63,910 bases of DNA, filler included, from Craspedostauros australis (GCA_030167865.1; 17 parts of 17 records of this genome joined end to end with filler, not necessarily neighbours in it); one strand, 5' to 3'. Positions 1-63,910 are shown, counted from the first letter of the whole stretch. Notes: generated from the sequence alone by a model not told the origin. A program made the numbers and translations.

Positions 1-431
1 GCTGAATGAGCTCCCAACCAAGGTGCTCCTGTGACGAGTGGGAAATCGTGATCTGATCGAATGAACCGATCTGTATGATGCCTATGACTCGGCGATGTCT
101 ATGCTAACAAAACTATTGGTAGAGGGCAGGAGATGGGATATCTGAGATGCATGATGAGATGCATGATGAGATGAACCAATACTGCAAGATGAGATGTACA
201 TGGAGTACATGCTGCATGACATGATAAAGCAGGAGGACAGCACTGCATGAGCAAGGGCAAGACTGTGTGCTACTGTGGATTATGTATGCTTTGGCAAATG
301 GAATTGAAAGTGATGAAGATGTTGTACTCACAGTTCCAACAATGCAACAACAGGAATAGGTAACCAGAGACTATAACTAGAGACTGGGGTACCCCGGATT
401 TCCAACAAGTATAGTTATACCGTCCAAGTGC

Positions 432-1855
432 TTATGAGAGAATAGCGGGTGAACGATGCACATATACATGTACATCTTGACATATACTCACATGTACATC
501 TCGACACACGCCCAGCGGCTCAGGTTTGCGGTGGACGAAGGATAGGTGAGGAAGGTTCCCATTCTTGGTTGTTCGTGGCTTGAAGGCACTCATGGATTCA
601 TCCATCACCTTCAGTGTGCTCGCGCACATGATCTCTGCCCGCTTCGCATTGAAAGCATCCACACCTGGTTGAATTTGCCACCATGGATCCGAGAATTGCT
701 TGGATGTATCCGCGAAAATGTGTGGGACCAGTGATTCTCGGATGGCACGAAACCAATAATTCTTCATGTGGTCGGTGACGTCCATTGGCTGTTTGAATCC
801 TTCAGTGTCTCTGTCGCCCCACAGGCAGGATGTGCCTTTGATAGTGCCCAGAAGGAGCAATCCAAAGAACACCCAAAACTTGTGATGAGATATGAGGTGA
901 TTGTCAATCTGGTCCTCCGATATTCTTGTGGGAAGTTGCCTCATGATGATCCTTTGATGGAGCTTGTCAACCTGGGCCTTCGAGTCGCCAGGCCACATGT
1001 GCTGTAGGAGATGCAGCATGTTGATACGTTGGTACCTGCTGTCCCTGCCCCTGCCCGCGACGGTTAGGTTGGTGAAGTTGAAGTTTGCAACCCCCACCCA
1101 CTCCCGCGAAGATCCATCTTCGGGGCTGCCAATGTGGTCATCTGGTACAACCTTCCATGTCATTACGTTGGCTTGAGATCCCATGTTGATGGAGGTGTTG
1201 TCGGAGATCAATGTGGTCTTCTCTGTGTGATGTGGTTCATAGTGGAGGGTTTGTTCCTCTATCTCAATTGCATAATTCAACACGTTGTTGTCAAAGTTGT
1301 TGTCGATGTTGCAATCCATAGATGCGTCATCCTCCGGCTCTTTGGATCTGCCATCAATACTGACTTCGTTGGTTGGGAAGTTGCGACCGGAACATTGGTC
1401 AGGTGAATGTTGATGGGAGGAGAGTTCAGTGGTAGAGAAGTCGCAGCCGGACCATTGCTCGGGAGAATGTTGCTGGATGGAGAGTTCATCCCAACACCCA
1501 AGTCTTGGCTGGCTGCAGGCGCATCCGCCGGTCCAGTGATCGCCTCTGGTGGCGGGAGGAATCTGTGGCTCTTCGTGAAAGCATCCAACGCCGCAACTCC
1601 TTTTCCGACGAAGATGGTTTGAATGTATTCTTCGACCTTGGTGTCGGGAAGTGGACTTTCATCACCTTCCAGGCGAATGAGGGTTTGGGAACTGTGTTGG
1701 CATACGACACCCAAGGATTCCCAGTGGACGATCCAGTTGTGTTTGGGAAGAACCTTGATTGTGTGTCCCACAATGTAGTCATGCTGTTTGCGAGGTGCGT
1801 TGGACCAACGAGGCCTGCATCTGCCAGTGAGCTTGGGGCCAAGAGTGATCCTCAT
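432..1855 (-). mobile_element. piggyBac-like (DDE_Tnp_1_7/PGBD-type) transposase, frameshifted; similarity is lost after KPEPLG
   Basis: ORF 432-1319 contains DPWWQI..VDAFNAKR..KVMDESMSAFKPRTTKNGNLPHLSFVHRKPEPLG, which covers the first catalytic Asp (DESM) and the KP..G motif of piggyBac. Overlapping ORF 1277-1855 in another frame probably supplies the N-terminus. Confidence 0.8.
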
Positions 1856-1918
1856 GTTGATGTTGTTTGTGTTGCAGATATGTTGGGAGGGGGATGATCA
1901 GAATGTGTGCGATGAAAG

Positions 1919-1988
1919 TGTTGATGTGTCAATCAAATGTTGTGAGCATGTTGATGTGTCAATCAAATGTTGTGAGCATGTTGATGTG
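1919..1988. repeat. 30-bp tandem duplication (about 2.3 copies)
   Basis: TGTTGATGTGTCAATCAAATGTTGTGAGCA occurs twice, followed by a partial third copy. Confidence 0.9.
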
Positions 1989-3870
1989 CAAGAAGTGATA
2001 CAGCGTCATGCCCCAACAAATCGAGCGATCGCCAACTGTTATGGATCCGTTGCACTGCTCTGAAACCATTGTCGCCAGCAACGATCATTGATAGATGGTG
2101 GCAACATCTTGAAACGGCCTCATGGTCATTGCTGCATGTGAACATTGGATTCAANTACAGGTGTTGGTGTGTTTGAAGTCGCCGACACGACACACGCGGT
2201 CCAGCGCGCAGAAAATGAATGGAGATTGGCGCCAACCGACACGACAAAAAATTTCGAATCACGAGCCGGGAGCACCAACTTCAACGGCACACAAGGGGCT
2301 GACGAACAACACACAGCAGGCAACCACCACACCACCGCAACCAGAAGAGACTCGCGATTCCATCAATGCCACGAACAGGTCCAACAGACGAAACAAAGTG
2401 CCAACTGGGGATGGAAGAGGCTTGCGCGCCTGTTTTGAACGGGTTCCGAAAAATGTTTTGTACCAGGGCCCAGTAGAATTGTACGTATAGCCCCTGTGTA
2501 GCCCCTGCGTTTCCCACCGTTTTTATTCGCGGTCGGTTTGGGGAAAACCTCCAAAATGGGGTCAACACAAGCGATAAAATGGAATCCAAGCGATCAACAC
2601 ACAGCAAGTNNNNNNNNNNNNNNNNNNNNNNNNNNNNNNNNNNNNNNNNNNNNNNNNNNAACATCATCAGATAGATCTCACTCTTGGCTTTCGATTGATA
2701 CCATTATTATACATTGTTGTTGGTGATAAGGGTTGGTTGTTTTGATCCGGGAAACTTGTAGCCCCATGTGGCCAATTGTAGCCCCTTTGCGCCCCTTTTC
2801 GGCAAAAAAGCGGATAGGCAGTAGTAGACTGAAAAAGATAGAAGAACTATTGTAGGAGAACTGATGCAGTGCCATGGGGGAACTGTTCAAGTACTTATTT
2901 GTTCACGAAGCGCTCTGAAATTGACTCCAACGAGCAACTTTTCCCGATTTCAAGACCAGCCAGACCCGTGTCGCATCTCTGTCTTCGTGGGCGGCTGAAA
3001 TCGGGAAGTGGTTCCTTGCGAGAATTCTCTAATGTGAGATATCCTGAGACTGAGTTTGTTAATGTTTGCAGAAACAAATCACAGTTGTCAAGTCTTCATC
3101 AAGTTGCCTGTCTCCGCTCTTCGGTCCCGCGTTCGCAAGCATCAGTCCGTCTTCTCTGCTCGACTCGCTCAACTCGAACACGGGCTGCACACAGCATGAA
3201 GGATTCGACAGAACAAAGATGGGACGGGATATGCCCAAGTGCGAAGGACCAAAGTTCCGGCTTTGCCCCAAGTTCAAGGCCAAGTTGTGAGGAACACGAC
3301 ACTCTCACCGGTTACCTGGGTTTCCCACCGCATGTGGCCACGGATGGTGGCAACCAATCATGTCGTTCTTCTCCCTTCGTTGTCAGCGTTTGCAGCACCA
3401 CCTCAGAAGGAACGTATCATCGCGCTAATTATTGAATTGTCGCAGGACGACTACATGACCACCCAATTCGAGCGTCGTCTTGTTCGAATGTCCCTTTCGT
3501 GCAGACAGGTCGTGCTCTGCGAACTATTGTATGCGCGAGGCGCGTGGCTGTTAGTCTTGATTTCCGTGTATGCACACATCGTCCGCTTGATGTGGGGTCG
3601 CCAGGGCAACAAGGAAAGGATTTGACCATGGCGAAATGAACGAACACCAAGCCAATACCTCACGACCAGGCTGTCAAGCACAAGGGGCTCCACAATGGCG
3701 CAGGCCTCCAAACGTCCGCAACAGACACACACATACACATGCACACACAAAGTGCAGCGCTTCTGCAGCCAGAACGACCAGCATCACCGACAATACCAGC
3801 ACACGCTCGCGATACGAACAGCGACCCATACCTGTATCTGTTCCTTTCACAATCGAAAGCAAGAAAGACG

Positions 3871-6800
3871 ATGGCAGCAATCACACCCTCCCCACACGAT
3901 AGCAGGAAGCACGATGATGGCACCACGGCATCTGGCACCGCTGGCTCCGACGGCTCGTGTTGCTTTTCTGTTTCTGCCGACAGCAATACCAATAGACAGT
4001 CGGAACCAAGTGGAGACGGCATGCGCTCTTCGTCCATCCTTCGATCGTCCAGCTTCTCCAGGTCGCCATCCCTGCCATCTACAGACTTCAGCATCGGGAG
4101 CGGTACTGGCAGCCATCATTTTGATAGCGAACTATCCGACCAGGTCTCCATCAGCAACAGACTATCCTCAAGTCGACACAGAGACTCGAACGAACTCGCG
4201 CAACGGCAACCAGTGCTTGCGACAGAGACCAACCGCATGCGTACAGCCAGAAAGCTAGCGGAACTCTCCCAGAGCTCTCTCGACTTCTCGCGCGTCAGTC
4301 TCATCGGACGAGAAAAGGAGAAGCGCGTCCTTGACCATCTATTCCAACAGATCCTCAAGAAGCCAACGTCCGCAGTCTCGGCACCATCTTCATCAGACGA
4401 AGACAATTGCATGACTTCGAATGATGATGAAAGCAACACAAGCTATGCGAGCTATGCGACCAACTCAGACAATCAAAACGCTCTCGGCCAACATGCAAAA
4501 ACGCAGCCAACGACCATCCGATCTCTCGTGACCATCTCCGGATACTCGGGCACTGGAAAATCGGCCCTGGCCAACACACTGCGACCAAAGTGCAAGGCGA
4601 GCAATGTCTTCTTCGTGTCCGGAAAGTTCGATCTCAAGCAGATGGATGAACCGTACTCCGGTTTCCGAATCGCGATGGCCGATCTGTGCTCGCAGATCTG
4701 CGCTCTTCCAAGAAGCCATCCCGGCACGATGCAGTCTGTAGGACAGGATACCCGAACCTTGGATGTGATCAGGCAGCGCATCATGGACAGTCTCAATACC
4801 GACGAGCTGCAATCGCTCAACAAGCTCATTCCCAACCTAGCCGATGTCGTCGGTATCGAGGCACTATCATACAATAATACATCAGCGGCGGAGGCCAGAA
4901 GCGACGACGCAAGCAGCGCACTGTTCACGCACGCACACACCCATTCCACAGAAGGCTTCAAGGAGCAGTCCATTCGACTCAAGTTCGCCTTCCGACGATT
5001 CATCAAGATCATCTGCAGTTGCTGTCCCCTCGTATGGATATCCGACGATGTCCAATGGGCAGACAAGGAATCACTCAACATGATCGAGTCGTGGATGCTG
5101 GACACCACCATCTCCTCTCTCATGGTCGTCATCTGCTTCCGATCCAACCTCGTCAACATGGACGGAATCGACAATGGGAATGCAAGCAATGCTGAAGGCA
5201 ATGTCAGGAATACTATTGGCATCAGCAACAAGCGCCCTTCGGACTTGGACTCTGTGGCCACATCGAGCACAACCGATCTGGTTGGCCAGATGCTGTCATC
5301 CATCCGGAAGAAGAAACGGGACCGCTTCATTCGGTACGTCAATCTCGAGGTAAACAACCTCTCATTGGACAACGTGCACACCATGCTCAAACAGCTACTG
5401 GGGATCTACAGCAACGACGGTGATGACCGCAATAGCAACAGCTACGGACTGGCAGAGATCGTGTTCAAGAAGACGGATGGAAACGTCTTCTTCGTCCAGC
5501 AGTTCATCCGGATGCTCGTCAAGGACACCCTGCTGTCATACGACATCGCATCGATGAAGTGGGTGTGGGACAACGATCAGATCAAGCAAGAGACTCCGGC
5601 AACCATCAACGTGGTGGAGTTGATGGAGCTGAAGCTGCAGCAGATCGATACGGCGCAGTACCTGCTGCCGCTGGCCGCGTGTTTAGGATCCACGTTTTCG
5701 TGGTTGCTGTTGCGAACGGCGCTGGCGGGCTTCGCGGAGGACGATGAGATGAATGAGGATGGGCATCGTGCATTGTACGAGTCGTTGTTTGGTGGACCAC
5801 CACCGGCAAGCGAAGATGAATGGTTGGATATTCTGAAGGTGTACGAAGAGGAGGGACTCATTGAGGCTCATACTGGTAGCAGTACAGCCATGGCAGCCCC
5901 ATCACCTGCTGCGTCCGAATACTCCTTCATCCACGACAAGGTGCAGGAAGCAGCACTTGGAATGATCCCATCGAAGATGCACCTTCTCGAGCTGCAGCAT
6001 CGCATCGGGATCATCTTGATGGATCGGTTGTCTCTGGATGACTTCGAGTCATCTGTGTTCGTGGTGGCGAATCTTCTCAATAGTCGCTTGGACATGGTCC
6101 CGCAGTACCCATCGTCATGGCTGTCATCAAGCCTGCCGCCGCCATCACCACCATCGCCAAAACTAACGCCAACGAAGGATATCGACATCACACAAACACG
6201 ACGCTTCCGAGTTGCACAGCTCAACTTCGATGCTGGAATCAAGGCCGCATCCCATGCAGCCTTCCGGGCAGCATATACCCATCTGCAAAACGCCATCGAC
6301 ATGATGCCACCAGACCACTGGCAATCGCACTACGATATGAGCGTCGAACTATTTACATCAGCCGCAGAGTGCGCTTATGTGAGCAACAGGTTTGAGAAGA
6401 TGAAGAAGTACGGCAATGCGGTGGTCGAGCGCGACGACTGTCCGCTGATCGACAAGATGAGAGCGTATCACGTGCTGATAAATGGAGAACTGGCTTCGGC
6501 CGATCATGGCAAAGCGAGTGATGTGATGAAGCTGGGTGTAGAGGTGATGGCCAAGCTTGGTTACCACTATCCCAAGAACAACACGATGAGACTAGTGATG
6601 ACCATATGGCGAATGATGAAACTGCAAGTATCCGCAAAGAAGTGGACGATCGAGTATTTGAACTCGATGCAGCCATCTGAAGATCCTATGGACGGGCTTA
6701 CCATGAGGACCTTGGGTAAGTGCTTGGTGGGTGCTATACTTGCCGATGGAGTTCTCTACCCTTTGGTCCTGGTGGACCTCATCAACTATGGTTTGACGAA

Positions 6801-7917
6801 AGGCACAACAAACTCCACTGCGTATGCCATCGCAAATCTTGCGGCGGCCATCGGTCCTGTTTTGGGGAACATGGAAGCTGGGAAGCTGTATGCCAACTAC
6901 GCCATGCATTTGTGCGAAGCAAACAGCAGCAAGGCAGAATCAGTCCGTCCCACACTTGCTGCGTACGGCTTTGTGCTGACCAACTTCATACCGTACGAGA
7001 GTTGCGCACAACCACTCCTGGATGCACATCTCGACGGCATGGCGACAGGAGATATTCAAAACGCGATGTGGGTCCTAATCTATTACTTGGACCTGTGCTT
7101 CTTCACAGCGAAGCCGTTGGGAGATCTGGAGTTGGATCTTTCGACATACACGAATCAATGTGAAGACTTCAATCAAACCAGGGTGCGTGAGTTCCTTGCA
7201 AGCAGATGGCAAATGGTGTTGCATCTCAGAGGATGGTCCGATCAACGGACCCTCCTCGTCGGTGAGGTCTTCGATGAAATCACTGTGATGCGACGCCTTG
7301 CACAAGCGAAGGATGAGGCACAAACCATTGACCTGCTTGACATCAAGCTGTTCACAGCGACATACTTCGGTGACTACGACGATGCTGTCAAGACAGCCTT
7401 CGAGGCGTATGAGCATGTCAATGAGAATACGAAGTACTACATCTCGAGCATGTCATTCTTTTTCTTTTCCTCCTTCGCCGCGACGATCAGCGTCCACCAA
7501 AATGGCCATCTCTCATGGTCAAAGCGCAACAAGGTCAAACGGCTGGCCCAACGATCGCGAAAGGCGCTGCGCGCCATGGTGAACAAGGGCAACCCAAATG
7601 CGGTGCACTGTTTTGCCATTCTGAGCGCGGAAAGAACTGCATGGAAGGCGCACAAGAGCAAGCAGAGAGACGACGCGTTCCATGCTGCAGTCAAGCTCTA
7701 TCGGGATGCGATCCGGACCGCTGCTCGAGGAGGGTTCTCTCAGAACCAAGCACTCGCAAACGAACGGCTGGCGGAGCACATGGTGCTGGAGGATGACATG
7801 GAGGGCGCGGGGTATCATTTCGATGAGGCTATTCGACTGTACGAGGAATGGGGCGCCGACAAGAAGGTGTCGTTACTGCGGGAGCGTCGCAAGAGCGTCG
7901 GCGTGACTGATAGATGA
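3871..7917 (+). CDS. STAND/AAA_16 P-loop NTPase (COG3899-like) with a long TPR-like helical C-terminus
   Basis: Uninterrupted 1392-codon ORF from 3739; the ATG at 3871 is a plausible alternative start. Motifs: LIGREKE, Walker A GYSGTGKS, GKFD, Walker B LVWISDDVQWAD, TDGNVFFVQQF, YSFIHDKVQEAA and a C-terminal ALANER..YEEWGA..KV. Confidence 0.9.
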   Translation: MAAITPSPHDSRKHDDGTTASGTAGSDGSCCFSVSADSNTNRQSEPSGDGMRSSSILRSSSFSRSPSLPSTDFSIGSGTGSHHFDSELSDQVSISNRLSSSRHRDSNELAQRQPVLATETNRMRTARKLAELSQSSLDFSRVSLIGREKEKRVLDHLFQQILKKPTSAVSAPSSSDEDNCMTSNDDESNTSYASYATNSDNQNALGQHAKTQPTTIRSLVTISGYSGTGKSALANTLRPKCKASNVFFVSGKFDLKQMDEPYSGFRIAMADLCSQICALPRSHPGTMQSVGQDTRTLDVIRQRIMDSLNTDELQSLNKLIPNLADVVGIEALSYNNTSAAEARSDDASSALFTHAHTHSTEGFKEQSIRLKFAFRRFIKIICSCCPLVWISDDVQWADKESLNMIESWMLDTTISSLMVVICFRSNLVNMDGIDNGNASNAEGNVRNTIGISNKRPSDLDSVATSSTTDLVGQMLSSIRKKKRDRFIRYVNLEVNNLSLDNVHTMLKQLLGIYSNDGDDRNSNSYGLAEIVFKKTDGNVFFVQQFIRMLVKDTLLSYDIASMKWVWDNDQIKQETPATINVVELMELKLQQIDTAQYLLPLAACLGSTFSWLLLRTALAGFAEDDEMNEDGHRALYESLFGGPPPASEDEWLDILKVYEEEGLIEAHTGSSTAMAAPSPAASEYSFIHDKVQEAALGMIPSKMHLLELQHRIGIILMDRLSLDDFESSVFVVANLLNSRLDMVPQYPSSWLSSSLPPPSPPSPKLTPTKDIDITQTRRFRVAQLNFDAGIKAASHAAFRAAYTHLQNAIDMMPPDHWQSHYDMSVELFTSAAECAYVSNRFEKMKKYGNAVVERDDCPLIDKMRAYHVLINGELASADHGKASDVMKLGVEVMAKLGYHYPKNNTMRLVMTIWRMMKLQVSAKKWTIEYLNSMQPSEDPMDGLTMRTLGKCLVGAILADGVLYPLVLVDLINYGLTKGTTNSTAYAIANLAAAIGPVLGNMEAGKLYANYAMHLCEANSSKAESVRPTLAAYGFVLTNFIPYESCAQPLLDAHLDGMATGDIQNAMWVLIYYLDLCFFTAKPLGDLELDLSTYTNQCEDFNQTRVREFLASRWQMVLHLRGWSDQRTLLVGEVFDEITVMRRLAQAKDEAQTIDLLDIKLFTATYFGDYDDAVKTAFEAYEHVNENTKYYISSMSFFFFSSFAATISVHQNGHLSWSKRNKVKRLAQRSRKALRAMVNKGNPNAVHCFAILSAERTAWKAHKSKQRDDAFHAAVKLYRDAIRTAARGGFSQNQALANERLAEHMVLEDDMEGAGYHFDEAIRLYEEWGADKKVSLLRERRKSVGVTDR

Positions 7918-8143
7918 GGTTGTTAAAAAGGTCAGATTTCCCTATTGACGGTAATAGCGTTGAAGTTCCTTTGGTCCAGGCTTGAATGGGTCGCTGTGCG
8001 AATTCGCACTCTTGTGGGTACGTATTAGTGTGCAACAAGGATGGCGCATGGACAGTCGCGTTTGAGCGACATGATGTTGCGTATTGTTCCAAAATTGGCA
8101 ATGTGTCCATGAATCCTGCCAGAGAAACGACGAAGTCTCGCCG

Positions 8144-8688
8144 TCATATCATGTACAAATCGACCAGTATCTGGTACGCTCGTTCTCCCACGTCCTCGAT
8201 CTCTGCGTACTTGGCTTGCATTGCCAATTCTTCGTGTGGCGACTTTGGCTGTTGCCGCACTCGTTCGATACGCTTTGCCTTCCACGCTGAAGGGCGGCTG
8301 TCGATCCCGTTAGGATCAATGATCATTTCTTGCGGTGGTTCTGTGCGCGGAGCGACGAAGAAAATGTGGGAGAAACAAACATGCGCATGAGTGAGTCAGT
8401 TATTGAGTGAATTGGTCTCATGTCTGCGTGAGAATACGCCGGGCACGCAAAAGACATCCGCGACAACAATACTCGTACAACTAGCACCAGAAACAACAAC
8501 AAAGTGGCATTGAAATTGGATGGACGTACCAAAGAATGAAGTGGCACCAGATGTCGTGTGGAGATCATCCATCGTCGTGAATCCTGCATTGCGTTGCTGT
8601 GCGGCCGTGACATCGGATGTCACCACCATGTTCATTTTAGCCTCCACGTCTGAGGCGCTGAATTGACGTTCGTACCCACTTTGCTGGT
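8144..8688 (-). CDS. Small two-exon hypothetical protein, 5' end possibly lost in the gap; intron 8341-8529
   Basis: Exon 1 ends ..TTC TTT G|GTACGT. The intron ends in a pyrimidine tract and CACAG. Exon 2 (AA CCA CCG CAA GAA ATG..) restores the frame to ..FF-E-PPQEMIIDPNG..ERAYQILVDLYMI*. Confidence 0.6.
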
Positions 8689-8788
8689 NNNNNNNNNNNN
8701 NNNNNNNNNNNNNNNNNNNNNNNNNNNNNNNNTTAATTAATTAANNNNNNNNNNNNNNNNNNNNNNNNNNNNNNNNNNNNNNNNNNNN
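8689..8788. other. Artificial scaffold linker N44-TTAATTAATTAA-N44 (first of 16)
   Basis: The same six-frame-stop 12-mer inside N runs starts at 8733, 21620, 25042, 27953, 29911, 32277, 40062, 41377, 42875, 47875, 49618, 51355, 53008, 57417, 59135 and 61199. Confidence 0.98.
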
Positions 8789-8997
8789 TCATTGCTTGGT
8801 GCAATCCTCTTGCACCTCCATGCACATTGCTCTCATATTGCTCGTTGATGTTGACTTGATCGTCAACGTTGTTGTTTCTCTCTCGTTGTCTCGTCGTTGT
8901 TCCGTTCTCAGGTTTTGTTGAACCTGATGATTGATCGAATCTGATGGAATATTCACAACATATTTCATTCCTGTAGACCTGGTAGTTAAGGTCTCGA

Positions 8998-9106
8998 TGT
9001 GACGTCACGTGTGATGGATACTGTGGTATCCGCTGGTATCGCGGTATCCTGCTATCGTAGTATCGCGGTATCCTCGTAGTATCGCGGTGGTATTCCTGTG
9101 ACGTCA
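8998..9106. repeat. Cluster of GTATCGCGGT/GGTATCC motifs bracketed by TGTGACGTCA direct repeats
   Basis: TGTGACGTCA at 8998-9007 and 9097-9106, with GTATCGCGGT three times between them. Confidence 0.7.
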
Positions 9107-10659
9107 TAGTTTTGAGTCGTGATTGCGCCACCAAATATTCTTGATGATGGCGCGCAAGTGTGACTGATGCATACACATCCAAGTACACACATTCCGACAG
9201 GCTTGCAACAGTTGCCGCATGAGAAGCAGCTTGATGTCGACTCGCACATCCCCATTCGGTGTCTCCAACCCTTCCACAAGCTGTTCCCCTCCTGTGTTCA
9301 TGGAGGTGAGGCTTTTCACACAGGGACAATCGTGTACCAAGGCTGATCGAGCAACCCGGACAGACTGGAGCAATGGTGCTTGCGATTGGATTGGTCTCCA
9401 AAGACGATGATTGAGTGTTGTGAGCGGCTGGTCCAGTTTGGCATCGTTGAGTTTGCTGGTGCTGGACAGTGTTGGACAGTGATGGATCTGTGCCATGGCT
9501 TGTTGCCATCATGTTTGTGTCCCATGACCGGCATTGCTGTTCTTTCATGCAGCGTTCCTTTGTAGCTCAGTGTGCATCCCATTGGCCGGACTGCTGATGT
9601 TTCATGTGGCATCACCCTTGTGGGGCCCCTTTGGACATGGTTCTCGCAGCTGTACTTGTTTCAGTATTGCGGGTATTTCATGTCGCAACTCTTGCTTCTT
9701 CCCTTCTGAATGGATGCATCGACAACTGTCCCCATTGTCAGCATTGCTGATGTCTTATGTGCCATCTCCTTGTGCAACCCTGAAAAATGTGTGGTATCCG
9801 ATCTTGCCACCAAGTAGGTGGACAGCCTGGTGGAGCTGGCAGCGATCGCGTCAAGCATGCATTGACGATCAGACCGAAGCCATGTGGGATCATGCCATCA
9901 TCTTTGTCATCGGCCACATTTCGTCACGTTGACTGGAGGTATGAGATGCGCTAGCGAGAGCAAATGTGGAGTCATCTGCTTGTTTCGCTATCTTGCTGCT
10001 CTGTTGTCTCCTTTCAAAACGTGGTTGGCGATTATAATGCTCTTCCACCATCAAGATCTTGATGGTGCCATCCTGCTCTGGTTGTCGCCATCAAGATCCA
10101 AGGTTGGACTGAAATCTGTCACTTGCGTGGCAATGCCTTGGCTGAAGTCGTCCATACCATTGCTGGATGCATCCAACTCTTCCTCTGACAACGAACTGTC
10201 AATGGGGTCGGCTGATGGATTCATGGTGTGCCCTGCTTTGTTCTGGACAGGTGCGTGATGGATAAGCGGCATCTTGAGAGGGACCATTGTGACTGATCAT
10301 CATCCAAGGAAATGCCCCCAAAGTCGCTGCCATTGTCACCCCAGCCACCCTACATGTCTCCATCATCAAAGTTGTTGCCGCTGATGTTGATGTTGATATT
10401 GGCATTGCTGGAGCTGTTCGATGGGCCGAAGAAGCCCATCTTGCTTCGCCCGATCCGACCTGAATAGAGTATGGTGCACTGAAAGTGAGGAATGCTCAGC
10501 CGACACTGTGTCAAAGGACCGAATGGAGAATTTATGACAGGAACACAGGGTGGAGAACATGTTCCCAATTGAATTCAATCTCTCTTCGCTTCATCAACTC
10601 TGCGTTGTTGTGCGTTGTTGTGTGTGGGTTCGTGGCATGGATCCATGCGCCGTGGCGTG

Positions 10660-10744
10660 CTCAGTGTCGTGGAGAGCTCAGTGTCGTGGACTGCTCAGTG
10701 TCGTGGAGAGCTCAGTATCGTAGACTGCTCAGTGTCGCGGAGTG
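10660..10744. repeat. 17-bp minisatellite, 5 copies, alternating as a 34-bp dimer
   Basis: CTCAGTGTCGTGGAGAG / CTCAGTGTCGTGGACTG / CTCAGTGTCGTGGAGAG / CTCAGTATCGTAGACTG / CTCAGTGTCGCGGAGTG. Confidence 0.9.
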
Positions 10745-13475
10745 TGGTGCTGTCTTCTGTGGAGTTCTCTCAGAGTCTCTATGTTGGTGAGCGTGGACGA
10801 GGGGTCGTGCCGACCTCCATCCACCCCAATCACACGATCTTCGTGATTTTTAGCGCAAGATCGTGTCATTGTGTCGTGGATGCCAGTTCGCATCAGATTT
10901 CTCGATCGGCAAAATGACCCGAACAGTGGACTGAGCCATTCGCATTCTCGTTTCCGCCCAATCCAACTTCGCCGAATGGGTGCATTGGACAACACACAAC
11001 AAGACGGGAAGAGAGCGCACAACTTGAACAAGATCAACAATCCAGTATTCCAACATCCGAAGCTAGGGAGGCTACATGTAGCCACCATACTCTGCTCTAC
11101 TTCATAGCTACTCAGCGTCAAACGTTATCGCCATCATCATCAGCATCGTTATAGTAAGTGATGTTTTCTTGCATGGAGCACTTCACACCGCTCTACATTA
11201 CTTCACCACTATGACCGACTTCATGACCACCATCATCTCACTCTTTGTTGATCACGTTTGTTCTGCTGCTGCTTGTTGCTTGTTCGTGATGGCGAGTCTG
11301 GCGTGAAGAGGAGCGTTGGTTTGACGGCGCCGATGACGATAGCTTGCAGCGCAGGGGCTGCGTACCCATGGATCTGTTCGCCGAAGGCTCATCTTCCGTG
11401 CTGTCGTTCCACCATGCAACGCTCGGCTTCTTGCCTGGAGCACACAAACTGAGAGCAAGAAGAGCTGTCACCGTTGCGCGTGCCACTGCTGCTGGAGGTA
11501 CTCGGCGTGTGTCCGAAGTTTCGGTTCGACGTCGCACGCTGATGCAACGGTGGAGGTGATTTTGGTGCGTCCAAGGGCGCGAAATCGTTCCTGGACGCCG
11601 AACGCAATCTACCAGATGTCGAACGCGAGGTAAATTTGGAACGATGCGATCGACATCTAGCTGGAGTGATCTTGCAGCGACAGACGCGGCTGGATGAGCC
11701 GAGTTCTGTGATGATTGAGACGGTGAAAGCCGATCACTTTCGTTCCACTCGTTTGGTAGATCGATGTGGGCTCGCCTGCCGCTTGTCGACGAGCTGCTCA
11801 TGATGCGGAAGATGCTGATGTTCAAGGAGGTTGGAGATTTCTGGTTGTCTAACACATGTTGCATTCGCGGCTTACATGGTAGTATCGTACATAGTCATAG
11901 CTATCTCGCTCATCCCTCAAGGGGATCGTTTCAAGCATGTCCAGCGATGACTGATTGAACGAATAGTCATCATCACAGGCTAATTCATTCATGTTGGCGG
12001 CATTGTTGCGGTGAGCTATTGTAGTTGTAAACAACAGTGTGCACTGTTTGGAGCTGCTTGAGGGTGACTCCATGACTCCCATGAGGATAGTGAAGACGGA
12101 GTCGACCAAGGAAGAGAGGGGGTGCCTCTGGAGGCTGTGGTGCCATCGGGACTGACAAGGGTGATCATTCCGTGAAGCACCAGAGTCCACCGAGCTGACG
12201 CTTGTTGCTCTCTTGCATCGTTCTTGGCCAATCATGCTGCTGCTGTTGGTGTTGCTCTTGTTTGTGATGTGCATGATATTCATTGATTTGCTGAGTTGCT
12301 TGCATCTGAGTTGTTGGTGATGCTGATGCAGATGCTGATTTGTGAGATGAGGACTGGCGGGAACGAAGAGATTTGAGGATCTCACACGATGAGGACGCCA
12401 CAAGATGGATGGGATTCATTGCCAATGCTGAGAGTAGCATCCATATACATTTGAACACCCTGGCACGATCGTTTGGATGTTGCGCAGGCGTTCGCCACAA
12501 GAAATCGATCTTGTTTGGCATCTTCAGGGACGTCGCAGGTTCTCAACTACAAAAGCACCTCCTGTTGTGGAGGGACCATTTTGTGTTGTTGCTGCAAGCA
12601 TCTGTGGATGTTGGTGCTCTCATCTATCGATGGCTCATGGGACAACCACTGTGGCAATATGAGTGATCGAATGCTGGAGTATCGGCATATGGAAACGGAG
12701 ATCATCCCATCCCTCCATCATCAGGAACGCCGATGACTCGCTGGTCAAACTTGTTGGGAACAAGATCGTTCAATCCACCGCCTTTATGCTTCCTCGTAGT
12801 AGTACAACGCATATTCCAGGTGCAGTTCTCAGGCAACCATGTTGCCGATTGGACTCCTTGGGGGATACGCGTACATCGTGACGTGCGATGGTTGCAATTG
12901 AGATTGTGATCATCTTGATGCTCCCTCCATCGCATCATCGCTGTTGGCGTCATCATCACTTTCGTGGTTGTTTCGAGTTGACGATCAGAGATCTCATTTG
13001 AACGCCTTTCTGACGTGTCCTTCTCATGAAAGAAGCTAATAAAGTGCTTCATTGACACACAGAATTCGTGGAATTGGGAACATCTCTGCACGCGCAACAG
13101 TGGTGAAGCGAGAATCGACGATTCCCATTTGTGGTGTTCTCGCGTTCGCAACAGCGATCTTGTGGGGTGTGTCGTGTTCTGTTCCTTCTTCTCGTTGTTG
13201 TGTGCGCCAGTTCGTGGTCAGCAAAAGGAAGGATCCGCACTCTCCAGACAGCGCTGGTGCCCTCTCCCGAACCAGGGTGCGATCAAGAAGTGGACAAACA
13301 GAGAAACGAGGAGAGAAACGGGAGGACATTGAAACGAGGCAACCGCACACACCGCTCAACCCCACACTCCAACACATCAACAACAGACATGTCATGGGTA
13401 GCTCGAACTCCACACTTCCTCGACAGTCAATCCAACGCCGATCGTCCAACATCACCCATCAACCATCCTCTCAAA

Positions 13476-16127
13476 ATGCCGAGTGTTACGAACCAACAAC
13501 TCATTAATGCTGTCAAGGCAGGTGACTTGTGGGTGTTGAAGGAATGGAAGAAGCAGAACAAGACGCAGAATGAAGGAGATGGTGTCAACTTCAAAACCAA
13601 CGATGACTACACTCCCCTTCATCACGCATGTGACAACGGCCACCTGGAGTGTGTCAAGTACCTCATCGAATCATGTGAGGCGAACATCAACTGCAAAAAC
13701 AACAAAGACAACACTCCTCTTCATCTGGCATGCTCCAACGGCCACCTGGAGTGTGTCAAGTACCTCATCGAATCATGTGAGGCTGACATCAACTGCAAAA
13801 ACAACGATGGCAACACTCCTCTTCATCTGGCATGCTCCAACGGCCACCTGGAGTGTGTGAAGTACCTCATCGAATCATGTGAGGCGGACATCAACTGCAA
13901 AGACAACGATGGTTTTGCTCCCCTTCATCATGCATGCTACAACAGCCACCTGGAGTGTGCCAAGTACCTCATCGAATCATGTGAGGCGGACATCAACTGC
14001 AAAAACAACGATGGTGAGACTCCCCTTCATCATGCATGCTACGACGGGCACCTGGAGTGTGTCAAGTACCTCATCGAATCATGTGAGGCGAACACCAACT
14101 GCAAAGACAACGATGGTTGCACTCCCCTTCATCAGGCATGCTACAACGGCCACCTGGAGTGTGTCAAGTACCTCATCGAATCATGTGAGGCAGACATCAA
14201 CTGCAAAGACAACAATGGTTCCACTACCCTTCATCACGCATGCTACAACGGCCACCTGGAGTGTGTCAAGTACCTCATCGAATCATGTGAGGCGGACATC
14301 AATTGCAAAGACAACAATGGTTGGACTCCCCTCCATTCGACATGCTCCAACGGCCACCTGGAGTGTGTCAAGTACCTCATCAAATCATGTGAGGCGAACA
14401 TCAACTGCAAAGACAACGATGGCGACATTCCCCTTCATCTGGCATGCTACAACGGCCAGCTGGAGTGTGTCAAGTACCTCATCGAATCATGTGAGGCGGA
14501 CATCAACTGCAAAAACAACAATGGCAACATTCCCCTTCATCTGGCATGCTGGAACGGCCACCTGGAGTGTGTCAAGTACCTCATCGAATCATGCAAGCCT
14601 GACATCAACTGCAAAAACAACGATGGCGACATTCCCCTTCATCACGCATGCTACAACGGGCACCTGGAGTGTGTCAAGTATCTCATCGAATCATGTGAGG
14701 CCAACATCAACTGCAAAACCAACGATGGCAACATTCCCCTTCATTTGGCATGCAACAACGGCCAGCTGGAGTGTGTGAAGTACCTCATCGAATCATGTGA
14801 GGCGGACATCAACTGCAAAAACAACAATGGTTCCACTCCCCTTCATCTGGCATGCTGCAACGGCCAGCTGGAGTGTGTTGCGTACCTCGTTGCATCAGCC
14901 AATGCCGATACCGATATTCAAAACAACAACGACAAAACCCCCCTCAATTTGATCGATGCAAAACTTCAAATGAAGATGATAAACCGCCTCTATCATCTGA
15001 GTTACTGCAACCCACAGCTGCAGCAGGAGTTGAAAGAGAATGAGCAGGAGAATGAACAACTGAAACAGCAGTTGAAATGGAAGGAGGAAGAGAAGAAACA
15101 GAAGGAGGAAGAGAATGAACAACTGAAACAGCAGTTGGAACAACAGTTGAAACAGGAGAAGGAAGAAATGCAACACATGCTCTCGAAAAGTCAACAGGAG
15201 AACAAACAACTGAAACAACAGCTGAAACAACATCTCAAGATCAGCATCGACCAAAATCGTCACGCTGCTTTTCGTACCGAGGCCATCGCAGACATTACCT
15301 TCCTGTGTGGACAAGGGGACGAACAACAATCAATCAAAGCAAACTCCGGAGTCCTCAGGGTCACTGTTCCATCCATTCAGACACTGATCAACAAAGGAAT
15401 CCAACATCAGCACACGAATGATGACACCGAAGACGGCGCGGTCCCCATCGAAACAACCATCCCTCTCCCCAACCTTCAACCAAAACACGTCCGATATGTC
15501 CTCCAATGCATCTACACCGGTGAGATATCCTTCGATGACAGCGCTCATAATGACAACGCTGCTGCTCACGTCAGCGCTCACATCGACGCTCACTCCAACT
15601 CACACCACGATACAAATGCCTCTCACCAGCCAACTCCCACCCTCACTGGACAGGACGATCTGCAACAGCTCATCCTTGTGGCCAACGAGTTCGGCTTCTG
15701 GCGACTCAAGCTTGTTCTTGAAGCAGAGTTGACCCGCAAGCATCTCACAGAGGACAGCATGATAGATGTGTTGATATTCGCCGATCAACACAACTGTGTG
15801 GTGTTGAAGGATGCAGCAATGAGAATGGCAGCTGAAAATGAGAACAAATTGTTCAGTCATCCGGATTCCAAGCAGCTATTTCATCACCCTCACCTAATGG
15901 GAGTCATTCATGACCTCTGCCATGGTAGAATGGAGAGTGACGGACTTGATGATGAGTACAGTGGCATGTCCATGATGGAGCTGTACAAGGTCATAGATGA
16001 GGACAAGGGTACAGAACAAGTGGATTCATACATGGATTGGGCAACATTGGTGGACTTCGTCCGCTCTCTGAGTACCAAATCATCCATAGTGGTTGAGACG
16101 GACAGTGCTGCTGCAGAAGAGGAGTGA
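13476..16127 (+). CDS. Ankyrin-repeat + coiled-coil + BTB/POZ domain protein (putative Cullin3 substrate adaptor)
   Basis: Likely ATG at 13476 (MPSVTNQQL). 13 ANK repeats of the form TPLHxACxNGHLECVKYLIESCEADINCK, a Q/E/K coiled coil at about 15015-15240, then BTB-like ADITFLCG..IKANSGVL..VLQCIYTG..LILVANEFG..LKLVLEAEL..VLIFADQHNCVVLKDAAM. Confidence 0.9.
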   Translation: MPSVTNQQLINAVKAGDLWVLKEWKKQNKTQNEGDGVNFKTNDDYTPLHHACDNGHLECVKYLIESCEANINCKNNKDNTPLHLACSNGHLECVKYLIESCEADINCKNNDGNTPLHLACSNGHLECVKYLIESCEADINCKDNDGFAPLHHACYNSHLECAKYLIESCEADINCKNNDGETPLHHACYDGHLECVKYLIESCEANTNCKDNDGCTPLHQACYNGHLECVKYLIESCEADINCKDNNGSTTLHHACYNGHLECVKYLIESCEADINCKDNNGWTPLHSTCSNGHLECVKYLIKSCEANINCKDNDGDIPLHLACYNGQLECVKYLIESCEADINCKNNNGNIPLHLACWNGHLECVKYLIESCKPDINCKNNDGDIPLHHACYNGHLECVKYLIESCEANINCKTNDGNIPLHLACNNGQLECVKYLIESCEADINCKNNNGSTPLHLACCNGQLECVAYLVASANADTDIQNNNDKTPLNLIDAKLQMKMINRLYHLSYCNPQLQQELKENEQENEQLKQQLKWKEEEKKQKEEENEQLKQQLEQQLKQEKEEMQHMLSKSQQENKQLKQQLKQHLKISIDQNRHAAFRTEAIADITFLCGQGDEQQSIKANSGVLRVTVPSIQTLINKGIQHQHTNDDTEDGAVPIETTIPLPNLQPKHVRYVLQCIYTGEISFDDSAHNDNAAAHVSAHIDAHSNSHHDTNASHQPTPTLTGQDDLQQLILVANEFGFWRLKLVLEAELTRKHLTEDSMIDVLIFADQHNCVVLKDAAMRMAAENENKLFSHPDSKQLFHHPHLMGVIHDLCHGRMESDGLDDEYSGMSMMELYKVIDEDKGTEQVDSYMDWATLVDFVRSLSTKSSIVVETDSAAAEEE
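13611..14936 (+). repeat. 13 x 102-bp coding tandem repeat (ankyrin array with high internal conservation)
   Basis: Exact 102-nt period. Framework codons are nearly identical in units 1-12; unit 13 diverges in its second half. Confidence 0.95.
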
Positions 16128-16585
16128 AGTGTCAGACCATTTCATACCATGCCATACCGTACCAGAAATCTTCCACAAGTGAACGCCTNNNNNNNNNNNN
16201 NNNNNNNNNNNNNNNNNNNNNNNNNNNNNNNNNNNNNNNNNNNNNNNNNNNNNNNNNNNNNNNNNNNNNNNNNNNNNNNNNNNNNNNNNNNNNNNNNNNN
16301 NNNNNNNNNNNNNNNNNNNNNNNNNNNNNNNNNNNGTATCGTTCACAGCGCGGTCTGGCTGGGCCGCGAGATACGCATGATCTTCTGTGAATGAATTGCA
16401 GATGATCCCGGTTGGCGTATGGCACGCTGCTGTGCATCATCATTTGCCAATGCGACATGATGAAGATGGTCCAGCCACCGCTGTCATCGTCGTGGTCGTC
16501 ATTGCCGATCATCTGGTTTCCGCATTTGTTTGTTTCGTTGGTGTGGAAGGAGGTGCGTGGAAAACGATGGTAGACCCCGCTGGCG

Positions 16586-17017
16586 TCATGCATGGCTTGT
16601 AGAACTCGAATCCAACGTGACAGAGCGGGATGTACTACGGCTGTCAGCTTGTTGGTGGTGGTGGTGCTGCAGTTCGTGCATGATGTCGCGCAGGGCACAA
16701 GCGCATGCCAACAGCTGCATGGTTTTCGATATGGCCGACAAAGATGACGAGCCATGGGAGAAGTTTCTGATGTCATTGCACACGATTTCAGTAATGGTGG
16801 ATCCGGTGAGACAGTGCCTCTGTCTCATCGTTTGCGGTTTGTGGCGGAGATGCATCTCTTTGAGCATCGGTATGAACAGGCGTGGCTGGTTGTGGTTCGT
16901 GTTGTGGAAACTGAGGAACATTTCCAAACTGATGGCTCTGCAGGTCTCGGGAAAGTCGCTGCGTTTGATCTCACGGATGTACCTGTCCAACATGTGCTGA
17001 ATCTCCGTTTCCGACAA
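16586..17017 (-). CDS. Hypothetical protein or gene fragment
   Basis: 143-aa ORF with protein-like composition and no recognisable domain. Confidence 0.25.
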   Translation of the reverse strand: MSETEIQHMLDRYIREIKRSDFPETCRAISLEMFLSFHNTNHNQPRLFIPMLKEMHLRHKPQTMRQRHCLTGSTITEIVCNDIRNFSHGSSSLSAISKTMQLLACACALRDIMHELQHHHHQQADSRSTSRSVTLDSSSTSHA

Positions 17018-17839
17018 CGCATCGTACGTTTATGTGCGTGCGCGCGGCTGCTGATGACTTGAATCCAGACCGCACCATGGGCCATGACATGCCTTGCCAT
17101 GACTGTTGGTTCTGTTGTTGGCGCTGCGATTTCCCATGTCCCAAGCTCTCCTCTACTCCGGAGCAGTTGGTGTGATATCTTCCTTTCTGATGTTTCTGAG
17201 CGATGTGGCACGTTGGAGATCGCTGTTCGTCGCCGCTTGCCATTCATCATCTGTATCAGCGTCATCATCATCGTCTCTTGCTCATGGTGGCCTTCGTTGA
17301 TTCTGGTTGGCGTGCCATATTTTGCGCAGCTGCTTCCTGCTTGATTGATTGCTTCATTGCTTCATTTCATCATTGCTTGAGGTTCAACGTCTCAGTGTTG
17401 GCTGATACCTCCATCAATGCAAACATAGTCATACCGTTTCATCTCTTTCTTGGTCTCTCTCTCTTTCTCTTTGTGTTGATGTTGTTTGATGGATCCTGGG
17501 TGCAAAATCGAAGATTCGTTGGTTTGGGTGACATCAAGAATCGTTGGCGCGTTTGTTGAGTACTCGTCTGTCTGCCACCCGTTGTTCAATCAACCAATGA
17601 CGCACACAAACACTCACAACGAACATCACCAATGCGTTGTCTTCATTCGACGCAACTCTGTTTGACGATGGCGATGGTGATGGCAACCGCTCCAATGACA
17701 CTGCATCCCTTCACATTGGTACCACCGACGCAAACACAAACACAAACAATCAGAAAAGATGATGAGTCATCGACATCCAAGAGGAACTGTGGGAAGGCTC
17801 GCCAGTTGCTCCGCACCTTGACCCACCCGTCATACGACT

Positions 17840-20095
17840 ATGAGTATTGCTATGGAACCTTCCATGACAACGATCTACTCTGGGAGTTGCCACAGCCAAG
17901 CGTCCAGCCTGATAGATACTCTGTTCGAACCTTCGTCCAGCCCGTGCGGGCATGCGATCATGACGATCGAAGTTGCTGGAAGAGGACGGTGTCAGACTGA
18001 TAGCGGAGAAGCAAACGGAGACCAAGCAACCGCAACAGGCCGACACGAAATCGAAGGCGGGCAAGCCCACCAGCGTCGCCAAAGAGGCCAAAGCAGCTGC
18101 AAAATCAGGTCGTCGTGCGAGTGTCAGCACAGATGCACCAAGCAGTGCCAATAGAAGTACAGCCAAAGATGCGAAAGCTTTGGCTGTGAAACGATCACGT
18201 GCGAAGAGTCTGGAGATGCTCGACATGCAAGCTCACGAGATGTCATTCAGCTCCCTTGATCCCAGCAAGTTCATCAACAACGAATCGATGCCGGTGCCAA
18301 ACACCCCAGGTGGACTCAGCTTCGCCACAGCCCCAGCACTCGGCGCAACCCGCGAATGGAGCAGCCAAGACAAGACGAAGCTTGCCCAGAGTCGGAGACG
18401 CAGGCCAAGGACACAACCGAATTCCAACGGAACGACCAGCAGCGCCAAATCGAGGAGCAAGAGTTTGGAATTCTCGAATGACAGACACAACATGCCAGGC
18501 ACAATAGGCGCGATGAGCGCAGCCAGCACCCCGACTCTATCCCGGGTTGCGACAACGAAGAAGTCACGCAGCAAGCGCCTGGAGTGACTGTTCAATCTGC
18601 CAAGTCTCCACGACGACGATGGCAGCGTCGATGTTGCGACAAGTGTTGCTGCAACGAACGGTGGGAGAAGCTCCGCGGCTCATGTCACGCCTGGAGGTCG
18701 GAGCGCGGCATCTACACCAGCCCCCTTTCCCTTCAGCCACATACATGAATAGAGACAACAGTCTTGGTCGTTGAACAAGCGCAGGTCGACGTTGGAAAGC
18801 ATCCTCAAGGCCAAACGATCATCATTACGTGAAGTGTCGTCAACCAATCCTCCCAAATCGAAGCAGCGGCCATCTCTCGAATCCCGACCATCGCAATTGG
18901 CCGATCTTGCCTTGACCAAAGCATCCGCAACGGCATCATCATCATCATCATCATCATCGCTGTCATCATCACAGCCCAAATCCAAACTCAATCTTCAACA
19001 GTTCGAACGCGAACATGAACATGGAGGTGTCTCGGCCACAACCCCAAGCCCTATCCAGTCCTGGAGCCTTGAGTTTGGGAATCGAATTGCAATCGAGCAA
19101 GAAGGACCGGGTGATTCCTTCTCACAACAGATCTGCACGCAGTTCGTTGCGCCCAAGTGAAGACTCAAAGCAACGACCTTCACGCGGACGAAGCACGGGT
19201 GCTCTGCGCGATGAGAAGCGATCAAGGAAAGGATCTCCAAGGTGCTTGGCAATGGGTCCCGACGTCACCATTCCAGCAAAACAAGAGGCGTGTCATCACC
19301 ATCGAGTTCATCATCGCCACGGCATCGGCGGAGAAGCGCACAACACACCAGTGGCACGCCGCACTCGATATCGTCAAGATCAAAGAATGTGGAGCATTCG
19401 CCATCATTGCGTCATCGTCGTGACGGAGCAATTCACACTTCCTCTTCTGGAAGAAGCCGCTGCTCGCCATTGGCGTGGAGTCGTCGAAGCTCGTCCGACC
19501 GCGGCCGCAGAAGAACTGCGCAAGTATCGATGGACTCATCGCCATCATCGCGACGCCAATGAACATCTGGCAGTTCGGATGATATGAACGCAGCCTCACG
19601 TTCACGCGAAACCAACTCAAATGCGCACTCCACCGGTACTGGTTTGCAACGGCGCAAGGGCTCACCTTCCCGAAGCATGACCGAGGAAGTTCGCGAAGAC
19701 CAAATCAACGTGGCCATAGCCAATCGACACCATGTGGCGAAGATCAGCGAAGGAGGTTCTCCGATGAACGATCACCATCGGCGCGACAACGAAACAGATC
19801 AAGAGGATATCGAAATTACAGCGTCGAACGGCATAGCAATGAGAGAGATGAAGATGGACGGCATTGCAACAAACATTCGTCATCACGCGGGGCCCTTCAA
19901 TCAAATTGCCGTGGACGAAGCAGATCGTCAACTCGCGATGCTGTCTACCATGAGAAGCTGTCCGGCACAAAGCCACTGCAACTCACACCAAAGAAAGTGG
20001 TCAGGAACAAGAGCGCGTCTCAGTGCTGCCATCCCTTGATGAATGGTACCAAAACTCCCACCCGTGATGCATCACGACATGATGGGATGGAATGA
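17840..20095 (+). pseudogene. Decayed Ser/Arg-rich low-complexity gene
   Basis: ORFs at 17973, 18771, 19242 and 19584 share one frame, separated by stops (TGA 18585, TAG 18750 and others). Neighbouring frames give better-reading segments, implying frameshifts as well. An internal SRxKSLE motif recurs. Confidence 0.5.
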
Positions 20096-20505
20096 GATGG
20101 ATGGGCCGCTCCGTATTTGTATCATACTCATAGAGGTATGGTAGATCCACATCCCTGTATGTAATACACCTACGAATAAACTGTAATGCTCTGTTATATG
20201 TAGGATTGGAACAGTACCGCATACACTATATCTGCTTGTGCAATAGAACGCTGTGATGAAGTCACCAGATGTGTCAAGAGATTGAAGGGTTGGATACTGC
20301 TCCCACGCTGCCTCTGCCTTGTCTACGACTACTCGTGTGCGCCCTCTGTGGTATATACGCACACAAGGATGTTGCCGATGTCATTCACAAGCAGATTGGA
20401 CGTCCGTGGTTCCATCCACACTCCGCCATCAGCATCATTGTTGGTTCGTTGCGCAGACAAAGGACGAATGGCAGCAGCATTATCACAAGCCGTGCGGTCG
20501 TCACC

Positions 20506-20895
20506 ATGCCGCCGGATTCACACCCAGTGCACTCCACTCCAAGTCACACTGCCAAGAAGAATGAAAGCAACAGTGCCGATGCCAGCCGATCCAAGTTGCT
20601 GGAAGAGGCGATCTACGAAGAGCACATGGCGAACAAGGCAGAGAGAAATGGTGAGAAGCCGCGAGGAGCATGGTTGGTACGCGATTCCATCGACCGTCCC
20701 GCATCGCGCTATTGTCCTCATCTCTCCATGAGTTGCACTCCCACCATTGCGCCCAAACTGCAGTTGAGACCCTCACCAAGTCCCAGGTGGAGCGATCACT
20801 CGCCGTTGGAGAAACAAATGCCAGGGTCACCATCCATTCCAATCTTCAAAGCGACCAGTGCCAGCGTGGCGGAAATACAAGAACCAACGAGGTAG
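20506..20895 (+). CDS. Small hypothetical protein (MPPDSHPVHS..)
   Basis: Pro/Ser-rich ORF lying within a 208-codon open frame; no domain recognised. Confidence 0.25.
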   Translation: MPPDSHPVHSTPSHTAKKNESNSADASRSKLLEEAIYEEHMANKAERNGEKPRGAWLVRDSIDRPASRYCPHLSMSCTPTIAPKLQLRPSPSPRWSDHSPLEKQMPGSPSIPIFKATSASVAEIQEPTR

Positions 20896-21675
20896 CGCAG
20901 TCCAAGCATCCAGCCAGCTTGGTGAGCAAAAGAAGAAACCAACGAGCCAATGAACCAACGAGCAACCCCATGCAGAGTGCGAGTACTGTATTGTGGATCA
21001 TGGTTGACACAGAGATCCATTTTGGTACAAGAAGCACACGGTCAGCGATCCATGGCCCATGGATACCGTACACCTACATATCCTCCTTTGTGGTGCTCCC
21101 AACTTCGTTCGTGAGGCGGATGTTCCTGTCGATCGCCTTGATTGAGCATCGATGCTCTGGAAGTCACGAGCCAAGACAGCGGCACTCATGCCTATGGATA
21201 GAATGCGCATGGGTATTGTGTGTTGGTAATGAAGAGAAGTGGTCAAGCGGGTCGGCCACAAACCGGTAGGGAAGCAGAACAGCAACCGAACGTGTCAAAG
21301 ATCGAAGGCACGTGCACACCACGCGCACACCACGCGCACACCACGCACAGACCAAAGCAGCAGCAAAGCAGCGAAACAGCAGCGAAACGAAGAAAAGACA
21401 AACACAAACGAGATCGCCCAAAACAAAAACAAAGACTTCGGTCATAATCCGTTCAGACGATCCTTTCACCATCACTTGACACCACTTTCGCTTCAATAGT
21501 TTATCGACCTTTCGCTCCGTCCTCGTCTCTTCTTGGCTTTCGACCTTCGCGCCCGACGCTCTGCCCGCCGTCTCCNNNNNNNNNNNNNNNNNNNNNNNNN
21601 NNNNNNNNNNNNNNNNNNNTTAATTAATTAANNNNNNNNNNNNNNNNNNNNNNNNNNNNNNNNNNNNNNNNNNNN

Positions 21676-24600
21676 ATGGTGGGCCATGGTATGGTCCCCG
21701 GTGGGTGCGTTCCGAGTGGTTATAGGTCGCCAATGCAAATTTAAGGGATCCTCCGGTCAAATTTGGTGATACATATGAAGTTGAATATTCAGCACCACTG
21801 AATATCGTGTTCTGGCCAGAAGTGCATAGGAATGGTCAATGCGCGAGCAAACCAACAATGGTGGGCCATGGTATGGTCCCCGGTGGGTGCGTTCCGAGTG
21901 GTTATAGACCGTAATTGCATATTTAGGAGTCACTCCGTCCAATTTCGTGATTCATATGACAGTGAATATTCAGCACCACTGAATATCGTGTTCTGGACAG
22001 AAGTGCATAGGAATGATCAATGCGCGGGCAAACCAACAACGGTGGACGATGGTATGGTCCCCAATGAGTGCGTTCCAAGTGGTTATAGGTCATTATTACG
22101 TATTTAGAGGTCCCTCCGTCCAATTTTGGTGATTCATATGAAGTTGAATATTCAGCACCACTGAATATCATGTTCTGGATAGATGTACATAGGAATGGTC
22201 AATGCGCGAGCAAACCAACAACGGGGGACGATGGTATGGTCCCCGATGGGTGCGTTCCAAGTTGTTATAGGTCGTCATTGCATATTTAGGAGTCACTCCG
22301 TCCAATTTCGTGATTCATATGACAGTGAATATTCAGCACCACTGAATATCGTGTTCTGGATAGATGTACATAGGAATGGTCAATGCGCGAGCAAACCAAC
22401 GATGGTGGGCCATGGTATGGTCCCCGATGGGTGCGTTCCGAGTGGTTATAGGCCGCCATTACGTATTTAGAGGTCCCTCCGTCCAATTTTGGTGATACAT
22501 ATGACAGTGAATATTCAGCACCACTGAATATCGTGTTCTGGACAGATGTACATAGGAACGATCAATGCGCGAGCAAACCAACGATGGTGGNNNNNNNNNN
22601 NNNNNNNNNNNNNNNNNNNNNNNNNNNNNNNNNNNNNNNNTATTCAGCACCACTGAATATCGTGTTCTGGATAGATGTACATAGGAATGGTCAATGCGCG
22701 AGCAAACCAACGATGGTGGGCCATAGTATGGTCCCCAATGGGTGCGTTCCGAGTGGTTATAGACCGTAATTGCATATTTAGGAGTCACTCCGTCCAATTT
22801 GGTGATACATATGAAGTTGAATATTCAGCACCACTGAATATCGTGTTCTGGACAGAAGTGCATAGGAATGATCAATGCGCGAGCAAACCAACAACGGGGG
22901 ACGATGGTATGGTCCCCAATGAGTGCGTTCCAAGTGGTTATAGGTCATTATTACGTATTTATAGGATCCTCCGGTCCAATTTCGTGATTCATATGACAGT
23001 GAATATTCAGCACCACTGAATATCGTGTTCTGGACAGATGTACATAGGAATGGTCAATGCGCGAGCAAACCAACGATGGTGGGCCATGGTATGGTCCCCA
23101 ATGGGTGCGTTCCGAGTGGTTATAGGCCGTCATTGCATATTTAAGGGGTCCTGCGGTCAAATTTGGTGATACACTCGAAGTTGAATATTCAGCACCACTG
23201 AATATCGTGTTCTTGCCAGAAGTGCATAGGAATGATCAATGCGCGAGCAAACCAACAATGGTGGGCCATGGTATGGTCCCCGGTGGGTGCGTTCCGAGTG
23301 GTTATAGGCCGTCATTACGTATGTATAGGATCCTCCAGTCATATTTGGTGATACATATGATGGTGAATATTCAGCACCACTGAATATCGTGTTCTGGACA
23401 GATGTACATAGGAACGATCAATGCGCGAGCAAACCAACGATGGTGGGCCATGGTATGGTCCCCAATGGGTGCGTTCCAAGTGGTTATAGGTCGTCATTGC
23501 ATATTTAGGAGTCACTCCGTCCAATTTGGTGATTCATATGAAGTTGAATATTCAGCACCACTGAATATCGTGTTCTGGACAGAAGTGCATAGGAATGATC
23601 AATGCGCGGGCAAACCAACAACGGGGGACGATGGTATGGTCCCCAATGGGTGCGTTCCAAGTTGTTATAGGCCGTCATTGCATATTTAAGGGGNNNNNNN
23701 NNNNNNNNNNNNNNNNNNNNNGAAGTTGAATATTCAGCACCACTGAATATCGTGTTCTGGCTAGAAGTGCATAGGAATGATCAATGCGCGAGCAAACCAA
23801 CGATGGTGGACGATGGTATGGTCCCCAATGGGTGCGTTCCGAGTGGTTATAGACCGTAATTGCATATTTAGGAGTCACTCCGTCCAATTTCGTGATTCAT
23901 ATGANNNTGAATATTCAGCACCACTGAATATCGTGTTCTGGNNAGAAGTGCATAGGAATGGTCAATGCGCGAGCAAACCAACGATGGTGGGCCATGGTAT
24001 GGTCCCCAATGGGTGTGTTACAAGTGGTTATAGGTCGTCATTGCATATTTAGGGGTCCTGAGGTCCAATTTCGTGATTCATATGACTGTGAATATTCAGC
24101 ACCACTGAATATCGTGTTCTGGACAGAAGTGCATAGGAATGATCAATGCGCGAGCAAACCAACGATTGTGGGCCATGGTATGGTCCCCGGTGGGTGCGTT
24201 CCGAGTGGTTATAGATCGTCATTGCATATTTAGGAGTCACTCCGTCCAATTTCGTGATTCATATGACAGTGAATATTCAGCACCACTGAATATCGTGTTC
24301 TGGACAGAAGTGCATAGGAATGATCAATGCGCGGGCAAACCAACAACGGGGGGCGATGGTATGGTCCCCAATGAGTGCGTTCCAAGTGGTAATAGGTCGC
24401 CAATGCAAATTTAAGGGATCCTCCGGTCCAATTTCGTGATTCATATGACTGTGAATATTCAGCACCACTGAATATCGTGTTCTGGATAGATGTACATAGG
24501 AATGGTCAATGCGCGAGCAAACCAACAATGGTGGGCCATGGTATGGTCCCCGGTGGGTGCGTTCCGAGTGGTTATAGGTCGCCAATGCAAATTTAAGGGA

Positions 24601-24997
24601 TCCTCCGGTCAAATTTGGTGATACATATGAAGTTGAATATTCAGCACCACTGAATATCGTGTTCTGGACAGATGTACATAGGAACGATCAATGCGCGAGC
24701 AAACCAACGATGGTGAGCCATGGTATGGTCCTCAATGGGTGCGTTCCGAGTGGTTATAGGCCGCCATTGCATGTTTAGGGGTCCTGAGGTCCAATTTGGT
24801 GATTCATATGAAGTTGAATATTCAGCACCACTGAATATCGTGTTCTGGACAGAAGTGCATAGGAATGATCAATGCGCGGGCAAACCAACAACGGGGGACG
24901 ATGGTATGGTCCCCAATGGGTGCGTTCCGAGTGGTTATAGGCCGCCATTGCATGTTTAGGGGTCCTGAGGTCCAATTTGGTGATTCATATGAAGTTG
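21676..24997. repeat. Satellite DNA, ~181-182-bp monomer, about 18 copies filling the whole scaffold
   Basis: Period of 182 nt (21676 to 21858). A near-invariant core TGAATATTCAGCACCACTGAATATCGTGTTC recurs in the units. Confidence 0.97.
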
Positions 24998-25097
24998 NNN
25001 NNNNNNNNNNNNNNNNNNNNNNNNNNNNNNNNNNNNNNNNNTTAATTAATTAANNNNNNNNNNNNNNNNNNNNNNNNNNNNNNNNNNNNNNNNNNNN

Positions 25098-25382
25098 AAG
25101 TACTCATGGAGTAGAAGCCAGTACTGAATGAACGGAGTGTCGAATGCGGAGTACGCATCGAACACGGAGTATCGTGTAGCATGAGCACACGATGTTGAGA
25201 GAGAAAGAGAGAGAGAATACAGAGAGGAGCGAGAGAGGATCTTGCGTACCGACTCATAGTTGGAGACCGAATCTGCGAAACAGATTGAAGCGCCGAGAGC
25301 ATCGGGCAAGACAACTGGTGTACACCGAGAGGATCGGAGTAACCAAGTAATGAAATAGCAAACAGACGACTATCAACCAACA
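25098..25382 (+). mobile_element. LTR-like fragment
   Basis: Non-coding and purine-rich, ends ..AACCAACA, and shares the 19-mer AACACGGAGTATCGTGTAG with the repeat at 53064-53404. Confidence 0.35.
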
Positions 25383-26278
25383 CCATCTTCCACGATCGTA
25401 GGTTACCGTGAGCGGAACTTGCCAACAATGATCAGCAGTGCCCACCCAAGGTTACACCCTTTAGCTTGGCTCCTTTCGTCTGCATCTCCATCTTGCGTTC
25501 ATCGTGGTTCATCGCTTGCTTAGCTGAGGGTTGGAGAGTACCTACATTCATCAAGTCCATACTCGTAGACCTGTAGGTACCTCTCCTTCGGTCTCCTGTC
25601 ATCTCACTGGTCCCACTTCATTTCAGTTCCTCCCTCCGGTCNNNNNNNNNNNNNNNNNNNNNNNNNNNNNNNNNNNNNNNNNNNNNNNNNNNNNNNNNNN
25701 NNNNNNNNNNNNNNNNNNNNNNNNNNNNNNNNNNNNNNNNNNNNNNNNNNNNNNNNNNNNNNNNNNNNNGCGTCGACTTGTTCAGATATATTGGTTGTCG
25801 CGCTCATTCGATTCACTCAGGGCTGGTGTGTTGCCCTCGTCATAGATCTCTCGGTTCCCAACCGTTATCGGGACATGGCCGAGTAGGCCACTGGATGAGG
25901 GTGCTTGGATGTCGCATAAGACAGGTAAGGCCATTGGGCTGTCCGAGTGCNNNNNNNNNNNNNNNNNNNNNNNNNNNNNNNNNNAGATGCTATTGGGGGT
26001 TGCGGCAATCATGGGTATCTTTGCACTTAATACCATTCCGGTTCCAGTCAGTCCTCATGGGAGCTGCGGTAGAATAAGGTATCTTTGCAAAGTCGTACCC
26101 CCGATTCCTGACAAGTAGGCATCCTTCTGCTCTCCAGATGTCACGTTCCATTGGTGATGCAGTGGTCTGTAAGATGATATTGTCATCTGAGGTTTAGTTG
26201 GGAGGTACCTCAAGATTCGCTTGGTACCATACGTCTCCATCGATGGATGGACGGACGATATCCGTAAGGAATTTTTCG

Positions 26279-26394
26279 GGACTGAGGAGTCCACTTACGG
26301 CTAAGTGGACTCCTCAGTCCACTTACCATTTTTGTTGTTTTGTAAGTGGACTCCTCAGTCCAGTTACCGTAAGTGGACTGAGGAGTCCACTTAC
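26279..26394. repeat. Four quasi-palindromic ~25-bp motifs in mixed orientation (putative transposon subterminal repeats)
   Basis: TAAGTGGACT-(CCTC/GAGG)-AGTCCACTTA at about 26279 (partial), 26302, 26343 and 26370, lying about 320 bp upstream of a transposase-like ORF. Confidence 0.85.
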
Positions 26395-26709
26395 GACCAC
26401 AAAAAAAGTAGTCGAATTTCGCTGTTCTGAGAAAAGACTACTTCGACCACTTCACCTCCTCCAAATTCCCAGTTCCTCTTGATTGCGTTCTGACTGTGAT
26501 GCTGGCGTCGTGTTTTGTCGTGTTGATTTACGTGTTGCCAACCGCATCCTTGGACTTCAATGGACTTGCAGATGACAACACAGGAACTTTGGATGCGACA
26601 ACAAGCTTTCCATCGTCCGCTTCAGCGACATCACCGTTGTTCATTGTCACACGCTCCTCCAATACAATACTGTTTAGTTGTCCACCAGCATCAAGGAGCT
26701 TGCTTCATC

Positions 26710-27908
26710 ATGAGTACTTTGCCTGCCATCACAGCTCTCATCGAGCACATGGCAGATACCACCAACCACAGTGATTATGACACTGACAGCTCATGCGAAG
26801 ACCGGGTCGTCGATACCCCAAGCGATCTTGACAGTGACGATGACGACGACGTCCTTGGTGTCCACAACAAAAGCAATGTTGACACCAACAATGTTGATAC
26901 TGGAGTCTACCGCATTGGCAATGCTCATGTGGTCAATGGTGCATCAGCAGCCACTCTGATCTCTGCCATCGTCCCTGCCACCAACGCCATTGTCCCCAAC
27001 AACACTCACACCAACACATCCACAACCGGCACAACTGCAACCAGCACAACTGCAACCAGCACATCCAAAACTGTTGAACAACCAGCTCTGACAGAAGCAG
27101 AACGAGTTGCTTCTATGGGCCTGCAATGGAAGCTGCTGGATCCCAACACTGCAGAGTTTTGCGTCTCTGTGGGGAAGGCCCGGCAGCAAACCTACACTCT
27201 GCTGTGCGACGAGGTGAAACATCTTCGCTCCTCCTCATCCGATCTGTGCAACACCGCATCACCTACCCCTGCGCATTTGGTTGATCTATTGCTAGGTTTG
27301 GCATCGCCCATATACCTTTCAGCATTTTCAGCTTCGCCGATCAAGATGTCTCCATATGAGTACTTTCAATTCCTCCTCGCATTTGCATGCCAGGTAAAAC
27401 AGCGCTCCACTGTCAGAGACCTTTACGATGCAAACAACTTCGAGAACATCCCTGACTTCCCCTCTTCTGCTGTGTACTACGAATTGTGGCGTCGAATCGA
27501 AGTGGATGGCAACTCCAAGCAGAAACGTAAGCGCTATTTTTGGAGCGAACTTCAAAAGAGTTGCAACACTCTCCTGGAGAAGATCTCATTGCGCGATGCA
27601 AAAATGAAATGCGTCATCACACTTGACGACGACAAGGTCCATTCGCATAGCAAAGGGATGACAAGTGGCCTCACCATCAAGCGTCACACTCAGGCGAATC
27701 GACCAGGGTAAGTCACGAGCCGAAATGGGGTTGTCAACAGGTTGCATTTGTTGTATTATTTGCATTCATCCTCTCACTGCCTTTTTTCTTGTACAACACA
27801 GTCCTGTGGCCATCGCAGGTGTCCTGACAGCTTCCTCTATGCCCTGCACCATGGCCTTCCTCAGAGAGCGGCACCAAGACAACTGTGAATCTACAATGGA
27901 AATAATCA
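26710..27908 (+). mobile_element. Divergent piggyBac-like transposase, N-terminal half, with intron 27708-27801; truncated by scaffold end
   Basis: Acidic/Thr-rich N-terminus, then FWSELQKSCN..CVITLDDDKVH..KRHTQANRPG. A GG|GTAAGT..ACACAG|T splice continues in frame as GPVAIAGVLTASSMPCTMAFLRERHQD. A homologous, decayed copy lies at 53405-53850. Confidence 0.55.
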
Positions 27909-28008
27909 NNNNNNNNNNNNNNNNNNNNNNNNNNNNNNNNNNNNNNNNNNNNTTAATTAATTAANNNNNNNNNNNNNNNNNNNNNNNNNNNNNNNNNNNN
28001 NNNNNNNN

Positions 28009-29866
28009 TGCACACACGGACGGCAAGCCAATCATCTTCCGTGGAGACAACAGCGGAGAGAACAAGGCATCCGAGGTCCATCTGCTCGAAGCCGGATTCG
28101 ACGTCACATTCGAATACACGGCATCCAACACACCACAGCAGAACGGCAGAGTGGAGCGCAAGTTTGCATACTTGTACACGAAGATGCGATCCATGCTGAA
28201 CGGCGCCCAGCTCAACGAAGAGCACAGACATGGGCTATGGGCTGCAGCAGCCAACGTCGCGACCGCGGTCGCCAACATCACCGTGGCGAAGGGACAGACC
28301 AAGTCGCCACACCATCTATTCTTCGGAGAGGATCCGAAGTATGCAAGCGGACTACGTACCTTCGGCGAAGTCGGAGTCGTCAAGACGGCCTATGGAGGCA
28401 TGACGGCGAAACTCCAGAACAGAGGCGAGGCGATGTTGTTCGTCAGATATGCTCCACAGCATGGATCCGGCGTCTACAACATGTACCGTCCATCCACCAA
28501 GTCCATCGTTTGCACCAGAGACGTGAAATGGCTCAACAGATCGTACGGGCACTTCAAGGGTTGGACCTACGGCACGGACGATGGGAAGCCGGAAGGGAGT
28601 CAGATCGTCGCAACCGATGCCGAGCACCCAACGGAGACCGACGATGACAGATTCATCCTGGTCGGAAGGGAAGGGACAGCGCCGTCCCACACAGCTCGAA
28701 CCAAGCCAAAGCGACGCTCTGTATCATTCGCCGACGCGAATTCCTACCACGTCCTCTCAGACGACGACGATGAGGACGATGACGACACCAACAACAACGC
28801 GAGTGCGAAGAAGGACTCACCAGGTCTCGCGAGCGAGACGACGACCACACCAGTGGACNNNNNNNNNNNNNNNNNNNNNNNNNNNNNNNNNNNNNNNNNN
28901 NNNNNNNNCGACGACGACACAGTGAGCGACATCGAACATGTTGCCCCACCGAGTGTCCCGCCAAGCATCCTCCGCACTCCGCCAACATCACGTAAGCGTT
29001 CGCACGAGGCGAACAACGATCCAAAAATTAGTCGCACCACGACTGCTGATCCCCCAAAACGACCAAGCAAGCGCGATACCGCTCGCAGCGAGCGACAACA
29101 GCGATACATCGAGCGAAGCAAGCATCAAGCAAAAACGAATGCGAAGTCGCGTGCGTCGCTGCCATCCAACGTGAAAGGAAAGAGCGAATTGCGCAATCTT
29201 GCGAACTACAACAAGCCAGGAAAGAAAGAGAAGCATGAAGGCAAACGGTTCACAACCAACCTATCCGTCTTCAATAGGGGAAGCGACACCGACGACGACA
29301 AGAGCAACACAGACCACGATCAGGACAGCAGCGAGGAGACCAACGACGATGACGAAATCAATGACGACACCACCGACGAGAATGAGGAGAACGACGAAGC
29401 TACGGACGACGAAGACAGCGACTCCCCTCCATCGGACATCACCAACGCAGTTACGGATGCTCTATTCGGTAACAACGCAATCAGCACCGACGATGTCGAG
29501 ACAGAGATCTGCGCAACCACCCAAGATGAGACAGGAGAGACACCGACACACATCGAGCCATCAACCTTCGACCAAGCATTCAACCATCCGAATGCAACAC
29601 ACCGGAAGGGCTACAGAGCTGCCATCGCAAAGGAGTTNNGTTCGATGGATGCTCGATCCGTCTACAGCAAGATCAAGCGCTCATCGATTCCAAGAGACCG
29701 CAGATGCTGCAAGTGCAAATGGGTGTTTAAATTAAAGCGCAATGGAACCTATCGAGCGCGTCTGGTGGCTTGCGGCTACTCACAGATTGCAGGAGTGGAC
29801 TACCAAGAGCACCACTCGCCTGTCATCCACGACGTCACGTACCGTGTGATGATGGTGATCATGATG
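28009..29866 (+). mobile_element. pol: Ty1/copia pol fragment: integrase C-terminal part, spacer and start of reverse transcriptase
   Basis: RGDNSGEN..FEYTASNTPQQNGRVERKF (integrase), LRTFGE, then EPSTFDQAFNHP..CKWVFKLKRNGTYRARLVACGYSQIAGVDY (RT). The IN-before-RT order is Copia. Confidence 0.93.
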
Positions 29867-29966
29867 NNNNNNNNNNNNNNNNNNNNNNNNNNNNNNNNNN
29901 NNNNNNNNNNTTAATTAATTAANNNNNNNNNNNNNNNNNNNNNNNNNNNNNNNNNNNNNNNNNNNN

Positions 29967-31460
29967 GCTAGTTGTAGAGTTTGGGGAGAAGCGGCGAGTT
30001 CGCGTTTACATCCATTCTACCCTATGTTTGCCTGATCCGTCATCTACGTCACCAGACTGGCTGCTGCGTCATGAACCACCAATCATAGCACGATGTGAAT
30101 CATCCTTGGCTACGTTTCGTCGTAACAGAATGGTTGAGTTGCATTGGTACTCTCGAAGTGTTTTGTGTGATGCTTCTTTCGTACATTTGGTAAGNNNNNN
30201 NNNNNNNNNNNNNNNNNNNNNNNNNNNNNNNNNNNNNNNNNNNNNNNNNNNNNNNNNNNNNNNNNNNNNNNNNNNNNNNNNNNNNNNNNNNNNNNNNNNN
30301 NNNNNNNNNNNNNNNNNNNNNNNNNNNNNNNNNNNNNNNNNNNNNNNNNNNNNNNNNNNNNNNNNNNTCACCGCCATGCAACCCTTGGTGGGAGGACGAG
30401 CGGAGGCTGCGAGAGCGGTTGATTTGGGGCCGCCGCAGCCCTCCGCGCAAACGTCTCCAAATTGCGGCAGATAAGCTTGTTGGATGCAGCCTGTGTATTC
30501 CATGCACAGGCCACACCAACACCTGCAAATGGGCAAGGCGCATCCAGGAGGGCATCGCCAACGCGCCCATGAAGTCTCAGGCTTGGGGAGGACCAGGAAG
30601 GCATCCGCGCGGAGGAATTGGTGGAGGGCAAGAGTTTTGTTGGTGGGGTCGCGGTGTACCTGGCATGTGTCTTTCGCAGTGAGGGGACAGCATCATCGAG
30701 CTGCCCAATCGCCAAGTCACCCATACAAGGCCCGTGCGGCATCGCCTGAAGATGCACGTCGCGGAGTTCGAGCTGCTGCAATGGTCTGGAAGAGGCTGTG
30801 GCATGGAATGAGTGCAGACAGGTCCGTTTTGGTGGGGCACCCCAAATCACCAGTGCCATCACCAAATGGAGGTGTGCCATTGGGACCATCCATGCCCATC
30901 CCACTCTGGATGCATCAGCGTGTCGGCAGGGAGTGTGGGAATGCACGAGGGGCGCATGGAGGGGCTGAAAGGGTCATGTGGATGTGATATGGATCCGTAT
31001 CCACACTGCATCCGGCTTGCAAATCGTTTTTTGACATCGCTCTTTTTCAGTGTATGGACACTTTGGGGTATGCAATGTGGCATAAACGTTCTGTCCTTCA
31101 TGGAGTGGATAGATGGAGAACATACAGAGCCATTGTGATGCGCAGTTTGCCAAAATACAAGCATGATGATGATGATCATGGGTGCTGAGTGGAGGGCAAC
31201 ATTGCTTGATCGAATTTTTTTTCCATCCACCACGCAACTGTGTGGTGGACCAACATGAAATTAAAAATAGCTTCTATGTCAATTTAACTTCAATATTCTG
31301 AATAAACGAAAGTCAGGCGTATGAATGCACTGTTTATATTTGATTGTAAACAATGTGTTGTTGAGATATAGCATGATAAGCAGATATTTGGATGGTTTTG
31401 GGGTGGGCTCTAGATAGTCTACATATCACGACCCATCGCCCACAAAACTCCACAACTAGC
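29967..31460. mobile_element. ~1.5-kb putative non-autonomous DNA transposon bounded by 16-bp inverted repeats
   Basis: GCTAGTTGTAGAGTTT (29967-29982) matches the reverse complement of 31445-31460, GCTAGTTGTGGAGTTT, with one mismatch. No intact ORF inside. Confidence 0.55.
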
Positions 31461-31809
31461 GTTATCGTGGTGATGCACAGCCATCACAAAATTTCCGTCT
31501 CATCACCCAACACAGCCTCACTTTCTGTGTTGGCCTTCATTGTGTGAGCATCACACCACATCTGCTGGTCCAATTCCTCTTCCTCTCTCTGCAACTCCTC
31601 TTCTCTCTGCTCCTCCTCTGTTGCAGCTGGTGCATTGGAGGTCGCCACANNNNNNNNNNNNNNNNNNNNNNNNNNNNNNNNNNNNNNNNNNNNNNNNNNT
31701 GATAAGCAGATATTTGGATGGTTTTGGGGTGGGCTCTAGATAGTCTACATATCACGACCCATCGCCCACAAAACTCCACAACTAGCGTTATCGTGGTGAT
31801 GCACAGCCA

Positions 31810-32232
31810 TCACAAAATTTCCGTCTCATCACCCAACACAGCCTCACTTTCTGTGTTGGCCTTCATTGTGTGAGCATCACACCACATCTGNNNNNNNNNN
31901 NNNNNNNNNNNNNNNNNNNNNNNNNNNNNNNNNNNNNNNNNNNNNNNNNNNNNNNNNNNNNNNNNNNNNNNNNNNATTGCAGGTGCAGGTGCTATTGCTT
32001 TGCTTGTTGTTTTGGCTTCTGTCTTGATGGGAGCAGCCTCCTTCTTCTGTTTGCGTTGTTTGGCACTGTACGCTGCAAACAGTGATGCTTTCACGCGCAT
32101 GGGGTGAGCATGCAGTTGTACGTACCAGTCAGTTTTGGCCCGTTCATCGTCCATCAATTGCTCATGTGCTTCGTGTTCGGATGGTCTGTTTTTCGGGTCC
32201 TTCGCGGACGCTTCACTGATGTCCTTCAATTT
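31810..32232 (-). pseudogene. C-terminal relic homologous to the transposase-like ORF at 40118-41332
   Basis: KDPKNRPSEHEAHEQLM..TDWYVQLHAHPMRVK..MWCDAHTMKA aligns with KDPKNRPTEHEAHRRLM..TDWFTQLHGSPMRVK..MWCEANTTKA. Confidence 0.75.
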
Positions 32233-32885
32233 NNNNNNNNNNNNNNNNNNNNNNNNNNNNNNNNNNNNNNNNNNNNTTAATTAATTAANNNNNNNNNNNN
32301 NNNNNNNNNNNNNNNNNNNNNNNNNNNNNNNNATGCTCCTTCACATTCCATATTCCGTTGATGATGTAGATGGGAGGCAAAGGTATTGTCATTTTGGGTA
32401 TAGTTGTGAAATATTTTGACCTGGACTTGATGTCACTTGTTTCTGTCGAATGGATGGACAGACCAAATATCTGATGCTCTCAGATAATGTTGTTCACCCA
32501 TTGCCTTCCGAAATGGTGAACACATTGGCGCGCGTNNNNNNNNNNNNNNNNNNNNNNNNNNNNNNNNNNNNNNNNNNNNGAATGTTAGCGCCGTTTGCAC
32601 AGAGAGTACAAGAGAACAATGGGTGAGTAATGCACATACACCTATGCACATTCCGACACACAAACAACACGAAAACAAAGACGCGAAAGACTACTCTTTC
32701 CCATTCAGTGATGGAGGTGATTGTGCACGTCATGTTAGAATAACAAAGATAGCAGTTGGCAAACAATCCAGATCTATTATGCAGAAAAGCATAGTCCGCG
32801 TGACCCTTCCACCGAGAAGACGTATGTAGGACCAGTACTAAAAAATTTACGTAGAACGTGTACAATCACTACCAGAACAAAAACA

Positions 32886-35334
32886 CTGATGATGGTGCGC
32901 ACCGACGCAACAAACAGCTCTGGCAGAGCCAACCCAAAGCCATCCCGCACCCAGCAAAGGGCATCGGGACGACCAGGAAGAGGAGGCCGTCACAATGGTG
33001 ACAACGACGGCGGAGGGCGAGGAAGAGGGGGTCGGAAACAGGCCCGGGAAGGAGCACGAAAGAAAGCGGCGAAAAACACCACCAACACGGGCGGCAGCGG
33101 ATGGATTTGGAGCCATGACCATGAGAAATCTTGGGGTGACATCCTCCATGAGCGCAATTTGTTGACGCGAAACGCTGAACCCTTCACAACGGCCACAGGG
33201 GCGGAAGGCGCACTCGACGAAACCATCGCGCACACCAAAGCGAATACCGTGGATGGCGACACCGGAAAACGCTGGAGGAGTGGACGGACGTGTTTCAACA
33301 AGCATACGACAACAAGTTGCAACCTGACCAGAATATTAATCTGGTGGAGCTCATGATCTGGTTGGTGGCAACACCCAACATCTTTCCCAACATGTGGAAC
33401 GCAGGGCGGATCAAAGCCACACATGAGACGTCGGCGTGGATTGCGGCAAGGATCGTTTTCATGCACTCCAAAGGCATCGAATTCGAAGACGAAGAGGAAA
33501 CCACCACTTCCCCGAACCCAAAGAAGAAGAAGAAGCCACGCAAACCAAAACGCAAGGTGGTTGCATTCCCGCGGAAGACGGCAAGGCAAGCCAATCTACC
33601 AAGTGTGAACAATGTGTTGAGTGACTTCAACAAAACCTTCTTCGATGTACGGCTTCCCATGGTCAGGGAATCCAATGATCCCATTATTAACCAAGTCATC
33701 GCAAGCCTCAATGAAGTCAGAGCGTTCATCTTCCGGGCCGATTCGAAGGCTCGGGTCGTTGCGTGGCGACGAAGCAAGGAGATGAAACCATGGACGGCAT
33801 CCGACGTGCCCTGGACCTCTCGCGAGACTGTCAAGCAGTTCGTAGAGAGCTTGTACGCACGTACGGGCTTCAACACGTACACAAGGATCTGGGTCGCACA
33901 CAAGGCGGAGGCAGAAGTTTTCGAAGACGACGGTACACTTCGAGCATCGGCCATATCGTTCTCCAAGTTGGAAATCCAAGAGCACAACATTGTAACAGCA
34001 GGCTGGTTGTTCGGCAGTCACAGCACCACCAACAACAACGACCTGGCTAATGCCATCAACGAGGCGGAGGTTGTGAAAGGCAAATTTGCGGTGCAGTTGC
34101 GAATGAAGGAGATCCAGCTGGTCAGCAAAAGGAATCGACCAAAAGACACTAGCAACTTCAGAAACCGTCCTAGAGCCACGCATGTGATGAGTGGGGAATC
34201 GAAAACCCACATGTGCAGGGTGGCAATGAAGGAACTCTTCAACAACCGCTCGGATACGGTCCGGGTGCTGGGAAAACAGATGAGGTTTTTGCCAGACACG
34301 TTGGACATGAGGTTCGAACATCCTCCATCGGAGCTCACGAACTTGAGCAAGATGGCAGCACACCAGCAAGAATTCAAAAAGGTGATGAAGGTTCAAGGGG
34401 TTCACTCTATCCTACAGTTGGACGTCAAGATTCCGATCTGGAGGCTGACCCTACGCGACGTGGTCATGAACCTTAGGTCTTTCGAGGATCCGGACTACAC
34501 CCTGTTCGTCTCAGTGGATACCGACAGAAACGATTGGACCCAGACGAACGTTGTGTTTCATCTGAAGCAACGAGTGGAGGCACACGAACTGATTTCGAAG
34601 CTACCTTCTTTTGCTACAAGAAATTGGACTTCCGCTGCCAGGGATGGTTTACTCCATATGCGTGGTCACAGAATGAGCACTACGAGGTGGATTGGGAGTC
34701 TGGATTGGTCCTCAGCCGGGAAGAACAAGAGATGGGGCAGATGGTGCAAGCCGGCCCTAAGTTCTTGAACCTTGATGAACAAGAGGCGATGGGCATGTCT
34801 CCCGCGGAGATGGGATGGGAAGGGTACGTGGACGATCAAGGCAATATGAAGCCGATACCGTTGCTCCAGTTCGACGTGGAGTTGATCACAAACCCAAAAA
34901 CCCAGAACGGGGACAATTACACCCAGTGGGTACATTCGCCACGGCATCCCCTGCTCAGCAAGCCAGCCACGTGGCGCACGCAATTGCGAACGCAGCCTCA
35001 AACAAGGCTGACAATCCGGAGGCATTCGCGTTGGATCCGAGAGCCAAAGTGGACTTTGATGTGGACCATCCAGCAACCATCGCGGAGAAGGATGAAGAAG
35101 ACGAGGAAGATGAAGATGATAGCTCAAACAGCACCGGGACGGACTCCAACGAGGCAGCCGTCGACGACATGGTCGTCAACATGGACACAAGCTCCAAAAA
35201 ATCCGACAGTGGTGATAGGGCCACAGTCCACGCATAATCGCAAGAATGCCAAAGGACCAGCTACGCGCAAGCAATCGGCTGAGTCCGAGGACTCAGGCAG
35301 GATAAAGAGAGTCCAGGAAAGAGGAGGAGTGTGA
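32886..35334 (+). pseudogene. LINE ORF1, broken by frameshifts
   Basis: Chain of overlapping ORFs (32889, 33290, 34534, 34815) with a G/R-rich N-terminus, a GWLFGSH motif and an acidic C-terminus, directly upstream of an APE-RT ORF2. Confidence 0.7.
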
Positions 35335-35399
35335 GACAAGAGGAGACGACGTACCATAGTCAACAAAAAAAGGAGGAGGAGGAAGACCGATTAGTTTGC

Positions 35400-35545
35400 C
35401 AGCAACAACACTTTCAGTGCAACAACGACAACAACGACGACAACAACACGACAACAACAACGGCAACAACAACGACTACGATAAAATAGTACCAAAACAA
35501 CGACAACAACAACGATAACAACAACAACGACGACGACGAGACGAC
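35400..35545. repeat. (CAA/CGA)n low-complexity spacer between LINE ORF1 and ORF2
   Basis: Imperfect ACAACG/ACAACA runs. Confidence 0.8.
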
Positions 35546-35606
35546 GGAAACGGCGAATACGTCGACTAAGGGGATACCTGCACAGCCAGGAAACCCCGGC
35601 ACAACT

Positions 35607-38600
35607 GTGCACAGAGCGATGCTCGGAAGAGGAAGACGGCACCAAACCGGAGCTGCAATCCACACCATGAGCACGCAGGTAGCCAGAGTTCTGGCAAACG
35701 AGGAGGAAGCAAGCAGACTAAACGATGCTTGCGGCGACGGGATGGAGTCGAAGACCAACGACGAAGTCAGGGTGGTGTTCCAGAACGTGGCACAGATCTC
35801 CATATACGCTTATCAACAAAAGAACGAGGAAATCATGGCCTTCATACAGCGATCAAGACTCGATGTGCTGGCGATGGCTGAAACAAACCTGAGATGGAAT
35901 CATGTGAGACCCAGCGATCAGTGGGAAGAAAGGGTGTGAGGGAAGGTGAAACGGACCAAGCATATGTTCTCGTATAACACCCATGAGCAGGGTCGCGACC
36001 CAAGACTATACGGAGGAACAGGAATTGTGCTAACGGAACAGACGGCCGCGAGGGCGTTTCTTTTTGGAGTGGATGACAGCGGCATGGGGAAATGGTCTTG
36101 GTGCAAGATCGAAGGCAAGAGACACAAGTCAGTGAGAGTGGTGTCGGCATACAGGCCGTGCAAATCCATGGATGGAGACACCACAGTGTGGAACCAGCAG
36201 CTGCGAGCATTGAACAACCAGGGAAGGCACGAAGACCCACACAAAGCCTGGATTACAGACCTACAAGACCAAGTGAGGAGATGGAAGGAGGACAGGGACT
36301 CGATAGTGATTGGTGTCGACCTTAACGAAGATACTGAGCACGGACCAACAGTACAGGCTCTACGAGCGGTGGGACTGAAGAATTCGGTAACCGACCGCAT
36401 GGGGGACGACGCGCGGTGTTCTACACAACAGCGAAACCTGACCAACACGCCCATTGATGCAATTTATGTGTCGGACGGACTCGAAGTGATACGGGCAGGC
36501 TACACGGCGTTTGGGGAGGCCATCCCGTGTGATCATCGAGCTATCTGGATCAACCTCAGCTTCAGCCAGATTTTGGGAGCCGGGGTGCAACGAGTACAAT
36601 CCGCCCAGCCCAGAAGGTTAGTCCTCAGTAACCCAAAGGTGGTACAAAAATACAACGACGCGGTACTCGCAGAGTACGGAAAGCACCGCATTCACCAGAG
36701 GGCCACGACTCTTCTTAAAACAGCGAAGACACAAGGATGGGNNNNNNNNNNNNNNNNNNNNNNNNNNNAACAGCGAAGACACAAGGATGGGAACTCAATG
36801 GGTCCCAGCGGAAGGCTTATGATGGCCTGCTAACCCAGGTGTACCAAATCCGGCGATGTGCGGAGAAGAGGAGTAGGAAGTTGACTATGGGGGAAGTCTC
36901 ATGGTCCCCGGAAGTGCAGAGCGCTCGGGATCGGGTGAAGTACTGGACTATCGAAGTCAAGTATTGGAAAGGGGTAAAAACCAGCTTGTCATTGAGAAAG
37001 CGCTTGAGGGCCCAATCAGGATGTGAGGCGGCAGGATCACTGGAGGAGGCGACATCCGCACAGACGGAAGCGTACAAGGCCTACTACAGAGTTCGGAAAC
37101 AGCACCGACAGGCCCGGCAAGACCATCTAGTGGATTTAGCCAGGCAACGGCACGAAAGTCACGAACAGGACTATGAGACGGCCATCAAAACGCTCATGAA
37201 CCAGGAACGACAGCGAGAACAGGCGAGCAGACTCCGAGCAGTGTTTGGGAAAGGGAAAGCGATGACTACCAAGGTTCTCTTCATGGACGAGGAAGGAGTC
37301 GTTCACGAATGTACGGAACAATGTGACATAGTGGAAGCGTGTATCGTGGAGAACAAGCGAAGGTTCTCGCAGGCACGCGACACCCTGTGTATGTCAGGCA
37401 GAGGGAAGCAAACGATGGACAAGATCTGGAATCCGGATACGGCGAATCAGCTGTTGTATGCTGCAGGNNNNNNNNNNNAGTTTGACGACCCACTGTGGCA
37501 GCATCTCATGCAGGCCCTGGAACCGGTGGAGTTCAGCCAAGACGAGCTCACGGTAGAAGAACATGTAAAGGCGTGGAGAAAGCAGACAGAGCTTACCAAC
37601 TCTGAGCCGAGCAATCCGCATTTCAGGCACTTCAAGTCTGCGGCGGCCGATGCCACCCTCGCGGAGGTGGACATGGTCATGCGTGAGATACCGTATCAAA
37701 CCGGTCACTCTCCAAAAGAATGGCAGCGAGTTACCNNNNNNNNNNNNNNNNNNNNNNNNNNNNNNNNNNNNNNNNNNNNNNNNNNACATCGAAAAAATGC
37801 GGACCATCCAGCTGATGGACGCGCAGTTTAATCTCAACAACAAGAGGTTGGGACGACAGATGATGGCCACGGCAGAAGAACGGCAATGGATTTCAGATTT
37901 CCAGTTTGGAAGCAGAAAGGGTCGATCGGCGGTCAGTGCGGCACTCAACAAGCGAGTGAGCATTGATGTTGGGAAACAAAAGAAGGTCCCTATCTGGTTC
38001 TGCTCGAATGATGCGAAATCATGCTACGATCGCATTGCCCCAAATTTCGCGGCGACTGTGATGATGGCGGCTGGGGTCAACCCCTCGGCTACAAGGTGCA
38101 TGGTCCGCACGCTCCGAGATGCAAGGCATCGCATCAGCACCGCGTTTGGGGTGTCCAGGCAATCCTATGGCAGTGGACCCGATTGCTGCATGCATGGAAT
38201 TGGACAAGGCAATGGAGCTGGGCCCGCGATTTGGGCGGTCATCAGTTTGGTTATGTTCAAGGCGATGGAGAGCAGAGGGCACAAACAGACGATGGCCTAC
38301 CCAAGTGGTGATGGCTCCTTTGATATCCTCGGGTCGGCCTTTGTTGATGACACTGACCTGATCTTGCTAGGAAGTGACGAAGTGACGTCGTCAGACTTCA
38401 CGGACATGGTCCGGGACTGGAGCGAGCTGCTGAAGATCACCGGGGGCGCTATCGTTCCGGCTAAGTCCACGTGGTGGTCGATGACTCCACAATTCGAAGA
38501 TGGACGGTGGAGGTGGAACGATGGGGACCTGAACGATAGGATTGCCATCGCCGATGGGGAAGGNNNNNNNNNNNNNNNNNNNNNNNNNNNNNNNNNNNNN

Positions 38601-40017
38601 NNNNNNNNNNNNNCCAGGCAATCCTATGGCAGTGGATCCAATTGCTGCATGCATGGAATTGGACAAGGCAATGGAGCTGGGCCCGCGATTTGGGCGGTCA
38701 TCAGTTCGGTTATGTTCAAGGCTATGGAGAGCAGAGGGCACAAACAGACGATGGCCTACCCAAGTGGTGATGGCTCCTTTGATATCCTTGGGTCGGCCTT
38801 TGTCGATGACACTGACCTGGTCTTGCTAGGAAGTGACGAAGTGACGTCGTCAGACTTCACGGACATGGTCCGGGACTGGAGCGAGCTGCTGAAGATCACC
38901 GGGGNNNNNNNNNNNNNNNNNNNNNNNNNNNNNNNNNNNNNNNNNNNNNNNNNNNNNNNNNNNNNNNNNNNNNNNNNNNNNNNNNNNNNNNNNNNCCATC
39001 GCCGATGGGGAAGGGGTGGGCAGTGAAATACCACGCCAGCCTCTAGATCAACCCCTATTCACGCTTGGGGTGTTCCTATCATTTGATGAGGGTGAGGAGC
39101 AACAGGTGCAAGCACTACGGAAGAAGGCAGAGGACTTTGCCGGAAAGATGCGACTCTCCAGTCTGTCTCCAGCGGACGCAAGATGTGCTCTTACCCTCCG
39201 GTTCATCAAGTCGATCGAATACGTTATGGGAATTACTCAGCTCACGGCAGCCCAATTGAGAAGAATCATGGCGCCAGCGCTGCTTGCAGCGTTGCCACAG
39301 ATGGGGTGCTCGAGGACGTTCCCATGGGATCTCGTTTACGCTCCCGTCTCGCTCGGAGGATTAGGGGTGCCTAACCCGGTCCACCGGCAGTTGATACAAC
39401 AGATACAACTTGCGTTCAGTGAAGTACACGGAGACACATCGACGGGTAGGATGCTACGGTGTTCGATTCAAGCGGTCAAGGCAGAGCCGGGAGTGGGAGG
39501 TTCACTGTTCGAGTACACGCTCGAGAGGGTGCACCATTGTGTGACACCCTGCTGGGTGAAAGGTTTGTGGCGACAGCTACAAGACACAGGGGTGAATATC
39601 ATAGAGACCACAAAGTCTCTCGAGCTTCAGCGGGACGGGGATGAGTTCCTTCTGTCCCGATGGGTCCGAGACGGCTTGAAGGGGGCCGAACTGTATCACT
39701 TGAATATGTGCAGGATGAAGCTGGGGGTAGCTAGGATGTCGGATATTGTGGACGCGGCTGGTTCGTCACTGTCAATCGTCATCATGGAAGGGCAAGGGGC
39801 CCCAGCTCAAGTCAGCCAGTGGGCCAACNNNNNNNNNNNNNNNNNNNNNNNNNNNNNNNNNNNNNNNNNNNNNNNNNNNNNNNNNNNNNNNNNNNNNNNN
39901 CGATTGCTTCTGACAACCCTAGGGAGATGGCACTCGAGCGACGGAACGTGGCAGTGGTGGAAGTCAGCGATGACCGGTGAAATCTACGACACAAGCACCC
40001 GTCCGATACGAGTGTAC
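35607..40017 (+). mobile_element. Non-LTR retrotransposon ORF2 (APE endonuclease + RT), Ambal-like; one premature stop plus gaps
   Basis: APE motifs FQNV, AMAETNL, GGTG, VVSAYRP, GVDLNE, IDAIY and CDHRAIW. RT motifs QFGSRKG, NDAKSCYDRI, GIGQGNGAGP and AFVDDTD. In-frame TGA at 35937. Confidence 0.9.
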
Positions 40018-40117
40018 NNNNNNNNNNNNNNNNNNNNNNNNNNNNNNNNNNNNNNNNNNNNTTAATTAATTAANNNNNNNNNNNNNNNNNNNNNNNNNNN
40101 NNNNNNNNNNNNNNNNN

Positions 40118-40246
40118 TTCTCTGCATGTGCCTTGGTGGTGTTGGCCTCACACCACATTCTGTGCTCTCGTTCCTCTTCTTCCATCTCTTCCTCTTCTTC
40201 CATGTGCTGCTGTTCTGTTTGCGTCGTACCTGTTGGTTTCGCAGCG

Positions 40247-40316
<70 letters not shown>

Positions 40317-41332
40317 GTGATGGTGATGGTGATGGTGATGGTGGTGATGGTGATGGTGGTGACGGTGATGCCATTTTTTTGTTGTTGTCGGTCGTACCTG
40401 ATGCCGCGGCTGTTTTCTTGGCGTCGCGTTGTGAGCTGTAGTACGCCGCAGTCAGGTACGATTTCACGCGCATTGGACTTCCGTGCAATTGCGTGAACCA
40501 ATCAGTCTCTGTTCCCTCCAGCTCCATCAATCGGCGGTGCGCTTCGTGTTCTGTTGGTCGATTTTTCGGGTCCTTTTTGGCGGCCGTGCTCATTTCGTCC
40601 AATTTCTGCAGTACGTACCGTGGTAACTCCGCGTTGCTGCGCGTTGTTTTCGCCGCCCAGCCCTTCACCGCGAGTTGGGGGATTTCGGCTTCCGCGGTCT
40701 GGTCTTTCAATTCTGCGGTGTGGTCGTGTGGTAGCTCTNNNNNNNNNNNNNNNNNNNNNNNNNNNNNNNNNNNNNNNNNNNNNNNNNNTAGCTCTCCTTG
40801 CCCCATGTTCAGTGCGTCGCGAAAGACGAGCGCTTTGCTCTCCACCGCGGTAGCACCCCACTTTCGCGTCTTCTTCTTCTTCTTTGGTGATTCGGCGGTG
40901 AAGGGTTCCTTTCCTGACGTGTGCGTTGCGATGGTGCGGACGCCCAGCTGGTTAATTTCCCAGTCTTCCCATTCGGCACACGGGACAAGAACGTCGTCTG
41001 TGACACCGGATGCCGCCACCAAATTGGCCTCGTCGTTTCCGAACTTCACCTCGTGCGTTTGGCGTACCTTTTGCCCTTTCGCGCAGAAACGCTTCTTTGG
41101 CATGCCGGGGAAACTCACAACGCGCCCTTCGAGGCATTCTGCATCCACCAATACGGTGGTCGTTCCCGCGATGTTGCCAGCTTCCAAGGCGTCAAAAAGT
41201 TGGTGTTCCGTCTTGATGTCGTTGTCCTCCAGCACGTAGGCTCGCAATACAACAGTGATGTACGCAAAGTGCGTGTCAAGGCGGCCTTTGCCTGTTTGGG
41301 CTTCGGTGTAGATCCAGGCCGCGATCTTGGGG
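40118..41332 (-). mobile_element. C-terminal part of a putative DDD-type (Sola-like) transposase
   Basis: The frame is open across the scaffold and begins PKIAAWIYTEAQTGKGRLDTHFAY, an ExQxGKxxxD motif. It contains an NLS-like PKKKKK and has a second copy at 31810-32232. Confidence 0.45.
40247..40369. repeat. Compound hexanucleotide microsatellite: (GTTGCT)11 followed by (GGTGAT)n
   Basis: Seen directly. Encodes Thr-Ala and Ser-Pro runs in the minus-strand ORF. Confidence 0.95.
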
Positions 41333-41746
41333 NNNNNNNNNNNNNNNNNNNNNNNNNNNNNNNNNNNNNNNNNNNNTTAATTAATTAANNNNNNNNNNNN
41401 NNNNNNNNNNNNNNNNNNNNNNNNNNNNNNNNCCTTCATCCTCTTCTGGATAGCATCGATTCATCATGCTGCAGCTTCTTCGTCATGGGAGTGGTTGGTG
41501 GCATCCTGCCATTCATCCTCCATTCATCTGAGGTTCCTCCCTTCCGGCTCTGTCATTCGATTCTTCATCCGACATGCCCGCGTCTCTCTCATTGATCGTN
41601 TATCGATGCGTCTTGGCTCACTGTATCTGGAATCCGCCGTTCATGGCTCGCGCTCTCATAGCTGTATCCTTTCCAGATTCGNGTCTCTCTCTCTCATCGA
41701 TCTCATTGTCATCGCACACCGATCTCATATCTGTGCTCGTAGTATC

Positions 41747-42830
41747 TCGCCGATCATTCGGCATCCGGTTCTTCTTGATCATCTGCCATGCTCATGCTAT
41801 GGCTATATCACTGAACCGTACCATCATGGCCTCCCGCCATTCACTGCTCTTCTCGGGATCCACATGACCCCTTCATTCGTCAATTGTGGTTGGATCCAGC
41901 ATCATTGCGACATTTGGTTGCTCGGATCCCTCTTNNNNNNNNNNNNNNNNNNNNNNNNNNNNNNNNNNNNNNNNNNNNNNNNNNNNNNNNNNNNNNNNNN
42001 NNNNNNNNNNNNNNNNNNNNNNNNNNNNNNNNNNNNNNNNNNNNNNNTCTGTGTGAAAGTTGGGTCCTCCTGTCGCCGGTAGTGTGGTAGTCATCTCTCG
42101 AGTGGTCTCATACCCCTCATCATTCTCTGATTCTGATTCTTCACTTGATCCAAGTTCTCGCTCCTCCTTCGGAATGGGCATATCGTAGTATCCCTTGAGA
42201 GCACTCAGCATCCTCGGCATGTGCACGACAGGTTCTGCGATTGGGACCGTATTTGGTGCGTTCTCGGCCAAATCGTCTCGTCCCGTCTCATCGTCCCTTC
42301 CGGATTCATCNNNNNNNNNNNNNNNNNNNNNNNNNNNNNNNNNNNNNNNNNNNNNNNNNNTCGGATCCCTCTTCGTTCTGTATGTAGTTCAATGCTTGGT
42401 TCGCGGCGATGAAGTCACCCAGGCTCATCTTCTCATGAGTGGTGTCAATCGTCATGCCTGCGATATCTCTGTTGAATGTTGACCCGTCTGTGTGAAAGTT
42501 GGGTCCTCCTGTCGCCGGTAGTGTGGTAGTCATCTCTCGAGTGGTCTCATACCCCTCATCATTCTCTGATTCTGATTCTTCACTTGATCCAAGTTCTCGC
42601 TCCTCCTTCGGAATGGGCATATCGTAGTATCCCTTGAGAGCACTCAGCATCCTCGGCATGTGCACGACAGGTTCTGCGATTGGGACCGTATTTGGTGCGT
42701 TCTCGGCCAAATCGTCTCGTCCCGTCTCATCGTCCCTTCCGGATTCATCGTCGTCGTCATCGTACGATTCATTTTCCCCTTGGGTAGGGAGCAAGTCATC
42801 TTGCCCTCGAGCAGCGTCTTCTGTATCTGT
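41747..42830 (-). pseudogene. Decayed Ty1/copia pol relic (IN-RT spacer and RT start)
   Basis: The minus strand reads NVAMMLDPTTIDE*RGHVDPEKSSEWREAMM, then after a frameshift AWQMIKKNRMPNDRR. This matches the RT start at about 29555-29700 (EPSTFDQAFNHP..YSKIKRSSIPRDRR). Confidence 0.7.
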
Positions 42831-45800
42831 NNNNNNNNNNNNNNNNNNNNNNNNNNNNNNNNNNNNNNNNNNNNTTAATTAATTAANNNNNNNNNNNNNN
42901 NNNNNNNNNNNNNNNNNNNNNNNNNNNNNNAGACAAATGAGACCCAGCGACACTGTCAAGAAAGAAGATCGAAGCACCGCAACAGCAGCCTTTCAGAAGC
43001 TAACGTGCTATGGAATTGAGGACTGTGCTCTCTCTCTCTCTCTCTCTCCAGATGCATACAATTCGCCAACGAAATAGTCGTCAGAGGGGTAATTCGAGTA
43101 GTCGTGATTACCACAATCGCCAGAGTTTATGCTTTTAGTTCGGTTGCGTGACGTTTCCATTCTTGGGACATCCAAGTAAGAAAGAGATGCGGCAAATGTG
43201 GGCGTGATGATGAACGAGTGACGACAATAGAGCATCAGCACAGCCGAGCCTTGAGCAGATCCATTGCCGATGTCTCTGGCTGCCGTATCGCAACTGGTGC
43301 AGCAGACATCCATATCAATCCCCATGTTTCGCTCGGAATCAAGTTCACCGTTCTTCTCTGGCGCCGCTGCAGCGCGGTCTCTGTTGGAGCCGTCCGGGAA
43401 CGAAAGGACTGCGTGCGGAAGAATGTGAAGCGCGCCACATGCTTCCGAAGGTAGGGCAGCAGCATTCATTCCAATCCCCCATGGTTCGTGCGGCGCGTTG
43501 GAATTTGTGCCACTAATTATCGAAAGTGTTGACGGCTGCACTCCCCTCTCGCGATGCTGTGGTTTTCACTTGAGGCGCTGTATCGAGGATGACTCGCTGG
43601 GTATGTTGTGCGGTACCCATGGCATCGGTTGCCTGTAGCACTCTTTTCCATCGGAGCCGAGTGTGAATGCTGACGTTGGGAACTGCGGGCTGACCATGTG
43701 TAAGCATCCTTTGTTCATAGATGATCACCCTGGATGCTCACCATGCATGCCGACTTGCAGCGCTTTGCCGTGTCGCGCACATGCGCAGTGCTCTGCTCCG
43801 AAGCCTGCCGATTAACCGCGGTTACACCTGTTTCGCCAATGACCAACACATCTGGTATCATACGAGTTTGCGCAGGCGCGGTCCTCCTGCGGCTTGCGAT
43901 ATCGGTTGTTAAGCGCATCCCGCGATGCCACCTCAACCATCGACCCACATGGTGTTGAAGATGACATTGATGATCCTGAGGATCATGGTGGCATGAGCTT
44001 CATCCGTGGATGTCCACTCGGCGATCAACACGAATGAAGTCATGATGACGGAGTCGTCATGAGATTGCTGAATGGTTTGCTGGCATGCTTGGAGGAGCAA
44101 CGCTACGCTTCATGCCTCTCCATTGCTCCATCTCCCTATGACCTTCCTTTGATCATGGCCGTTGCTTGGCGCCGCGTCACGTCCCGTCATGCCTCATCTC
44201 TTCTCTCTTCACTGCACGGATGGATCTCTGTCAACGCGATTGTCATGTGGTCATCATTGGCAACGCCTCGCTTCATCGGCGCTCATCAATAGCAGTGGCG
44301 CTTCATGCCACCCTCATCTGCCATCCTTGTCCCACACCACACCACACTGCACGACCATGTTTCATTCTTCTTCATGCCGTCCCCACCGCTCCAGCCTTTG
44401 TCTCATCTCGTGTCTGCCATTCTGGCGAACAACAAGAGAAGCCACAAATTCGGTGATGTTGCGCGCCATTTTTGTTCTTGTTTGGTCGTGTCCAAATGAG
44501 TCCCCAGCTTCCACGATCGAAGTGTGTGATCCATTCGCACGAGTCGATAAAGGTATCCACAAAGATCCGCCACAACCACCAAACCGCGTCTCCAACTCCT
44601 CTCTCTTGTGCGCATCTCATCCGAGCAACATCATTGAACCACTGGATGAAGCAGGTCCGAAGGCATCAATCAAACTGAAGTATTTTGCGCTATCAATACA
44701 GCAAACGAGGCAGCATCCAGCTTCGAATCAACGGATGCATGTGATATTGGTTCCAGATGTCAGCACTGTGAGACCGGCGTATGCAGTGGTGAGATCGTGG
44801 GCTCTGGTTTGGAGGTAAATTGGTATTCGTTAGTTGTCGATTTAGTTGGTTTGCATTGTTGAGTTGATTGAACTCTCGGATTTATGAGATGATGACGAGA
44901 TGTTGTTCTGTCAGAATGCAAGTTGCAGGGTCAGCAGCATCTCCCGTGTAATTCGTCGTGATCNNNNNNNNNNNNNNNNNNNNNNNNNNNNNNNNNNNNN
45001 NNNNNNNNNNNNNGGGTCCTCGCAATACACCGTGTTGTACTTCATTTGGTCTTGGGTTGCGATGGCACTCCGAGGTCGTGCTCGGTTGGTCGATAGTCAT
45101 CCAGATCCACGATCGATCCAGAATCTTCGCCGTGTTTTGATTGAACATAACACACAAGGAACATTGTTGAAAAAATGGCGCGCATTGTTCCTGGAGTCGT
45201 GATTGATTTGATTGAGGAACAAAATTCAGTCACGACACAATTTGATCACTCTCAAGGTCACAAAGTATGCGTGTCATTGGAATATTCCCACAATGCAACG
45301 ATGGAGTTAGATTGAGTTGGGCATTCCTGCGTGTTCACGGAGTTGTCCAAAAACCAAGCGGCGCCAAATTAGGATCTGTGCCGTGCACATACCGACTCAT
45401 ACGCGTATGGTATGTGTACGTATAGTAGGTATGGGAGCTCGCGTGCGGACGGGCCGTGTGATGCAGGATGGTACCTATTCATGGGTTGCGTCCACGATCG
45501 GCGGGCTCCTTCAAGTCCACGCTGGAGATCAATACGCGGAGTGTTCTTCGATACTCGTCCGACTGCGAGCAACAGTTCTCGAGCTTTCGCAAAGCTCCAC
45601 GTTGCATCCCGTGTCTTCTCCGTCCAATCCTACCACATACCTGCGTACTTGAGCACTTTGACGATTCTCACCAACAACATCGTGAACCAAAGCGATCTCA
45701 AAAGTCGGACTTTCCGGGAACTGTCTGACATCACGTTTGGCAGAGTATCTGTACTCTCCAGAGAGAGAGAGACAGTACGAGCACGAGCATGAGCACTCGT

Positions 45801-46089
45801 ACGAGTAGCTCGTACATCACCGAAAGCAAGGAGAGCGCAGAGGTTGCTTCATAAAATTCAGTTGGGTTCACACAACCAACATCAGCTGGCATCAACAACA
45901 CATTGAGTACTCCTCTTGGCATCAGTTCATTCAGTTCATTCGTTGCTCTTCCTTCGCCCTCTAATCCACGTTGGATTCATCGTATCCTCACGCAATCGAA
46001 TACCCGTCACCAGAGGCATCAGTAGGGTCACGCCACAGCCCAACGCTCAACGTTTCCTCGTTCGTACGAGCCACTTCAACGCGAACAGC

Positions 46090-46926
46090 ATGAACGAAGA
46101 TGGTAATCCTGACGACAACGGCACCTCCGTTCCCGAAGTCACCCTGGAAGATCTCGAGACTGCAGCGAAAGGTGGGGATCTGCGAACTGTCCAACGATGG
46201 AAGCAGCAGAATCCAACACGCAATGATGCCTGGGCCAAGCACAAGGACGGTGAGACCCTTCTACGCGATGCATGCAACAATGGGCATCTGGATCTTGTCA
46301 AATACTTGCTTGATGACTTCATACCGAACGTGGAGGATGATGGCAATATGGTGCGCGGTGCACTGTGGTATGCTTGCAAAGGAGGTCAACTCGACATTGC
46401 GAAGTACTTGATCGAATCGCGCGGAGTTGATGTGAACGCTCAAAATGAATGGGGTGAGTCTGCTCTTCATCTCGCATGCTGCAGAAATAGCACACGCATC
46501 GTGAAGTTCTTGGTAGAGTCACTTGGTGCGGACGTTCGCATTGAAGACCAATACGGTTACCTTCCCATTCACAGTGCATACTGGCGTAAGTCGGAGGATG
46601 TCATGAAATACTTCATGGAGTCACACGGCATGGATGGTAATGTTCAAAACAAGAACGGTGACACTTTCGTCCATTTGGCATTCAAGAATACTGATGGTGC
46701 CTGTACCGAGGAGGTGAAGCGTCTGATCGAATCATGCGAGCTGGATTTCGGCGTCAAGAACAACGATGGCAAGACTCCAGTTGAGTATCTCAACGAGGGT
46801 TTGTATACTCGTGAGTTCACTGTCAAAGACTGGCCATTTTACTACGAAGAAATGCGCGAGTTTGCCGTCATCTTCTACAACGGATTGATCAGGCAGAGGG
46901 AGAAGGATCGGGAACAGCAAAAATAG
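46090..46926 (+). CDS. Ankyrin-repeat protein, divergent paralog of 13476-16127, truncated before the BTB domain
   Basis: About 5 degenerate ANK repeats (ACNNGHLDLVKYL, ACKGGQLDIAKYLIES, GESALHLAC). The N-cap VTLEDLETAAKGGDLRTVQRWKQQN resembles VTNQQLINAVKAGDLWVLKEWKKQN. Confidence 0.85.
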   Translation: MNEDGNPDDNGTSVPEVTLEDLETAAKGGDLRTVQRWKQQNPTRNDAWAKHKDGETLLRDACNNGHLDLVKYLLDDFIPNVEDDGNMVRGALWYACKGGQLDIAKYLIESRGVDVNAQNEWGESALHLACCRNSTRIVKFLVESLGADVRIEDQYGYLPIHSAYWRKSEDVMKYFMESHGMDGNVQNKNGDTFVHLAFKNTDGACTEEVKRLIESCELDFGVKNNDGKTPVEYLNEGLYTREFTVKDWPFYYEEMREFAVIFYNGLIRQREKDREQQK

Positions 46927-47930
46927 ACCTTGACCCGATATCCCTGTGAAGAAGCTCCCAAACAACCAAATACCAGCGCCGGCACAAGCGACCAGGACAA
47001 CCCCCAAGAATCCAGCGACGAGGTCATAACTGGCGCCACCTTGTTTGGATCCGGCGACGCACTGCAAGCGATCAAGGCAAAGAGCGTCGTCATTCATCCA
47101 ATTCGGTGAGCTCAAGGTGGCGATTGAAGAAGAGCTTGGAGACAAAGTGGATGGAGCCTGTGTGATCTTAACATAAAGAAGAATTGAATTATTTTCATGA
47201 CGACTTGTCTGTCCCATCCGCGAATGTCACAAGCGAAGATTCGTGGACGCGAAATCAGGCTTGGCTCTCGCTGTCGGTGCCATGAACAACTTTCGTCCTC
47301 GAGGTGGTTGTGCTTCTTGCTCGTGAACGGACGGTGGAAATTGCAGCGCACTTGTTATCGTCGATGCGAATATCGATGTCGCCTGCGTGCTTGGTGGCTG
47401 CGCCTTGCGTTTGTTTGGCATCTCCTTGGGTGGAGCATGTATGGTTGTGCTTGAGTCGGTGGTCTTCTTTTCCACTGCTGTTGAGTTGAACGCCAACAGT
47501 GCTCAGCTTGGGGTGGTTGAACAGGTCATCACCCGATCCGATCCGATCCGATCCCAGTCTCACTCATGAGGAGCAACATCCTATATGCTGAAGAGCACTG
47601 GCGTAGCCTTGTCTGGAAAGGCAAGGCAAGGCCAGATCCAATTCACCCATTTCGTTTCCAGTATCCACTCCTCCCGTTGTTGCAGAATCGGAGGCCATGA
47701 GGAACCGATACTCCTTTTTGACGTTGCATCGGCGAAGAATGGTGAACAATAGTGTTCTGATCAAGAGGGAGACCCCTCTGCTTCACAAGAGCCAGGACGG
47801 AGCAACTCGAGATGCAGCAATCGTCAGCGGNNNNNNNNNNNNNNNNNNNNNNNNNNNNNNNNNNNNNNNNNNNNTTAATTAATTAANNNNNNNNNNNNNN
47901 NNNNNNNNNNNNNNNNNNNNNNNNNNNNNN

Positions 47931-49573
47931 CTCCTCCTACGCCGGAGTTGTCAGCTTGCAGTCACTCCGAATCGCCCTACTCGCTGGCGAACTGAACGGA
48001 CTCAAGACCATGGTTGGCGACATTGGAAACGCCTACCTGGAGGCATACACGAAGGAGAAGATCTGCTTCGTAGCCGGCGACGAGTTCGGGGAGCACGCAG
48101 GCCANNNNNNNNNNNNNNNNNNNNNNNNNNNNNNNNNNNNNNNNNNNNNNNNNNNNNNNNNNNNNNNNNNNNNNNNNNNNNNNNNNNNNNNNNNNNNNNN
48201 NNNNNNNNNNNNNNNNNNNGATGTATGGATGCGTGATGCAGGTCCGCACTGGGAATACGTATGTGTATACGTGGACGATCTCATGGCAGTCATGTCTGAC
48301 CCACGCTCCTTCTTCGACACTCTCACTTCGCAGTATGGCTACAAGCTCAAGGGTGTTGGCCCCATCTCCTACCATCTAGGAGCAGACTTCGGAAGAGACA
48401 GCGACGGCACAATGAAGATCAGTGCGCGTTCCTACATCAAACGCATGCTNNNNNNNNNNNNNNNNNNNNNNNNNNNNNNNNNNNNNNNNNNNNNNNNNNN
48501 NNNNNNNNNNNNNNNNNNNNNNNNNNNNNNNNNNNNNNNNNNNNNNNNNNNNNNNNNNNNNNNNNNNNNNNNNNNNNNNNNNNNNNNNNNNNNNNNNNNN
48601 NNNNNNNNNNNNNNNNNNNNNNNNNNNNNNNNNGTCATGACTCTCTCCCGTTTCCGTGCATCACCAAGAGCAGGACACATGGACAGAGTGAAACGCATCT
48701 ACGGGTACCTTCGTAAATACCCAGATGCCTCCATCCGCTTCCGAACCGGAATCCCCAACCATGAAGAACACTACGACATCCCGCAGCACGAATGGATGNN
48801 NNNNNNNNNNNNNNNNNNNNNNNNNNNNNNNNNNNNNNNNNNNNNNNNCATGCTGACTAACTACGAACAGATGTTCGACGGACCACCCAACAAGACCAGC
48901 TGCCCCATGGACAAGGACGACAGTCCTGAGCTTGATACGACACCCGAGCTCGGGGAGATCGATCGAACCAAGTACATGTCGTTGATCGGAGCCCTCCAAT
49001 GGTGTGTGTCTCTGGGAAGGATNNNNNNNNNNNNNNNNNNNNNNNNNNNNNNNNNNNNNNNNNNNNNNNNNNNNNNNNNNNNNNNNNNNNNNNNNNNNNN
49101 NNNNNNNNNNNNNNNNNNNNNNNNNNNNNNNGCCTCCATCCGCTTCCGAACCGGAATCCCCAACCATGAAGAACACTACGACATCCCGCAGCACGAATGG
49201 ATGTACTCTGTGTACGGACCCAACCGAGAGGAGCTGCCAGCAGATGCACCAACAGCCAAAGGCAAACCTGTACGTACCACGACTTTTGTTGATGCGAATC
49301 TCATGCACTGCAAGGTGACTGGAAAATCAGCAACCGGTATCGTACATCTCATAAACCAAACTCCCATCGAATGGTTCTCGAAGCGACAGTCCACCGTGGA
49401 GACGGCCACCTACGGATCAGAGTTCGTGGCAGCACGGTTGGCAACAGAACAGATCCTATCCATCCGCCTGATGCTGTGCGAAATGGGAATACCTGTGGAC
49501 GGCCCGAGCTGGCTCTTTGGTGACAACCAGAGCGTAGTCACATCCTCCACCATCCCCACCAGTGTACTATCCA
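47931..49573 (+). mobile_element. pol: Ty1/copia pol fragment: reverse transcriptase + RNase H
   Basis: GDIGNAYLEA, YVCVYVDDLM, FVDANLMHCKVTGKSATG, VETATYGSEFVAAR and LFGDNQSVV. Confidence 0.95.
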
Positions 49574-49673
49574 NNNNNNNNNNNNNNNNNNNNNNNNNNN
49601 NNNNNNNNNNNNNNNNNTTAATTAATTAANNNNNNNNNNNNNNNNNNNNNNNNNNNNNNNNNNNNNNNNNNNN

Positions 49674-51310
49674 GGAAACCAAGCCACACAAGCAGTATGG
49701 AGGTGTCACCCACGCGAACCTGGCCAGGTACACCACAGGATCCACCGAGGGAACCGATTCCCAGGACGAGAATGGATCGGATCTATCCTCGATAGACGCT
49801 TCGGAGCTTGCCAAGTTCCTGGTCGATTATGGAGGACACGAGGAGAACGGCAACGACCGGCTCGTGAAGATGATCACGATGAGNNNNNNNNNNNNNNNNN
49901 NNNNNNNNNNNNNNNNNNNNNNNNNNNNNNNNNNNNNNTCAGTACCCGAACAGCTGATCAACCTGGCGACCTTCTCTCCGCAAACATACGCGGTATGCGA
50001 CGGAGGCGCACAATGCTGCGTTATCGGGAACAAGGACCGGGTATGGAAGATCGACTACATCTACCCGCATCGGACGTACAACATCGTCGGTGCCGTGGCC
50101 AGCACGATGAGGAAGAACAACCTCGCGGTGGTAGACNNNNNNNNNNNNNNNNNNNNNNNNNNNNNNNNNNNNNNNNNNNNNNNNNNNNNNNNNNNNNNNN
50201 NNNNNNNNNNNNNNNNNNNNNNNNNNNNNNNNNNNNNNNNNNNNNNNNNNNNNNNNNNNNNNNNNNNNNNNNNNNNNNNNNNNNNNNNNNNNNNNNNNNN
50301 NNNNNNNNNNNNNNNNNNNNNNNNNNNNNNNNNNNNNNNNNNNNNNNNNNNNNNNNNNNNNNNNNNNNCAATGCCTAATGCCTAACGAAGACACGACGAT
50401 CAACTTGGAGATGCGAGACGCGCTGATGACGTTCGACGTCTTTCCCATCATGTAGGACGATGAGGATCTGCCCACCTATGACATCACCCCAAAGCAAGGA
50501 TGGAACCCTTCAGATCACCAAGGAGGACACATATGCAACGTGCCCATGGGTTGCTTCCTTACCAGGGACCCAATCGGAGGAGACAAGGTAGTCGACTGGA
50601 ATGACCAACCTGATGCACCGCATGACGCTGGAGCGATGGATTCAAGCGCCCACAACGCATCGAAGGATCCCATGGAACCCGGGACACGCCAGACCAAGGA
50701 CGGTATCCCGGATGATCCCATGGAAGGACGAGAACCCATGGAACCCAACGCCCGTCACCCAGTCGAGCACGCCGCAGGAGAGCCCAACCGTGTACACGAG
50801 GAGTACCCCAAGGTGGACGCATTCCTTGATACTCTAAGTCTCGAGGAGCTCATCGGAATGACACATGCAATTGACACGGTAACATTCGCGAAATCGGCTA
50901 CCGACACTGCCATCTCGATCCAAGGCACCCTTTTCGACATGGTGGACAATCTCTCCGCGGGAGACATCGACCACCTATACAGGGAGCTGGGCATCGATCG
51001 CGAGGCTAACGCGGTAGGAACGGACCAAAAGGGATACACCGAGTCAACCAACGTTCCATCGACAAAGGTATCAGATCCGGATGACGAGGCAGACAGCGTC
51101 GTCTCATCCTTACACTCGGTAGGATCCGAACCGGCGTTCCAGAGCAATCGGGAAACATTTCGCATCCCCAACGAAATCGGCGTGACCAAGGCAACGCGCG
51201 CTGACACCCTCCGAGGAGACCCACGAAGCGCACCTGAATACCATGGGCACACCAAATGCGAGAACCCCGTCGGGATCGATGATCCGGGAAAGGACAATCC
51301 CATGGACACC
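49674..51310 (+). mobile_element. Probable LTR-retrotransposon gag-pol fragment (aspartic protease region and spacer)
   Basis: YAVCDGGAQCCVIG resembles a retropepsin active site and is followed by an acidic open frame. The region is heavily gapped. Confidence 0.5.
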
Positions 51311-51410
51311 NNNNNNNNNNNNNNNNNNNNNNNNNNNNNNNNNNNNNNNNNNNNTTAATTAATTAANNNNNNNNNNNNNNNNNNNNNNNNNNNNNNNNNN
51401 NNNNNNNNNN

Positions 51411-52963
51411 GATCATGCAAATCCTCAGCACGGTGAGCAACGAATACAGAACTCACATCGTGAACTTCCAACACCAACTCACGTTCAATCCGGATCTGGT
51501 TACCATCAACACGATCAGAGGAGTACTCCGCGCTGCATACGCCACGCACAGAGGAGGCAAAGCATATGTCGACGACTTCCAAGACAGTAACACGAAGAGC
51601 AACGACACCGGCTTCACAAGTACCGGTAACTTCAAGGGTACTTGCCACAACTGTGGCGTGTATGGCCATAGATCCGCCGATTGCCCAGAACGCAAGAAAT
51701 CGAATAACAAGAAAAACAACAACAACAACAACAACAAGATGAACGGAAANCGCAACAAGGGAAGCGGCTTCAAGGGCAAGTGCAACTACTGCGGCATCTT
51801 CGGACACCGCGAGGCGGAGTGCCGAAAGAAGAAGTTCAACGAGAAGAAGGCCGACGAGCAGGCCAACACAGCCACGGAAGGACACGACAAGAGCGGACAC
51901 GAGATGGTACTCTCGGCAAAGGACATGCCGCTCTGCATGTTGGTGTCCGACGACTACATCGAAGACTCCTTCTTCGATAACTTCGAGTACGTCGGGAGTG
52001 ACGACGAAGTGCAGGGTGATGAGATCATCCCGGAGTGGCTCAGCGAGGAGCCAATCATCCACGAGGTGGATCCAAGACGCGAAGTGAGCTACGAATGCTG
52101 CTTCAACGCGCACGACCTGATCGGTTCATACGGCGACGAAGCTGAGATGGACGAAGAGGCCAACGATAGCGACATCGAAGAGGCCATGAGCGATGACGAC
52201 GACGACGCTGACGAGGACGGCGGAGATGAAGACGACGAAACGAACGGCGGCGCGGCGCCGCCTCCTCCAGCGGCGGGGAACAACAGATCGGGCATCTTCG
52301 ACGAAGATGACAGCGACGAATCCGAAGACGGCAATCATCCAGACGACAGTTTTAATCCGAACGAGCGCGTCGTCTATCCAAGAGACATCGACTTCCCACC
52401 GATTGAGAATCCCAACCAGTCCAACTACCTCCATCGTCATGACACCGTCCCATATGCAACAGAAACAGCATTGGTGATCCAGAAGCAACTCATCTTCCAT
52501 GCCGTAATGGAAGCAGGAACGAACCTCTTCCCAGGGCATGTCCAAGGAGTGCTCAGACCGATATGGGTGAACATGATGGGATCAATCCTATCCGAGAACT
52601 TCAAATCGATCGAAGAGATTCTCGCCAATTCGGTTGTGATCAATCGCATACTGGAAGCAGCCGAGACAGAGACGATCCCAGAGACGGATCTTCATTACAT
52701 CCTTGGAGGATGTATGCGNNNNNNNNNNNNNNNNNNNNNNNNNNNNNNNNNNNNNNNNNNNNNNNNNNNNNNNNNNNNNNNNNNNNNNATTCCATCGGAC
52801 TACGCGCAACTACCCGACGACATGGATGACGGAGACCATCATCATCCATACAACGAAGATGGAGTCCACGAAGACGACAACGACGGCAGCTTCAACGACG
52901 AGATAGCTGCGGCAGCTGTGGAGCAACTCCACGAGCTGAGCACCAAGTACAAGGACAAGGTCA
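51411..52963 (+). mobile_element. gag: Ty1/copia gag with two CCHC zinc knuckles
   Basis: FKGTCHNCGVYGHRSADC and FKGKCNYCGIFGHREAEC, followed by a long acidic linker. Confidence 0.85.
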
Positions 52964-53063
52964 NNNNNNNNNNNNNNNNNNNNNNNNNNNNNNNNNNNNN
53001 NNNNNNNTTAATTAATTAANNNNNNNNNNNNNNNNNNNNNNNNNNNNNNNNNNNNNNNNNNNN

Positions 53064-53404
53064 CAAGACCAGGAGAGATGAAGAAAGACCCAAAGGCGAG
53101 AATAACACGGAGTATCGTGTAGATCAACATGCCATCTTGGGCAATGTCTTAGAAAAGACTGCGAGAGAAACCACGAGGTAATCGAGCAGCACGTTAGCAA
53201 CCGTGCANTAGGCACCATCATTAGAAATAGGAGATCATCATCTCATAATCCAAACTCAATCATCAATTGACACACTAACTTAGCAACAACCAAATACACC
53301 AAACATCTCCAACTTCACCAATTGGATTGATCACCCAGGCGGCGTTGTAAGTGCAGTGTTTGGTGCTCCCCTCTTGTCCTGTGTGTAATTGCTGATTATC
53401 ACTG
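53064..53404 (+). mobile_element. LTR-like repeat, copy 1
   Basis: Both ends match 59330-59670 at identical spacing; the shared sequence ends at GCTGATTATCACTG. Confidence 0.7.
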
Positions 53405-56400
53405 ACATCGCATCCCTCATCGAGCACATAGCAGACGCCACCAACCACAGCGACAATGACACCAACAGTTCATACGAAGATTGGGTTATTGATACCCCAA
53501 TCGATCTTGACAGTGACAACAATGATGACATCCTTGGTGTCCACAACGAAAGCAATGTTGACACCAACAACGTCGATACTGGAGTCTACCCTGTTGGCAA
53601 TGCTCATGTGGCCAACAATGCACCAGCAGCCATGCTGATTGCTGCCATTGTTGCTGCCGCCAACATCATCATCCCCAATGATGCTCGCACTAACACAACT
53701 ACAACCAGCACATCTGCAACCAGCACATCCGGAACTGTTGAACAACCAGCTCTGACAGAACCAGAACGAGTGGCTTCTATGGGCCTGCAATGGAAGATGC
53801 TGGATCCCAACATGGCAGAGTTTGTGTTGCTGTGGGAAAGGCCTTGCTTGATGCAAAGGTGCACTACAAGCAGCTCACAAATGGACAAGACAAGTCATCG
53901 AAATTGGAGGCCAACCTACGAGCCTCTGTTGCGCAATGGTCAGAGGATGACTGCTCAGCAGAAAGTCTGCACCTGTCTGCGCTCGCGCAATGGAAACAAG
54001 TGTCCAGCCAAGACGTTGCAAAGCAAGCTCAGCCTCACCCTGAACACCCATGGGAAGGCAAATTGCAAGCACTGCATGGTGCCGCCAAACCGTTTTCAAC
54101 GGCTGTGCATGAAGCAGCTTTCAAAGGACATGGACATCCTCTACAAGACTGCAATGATGGCTGCTTCGACCAATGCAAACCATTCCATCCCATCTCCTAG
54201 CCAGACAACAAACAACTGCAGGACCCGCACGGCATCGCCCGTGAGAAGGGAGTCAGTGTTGCCCAGGCTGCTGCAACCCAGCAGTCAAGTGATGCTGCAG
54301 CCAGTATCAACCGCGACTCTGGCAGGTATACAATTGCACCTAGTACATGCAGTTGTTGTGCCTCCCCTTCATTCACATCGTCCGCATTGATGTTTGCCAC
54401 ATCAGCTCCTCCTCCATCCACATCTACAACGCACAGCACGAGGTCATCTGCTTCTAGACGGACGAGGCCAGCTCGACTCACACCAGCATCAAGGCGCACA
54501 AAGTCCGTCCACTGCCATCAAGGACAATCTTTGTCTGCTCGGCAGACTTGAACATCCACAACCTCAGTCACCAGCACTTTCGCTCTCCCTTCATCTCCAG
54601 CTCAATCCTCCATATCTTCAACTTTGGCATGTAACTCACACCCCACTGAAGAAGCCGCAGCTGCGGCATCTGCGCCCAAGACTTCAGGCTCACCTGCCTC
54701 ACAATCCACATCGTCCACATTCAACACACCGACCCCTTGCACATCAGGCATGCCAGCTTCTGACACTGCAGCATCGAGCACATCTGCCTCTGGTCCACCC
54801 ACTACTGCCACATCCGTGTCGAATGCAGGTGCTTCCAGTAGAGCAGAGGCTGCAGACACATCAGCATTCACTGATGCATGCCTACCAGATGATAGCACAG
54901 CTGCACGCAAAAATAGAGGTAGCTCAGAGCACAGCAATCCTTCATCCCCATTCAACCATGCAGACTAAGCCACAGCAGCAACAAGGAACAGTAACTCCAG
55001 TCTCCAGACTGATACACAAGGAGAACACAACAAAAATGATGNNNNNNNNNNNNNNNNNNNNNNNNNNNNNNNNNNNNNNNNNNNNNNNNNNTGAAGAAGC
55101 CGCAGCTGCGGCATCTGCGCCCAAGACTTCAGGCTCACCTGCCTCACAATCCACATCGTCCACATTCAACACACCGACCCCTTGCACATCAGGCATGCCA
55201 GCTTCTGACACTGCAGCATCGAGCACATCTGCCTCTGGTCCACCCACTACTGCCACATCCGTGTCGAATGCAGGTGCTTCCAGTAGAGCAGAGGCTGCAG
55301 ACACATCAGCATTCACTGATGCATGCCTACCAGATGATAGCACAGCTGCACGCAAAAATAGAGGTAGCTCAGAGCACAGCAATCCTTCATCCCCATNCAA
55401 NNATGCAGACTAAGCCACAGCAGCAACAAGGAACAGTAACTCCAGTCTCCAGACTGATACACAAGGAGAACACAACAAAAATGATGTGCTCAGCAAACGA
55501 AGTGATGGCACCGCATCACACCAGTTGCTGGAACTGCAGCAACAGCTTGCAAAGACGGCTTTGCAGGCATGGTTCATGAAGGCCTGGCATGGTAAATCCT
55601 ATGCCTACACATGTCTGGGACACGCAGACGAAGAACTACTGATGAGAGCAGCCATGGACTGCGAACATGTGAGTGGAATCAACACGACCATCAAGGCCGC
55701 ATTTCATGCTGGCCTCGTCCNNNNNNNNNNNNNNNNNNNNNNNNNNNNNNNNNNNNNNNNNNNNNNNNNNNNNNNNNNNNNNNNNNNNNNNNNNNNNNNN
55801 NNNNNNNNNNNNNNNNNNNNNNNNNNNNNNNNNNNNNNNNNNNNNNNNNNNNNNNNNNNNNNGCATCGGAAATGTGGAACATGTGCACAATTTCCCAACT
55901 AGCACCCATCTATATCTGAATGCACAAGATGAAACGTATCGCTCACTCTTCTGGGCAGACAAAGAAATGATTCAGGTGCTTCACCATGCATATGTGTTTG
56001 GTGTGAGCAGAGCTCTGATTGTGATTGGTATGTGCGTCTTGTGGCAAATGCAACACAGGTTCTCCATGTCCGAATGGCTTCACTTTGTTCCGTACCAACC
56101 TCATCTGTCTTCTCACACAACTGTGGATCCCTTTTCCACAACCACTGACTCACATGAATGCTCGATTGGGCGACAGGAGACAAAAAGGGAAACATCCTGT
56201 GCATTGTAGGAACGAGGTTTCCCCTTGGCCTCTTGCATCATTCTGAGAACGTTCCTGAAGATGCATCCTGTTTGCTCTTGGCGTTTGCCTTCCCCGAAAT
56301 TCCAGAGGCAGATCAGCAATCATCCAAGACGCTCCATACAGAGCTTCTCAAGCTGAACCCAAAGACGAACAAGTTCTGCAGGGCAAGCAAGAACCTGCGG

Positions 56401-57260
56401 AACATCACAGGGGATGGTGTATTCCATCACAAGAAGACTTGACAAACCCACCACAACATTCTTGCTTTCCCAGTACCTCCAGTGAAGACGTTCCTCCCCT
56501 GAACTGTGATGTATGGAACTGCCTGAATGGTGGGTCTGACATAACAACAAAGCTCATCCAGCAGCACAAAGCGTCCCCACTCATTGCAACAATCCATTGC
56601 ATAGCAGTTGGTTGACAGCTACAACCCATGTTTGTGGCACCGCACTGATTGATTCACTACGCAACAGAGGCACACTCCGATCATGAAATTGAAGCAGGCT
56701 ACACTGGCACCATCGAACATTATCCCAGCAGAGTAAATCATGAGTGAAGCCTGAACAAGCTGATGGGATGAATCATTGCTCGGTTGCGCAAGTTGCTCGC
56801 AGTCATGGCTGCAGACGAAAGAAAGGGCAAGAAACAAAAGGGAGTCACGGAGATGGTGGCCCACAACAATGATATCATTCCAGCAGGCGGGTCAGCCGTC
56901 GAAGATGGCGAGATGCAGCCACAGGGATGCCCCGAGGACCGTCAAAATAAAAAGGAATGCTTGTCAGCCTATCCACGATGGATCCCGAGGAGGAGATCAA
57001 AATGACCAAACGGTTGCAGCAGGGTGAGCATGCAGCAAGGTACTGTCCAGACGTGAGGGGAACCTGTGTTGCCTGTTCAGTGTGTAGACACTGGATCTGT
57101 CCAGGATGCAACTTGTATGCTTGCTGATACATCGAAGCTGACAAACAGGAGTGGCTCACAACATGTGGCATTGCCCTAACCATGGCGTTAAGAAACATCG
57201 CAAAAGGAGCGGACGCAATCATTGTTCACAACTAATGTCATCGAATTGTGCACAAGGAGC
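53405..57260 (+). pseudogene. Decayed, rearranged piggyBac-like transposase gene (same family as 26710) with a YqaJ-like segment and a Cys-rich tail
   Basis: 53405-53850 is homologous to 26727-27180. 55570-56030 reads WFMK..LGHADEE..GLV..QVLHHAYVFG. About 56460-56560 reads PVPPVKTFLP..WNCLNGGSDITTK. About 57060-57125 reads CVACSVCRHWICPGCNLYAC. Confidence 0.5.
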
Positions 57261-57472
57261 CTGTCGAATGGGTAGAGAAGGTGAAGGTCCAGCATCAATG
57301 AGAGAAGCCACCACAATGAACGCCTTTATCAGCGCAAACACAGATGAGACAACCACCACAGCTACAAATGCANNNNNNNNNNNNNNNNNNNNNNNNNNNN
57401 NNNNNNNNNNNNNNNNTTAATTAATTAANNNNNNNNNNNNNNNNNNNNNNNNNNNNNNNNNNNNNNNNNNNN

Positions 57473-59090
57473 TCATGGCGTTCACAGCTGAGCAGAACAA
57501 CCCTTCCCTTCCGTCTTCGCACTCGCATTCGACTGCAAGCTCTCCCATTCCGTCTCTGATGGGCATGGGCCACCACACCACTCCAGCATCCGCATTCCGT
57601 CCGGTGCCTGAAGAACCTCCGCATGTGAACTTCGCATTCGATCCTTNNNNNNNNNNNNNNNNNNNNNNNNNNNNNNNNNNNNNNNNNNNNNNNNNNNNNN
57701 NACCCTCTTCCAACTTCCAAGGTGTCCAAGCCATGGAGCTACCGGCTGACTACGTCAAGGAGTTCAGCAAGGCAACCAAGCGAGAGAGTCTGTCGCTCCC
57801 GACACTGAAGGACGACAAGCACTTCCTCACCTTCATGCGGACCTTTGAGACTCTTTCCTTCTCTCATGGACTCAACCACCATCTCGACATGGACTTCATG
57901 CCGGCAACCAAGGACGAGGCCTTCTTCGCGAGCCAGAATCGCTACCTCTTCGCCGTGCTCACTGAGCATGTCAAGACTTCCAAGAGTNNNNNNNNNNNNN
58001 NNNNNNNNNNNNNNNNNNNNNNNNNNNNNNNNNNNNNTTCTTCGCGCTCGCATTCGACTGCAAGCACACCTGTGCCATCTCCAATTGGCATGGGCATGGG
58101 CATGGGCAACCACACCACTCCAGCATCCGCATTCCGTCCTGTGGCCGAAGAACCTCCGCATGTGAACTTCGGATTCGATCCTTCGGCTTCGGTGCCTGAT
58201 CCTGCCTTCACGCAACCGCCTGTGACTCCATCCATGGCACCCGCTTCCAACTTCCAAGGTGTCCAAGCCATGGAGCTTCCAGCGGACTACGTCAAGGAGT
58301 TCAGCAAGGCGACCAAGCGGGAGAGCCTGTCACTTCCAACATTGAAGGACGACAAGCACTTCCTCACCTTCATGCGGACCTTCGAGACTCTTTCCTTCTC
58401 CCATGGACTCAACCACCATCTTGATATGGACTTCATGCCAGCACCCAAGGACGAGGCCTTCTTTGCGAGCCAGAATCGCTACCTCTTCGCCGTGCTCACT
58501 GAGCATGTCAAGACTTCCAAGAGTCGGCGCATCATCCGTGCCTACAAGAAGTCTTGCGATGGCCGTGCGGCCTATGCCGATCTCGTCGATAGCTACACCA
58601 GTGGCGTCGTCGGCGAGACTCTGTCCATCAAGTACAGAGATACCATCGTCGCTTTCCGATTGGACCAATCTTGGACCAAGACCCGCGAGCAATTCCTCGA
58701 TGCCTGGGAAACCAAGCTCGATGACATCGAAGAGCTCGATGATGCATGTGTCGATGAGGCGGTCAAGCAGCAATGGTTGCGTACCGCCATCGGTCCCGAT
58801 GTCGACTTGACTCGGGCCTACACCAACGTGAAGTCCAACTCCCGTCAACGTCACAAGCAATCTCGCNNNNNNNNNNNNNNNNNNNNNNNNNNNNNNNNNN
58901 NNNNNNNNNNNNNNNNNGCGGCTTCATCAAGGTTGGTGTCTCCTTCGAAGACCTCCTCGAGTTCGTTCGAGATGAGGCACAATCCCTCGACGCCAACCAG
59001 CCTCGTACCACATCTCGGCGCAAGGTCAACAACGCCAAGACCAGCGGCTCTGCTGGCAAAGGCAATGGCAAGGACTACGCCAAGGACGAC
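57473..59090 (+). mobile_element. gag: Ty1/copia gag (diatom CoDi-type); two diverged copies juxtaposed
   Basis: PTLKDDKHF..QNRYLFAVLTEHVKTSKSRRIIRAY..DGRAAYADL..FRLDQSW..FLDAWETKL..KQQWLRTAI. Region 57512-57987 is repeated at about 58038-58525. Confidence 0.75.
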
Positions 59091-59190
59091 NNNNNNNNNN
59101 NNNNNNNNNNNNNNNNNNNNNNNNNNNNNNNNNNTTAATTAATTAANNNNNNNNNNNNNNNNNNNNNNNNNNNNNNNNNNNNNNNNNNNN

Positions 59191-59670
59191 TCTAGCCATG
59201 CCGAGTGCATCATTGAGCACGTAGCAACAACATTTAGGATCCAGAACAACATCGTCAGAGGTGATGCATGCACCACGTCGACGTAGACGGATCAACTCAT
59301 ATGTGATCAAACAGAGATCAAGATTAGGCAAGACCAGGAGAGATGAAGAAAGACCCAANNNNNNNNNNNNNNNNNNNNNNNNNNNNNNNNNNNNNNNNNN
59401 NNNNNNNNNNNNNNNNNNNNNNNNNNNNNNNNNNNNNNNNNNNNNNNNNNNNNNNNNNNNNNNNNNNNNNNNNNNNNNNNNNNNNNNNNNNNNNNNNNNN
59501 NNNNNNNNNNNNNNNNNNNNNNNNNNNNNNNNNNNNNNNNNNNNNNNNNNNNNNNNNNNNNNNNNNNNNNNNNNNNNACTCCACCTCTTGGCTTGATCAC
59601 CCTGGCGGCGTAGTAAGTGCAGTGTTTGGTGCTCCCCTCTTGTCCTGTGTGTAATTGCTGATTATCACTG
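59191..59670 (+). mobile_element. LTR-like repeat, copy 2
   Basis: Shares CAAGACCAGGAGAGATGAAGAAAGACCCAA and the terminal ~80 bp with 53064-53404. Confidence 0.65.
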
Positions 59671-60136
59671 TGAAAGGCAAGAAGAAGGATGAGGAAGCCA
59701 AGAAGCCAAGTGCCATGACTCCTGAAGAGGAGGCTGAGTACAAGAAGGCATTGGCAAAGTACGCGTTTGAAGAACTGACCATGGCTATTAGCCATGANNN
59801 NNNNNNNNNNNNNNNNNNNNNNNNNNNNNNNNNNNNNNNNNNNNNNNTGAGACCACCGAAGGCAATGTTGCCTTCATGGCTGTGTTGGGATGCAAGAGCA
59901 GTGCTTACGAGGGAGGAGACCCACGTAAGGCGTGGAAGGCTCTTGAGCGTATCTATGAGCAGCGCACTGCGCCTATGAAGGCAAAATTGTTGGCGCAGCT
60001 CAACGGGATGCGCATGAAGAAGGGAGAACACCCGGACACGTTCCTCACCGAGATGGAAGTACTCCGCGGACGTCTCTCCCACGCCGGAGTCGATTTGAAC
60101 ATGACGCAGTACCACATGCTCGTGCTTAATAAATAA
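59671..60136 (+). pseudogene. gag: Ty1/copia gag fragment (Retrotran_gag_2/UBN2-like), truncated at both ends
   Basis: AFEELTMAISH..ETTEGNVAF..GDPRKAWKALERIYE..MKKGEHPDTFLTEMEVLRGRL..HMLVLNK*. Confidence 0.8.
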
Positions 60137-60865
60137 ATAACTCAAGGATTAGTCGGTCTTATGCTGCGACTGCGTCGGCGACGCTTTTCTCCGCCTCCTT
60201 TCAACTCCATGTGGAACACATGGAGGGGGTACGGAATCTAAGGTATGTGTACTGGACTTTGGCTGCATGTCTGCTGGGTACTCTCACTTGGGTGCTTCTG
60301 TCGGACGTCGGATTTGGAAGCCTGTGCGCGAGTGGACTTGCATCCACCTGGCCAGCGGTCCTGCGGCCATGCGGGTATGGAGTAGCCTTGCGGCCTGCTC
60401 CATCCACAGGGCTATGCTTGCTGCGTCGGCGTCCCTGGGAGTTGTCGGAAAAAGTGAAAATGTAGTTATTTCTGTCGGAGCCCATTGCCAACCACGCCAA
60501 TCAGAATCCTCGATTGACTAATACGACCCAATACTGACATTTGAATTTTTCCTCAGCTGACTCATTCGTGATTCGAATTGGTTCACGAAAGTGATTGATT
60601 GAGGGTGCTGGGACACCCGGCAAAATGGGTCGAATTAGTCTATCTTGGAGGCTACAAACCCAGCCAATCAAAACTCGTTGTTTTTGCGATGACAAAAGAT
60701 CCCACAAGAGGAATGTTCTCGAATCAAATTTGCGTTCTCAGGAACTCTTTGAAGGTCATAGCTTCCAGTTTTATTTATGGGTATTTCATGGAGAAACTCC
60801 GAAAATGACTCTGCAATACTGTGTCTTGATTTAATCCCGACCAGTCGTGCGAAAACCGAACCCTT

Positions 60866-61035
60866 GATTTAAATAGCCGTCATTCGATTTTTTTATCCGT
60901 CATTCGATTTAAATATCCGTCATTCGATTTTAATATCCGTCATTCGATTTATTTATCCGTCATTCGATTTTAATATCCGTCATTCGATTTATTTATCCGT
61001 CACTCGATTTAATTATCCGTCATTCGATTTATTTA
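60866..61035. repeat. 20-bp minisatellite, 8 copies
   Basis: CCGTCATTCGATTT plus a 6-nt AT-rich variable part, starting at 60877, 60897 and so on to 61017. Confidence 0.95.
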
Positions 61036-61254
61036 GTTATCAATCCATTGTCTTCACGGGACACCATTGCCACTATCGGACTAGTTCGACTAAACGAGGT
61101 TCTCGTCACATCGCGATTGATGAAACGGAAACAGACCAACAGACCACGAATACANNNNNNNNNNNNNNNNNNNNNNNNNNNNNNNNNNNNNNNNNNNNTT
61201 AATTAATTAANNNNNNNNNNNNNNNNNNNNNNNNNNNNNNNNNNNNNNNNNNNN

Positions 61255-62660
61255 CGATGACGGTGGTGTTGCATTCGACCGGTCCGTGGTCGACGACCCT
61301 GAGCTCGTGGACATGTTCGAGCGTGGCATTCCCACGCCTGACTTCCGCACGCCTCGCCATGGCAGTCGCGGGGCTCCTACCGGTGCCAACCAACGTGGTG
61401 CTGCTGCTGACGCACGCACTCATGTGGACGGCTCCAGTGGGTACGACTTCTTCGACGACATCATGCGTGAAGACTTGGCGCACCGCGCCAGGTACCACGA
61501 TTCCGCGCCTTATGGTGTCGACCTCAAGAAGCATCCCACGTGGCAGTATCAAGCCAGCTCGCGCATTCAAGTTGACAAGCGCGGCTTCCTTGATGCCCAT
61601 GTCACTCCTCTCAGCAGTCTGGAGCCTCACCATGTCCGTACATGGTATGAGCACTACCAGATGGTGGCGGAACAGTACGGCGCGTACATCATTCCCCTTT
61701 CCTTCTACAGGGTCGACTGCGTCGTGTTTCCGTCTTTCCTCACCAGCAGCACGGTCGCTGCTATCAACGCGGCGCACGCCATGAAGCTGCTGTCACCCGG
61801 GGTGCTCGAGGTCAAGCCTGACACAAAGCTTGCCATCCACTACCAGCGCTTCCTACAGACGCGAAGTTTTGAAATGCTCAACGCATTTCACTTTCTGCAT
61901 TGCGTCCTACAGTGCACGGTAACCGCACCGGCGGCTGCAGGCATTCCCATGCCACCAAGATTTGATGGGAAGCAAGGCGTCATCTCTTTCGCGACGTCCC
62001 TCNNNNNNNNNNNNNNNNNNNNNNNNNNNNNNNNNNNNNNNNNNNNNNNNNNTGCATCAGTTCAGTCCGCGTCGAGCATCCATTCATTTTTTGGATGAGA
62101 TGCAGAGCGCCGGACACAACGTCAATCAGTACAAAGAGCTGGTTCTCGCACGCGAAGATGACTCCAGCTTTCCTCATACCTTACACGTTGGGGAGCTGGC
62201 TGTCAAGCTTGCTGACAGTGCGGGCGACACCAAGACCGCACATGCTGTGACTCGGTCCCAACGACGCCAAGGCGGACCACATGGCCAAAGCCGTGGTCGC
62301 GGGAATCGCGATCGTGCGAGCGATGACGATGATGATGGGGTCAATCAAGACTTCCGCGCTCGTCGCGACGACTTCCGCAAGCCANTCAAGGGCGCCATCT
62401 GCGCCGCTTGCGGCCGTGGAGGGCACGAGAGCACCAGCTGCGTGTTCCTTGCTCGCCACCAAAATCTTGCCAGCTTCCGCAAGAAGAACATGAAGCTGGC
62501 CGAGAAACTGGGCAACACCCTCATGAAGATGGCCACACCCAATGGGCGCAAAGCCGTTGCAAGGGTGCTTCAAACCAGGGCACAAGATAGTGATGGGTCC
62601 GATGTCGACGATGACGACCTTCTCATGTCTGTGCTCCAGTTCGGGCAGGATTTTTCCTAA
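61255..62660 (+). CDS. gag: Ty1/copia gag ORF (5' truncated, gapped) with a CCHC knuckle
   Basis: CAACGRGGHESTSC (CX2CX4HX4C); ends ..QDFS* at 62660. Confidence 0.75.
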
Positions 62661-62695
62661 GCCGGCCAGCACATCCTTCTGCTGGTGAACGGCTT
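62648..62695 (+). promoter_or_regulatory. Putative -1 programmed ribosomal frameshift signal (G_GAU_UUU + hairpin)
   Basis: The slippery heptamer 62648-62654 is phased with gag. After a 6-nt spacer comes the stem GCCG-GCCAGCA / loop CATCCTTC / TGCTGGT-GAA-CGGC. The -1 frame is open into pol. Confidence 0.75.
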
Positions 62696-63910
62696 ATCAC
62701 ACATGAATGCGCGGTAGATTCAGGGCCAGCCAACTCCGTTGGCATACTGCCTGCGCCATCACAGGCCCATGGTACTCAGTCGACCTCGCAGGTGCTTCCA
62801 AAGCCACCCGCNCAGCCGACTGAGTGGCACATGCTCGTGCCTGAAGGGCCAAGAATCGCATGTGTCATTGCCCATGAGGCGAGCGGTGGTCATGAACGTA
62901 TACACAGCGTTCCCCTGCTCCATCATGTGACACCGGTTGGCGGATTCAACAGCGCTGCCCGCCAACAGTGCGACTTGGGTGCCAACATCTCAGTCACCAA
63001 TGCCAAACACGTCCTTGCGGACGTGACACCACTCGACCTTCCACTCGACCTATCCGGCGCCAACGTCAGGTCAGGTGCTATGGTGTGCACACACCGTGGT
63101 GTCTTTCCATTCCGGCTCAACGATGGCGATGTCATCCCCATCCCGATGTACTTCTGCCAGCACGTCTCGGCCACTCTTCTCTCTCTACAGCTCATCTGTG
63201 AGCACTCGGCGGTGTATGACACCTTCGATGTGGTGTGTAGGGATCGTAATGACCCCCATGTCAGGTTCTATGGCAACACACACAAGTTCTCCAAGCGCGC
63301 TTCCATGGTGAGGATCAACGACCTCTACTTTTTCATGGCTCTGTACTCTGTACACAGCGTGACAGCGTCTACTGGGAACAAGGCCCTCACCTACGAGCTG
63401 TGGCATCAGCGCCTCGGACATCCTGGGCATCATCAGATGGTGCATCTTCCGCAACACTCTGTGGGCATCCCTGCCAAGGTTGCAACTGGTCAACATCCGG
63501 TCCGCATGTGCACCACGTGCATGGAGGCCCGTGCACAGCGACAGCCGAGAGGTCCTACTGCTGACGTTTCCGCTCTGGCGGTTGGTTCTCGATTCCATAT
63601 GGACTTCGGCTACATGCGTGCGAGCTCGTCTCAGTACGCCAAAGTCAAGAACATGCCGGCAGTGGTGGAATCCTTTGACCGATGTACTGCATATCTACTC
63701 ATCGTGGATGCATACTCGAGGTACGCATGGGTGTTTAACACCGAAGGCAAGAGCACTCCAGTCGATGTGGTGCGTACACACCTCCAACGGTTCGGTCGGA
63801 AGGACGGATACCGTGCCATTCGAGTAGATCATGGTGGTGAGCTGTACACATCCCGGGCATTCGCGGAAATGGTTCGTGATGCTGGGTACATCCTCGAACC
63901 AACGGGCGCC
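62648..63910 (+). CDS. pol: Ty1/copia pol (protease, GAG-pre-integrase, integrase core); runs off the window and is absent from the ORF track
   Basis: Manual translation gives no stops: QCDLGANISVT, ELWHQRLGHPG..CTTC, FHMDFGY, LIVDAYSRYAWV, IRVDHGGEL..LEPTGA. Confidence 0.92.

Follow-up and report, generated by a model that had tools for sequence, protein, structure and literature searches.

A diatom ankyrin-BTB gene with a homogeneous 13-unit array that varies at predicted contact codons may encode a fast-evolving recognition protein

In cullin adaptor families the substrate-binding end is known to change quickly, as seen for MATH-BTB and F-box proteins in nematodes and grasses, and near-identical repeats with a few hypervariable contact residues serve as specificity generators in fungal NLRs. 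BTB domains and ankyrin repeats are united in the animal proteins ABTB1 and ABTB2-BTBD11. In DARPin libraries, ankyrin positions 2, 3, 5, 13, 14 and 33 are randomised. To our knowledge, intracellular recognition systems of diatoms are almost unknown, and we know of no NLR-type repertoire described from pennate diatoms. The MATH-BTB proteins are Cul3 adaptors (PMC4091423, PMC6883508), and in nematodes they form large families in which positive selection acts on the substrate-binding domain rather than the cullin-binding domain, a pattern read as immune surveillance (PMC4334554, citing Thomas 2006). The HiC repeats (ANK, TPR and WD) of fungal NLRs such as HET-E/D, Pa_3_8560 and others are reported to be near-identical within a gene, with few positively selected positions, located on the concave face in the case of ankyrin; the cause proposed in that paper is concerted evolution together with repeat shuffling (PMC4986451). 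For ankyrin repeats, the set randomised in ANK-N5C is given as positions 2, 3, 5, 10 and 13, and positions 5, 10 and 13 are described as those of highest entropy in ordinary natural repeats (PMC4308713). Among diatoms, the genome of the benthic pennate Seminavis robusta is reported to contain expanded BTB/POZ families with expression biased to sexual reproduction, which are among the genes with raised amino-acid diversity; the words ankyrin and cullin each occur 0 times in that paper (PMC7335047).

The gene described here was found in a window of 63,910 nucleotides, filler included, which is the whole stretch of Craspedostauros australis DNA (GCA_030167865.1) that was analysed. The coding sequence occupies 13476..16127 on the plus strand, as do all features given below, and is a single, uninterrupted, intron-free ORF of 883 codons plus stop. 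The N-termini of related proteins align from the Met encoded at 13476, which was taken as the start, and the alignment extends to the C-terminus. A second in-frame ATG is present at 13389. The protein consists of a helical cap, an ankyrin array, a linker, a BTB module and a helical tail. The recognition domain is thereby N-terminal to the BTB, the same order as in SPOP, the plant BPM proteins and the nematode MATH-BTB adaptors; the gene differs from these in having a 13-14-unit ankyrin array rather than MATH, a probable coiled coil between the domains and two disordered inserts in the BTB. In NPR1, which with BOP represents the combination of BTB and ankyrin repeats in plants, the order is the opposite, with the BTB N-terminal to the repeats. 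The NPR1/BOP and ABTB proteins have few, divergent repeats, and no sequence relationship to this gene was detected beyond the folds.

The array was identified with Tandem Repeats Finder as one block (13585-14878; period 102, 12.7 copies, 89% matches, 0% indels, score 1923), and a 44-nt framework pattern occurred 12 times with no more than three mismatches vs 0 in 100 shuffles. In register, 13 units of exactly 102 bp (34 aa) each fill 13584..14909, with the consensus INCKNNDGNTPLHLACYNGHLECVKYLIESCEAD. Pfam Ank (PF00023) matched 13 stretches with an E-value of 3.6e-137 and Ank_2 matched with 4.2e-132, while 259 distinct PDB sequences matched at E<=1e-20, headed by NOMPC, ankyrin-1 and DARPins. 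A single-sequence AlphaFold model of the array shows 13 regular helix pairs at a middling confidence (mean pLDDT only 65.6). Upstream, residues 1-36 (MPSVTNQQLINAVKAGDLWVLKEW..., 13476..13583) form an N-terminal helical cap with model helices at residues 6-14 and 18-28; this cap is also present in the relatives P0001, P0007, P0008, P0009 and P0017 and at a second locus at 46129. Downstream, the array continues in register with a degenerate 14th unit or C-terminal cap (TDIQNNNDKTPLNLIDAKLQ..., 14910..15011), for which the model confidence is low; a terminal unit of the form '..N.QTPLD.A' is common to the relatives in the alignment.

The mean pairwise identity between units was 86.6% at the nucleotide level (88.4% for the 11 inner units) and 77% at the amino-acid level (80% for the inner units), and individual units matched the consensus at 25-33 of 34 residues. 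Twelve of the 34 codons are invariant in the amino acid encoded, and the framework carries four Cys per unit. Silent sites differ between units with a pS of 0.19 and a dS of about 0.2, and the statement in an earlier note on this DNA that the units are almost identical even at silent sites was therefore too strong. Each unit is unique, with 5-27 differences between units, and the longest exact repeat shared between any of them is 56 nt.

Translation in register from 13584 reproduced exactly the three lists of variable residues which that note had drawn up for the 13 units. The residue before TPLH is Y,N,N,F,E,C,S,W,D,N,D,N,S, the residue after PLH is H,L,L,H,H,Q,H,S,L,L,H,L,L, and the residue after AC is D,S,S,Y,Y,Y,Y,S,Y,W,Y,N,C. 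These correspond to unit positions 9, 14 and 17, encoded at 13608+102k, 13623+102k and 13632+102k, respectively, for units k = 0 to 12. No other codon among the 34 varies as much as these three, which have entropies of 2.78, 1.61 and 2.14 bits and mean pairwise differences of 1.72, 1.49 and 1.04 nt per codon. They are not the only codons to vary: four more, at unit positions 5, 7, 10 and 34, also change, of which 5, 7 and 34 toggle between N and D.

In ankyrin numbering the three hypervariable codons are positions 5, 10 and 13, on the hairpin and inner helix. Helix 1 of the first unit spans residues 47-53 in the model; unit position 14 falls in the middle of it, position 17 at its end (i, i+3), and position 9 precedes it by two residues. 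The proposal that the variable positions lie on this face and are those randomised in designed libraries was borne out, and for all three positions rather than two, given the ANK-N5C set listed in PMC4308713. Unit positions 7, 9, 14 and 17 are the library positions 3, 5, 10 and 13 of designed ankyrins as these are described in PMC4308713 and PMC8683736. Other randomised sites hardly vary in this array or do not vary at all, namely library positions 2, 14 and 33 and, in unit numbering, 4, 6 and 18, and this counts against the diversification reading. Like DARPins and ANK-N5C, the array stacks a self-compatible, consensus-like unit with variation in the beta-turn and helix 1. It differs from them in its natural origin, its unit of 34 aa, lengthened by one residue in the loop that follows helix 2, its Cys-rich framework and its 13 units compared to 2-5 in the designs.

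The likeness to fungal NLR repeats that had been pointed out was also upheld. The HiC ANK units have the same length of 33-34 aa, and their variable sites likewise fall on inner helices and the hairpin (PMC4986451). The criterion stated in that paper is >=85% identity over >=100 aa, compared to a mean pairwise amino-acid identity of 77-80% here, although the paper's own measure may differ. Unlike the fungal NLRs, the 883-aa protein contained no NACHT, NB-ARC or other STAND NTPase in a Pfam scan; its effector end is a BTB and its host is a diatom, not a fungus.

To analyse selection on the 13 units, our own simplified codon models were used with fixed relative branch lengths, on 13 sequences of 34 codons and on two trees, a conservative one built from all sites and one built from framework codons only. 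The variable positions had been noticed before testing, and the tests are post hoc in this respect. The framework codons are under purifying selection: dN/dS was 0.43 over the 31 non-hypervariable codons and 0.27 over 27 framework codons, and nine codons were significantly below neutrality. At the three hypervariable codons dN was 0.80 vs a dS of 0.22 for the whole unit. On the all-sites tree, site 9 gave a beta of 4.7 (p = 5.8e-4) and site 14 a beta of 5.2 (p = 5.8e-3), site 17 was not significant (p = 0.24), and neither site 17 nor the toggling sites 5, 7 and 34 exceeded neutrality. Taking both trees together, the signal is robust at site 9, nominal at site 14 and tree-dependent at site 17. 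Model M2a was preferred over M1a on both, with an LRT of 8.24 (p = 0.016) and an omega of 2.9 for 16% of sites (positions 7, 9, 10, 14 and 17) on the all-sites tree, and an LRT of 24.8 (p = 4e-6) on the framework-only tree. Positive selection, as the note had supposed, is thus favoured by these home-made models in the comparison of M2a to M1a, but when Bonferroni correction for 34 codons was applied on the conservative tree only unit position 9, the hairpin codon, survived. Recombination between units violates the model: 36/78 informative site pairs were incompatible in the four-gamete test, in breach of the single-tree assumption, and bootstrap supports were 24-81%. Tests of this kind are inflated by recombination.

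The strongest competitor to diversifying selection is that one ankyrin unit was recently copied about 12 times and the units then drifted neutrally, with replacements surviving at tolerant surface positions. The protein would then be a scaffold or adaptor of the ordinary kind whose ankyrin domain happens to be very long, with no selection for diversity and no special part in recognition. Relaxed constraint predicts the same variability map, because entropy in ordinary ankyrin repeats is likewise highest at positions 5, 10 and 13 (PMC4308713); a dS of about 0.2 is appreciable and allows enough time for drift, and the selection tests are weak and post hoc. Against it, replacement at codons 9 and 14 is 4- to 5-fold over the silent rate, even on the tree that includes those sites. 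Codon 9 is represented by eight different codons among the 13 units, which by hand count need at least eight nucleotide changes; with a minimum of about 16 silent changes spread over about 20 silent sites in the array, about two would be expected. The preference for M2a on both trees points the same way. We regard amplification followed by drift as a serious explanation, yet an unlikely one.

Between the array and the BTB lies a linker of 76 aa (15012..15239), seen in the translation to be Q/E/K-rich with repeated NEQLKQQLK motifs. Its composition suggests a helix or a coiled coil as the probable structure; Pfam matches to the linker were at noise level only, and the relatives have an unrelated S/P/Q-rich linker at the matching place. 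Residues 589-825 (15240..15950) form a BTB domain followed by 3-box/BACK helices, as indicated by Pfam, the structural model, Foldseek and VIA. The Pfam BTB match (PF00651, residues 599-692) scored 28.3 bits vs a cut-off of 20.5 (E = 2.2e-6), and the module was modelled with a pLDDT of 87.3. The best Foldseek match of this model was SPOP (E = 1.2e-7), with a probability of 1.00 to the SPOP BTB and a TM-score of 0.82 normalised to 4j8z_B. With VIA, the module matched SPOP 184-356 with Z 15.2 and an rmsd of 2.4 Å over 172 residues; the structural alignment runs through SPOP residues 184-365, which comprise the BTB, 3-box and BACK, and in it the helical hairpins of the 3-box/BACK directly follow the BTB. 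SPOP was also the only PDB protein matched by the sequence of the module, over SPOP 271-350. The fusion of the array to a BTB fold, as first proposed from the DNA, therefore holds, and the module is a genuine BTB with 3-box/BACK of the SPOP type.

In the model, two long disordered inserts interrupt the BTB. One of these, rich in His and Ala (15537..15650), follows the 'CIYTGEISF' strand and precedes the next BTB helix, with a pLDDT of 50-59 over module residues 100-130. It is longer in this gene than in all aligned relatives, and in sequencing run X1 five contigs carry other letters in place of 15548-15627. A placement of this insert inside the Cul3-contacting loop was considered and rejected, as it sits between a later strand and helix alpha5, outside the four contact regions described in PMC3616122. 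The C-terminal tail (15951..16124) consists of two helices (DEYSGMSMMELYKV...SYMDWATLVDFVRS) at module residues 245-254 and 267-294 of the model and is kept across the family, with D238, M243, S244, D266, R267 and L270 near-invariant in the alignment. At the matching place, Pfam called a SAP domain in the distant relatives P0024 and P0037. For the tail of this gene a SAP domain was rejected: the tail alone had no Pfam match even at E<=10, and the resemblance is by analogy to those relatives only.

The closest relatives of the C-terminal module are diatom ANK-BTB and MATH-BTB proteins, in keeping with the diatom origin supposed for this DNA. Given these relatives and the SPOP-type module, a Cullin-3 substrate-adaptor role is a reasonable inference for the gene product. 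For many BTB proteins, self-association or the binding of partners other than cullins is the only activity, and the module could accordingly be one that does not recruit a cullin, in an oligomeric ankyrin scaffold or regulator whose array provides avidity or spacing rather than serving degradation. A phi-x-E motif in the loop after helix alpha3 inserts into Cul3, and 3-box/BACK helices raise Cul3 affinity, according to PMC3616122. In this gene, the sequence after the matching helix is LINKG-I-Q-H-QHTNDDTED, with no Glu evident two residues past the Ile, although the loop length differs and the register is uncertain. The match to Pfam BACK_BPM_SPOP (17.2 bits) was under the cut-off of 27.4; the two disordered inserts and the probable coiled coil ahead of the BTB also fit a scaffold, as does the strong structural match to NPR1, a BTB-ankyrin regulator (VIA Z 13.3). 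These observations are countered by SPOP being the best structural match, 3-box/BACK helices included, as well as the sole match by sequence in the PDB, by the MATH-BTB-BACK architecture of the closest non-ANK relatives, and by the hydrophobic phi residue, the Ile of 'SGI', which is kept in most ANK-BTB relatives. A prediction of the BTB-BACK homodimer (two copies of module residues 1-240, made without an alignment) scored 0.01 vs a mark of 0.32 and is no evidence either way. A BTB without cullin recruitment is considered doubtful on balance. The poxvirus ankyrin/F-box (PRANC) proteins offer a parallel to the preferred adaptor role, as their ankyrin array is described as the part of a cullin-RING ligase adaptor that recognises substrates (PMC3185573), which is what the array would be here; they differ in being viral, in using an F-box-like motif and Cullin-1, and in having divergent repeats.

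The protein family comprised 113 representatives at E<=1e-3. In a Pfam scan of 18 relatives, 4 had ANK+BTB and 11 had MATH; in the 883-aa protein itself no MATH domain was matched by Pfam, the N-terminal domain being ankyrin. Ten relatives have 3-7 ankyrin units each with a mean pairwise identity of 0.21-0.57, compared to 13 units at 0.77 in this gene. No close relative of the ankyrin unit was seen among the matches listed (in each search the best 120 of the 8000 scored candidates, chosen for sharing most words), because the best identities there were 53% among proteins of near length and 49% among shorter proteins. From these comparisons, the near-identical 13-unit array appears to be private to this gene and lineage-specific. 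Two of the relatives, P0002 and P0003, share 86% identity, but one of them has exactly one 34-aa unit more than the other, and a hybrid unit stands at the junction; judging from this pair, unequal crossing-over occurs in the family. Scans of metagenome contigs yielded 70 pattern stretches with the single protein and 156 with the family alignment, of which none was confirmed by tblastn.

In sequencing run X1, of a kind guessed to be RNA, a fraction of 0.47 of the sampled words of 14880-16127 was present. The run contained 794 near-identical family contigs at >=85% over the region compared (14808-16188, the BTB half). These hundreds of contigs resembling the BTB half suggest a large paralogue family. 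By description only, this can be likened to the expanded BTB/POZ families of Seminavis robusta, since this gene too comes from a family with many near-copies. The diversity seen here is, unlike that of the nematode MATH-BTB proteins, between repeats inside one gene and not only between paralogues. Full-text word searches of open-access papers returned no description of an ankyrin-BTB family or of hypervariable ankyrin arrays in diatoms.

An assembly artefact, in which the number, order or sequence of units would result from joining near-identical repeats in a gapped draft or from mixing units of several paralogues, is very improbable: an N run (16189-16335) starts on the scaffold 62 bp past the stop codon and the many near-identical X1 contigs make paralogue mixing conceivable, but the reading frame is kept with 0% indels over 12.7 copies, the framework is under purifying selection, and with no exact inter-unit repeat above 56 nt and every unit unique, ordinary-length reads can place the units.

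The reading that we prefer, at slightly better than even odds (a probability of roughly 0.55), is that of an intact member of a diatom-specific ANK-BTB family, a Cullin-3 adaptor whose array was recently enlarged and whose contact positions were diversified into an evolvable binding surface. The C-terminal half, a BTB with 3-box/BACK as in SPOP and BPM, would most likely bring substrates to a Cullin-3 ubiquitin ligase, with the ankyrin domain occupying the place held by the MATH domain in the sister proteins. In this gene alone, tandem duplication, unequal crossing-over or gene conversion would fairly recently have multiplied one 102-bp unit into 13-14, with the framework kept by purifying selection. 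Replacements have outpaced silent change on the face formed by the hairpin and inner helix, chiefly at ankyrin positions 5, 10 and 13 and to a lesser degree at 1, 3 and 6, and diversifying selection is the putative cause of this excess. The outcome would be an extended groove in which every unit presents its own residue triplet, a candidate binding site offering a composite, evolvable surface to one or more putative partners, whose ubiquitination would follow.

An immune or non-self role for this protein is speculation. We consider it improbable that pennate diatoms have an intracellular surveillance or self/non-self system of Cullin-3 adaptors, built from dozens of SPOP-type BTB paralogues, some with arrays that unequal recombination homogenises and reshuffles while selection diversifies three groove residues per unit; in such a system new specificities would emerge rapidly, and viral, bacterial, transposon or mating-partner targets would be ubiquitinated. 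The fast evolution of the substrate-binding ends of cullin adaptors and the use of near-identical repeats with hypervariable contacts are here brought together in one protein, in a diatom. Should recent amplification be all that lies behind the array, the gene would be one more lineage-specific expansion of repeats, of an ordinary sort. A real diversification that differs from strain to strain would make the gene a concrete candidate for the recognition of viruses, bacteria or mates by diatoms, and a natural counterpart of designed ankyrin binders.

The ANK-BTB gene occupies 13476-16127 on the plus strand as one uninterrupted ORF of 883 codons. An in-frame ATG at 13389 would give a longer ORF; 13476 was taken as the start because relatives align from that Met (MPSVTNQQLINAVKAGDL...). 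The predicted protein begins with a two-helix N-terminal cap (13476-13583, +), followed by 13 ankyrin units, each exactly 102 bp or 34 aa long (13584-14909, +), then a 14th, degenerate unit (14910-15011, +), a Q/E/K-rich linker of 76 aa containing NEQLKQQLK motifs as direct repeats (15012-15239, +) and a C-terminal module of 295 aa (15240-16124, +). The linker, with composition as the sole basis, was read as helical or coiled coil; relatives carry an S/P/Q-rich linker of unrelated sequence in its place. An assembly gap of 147 N (16189-16335) starts 62 bp past the stop codon, which leaves both the 3' untranslated region and the neighbour downstream incomplete.

Tandem Repeats Finder returned a period of 102 with 12.7 copies, 89% matches, no indels and a score of 1923, and a 44-nt framework pattern occurred 12 times at up to three mismatches, compared to none in 100 shuffles. 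Mean pairwise identity was 86.6% (nucleotide) and 77.4% (amino acid) for the 13 units, and 88.4% and 80.4% for the 11 inner units. That identity is higher for nucleotides than for amino acids shows a concentration of change in replacements. With a silent-site difference of pS 0.19 (dS about 0.2), the units are less alike than was claimed in the earlier note, which had described them as near-identical at silent sites. The three residue series listed there, before TPLH, after PLH and after AC, were each exactly correct when checked against the translation. Of all 34 codons, these three (unit positions 9, 14 and 17) rank highest in entropy (2.78, 1.61 and 2.14 bits, respectively), with mean pairwise differences of 1.72, 1.49 and 1.04 nt per codon. 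The amino acid is invariant at 12 of the 34 codons, while positions 5, 7, 10 and 34 vary moderately, chiefly by N/D and T/I toggles. The surface that the hypervariable residues would make abounds in Tyr, His, Asn, Ser, Asp and Leu; by hand count from the translation, 15 of these 39 residues are aromatic or His. Cysteine is unusually frequent in the framework, with four per unit (INC, AC, LEC, SC) and ~50 across the array; 'AC' and 'SC' are common to relatives and 'INC' and 'LEC' private to this gene. The spacing H13-x2-C16-x3-H20-x2-C23 is present in every unit.

With the TPLH motif as register, the three hypervariable codons (9, 14 and 17) fall at ankyrin positions 5, 10 and 13. The ANK-N5C library study (PMC4308713) reports that the entropy of natural repeats is highest at positions 2, 3, 5, 10 and 13, which lie in beta-turn 1 and helix 1 and make up an unbroken surface for binding. 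By this set, the variable codons lie on the canonical ankyrin binding face, as had been proposed from the sequence. A single-sequence model (pLDDT 65.6) put helix 1 of the first unit at residues 47-53. In it, position 14 falls in the middle of this helix, position 17 at its end on the same face (i, i+3), and position 9 precedes it by two residues. Three unit positions randomised in designed ankyrin libraries, 4, 6 and 18, are fixed or nearly so here.

By Nei-Gojobori counting, dN/dS between units was 0.58 overall, 0.43 when the three hypervariable codons were left out (31 codons) and 0.27 in the framework (27 codons). For the three hypervariable codons, dN was 0.80 against a whole-unit silent rate of 0.22; their own dS of 0.53 rests on just 1.7 silent sites. 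Codon likelihoods were then obtained from home-made code (GY-type with F3x4; an IQ-TREE nucleotide tree supplied the branch lengths, which were scaled), on a small sample and for sites picked after being seen. On the all-sites tree, the M0 omega was 0.54 and nine codons were significantly under neutrality. Site 9 gave beta 4.7 (p 5.8e-4, still significant after x34), site 14 beta 5.2 (p 5.8e-3) and site 17 beta 1.8 (p 0.24). M2a was preferred to M1a (LRT 8.24, p 0.016), with omega 2.9 for 16% of sites, namely positions 7, 9, 10, 14 and 17. This comparison was far stronger on the tree of the 27 framework codons (LRT 24.8, p 4e-6; site p values 1.4e-7, 2.3e-6 and 0.019 for 9, 14 and 17), which is biased the opposite way because it is nearly a star. 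Bootstrap supports in the unit tree were 24-81%, and the four-gamete test failed for 36 of 78 informative biallelic site pairs; the units have therefore either swapped segments or undergone recurrent changes, making any single tree wrong. The positive selection suggested earlier for these codons was favoured at site 9 on both trees, but not at site 17 on the all-sites tree. Diversifying selection, or selection against homogenisation, probably acts at the hairpin codon (9) and is plausible at the two helix codons (14 and 17). The placement of these codons cuts both ways, as the same positions are also those where any ankyrin protein tolerates change. Neutral drift following recent amplification could draw on that tolerance; set against the result at codon 9, it was judged doubtful.

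At the C-terminus, the predicted BTB fold was found: Pfam BTB scored 28.3 bits (cut-off 20.5), with BACK_BPM_SPOP under its cut-off (17.2 versus 27.4 bits). An AlphaFold model of the module from a 31-sequence alignment reached pLDDT 87.3 and pTM 0.82, with disorder at residues about 56-71 and 100-137. The top Foldseek matches were SPOP chains (E 1.2e-7; TM 0.82 normalised to the SPOP BTB crystal chain), followed by KEAP1, KLHL11, KBTBD2-CUL3, NPR1 and KLHL3/Cul3. VIA-align matched SPOP 184-356 with Z 15.2 and rmsd 2.4 A over 172 residues, and its alignments extended to SPOP 365, spanning the 3-box and BACK; other Z scores were 13.3 (NPR1), 12.9 (KEAP1), 12.5 (vaccinia A55-Cul3), 11.4 (KLHL11-Cul3) and 11.2 (KLHL3/Cul3). 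By sequence alone, the PDB matches were only six SPOP sequences (E 0.09-0.23) in the alpha5-BACK region. As modelled, the fold is of the cullin-adaptor type. The matching helix is followed by LINKG-I-Q-H-QHTNDDTED, of which the Ile is kept among relatives; in the alignment with relatives, where the loop register is uncertain, the Glu of the Cul3-contact motif phi-x-E (PMC3616122) is absent two residues past this Ile. A non-cullin scaffold role, compatible with the lack of an evident Glu and overlapping with either evolutionary reading, appears unlikely beside the SPOP-like fold.

The C-terminal helix-loop-helix tail (…MSMMELYKV…SYMDWATLVDFVRS; 15951-16124) is conserved. Pfam found no SAP match in it; SAP was called at the corresponding place in two distant MATH-BTB relatives, P0024 and P0037, and mid-protein in another, P0023.

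Among 1.84 billion proteins, module representatives numbered 113 at E<=1e-3, 19 at E<=1e-10 and 10 at E<=1e-30, one of which carries the name of a BTB protein from the diatom Craspedostauros australis. Pfam scans of 18 relatives gave ANK+BTB in four and MATH in 11, mostly with BTB and often BACK_BPM_SPOP (two also with SAP). Two others had BTB and BACK without MATH, one also with SAP, and one was an unrelated cadherin protein. These architectures suggest a diatom offshoot of the MATH-BTB adaptors, with ankyrin repeats having replaced MATH. The ankyrin domains of relatives are ordinary. In ten proteins, one of them from the window's second locus, there are 3-7 units with a mean pairwise identity of 0.21-0.57, compared to 13 units and 0.77 in the ANK-BTB gene. 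No ankyrin array more than 53% identical was present among the matches listed in two large searches, and the homogeneous array would therefore be a recent, private expansion. Two Craspedostauros-type relatives, P0002 and P0003, share 86% identity, with exactly one 34-aa ankyrin unit more in one than in the other; the junction unit is a hybrid of both neighbouring units, which matches the expected trace of unequal crossing-over within an array. That the array is an assembly artefact is very improbable, as the longest exact inter-unit repeat is just 56 nt and the reading frame is intact throughout.

Of the words sampled from the 3' half, a fraction of 0.47 occurred in a public sequencing run, X1 (Logan contigs; kind guessed as RNA). 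The comparison covered 14808-16188, where 794 of 30,610 contigs matched at >=85% likeness (104 at >=99%, 223 at 95-99%, 279 at 90-95% and 188 at <90%). At many sites another letter was seen in 10-29 different contigs, and 15671 C>G was in 26 with nearly all the depth. The simplest reading is that tens of paralogues or alleles share the BTB module, the window copy being a minor member. Some contigs skip parts of the linker or jump back 120 bases within it, which suggests that linker length varies among copies. Within the BTB domain, a His/Ala-rich low-complexity insert (…AAAHVSAHIDAHSNSHHDTNASH…) at 15537-15650 exceeds every aligned relative in length; in five contigs 15548-15627 was swapped for 13-27 other letters, so that the insert looks like a length-variable loop.

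The second family member (46090-47106, +) shares the N-terminal cap, at 44% identity over 34 aa; its ankyrin units are divergent, and it is 41% identical to the relative P0017. It has an in-frame stop after the ankyrin part and retains only the first BTB strand (…LFGSGDALQAIKAKSVV…), after which similarity stops; it is apparently broken. Between and beyond the two members, in window coordinates, are retroelement remnants, with Pfam calls of RVT_2 and a retroviral SH3-like domain (28184-29914, +), RVT_1 (37650-39026, +) and a CCHC zinc knuckle (51415-53019, +). A 1392-aa ORF (3739-7917, +), on the same strand and 5.5 kb upstream of the ANK-BTB gene in the coordinates of the joined records, has an AAA_16 P-loop NTPase domain (Pfam, E 1.7e-13) and a faint NPHP3_N (NACHT-like) match (E 0.089), and may encode a STAND-type NTPase. 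Several further long ORFs in the window matched no Pfam family.

The preferred reading, with a probability of roughly 0.55, is a Cul3 substrate adaptor whose ankyrin recognition groove grew from one unit and was diversified by selection. The groove would be the recognition end of this putative adaptor, and the array would have grown via tandem duplication, unequal crossing-over or conversion. Purifying selection would keep the stacking framework, and selection would favour differing residues at three groove positions per unit. Each ingredient is already known; the combination of a homogenised ankyrin array, hypervariable groove codons and an SPOP-type BTB adaptor in a diatom was described in none of the papers listed by open-access full-text searches. 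An immune-like role would follow arguments made for MATH-BTB and F-box families (PMC4334554) and for the repeats of fungal NLRs (PMC4986451). Equally possible is a role in sexual reproduction, as BTB/POZ families of Seminavis robusta are described in PMC7335047 as reproduction-biased and fast-evolving.
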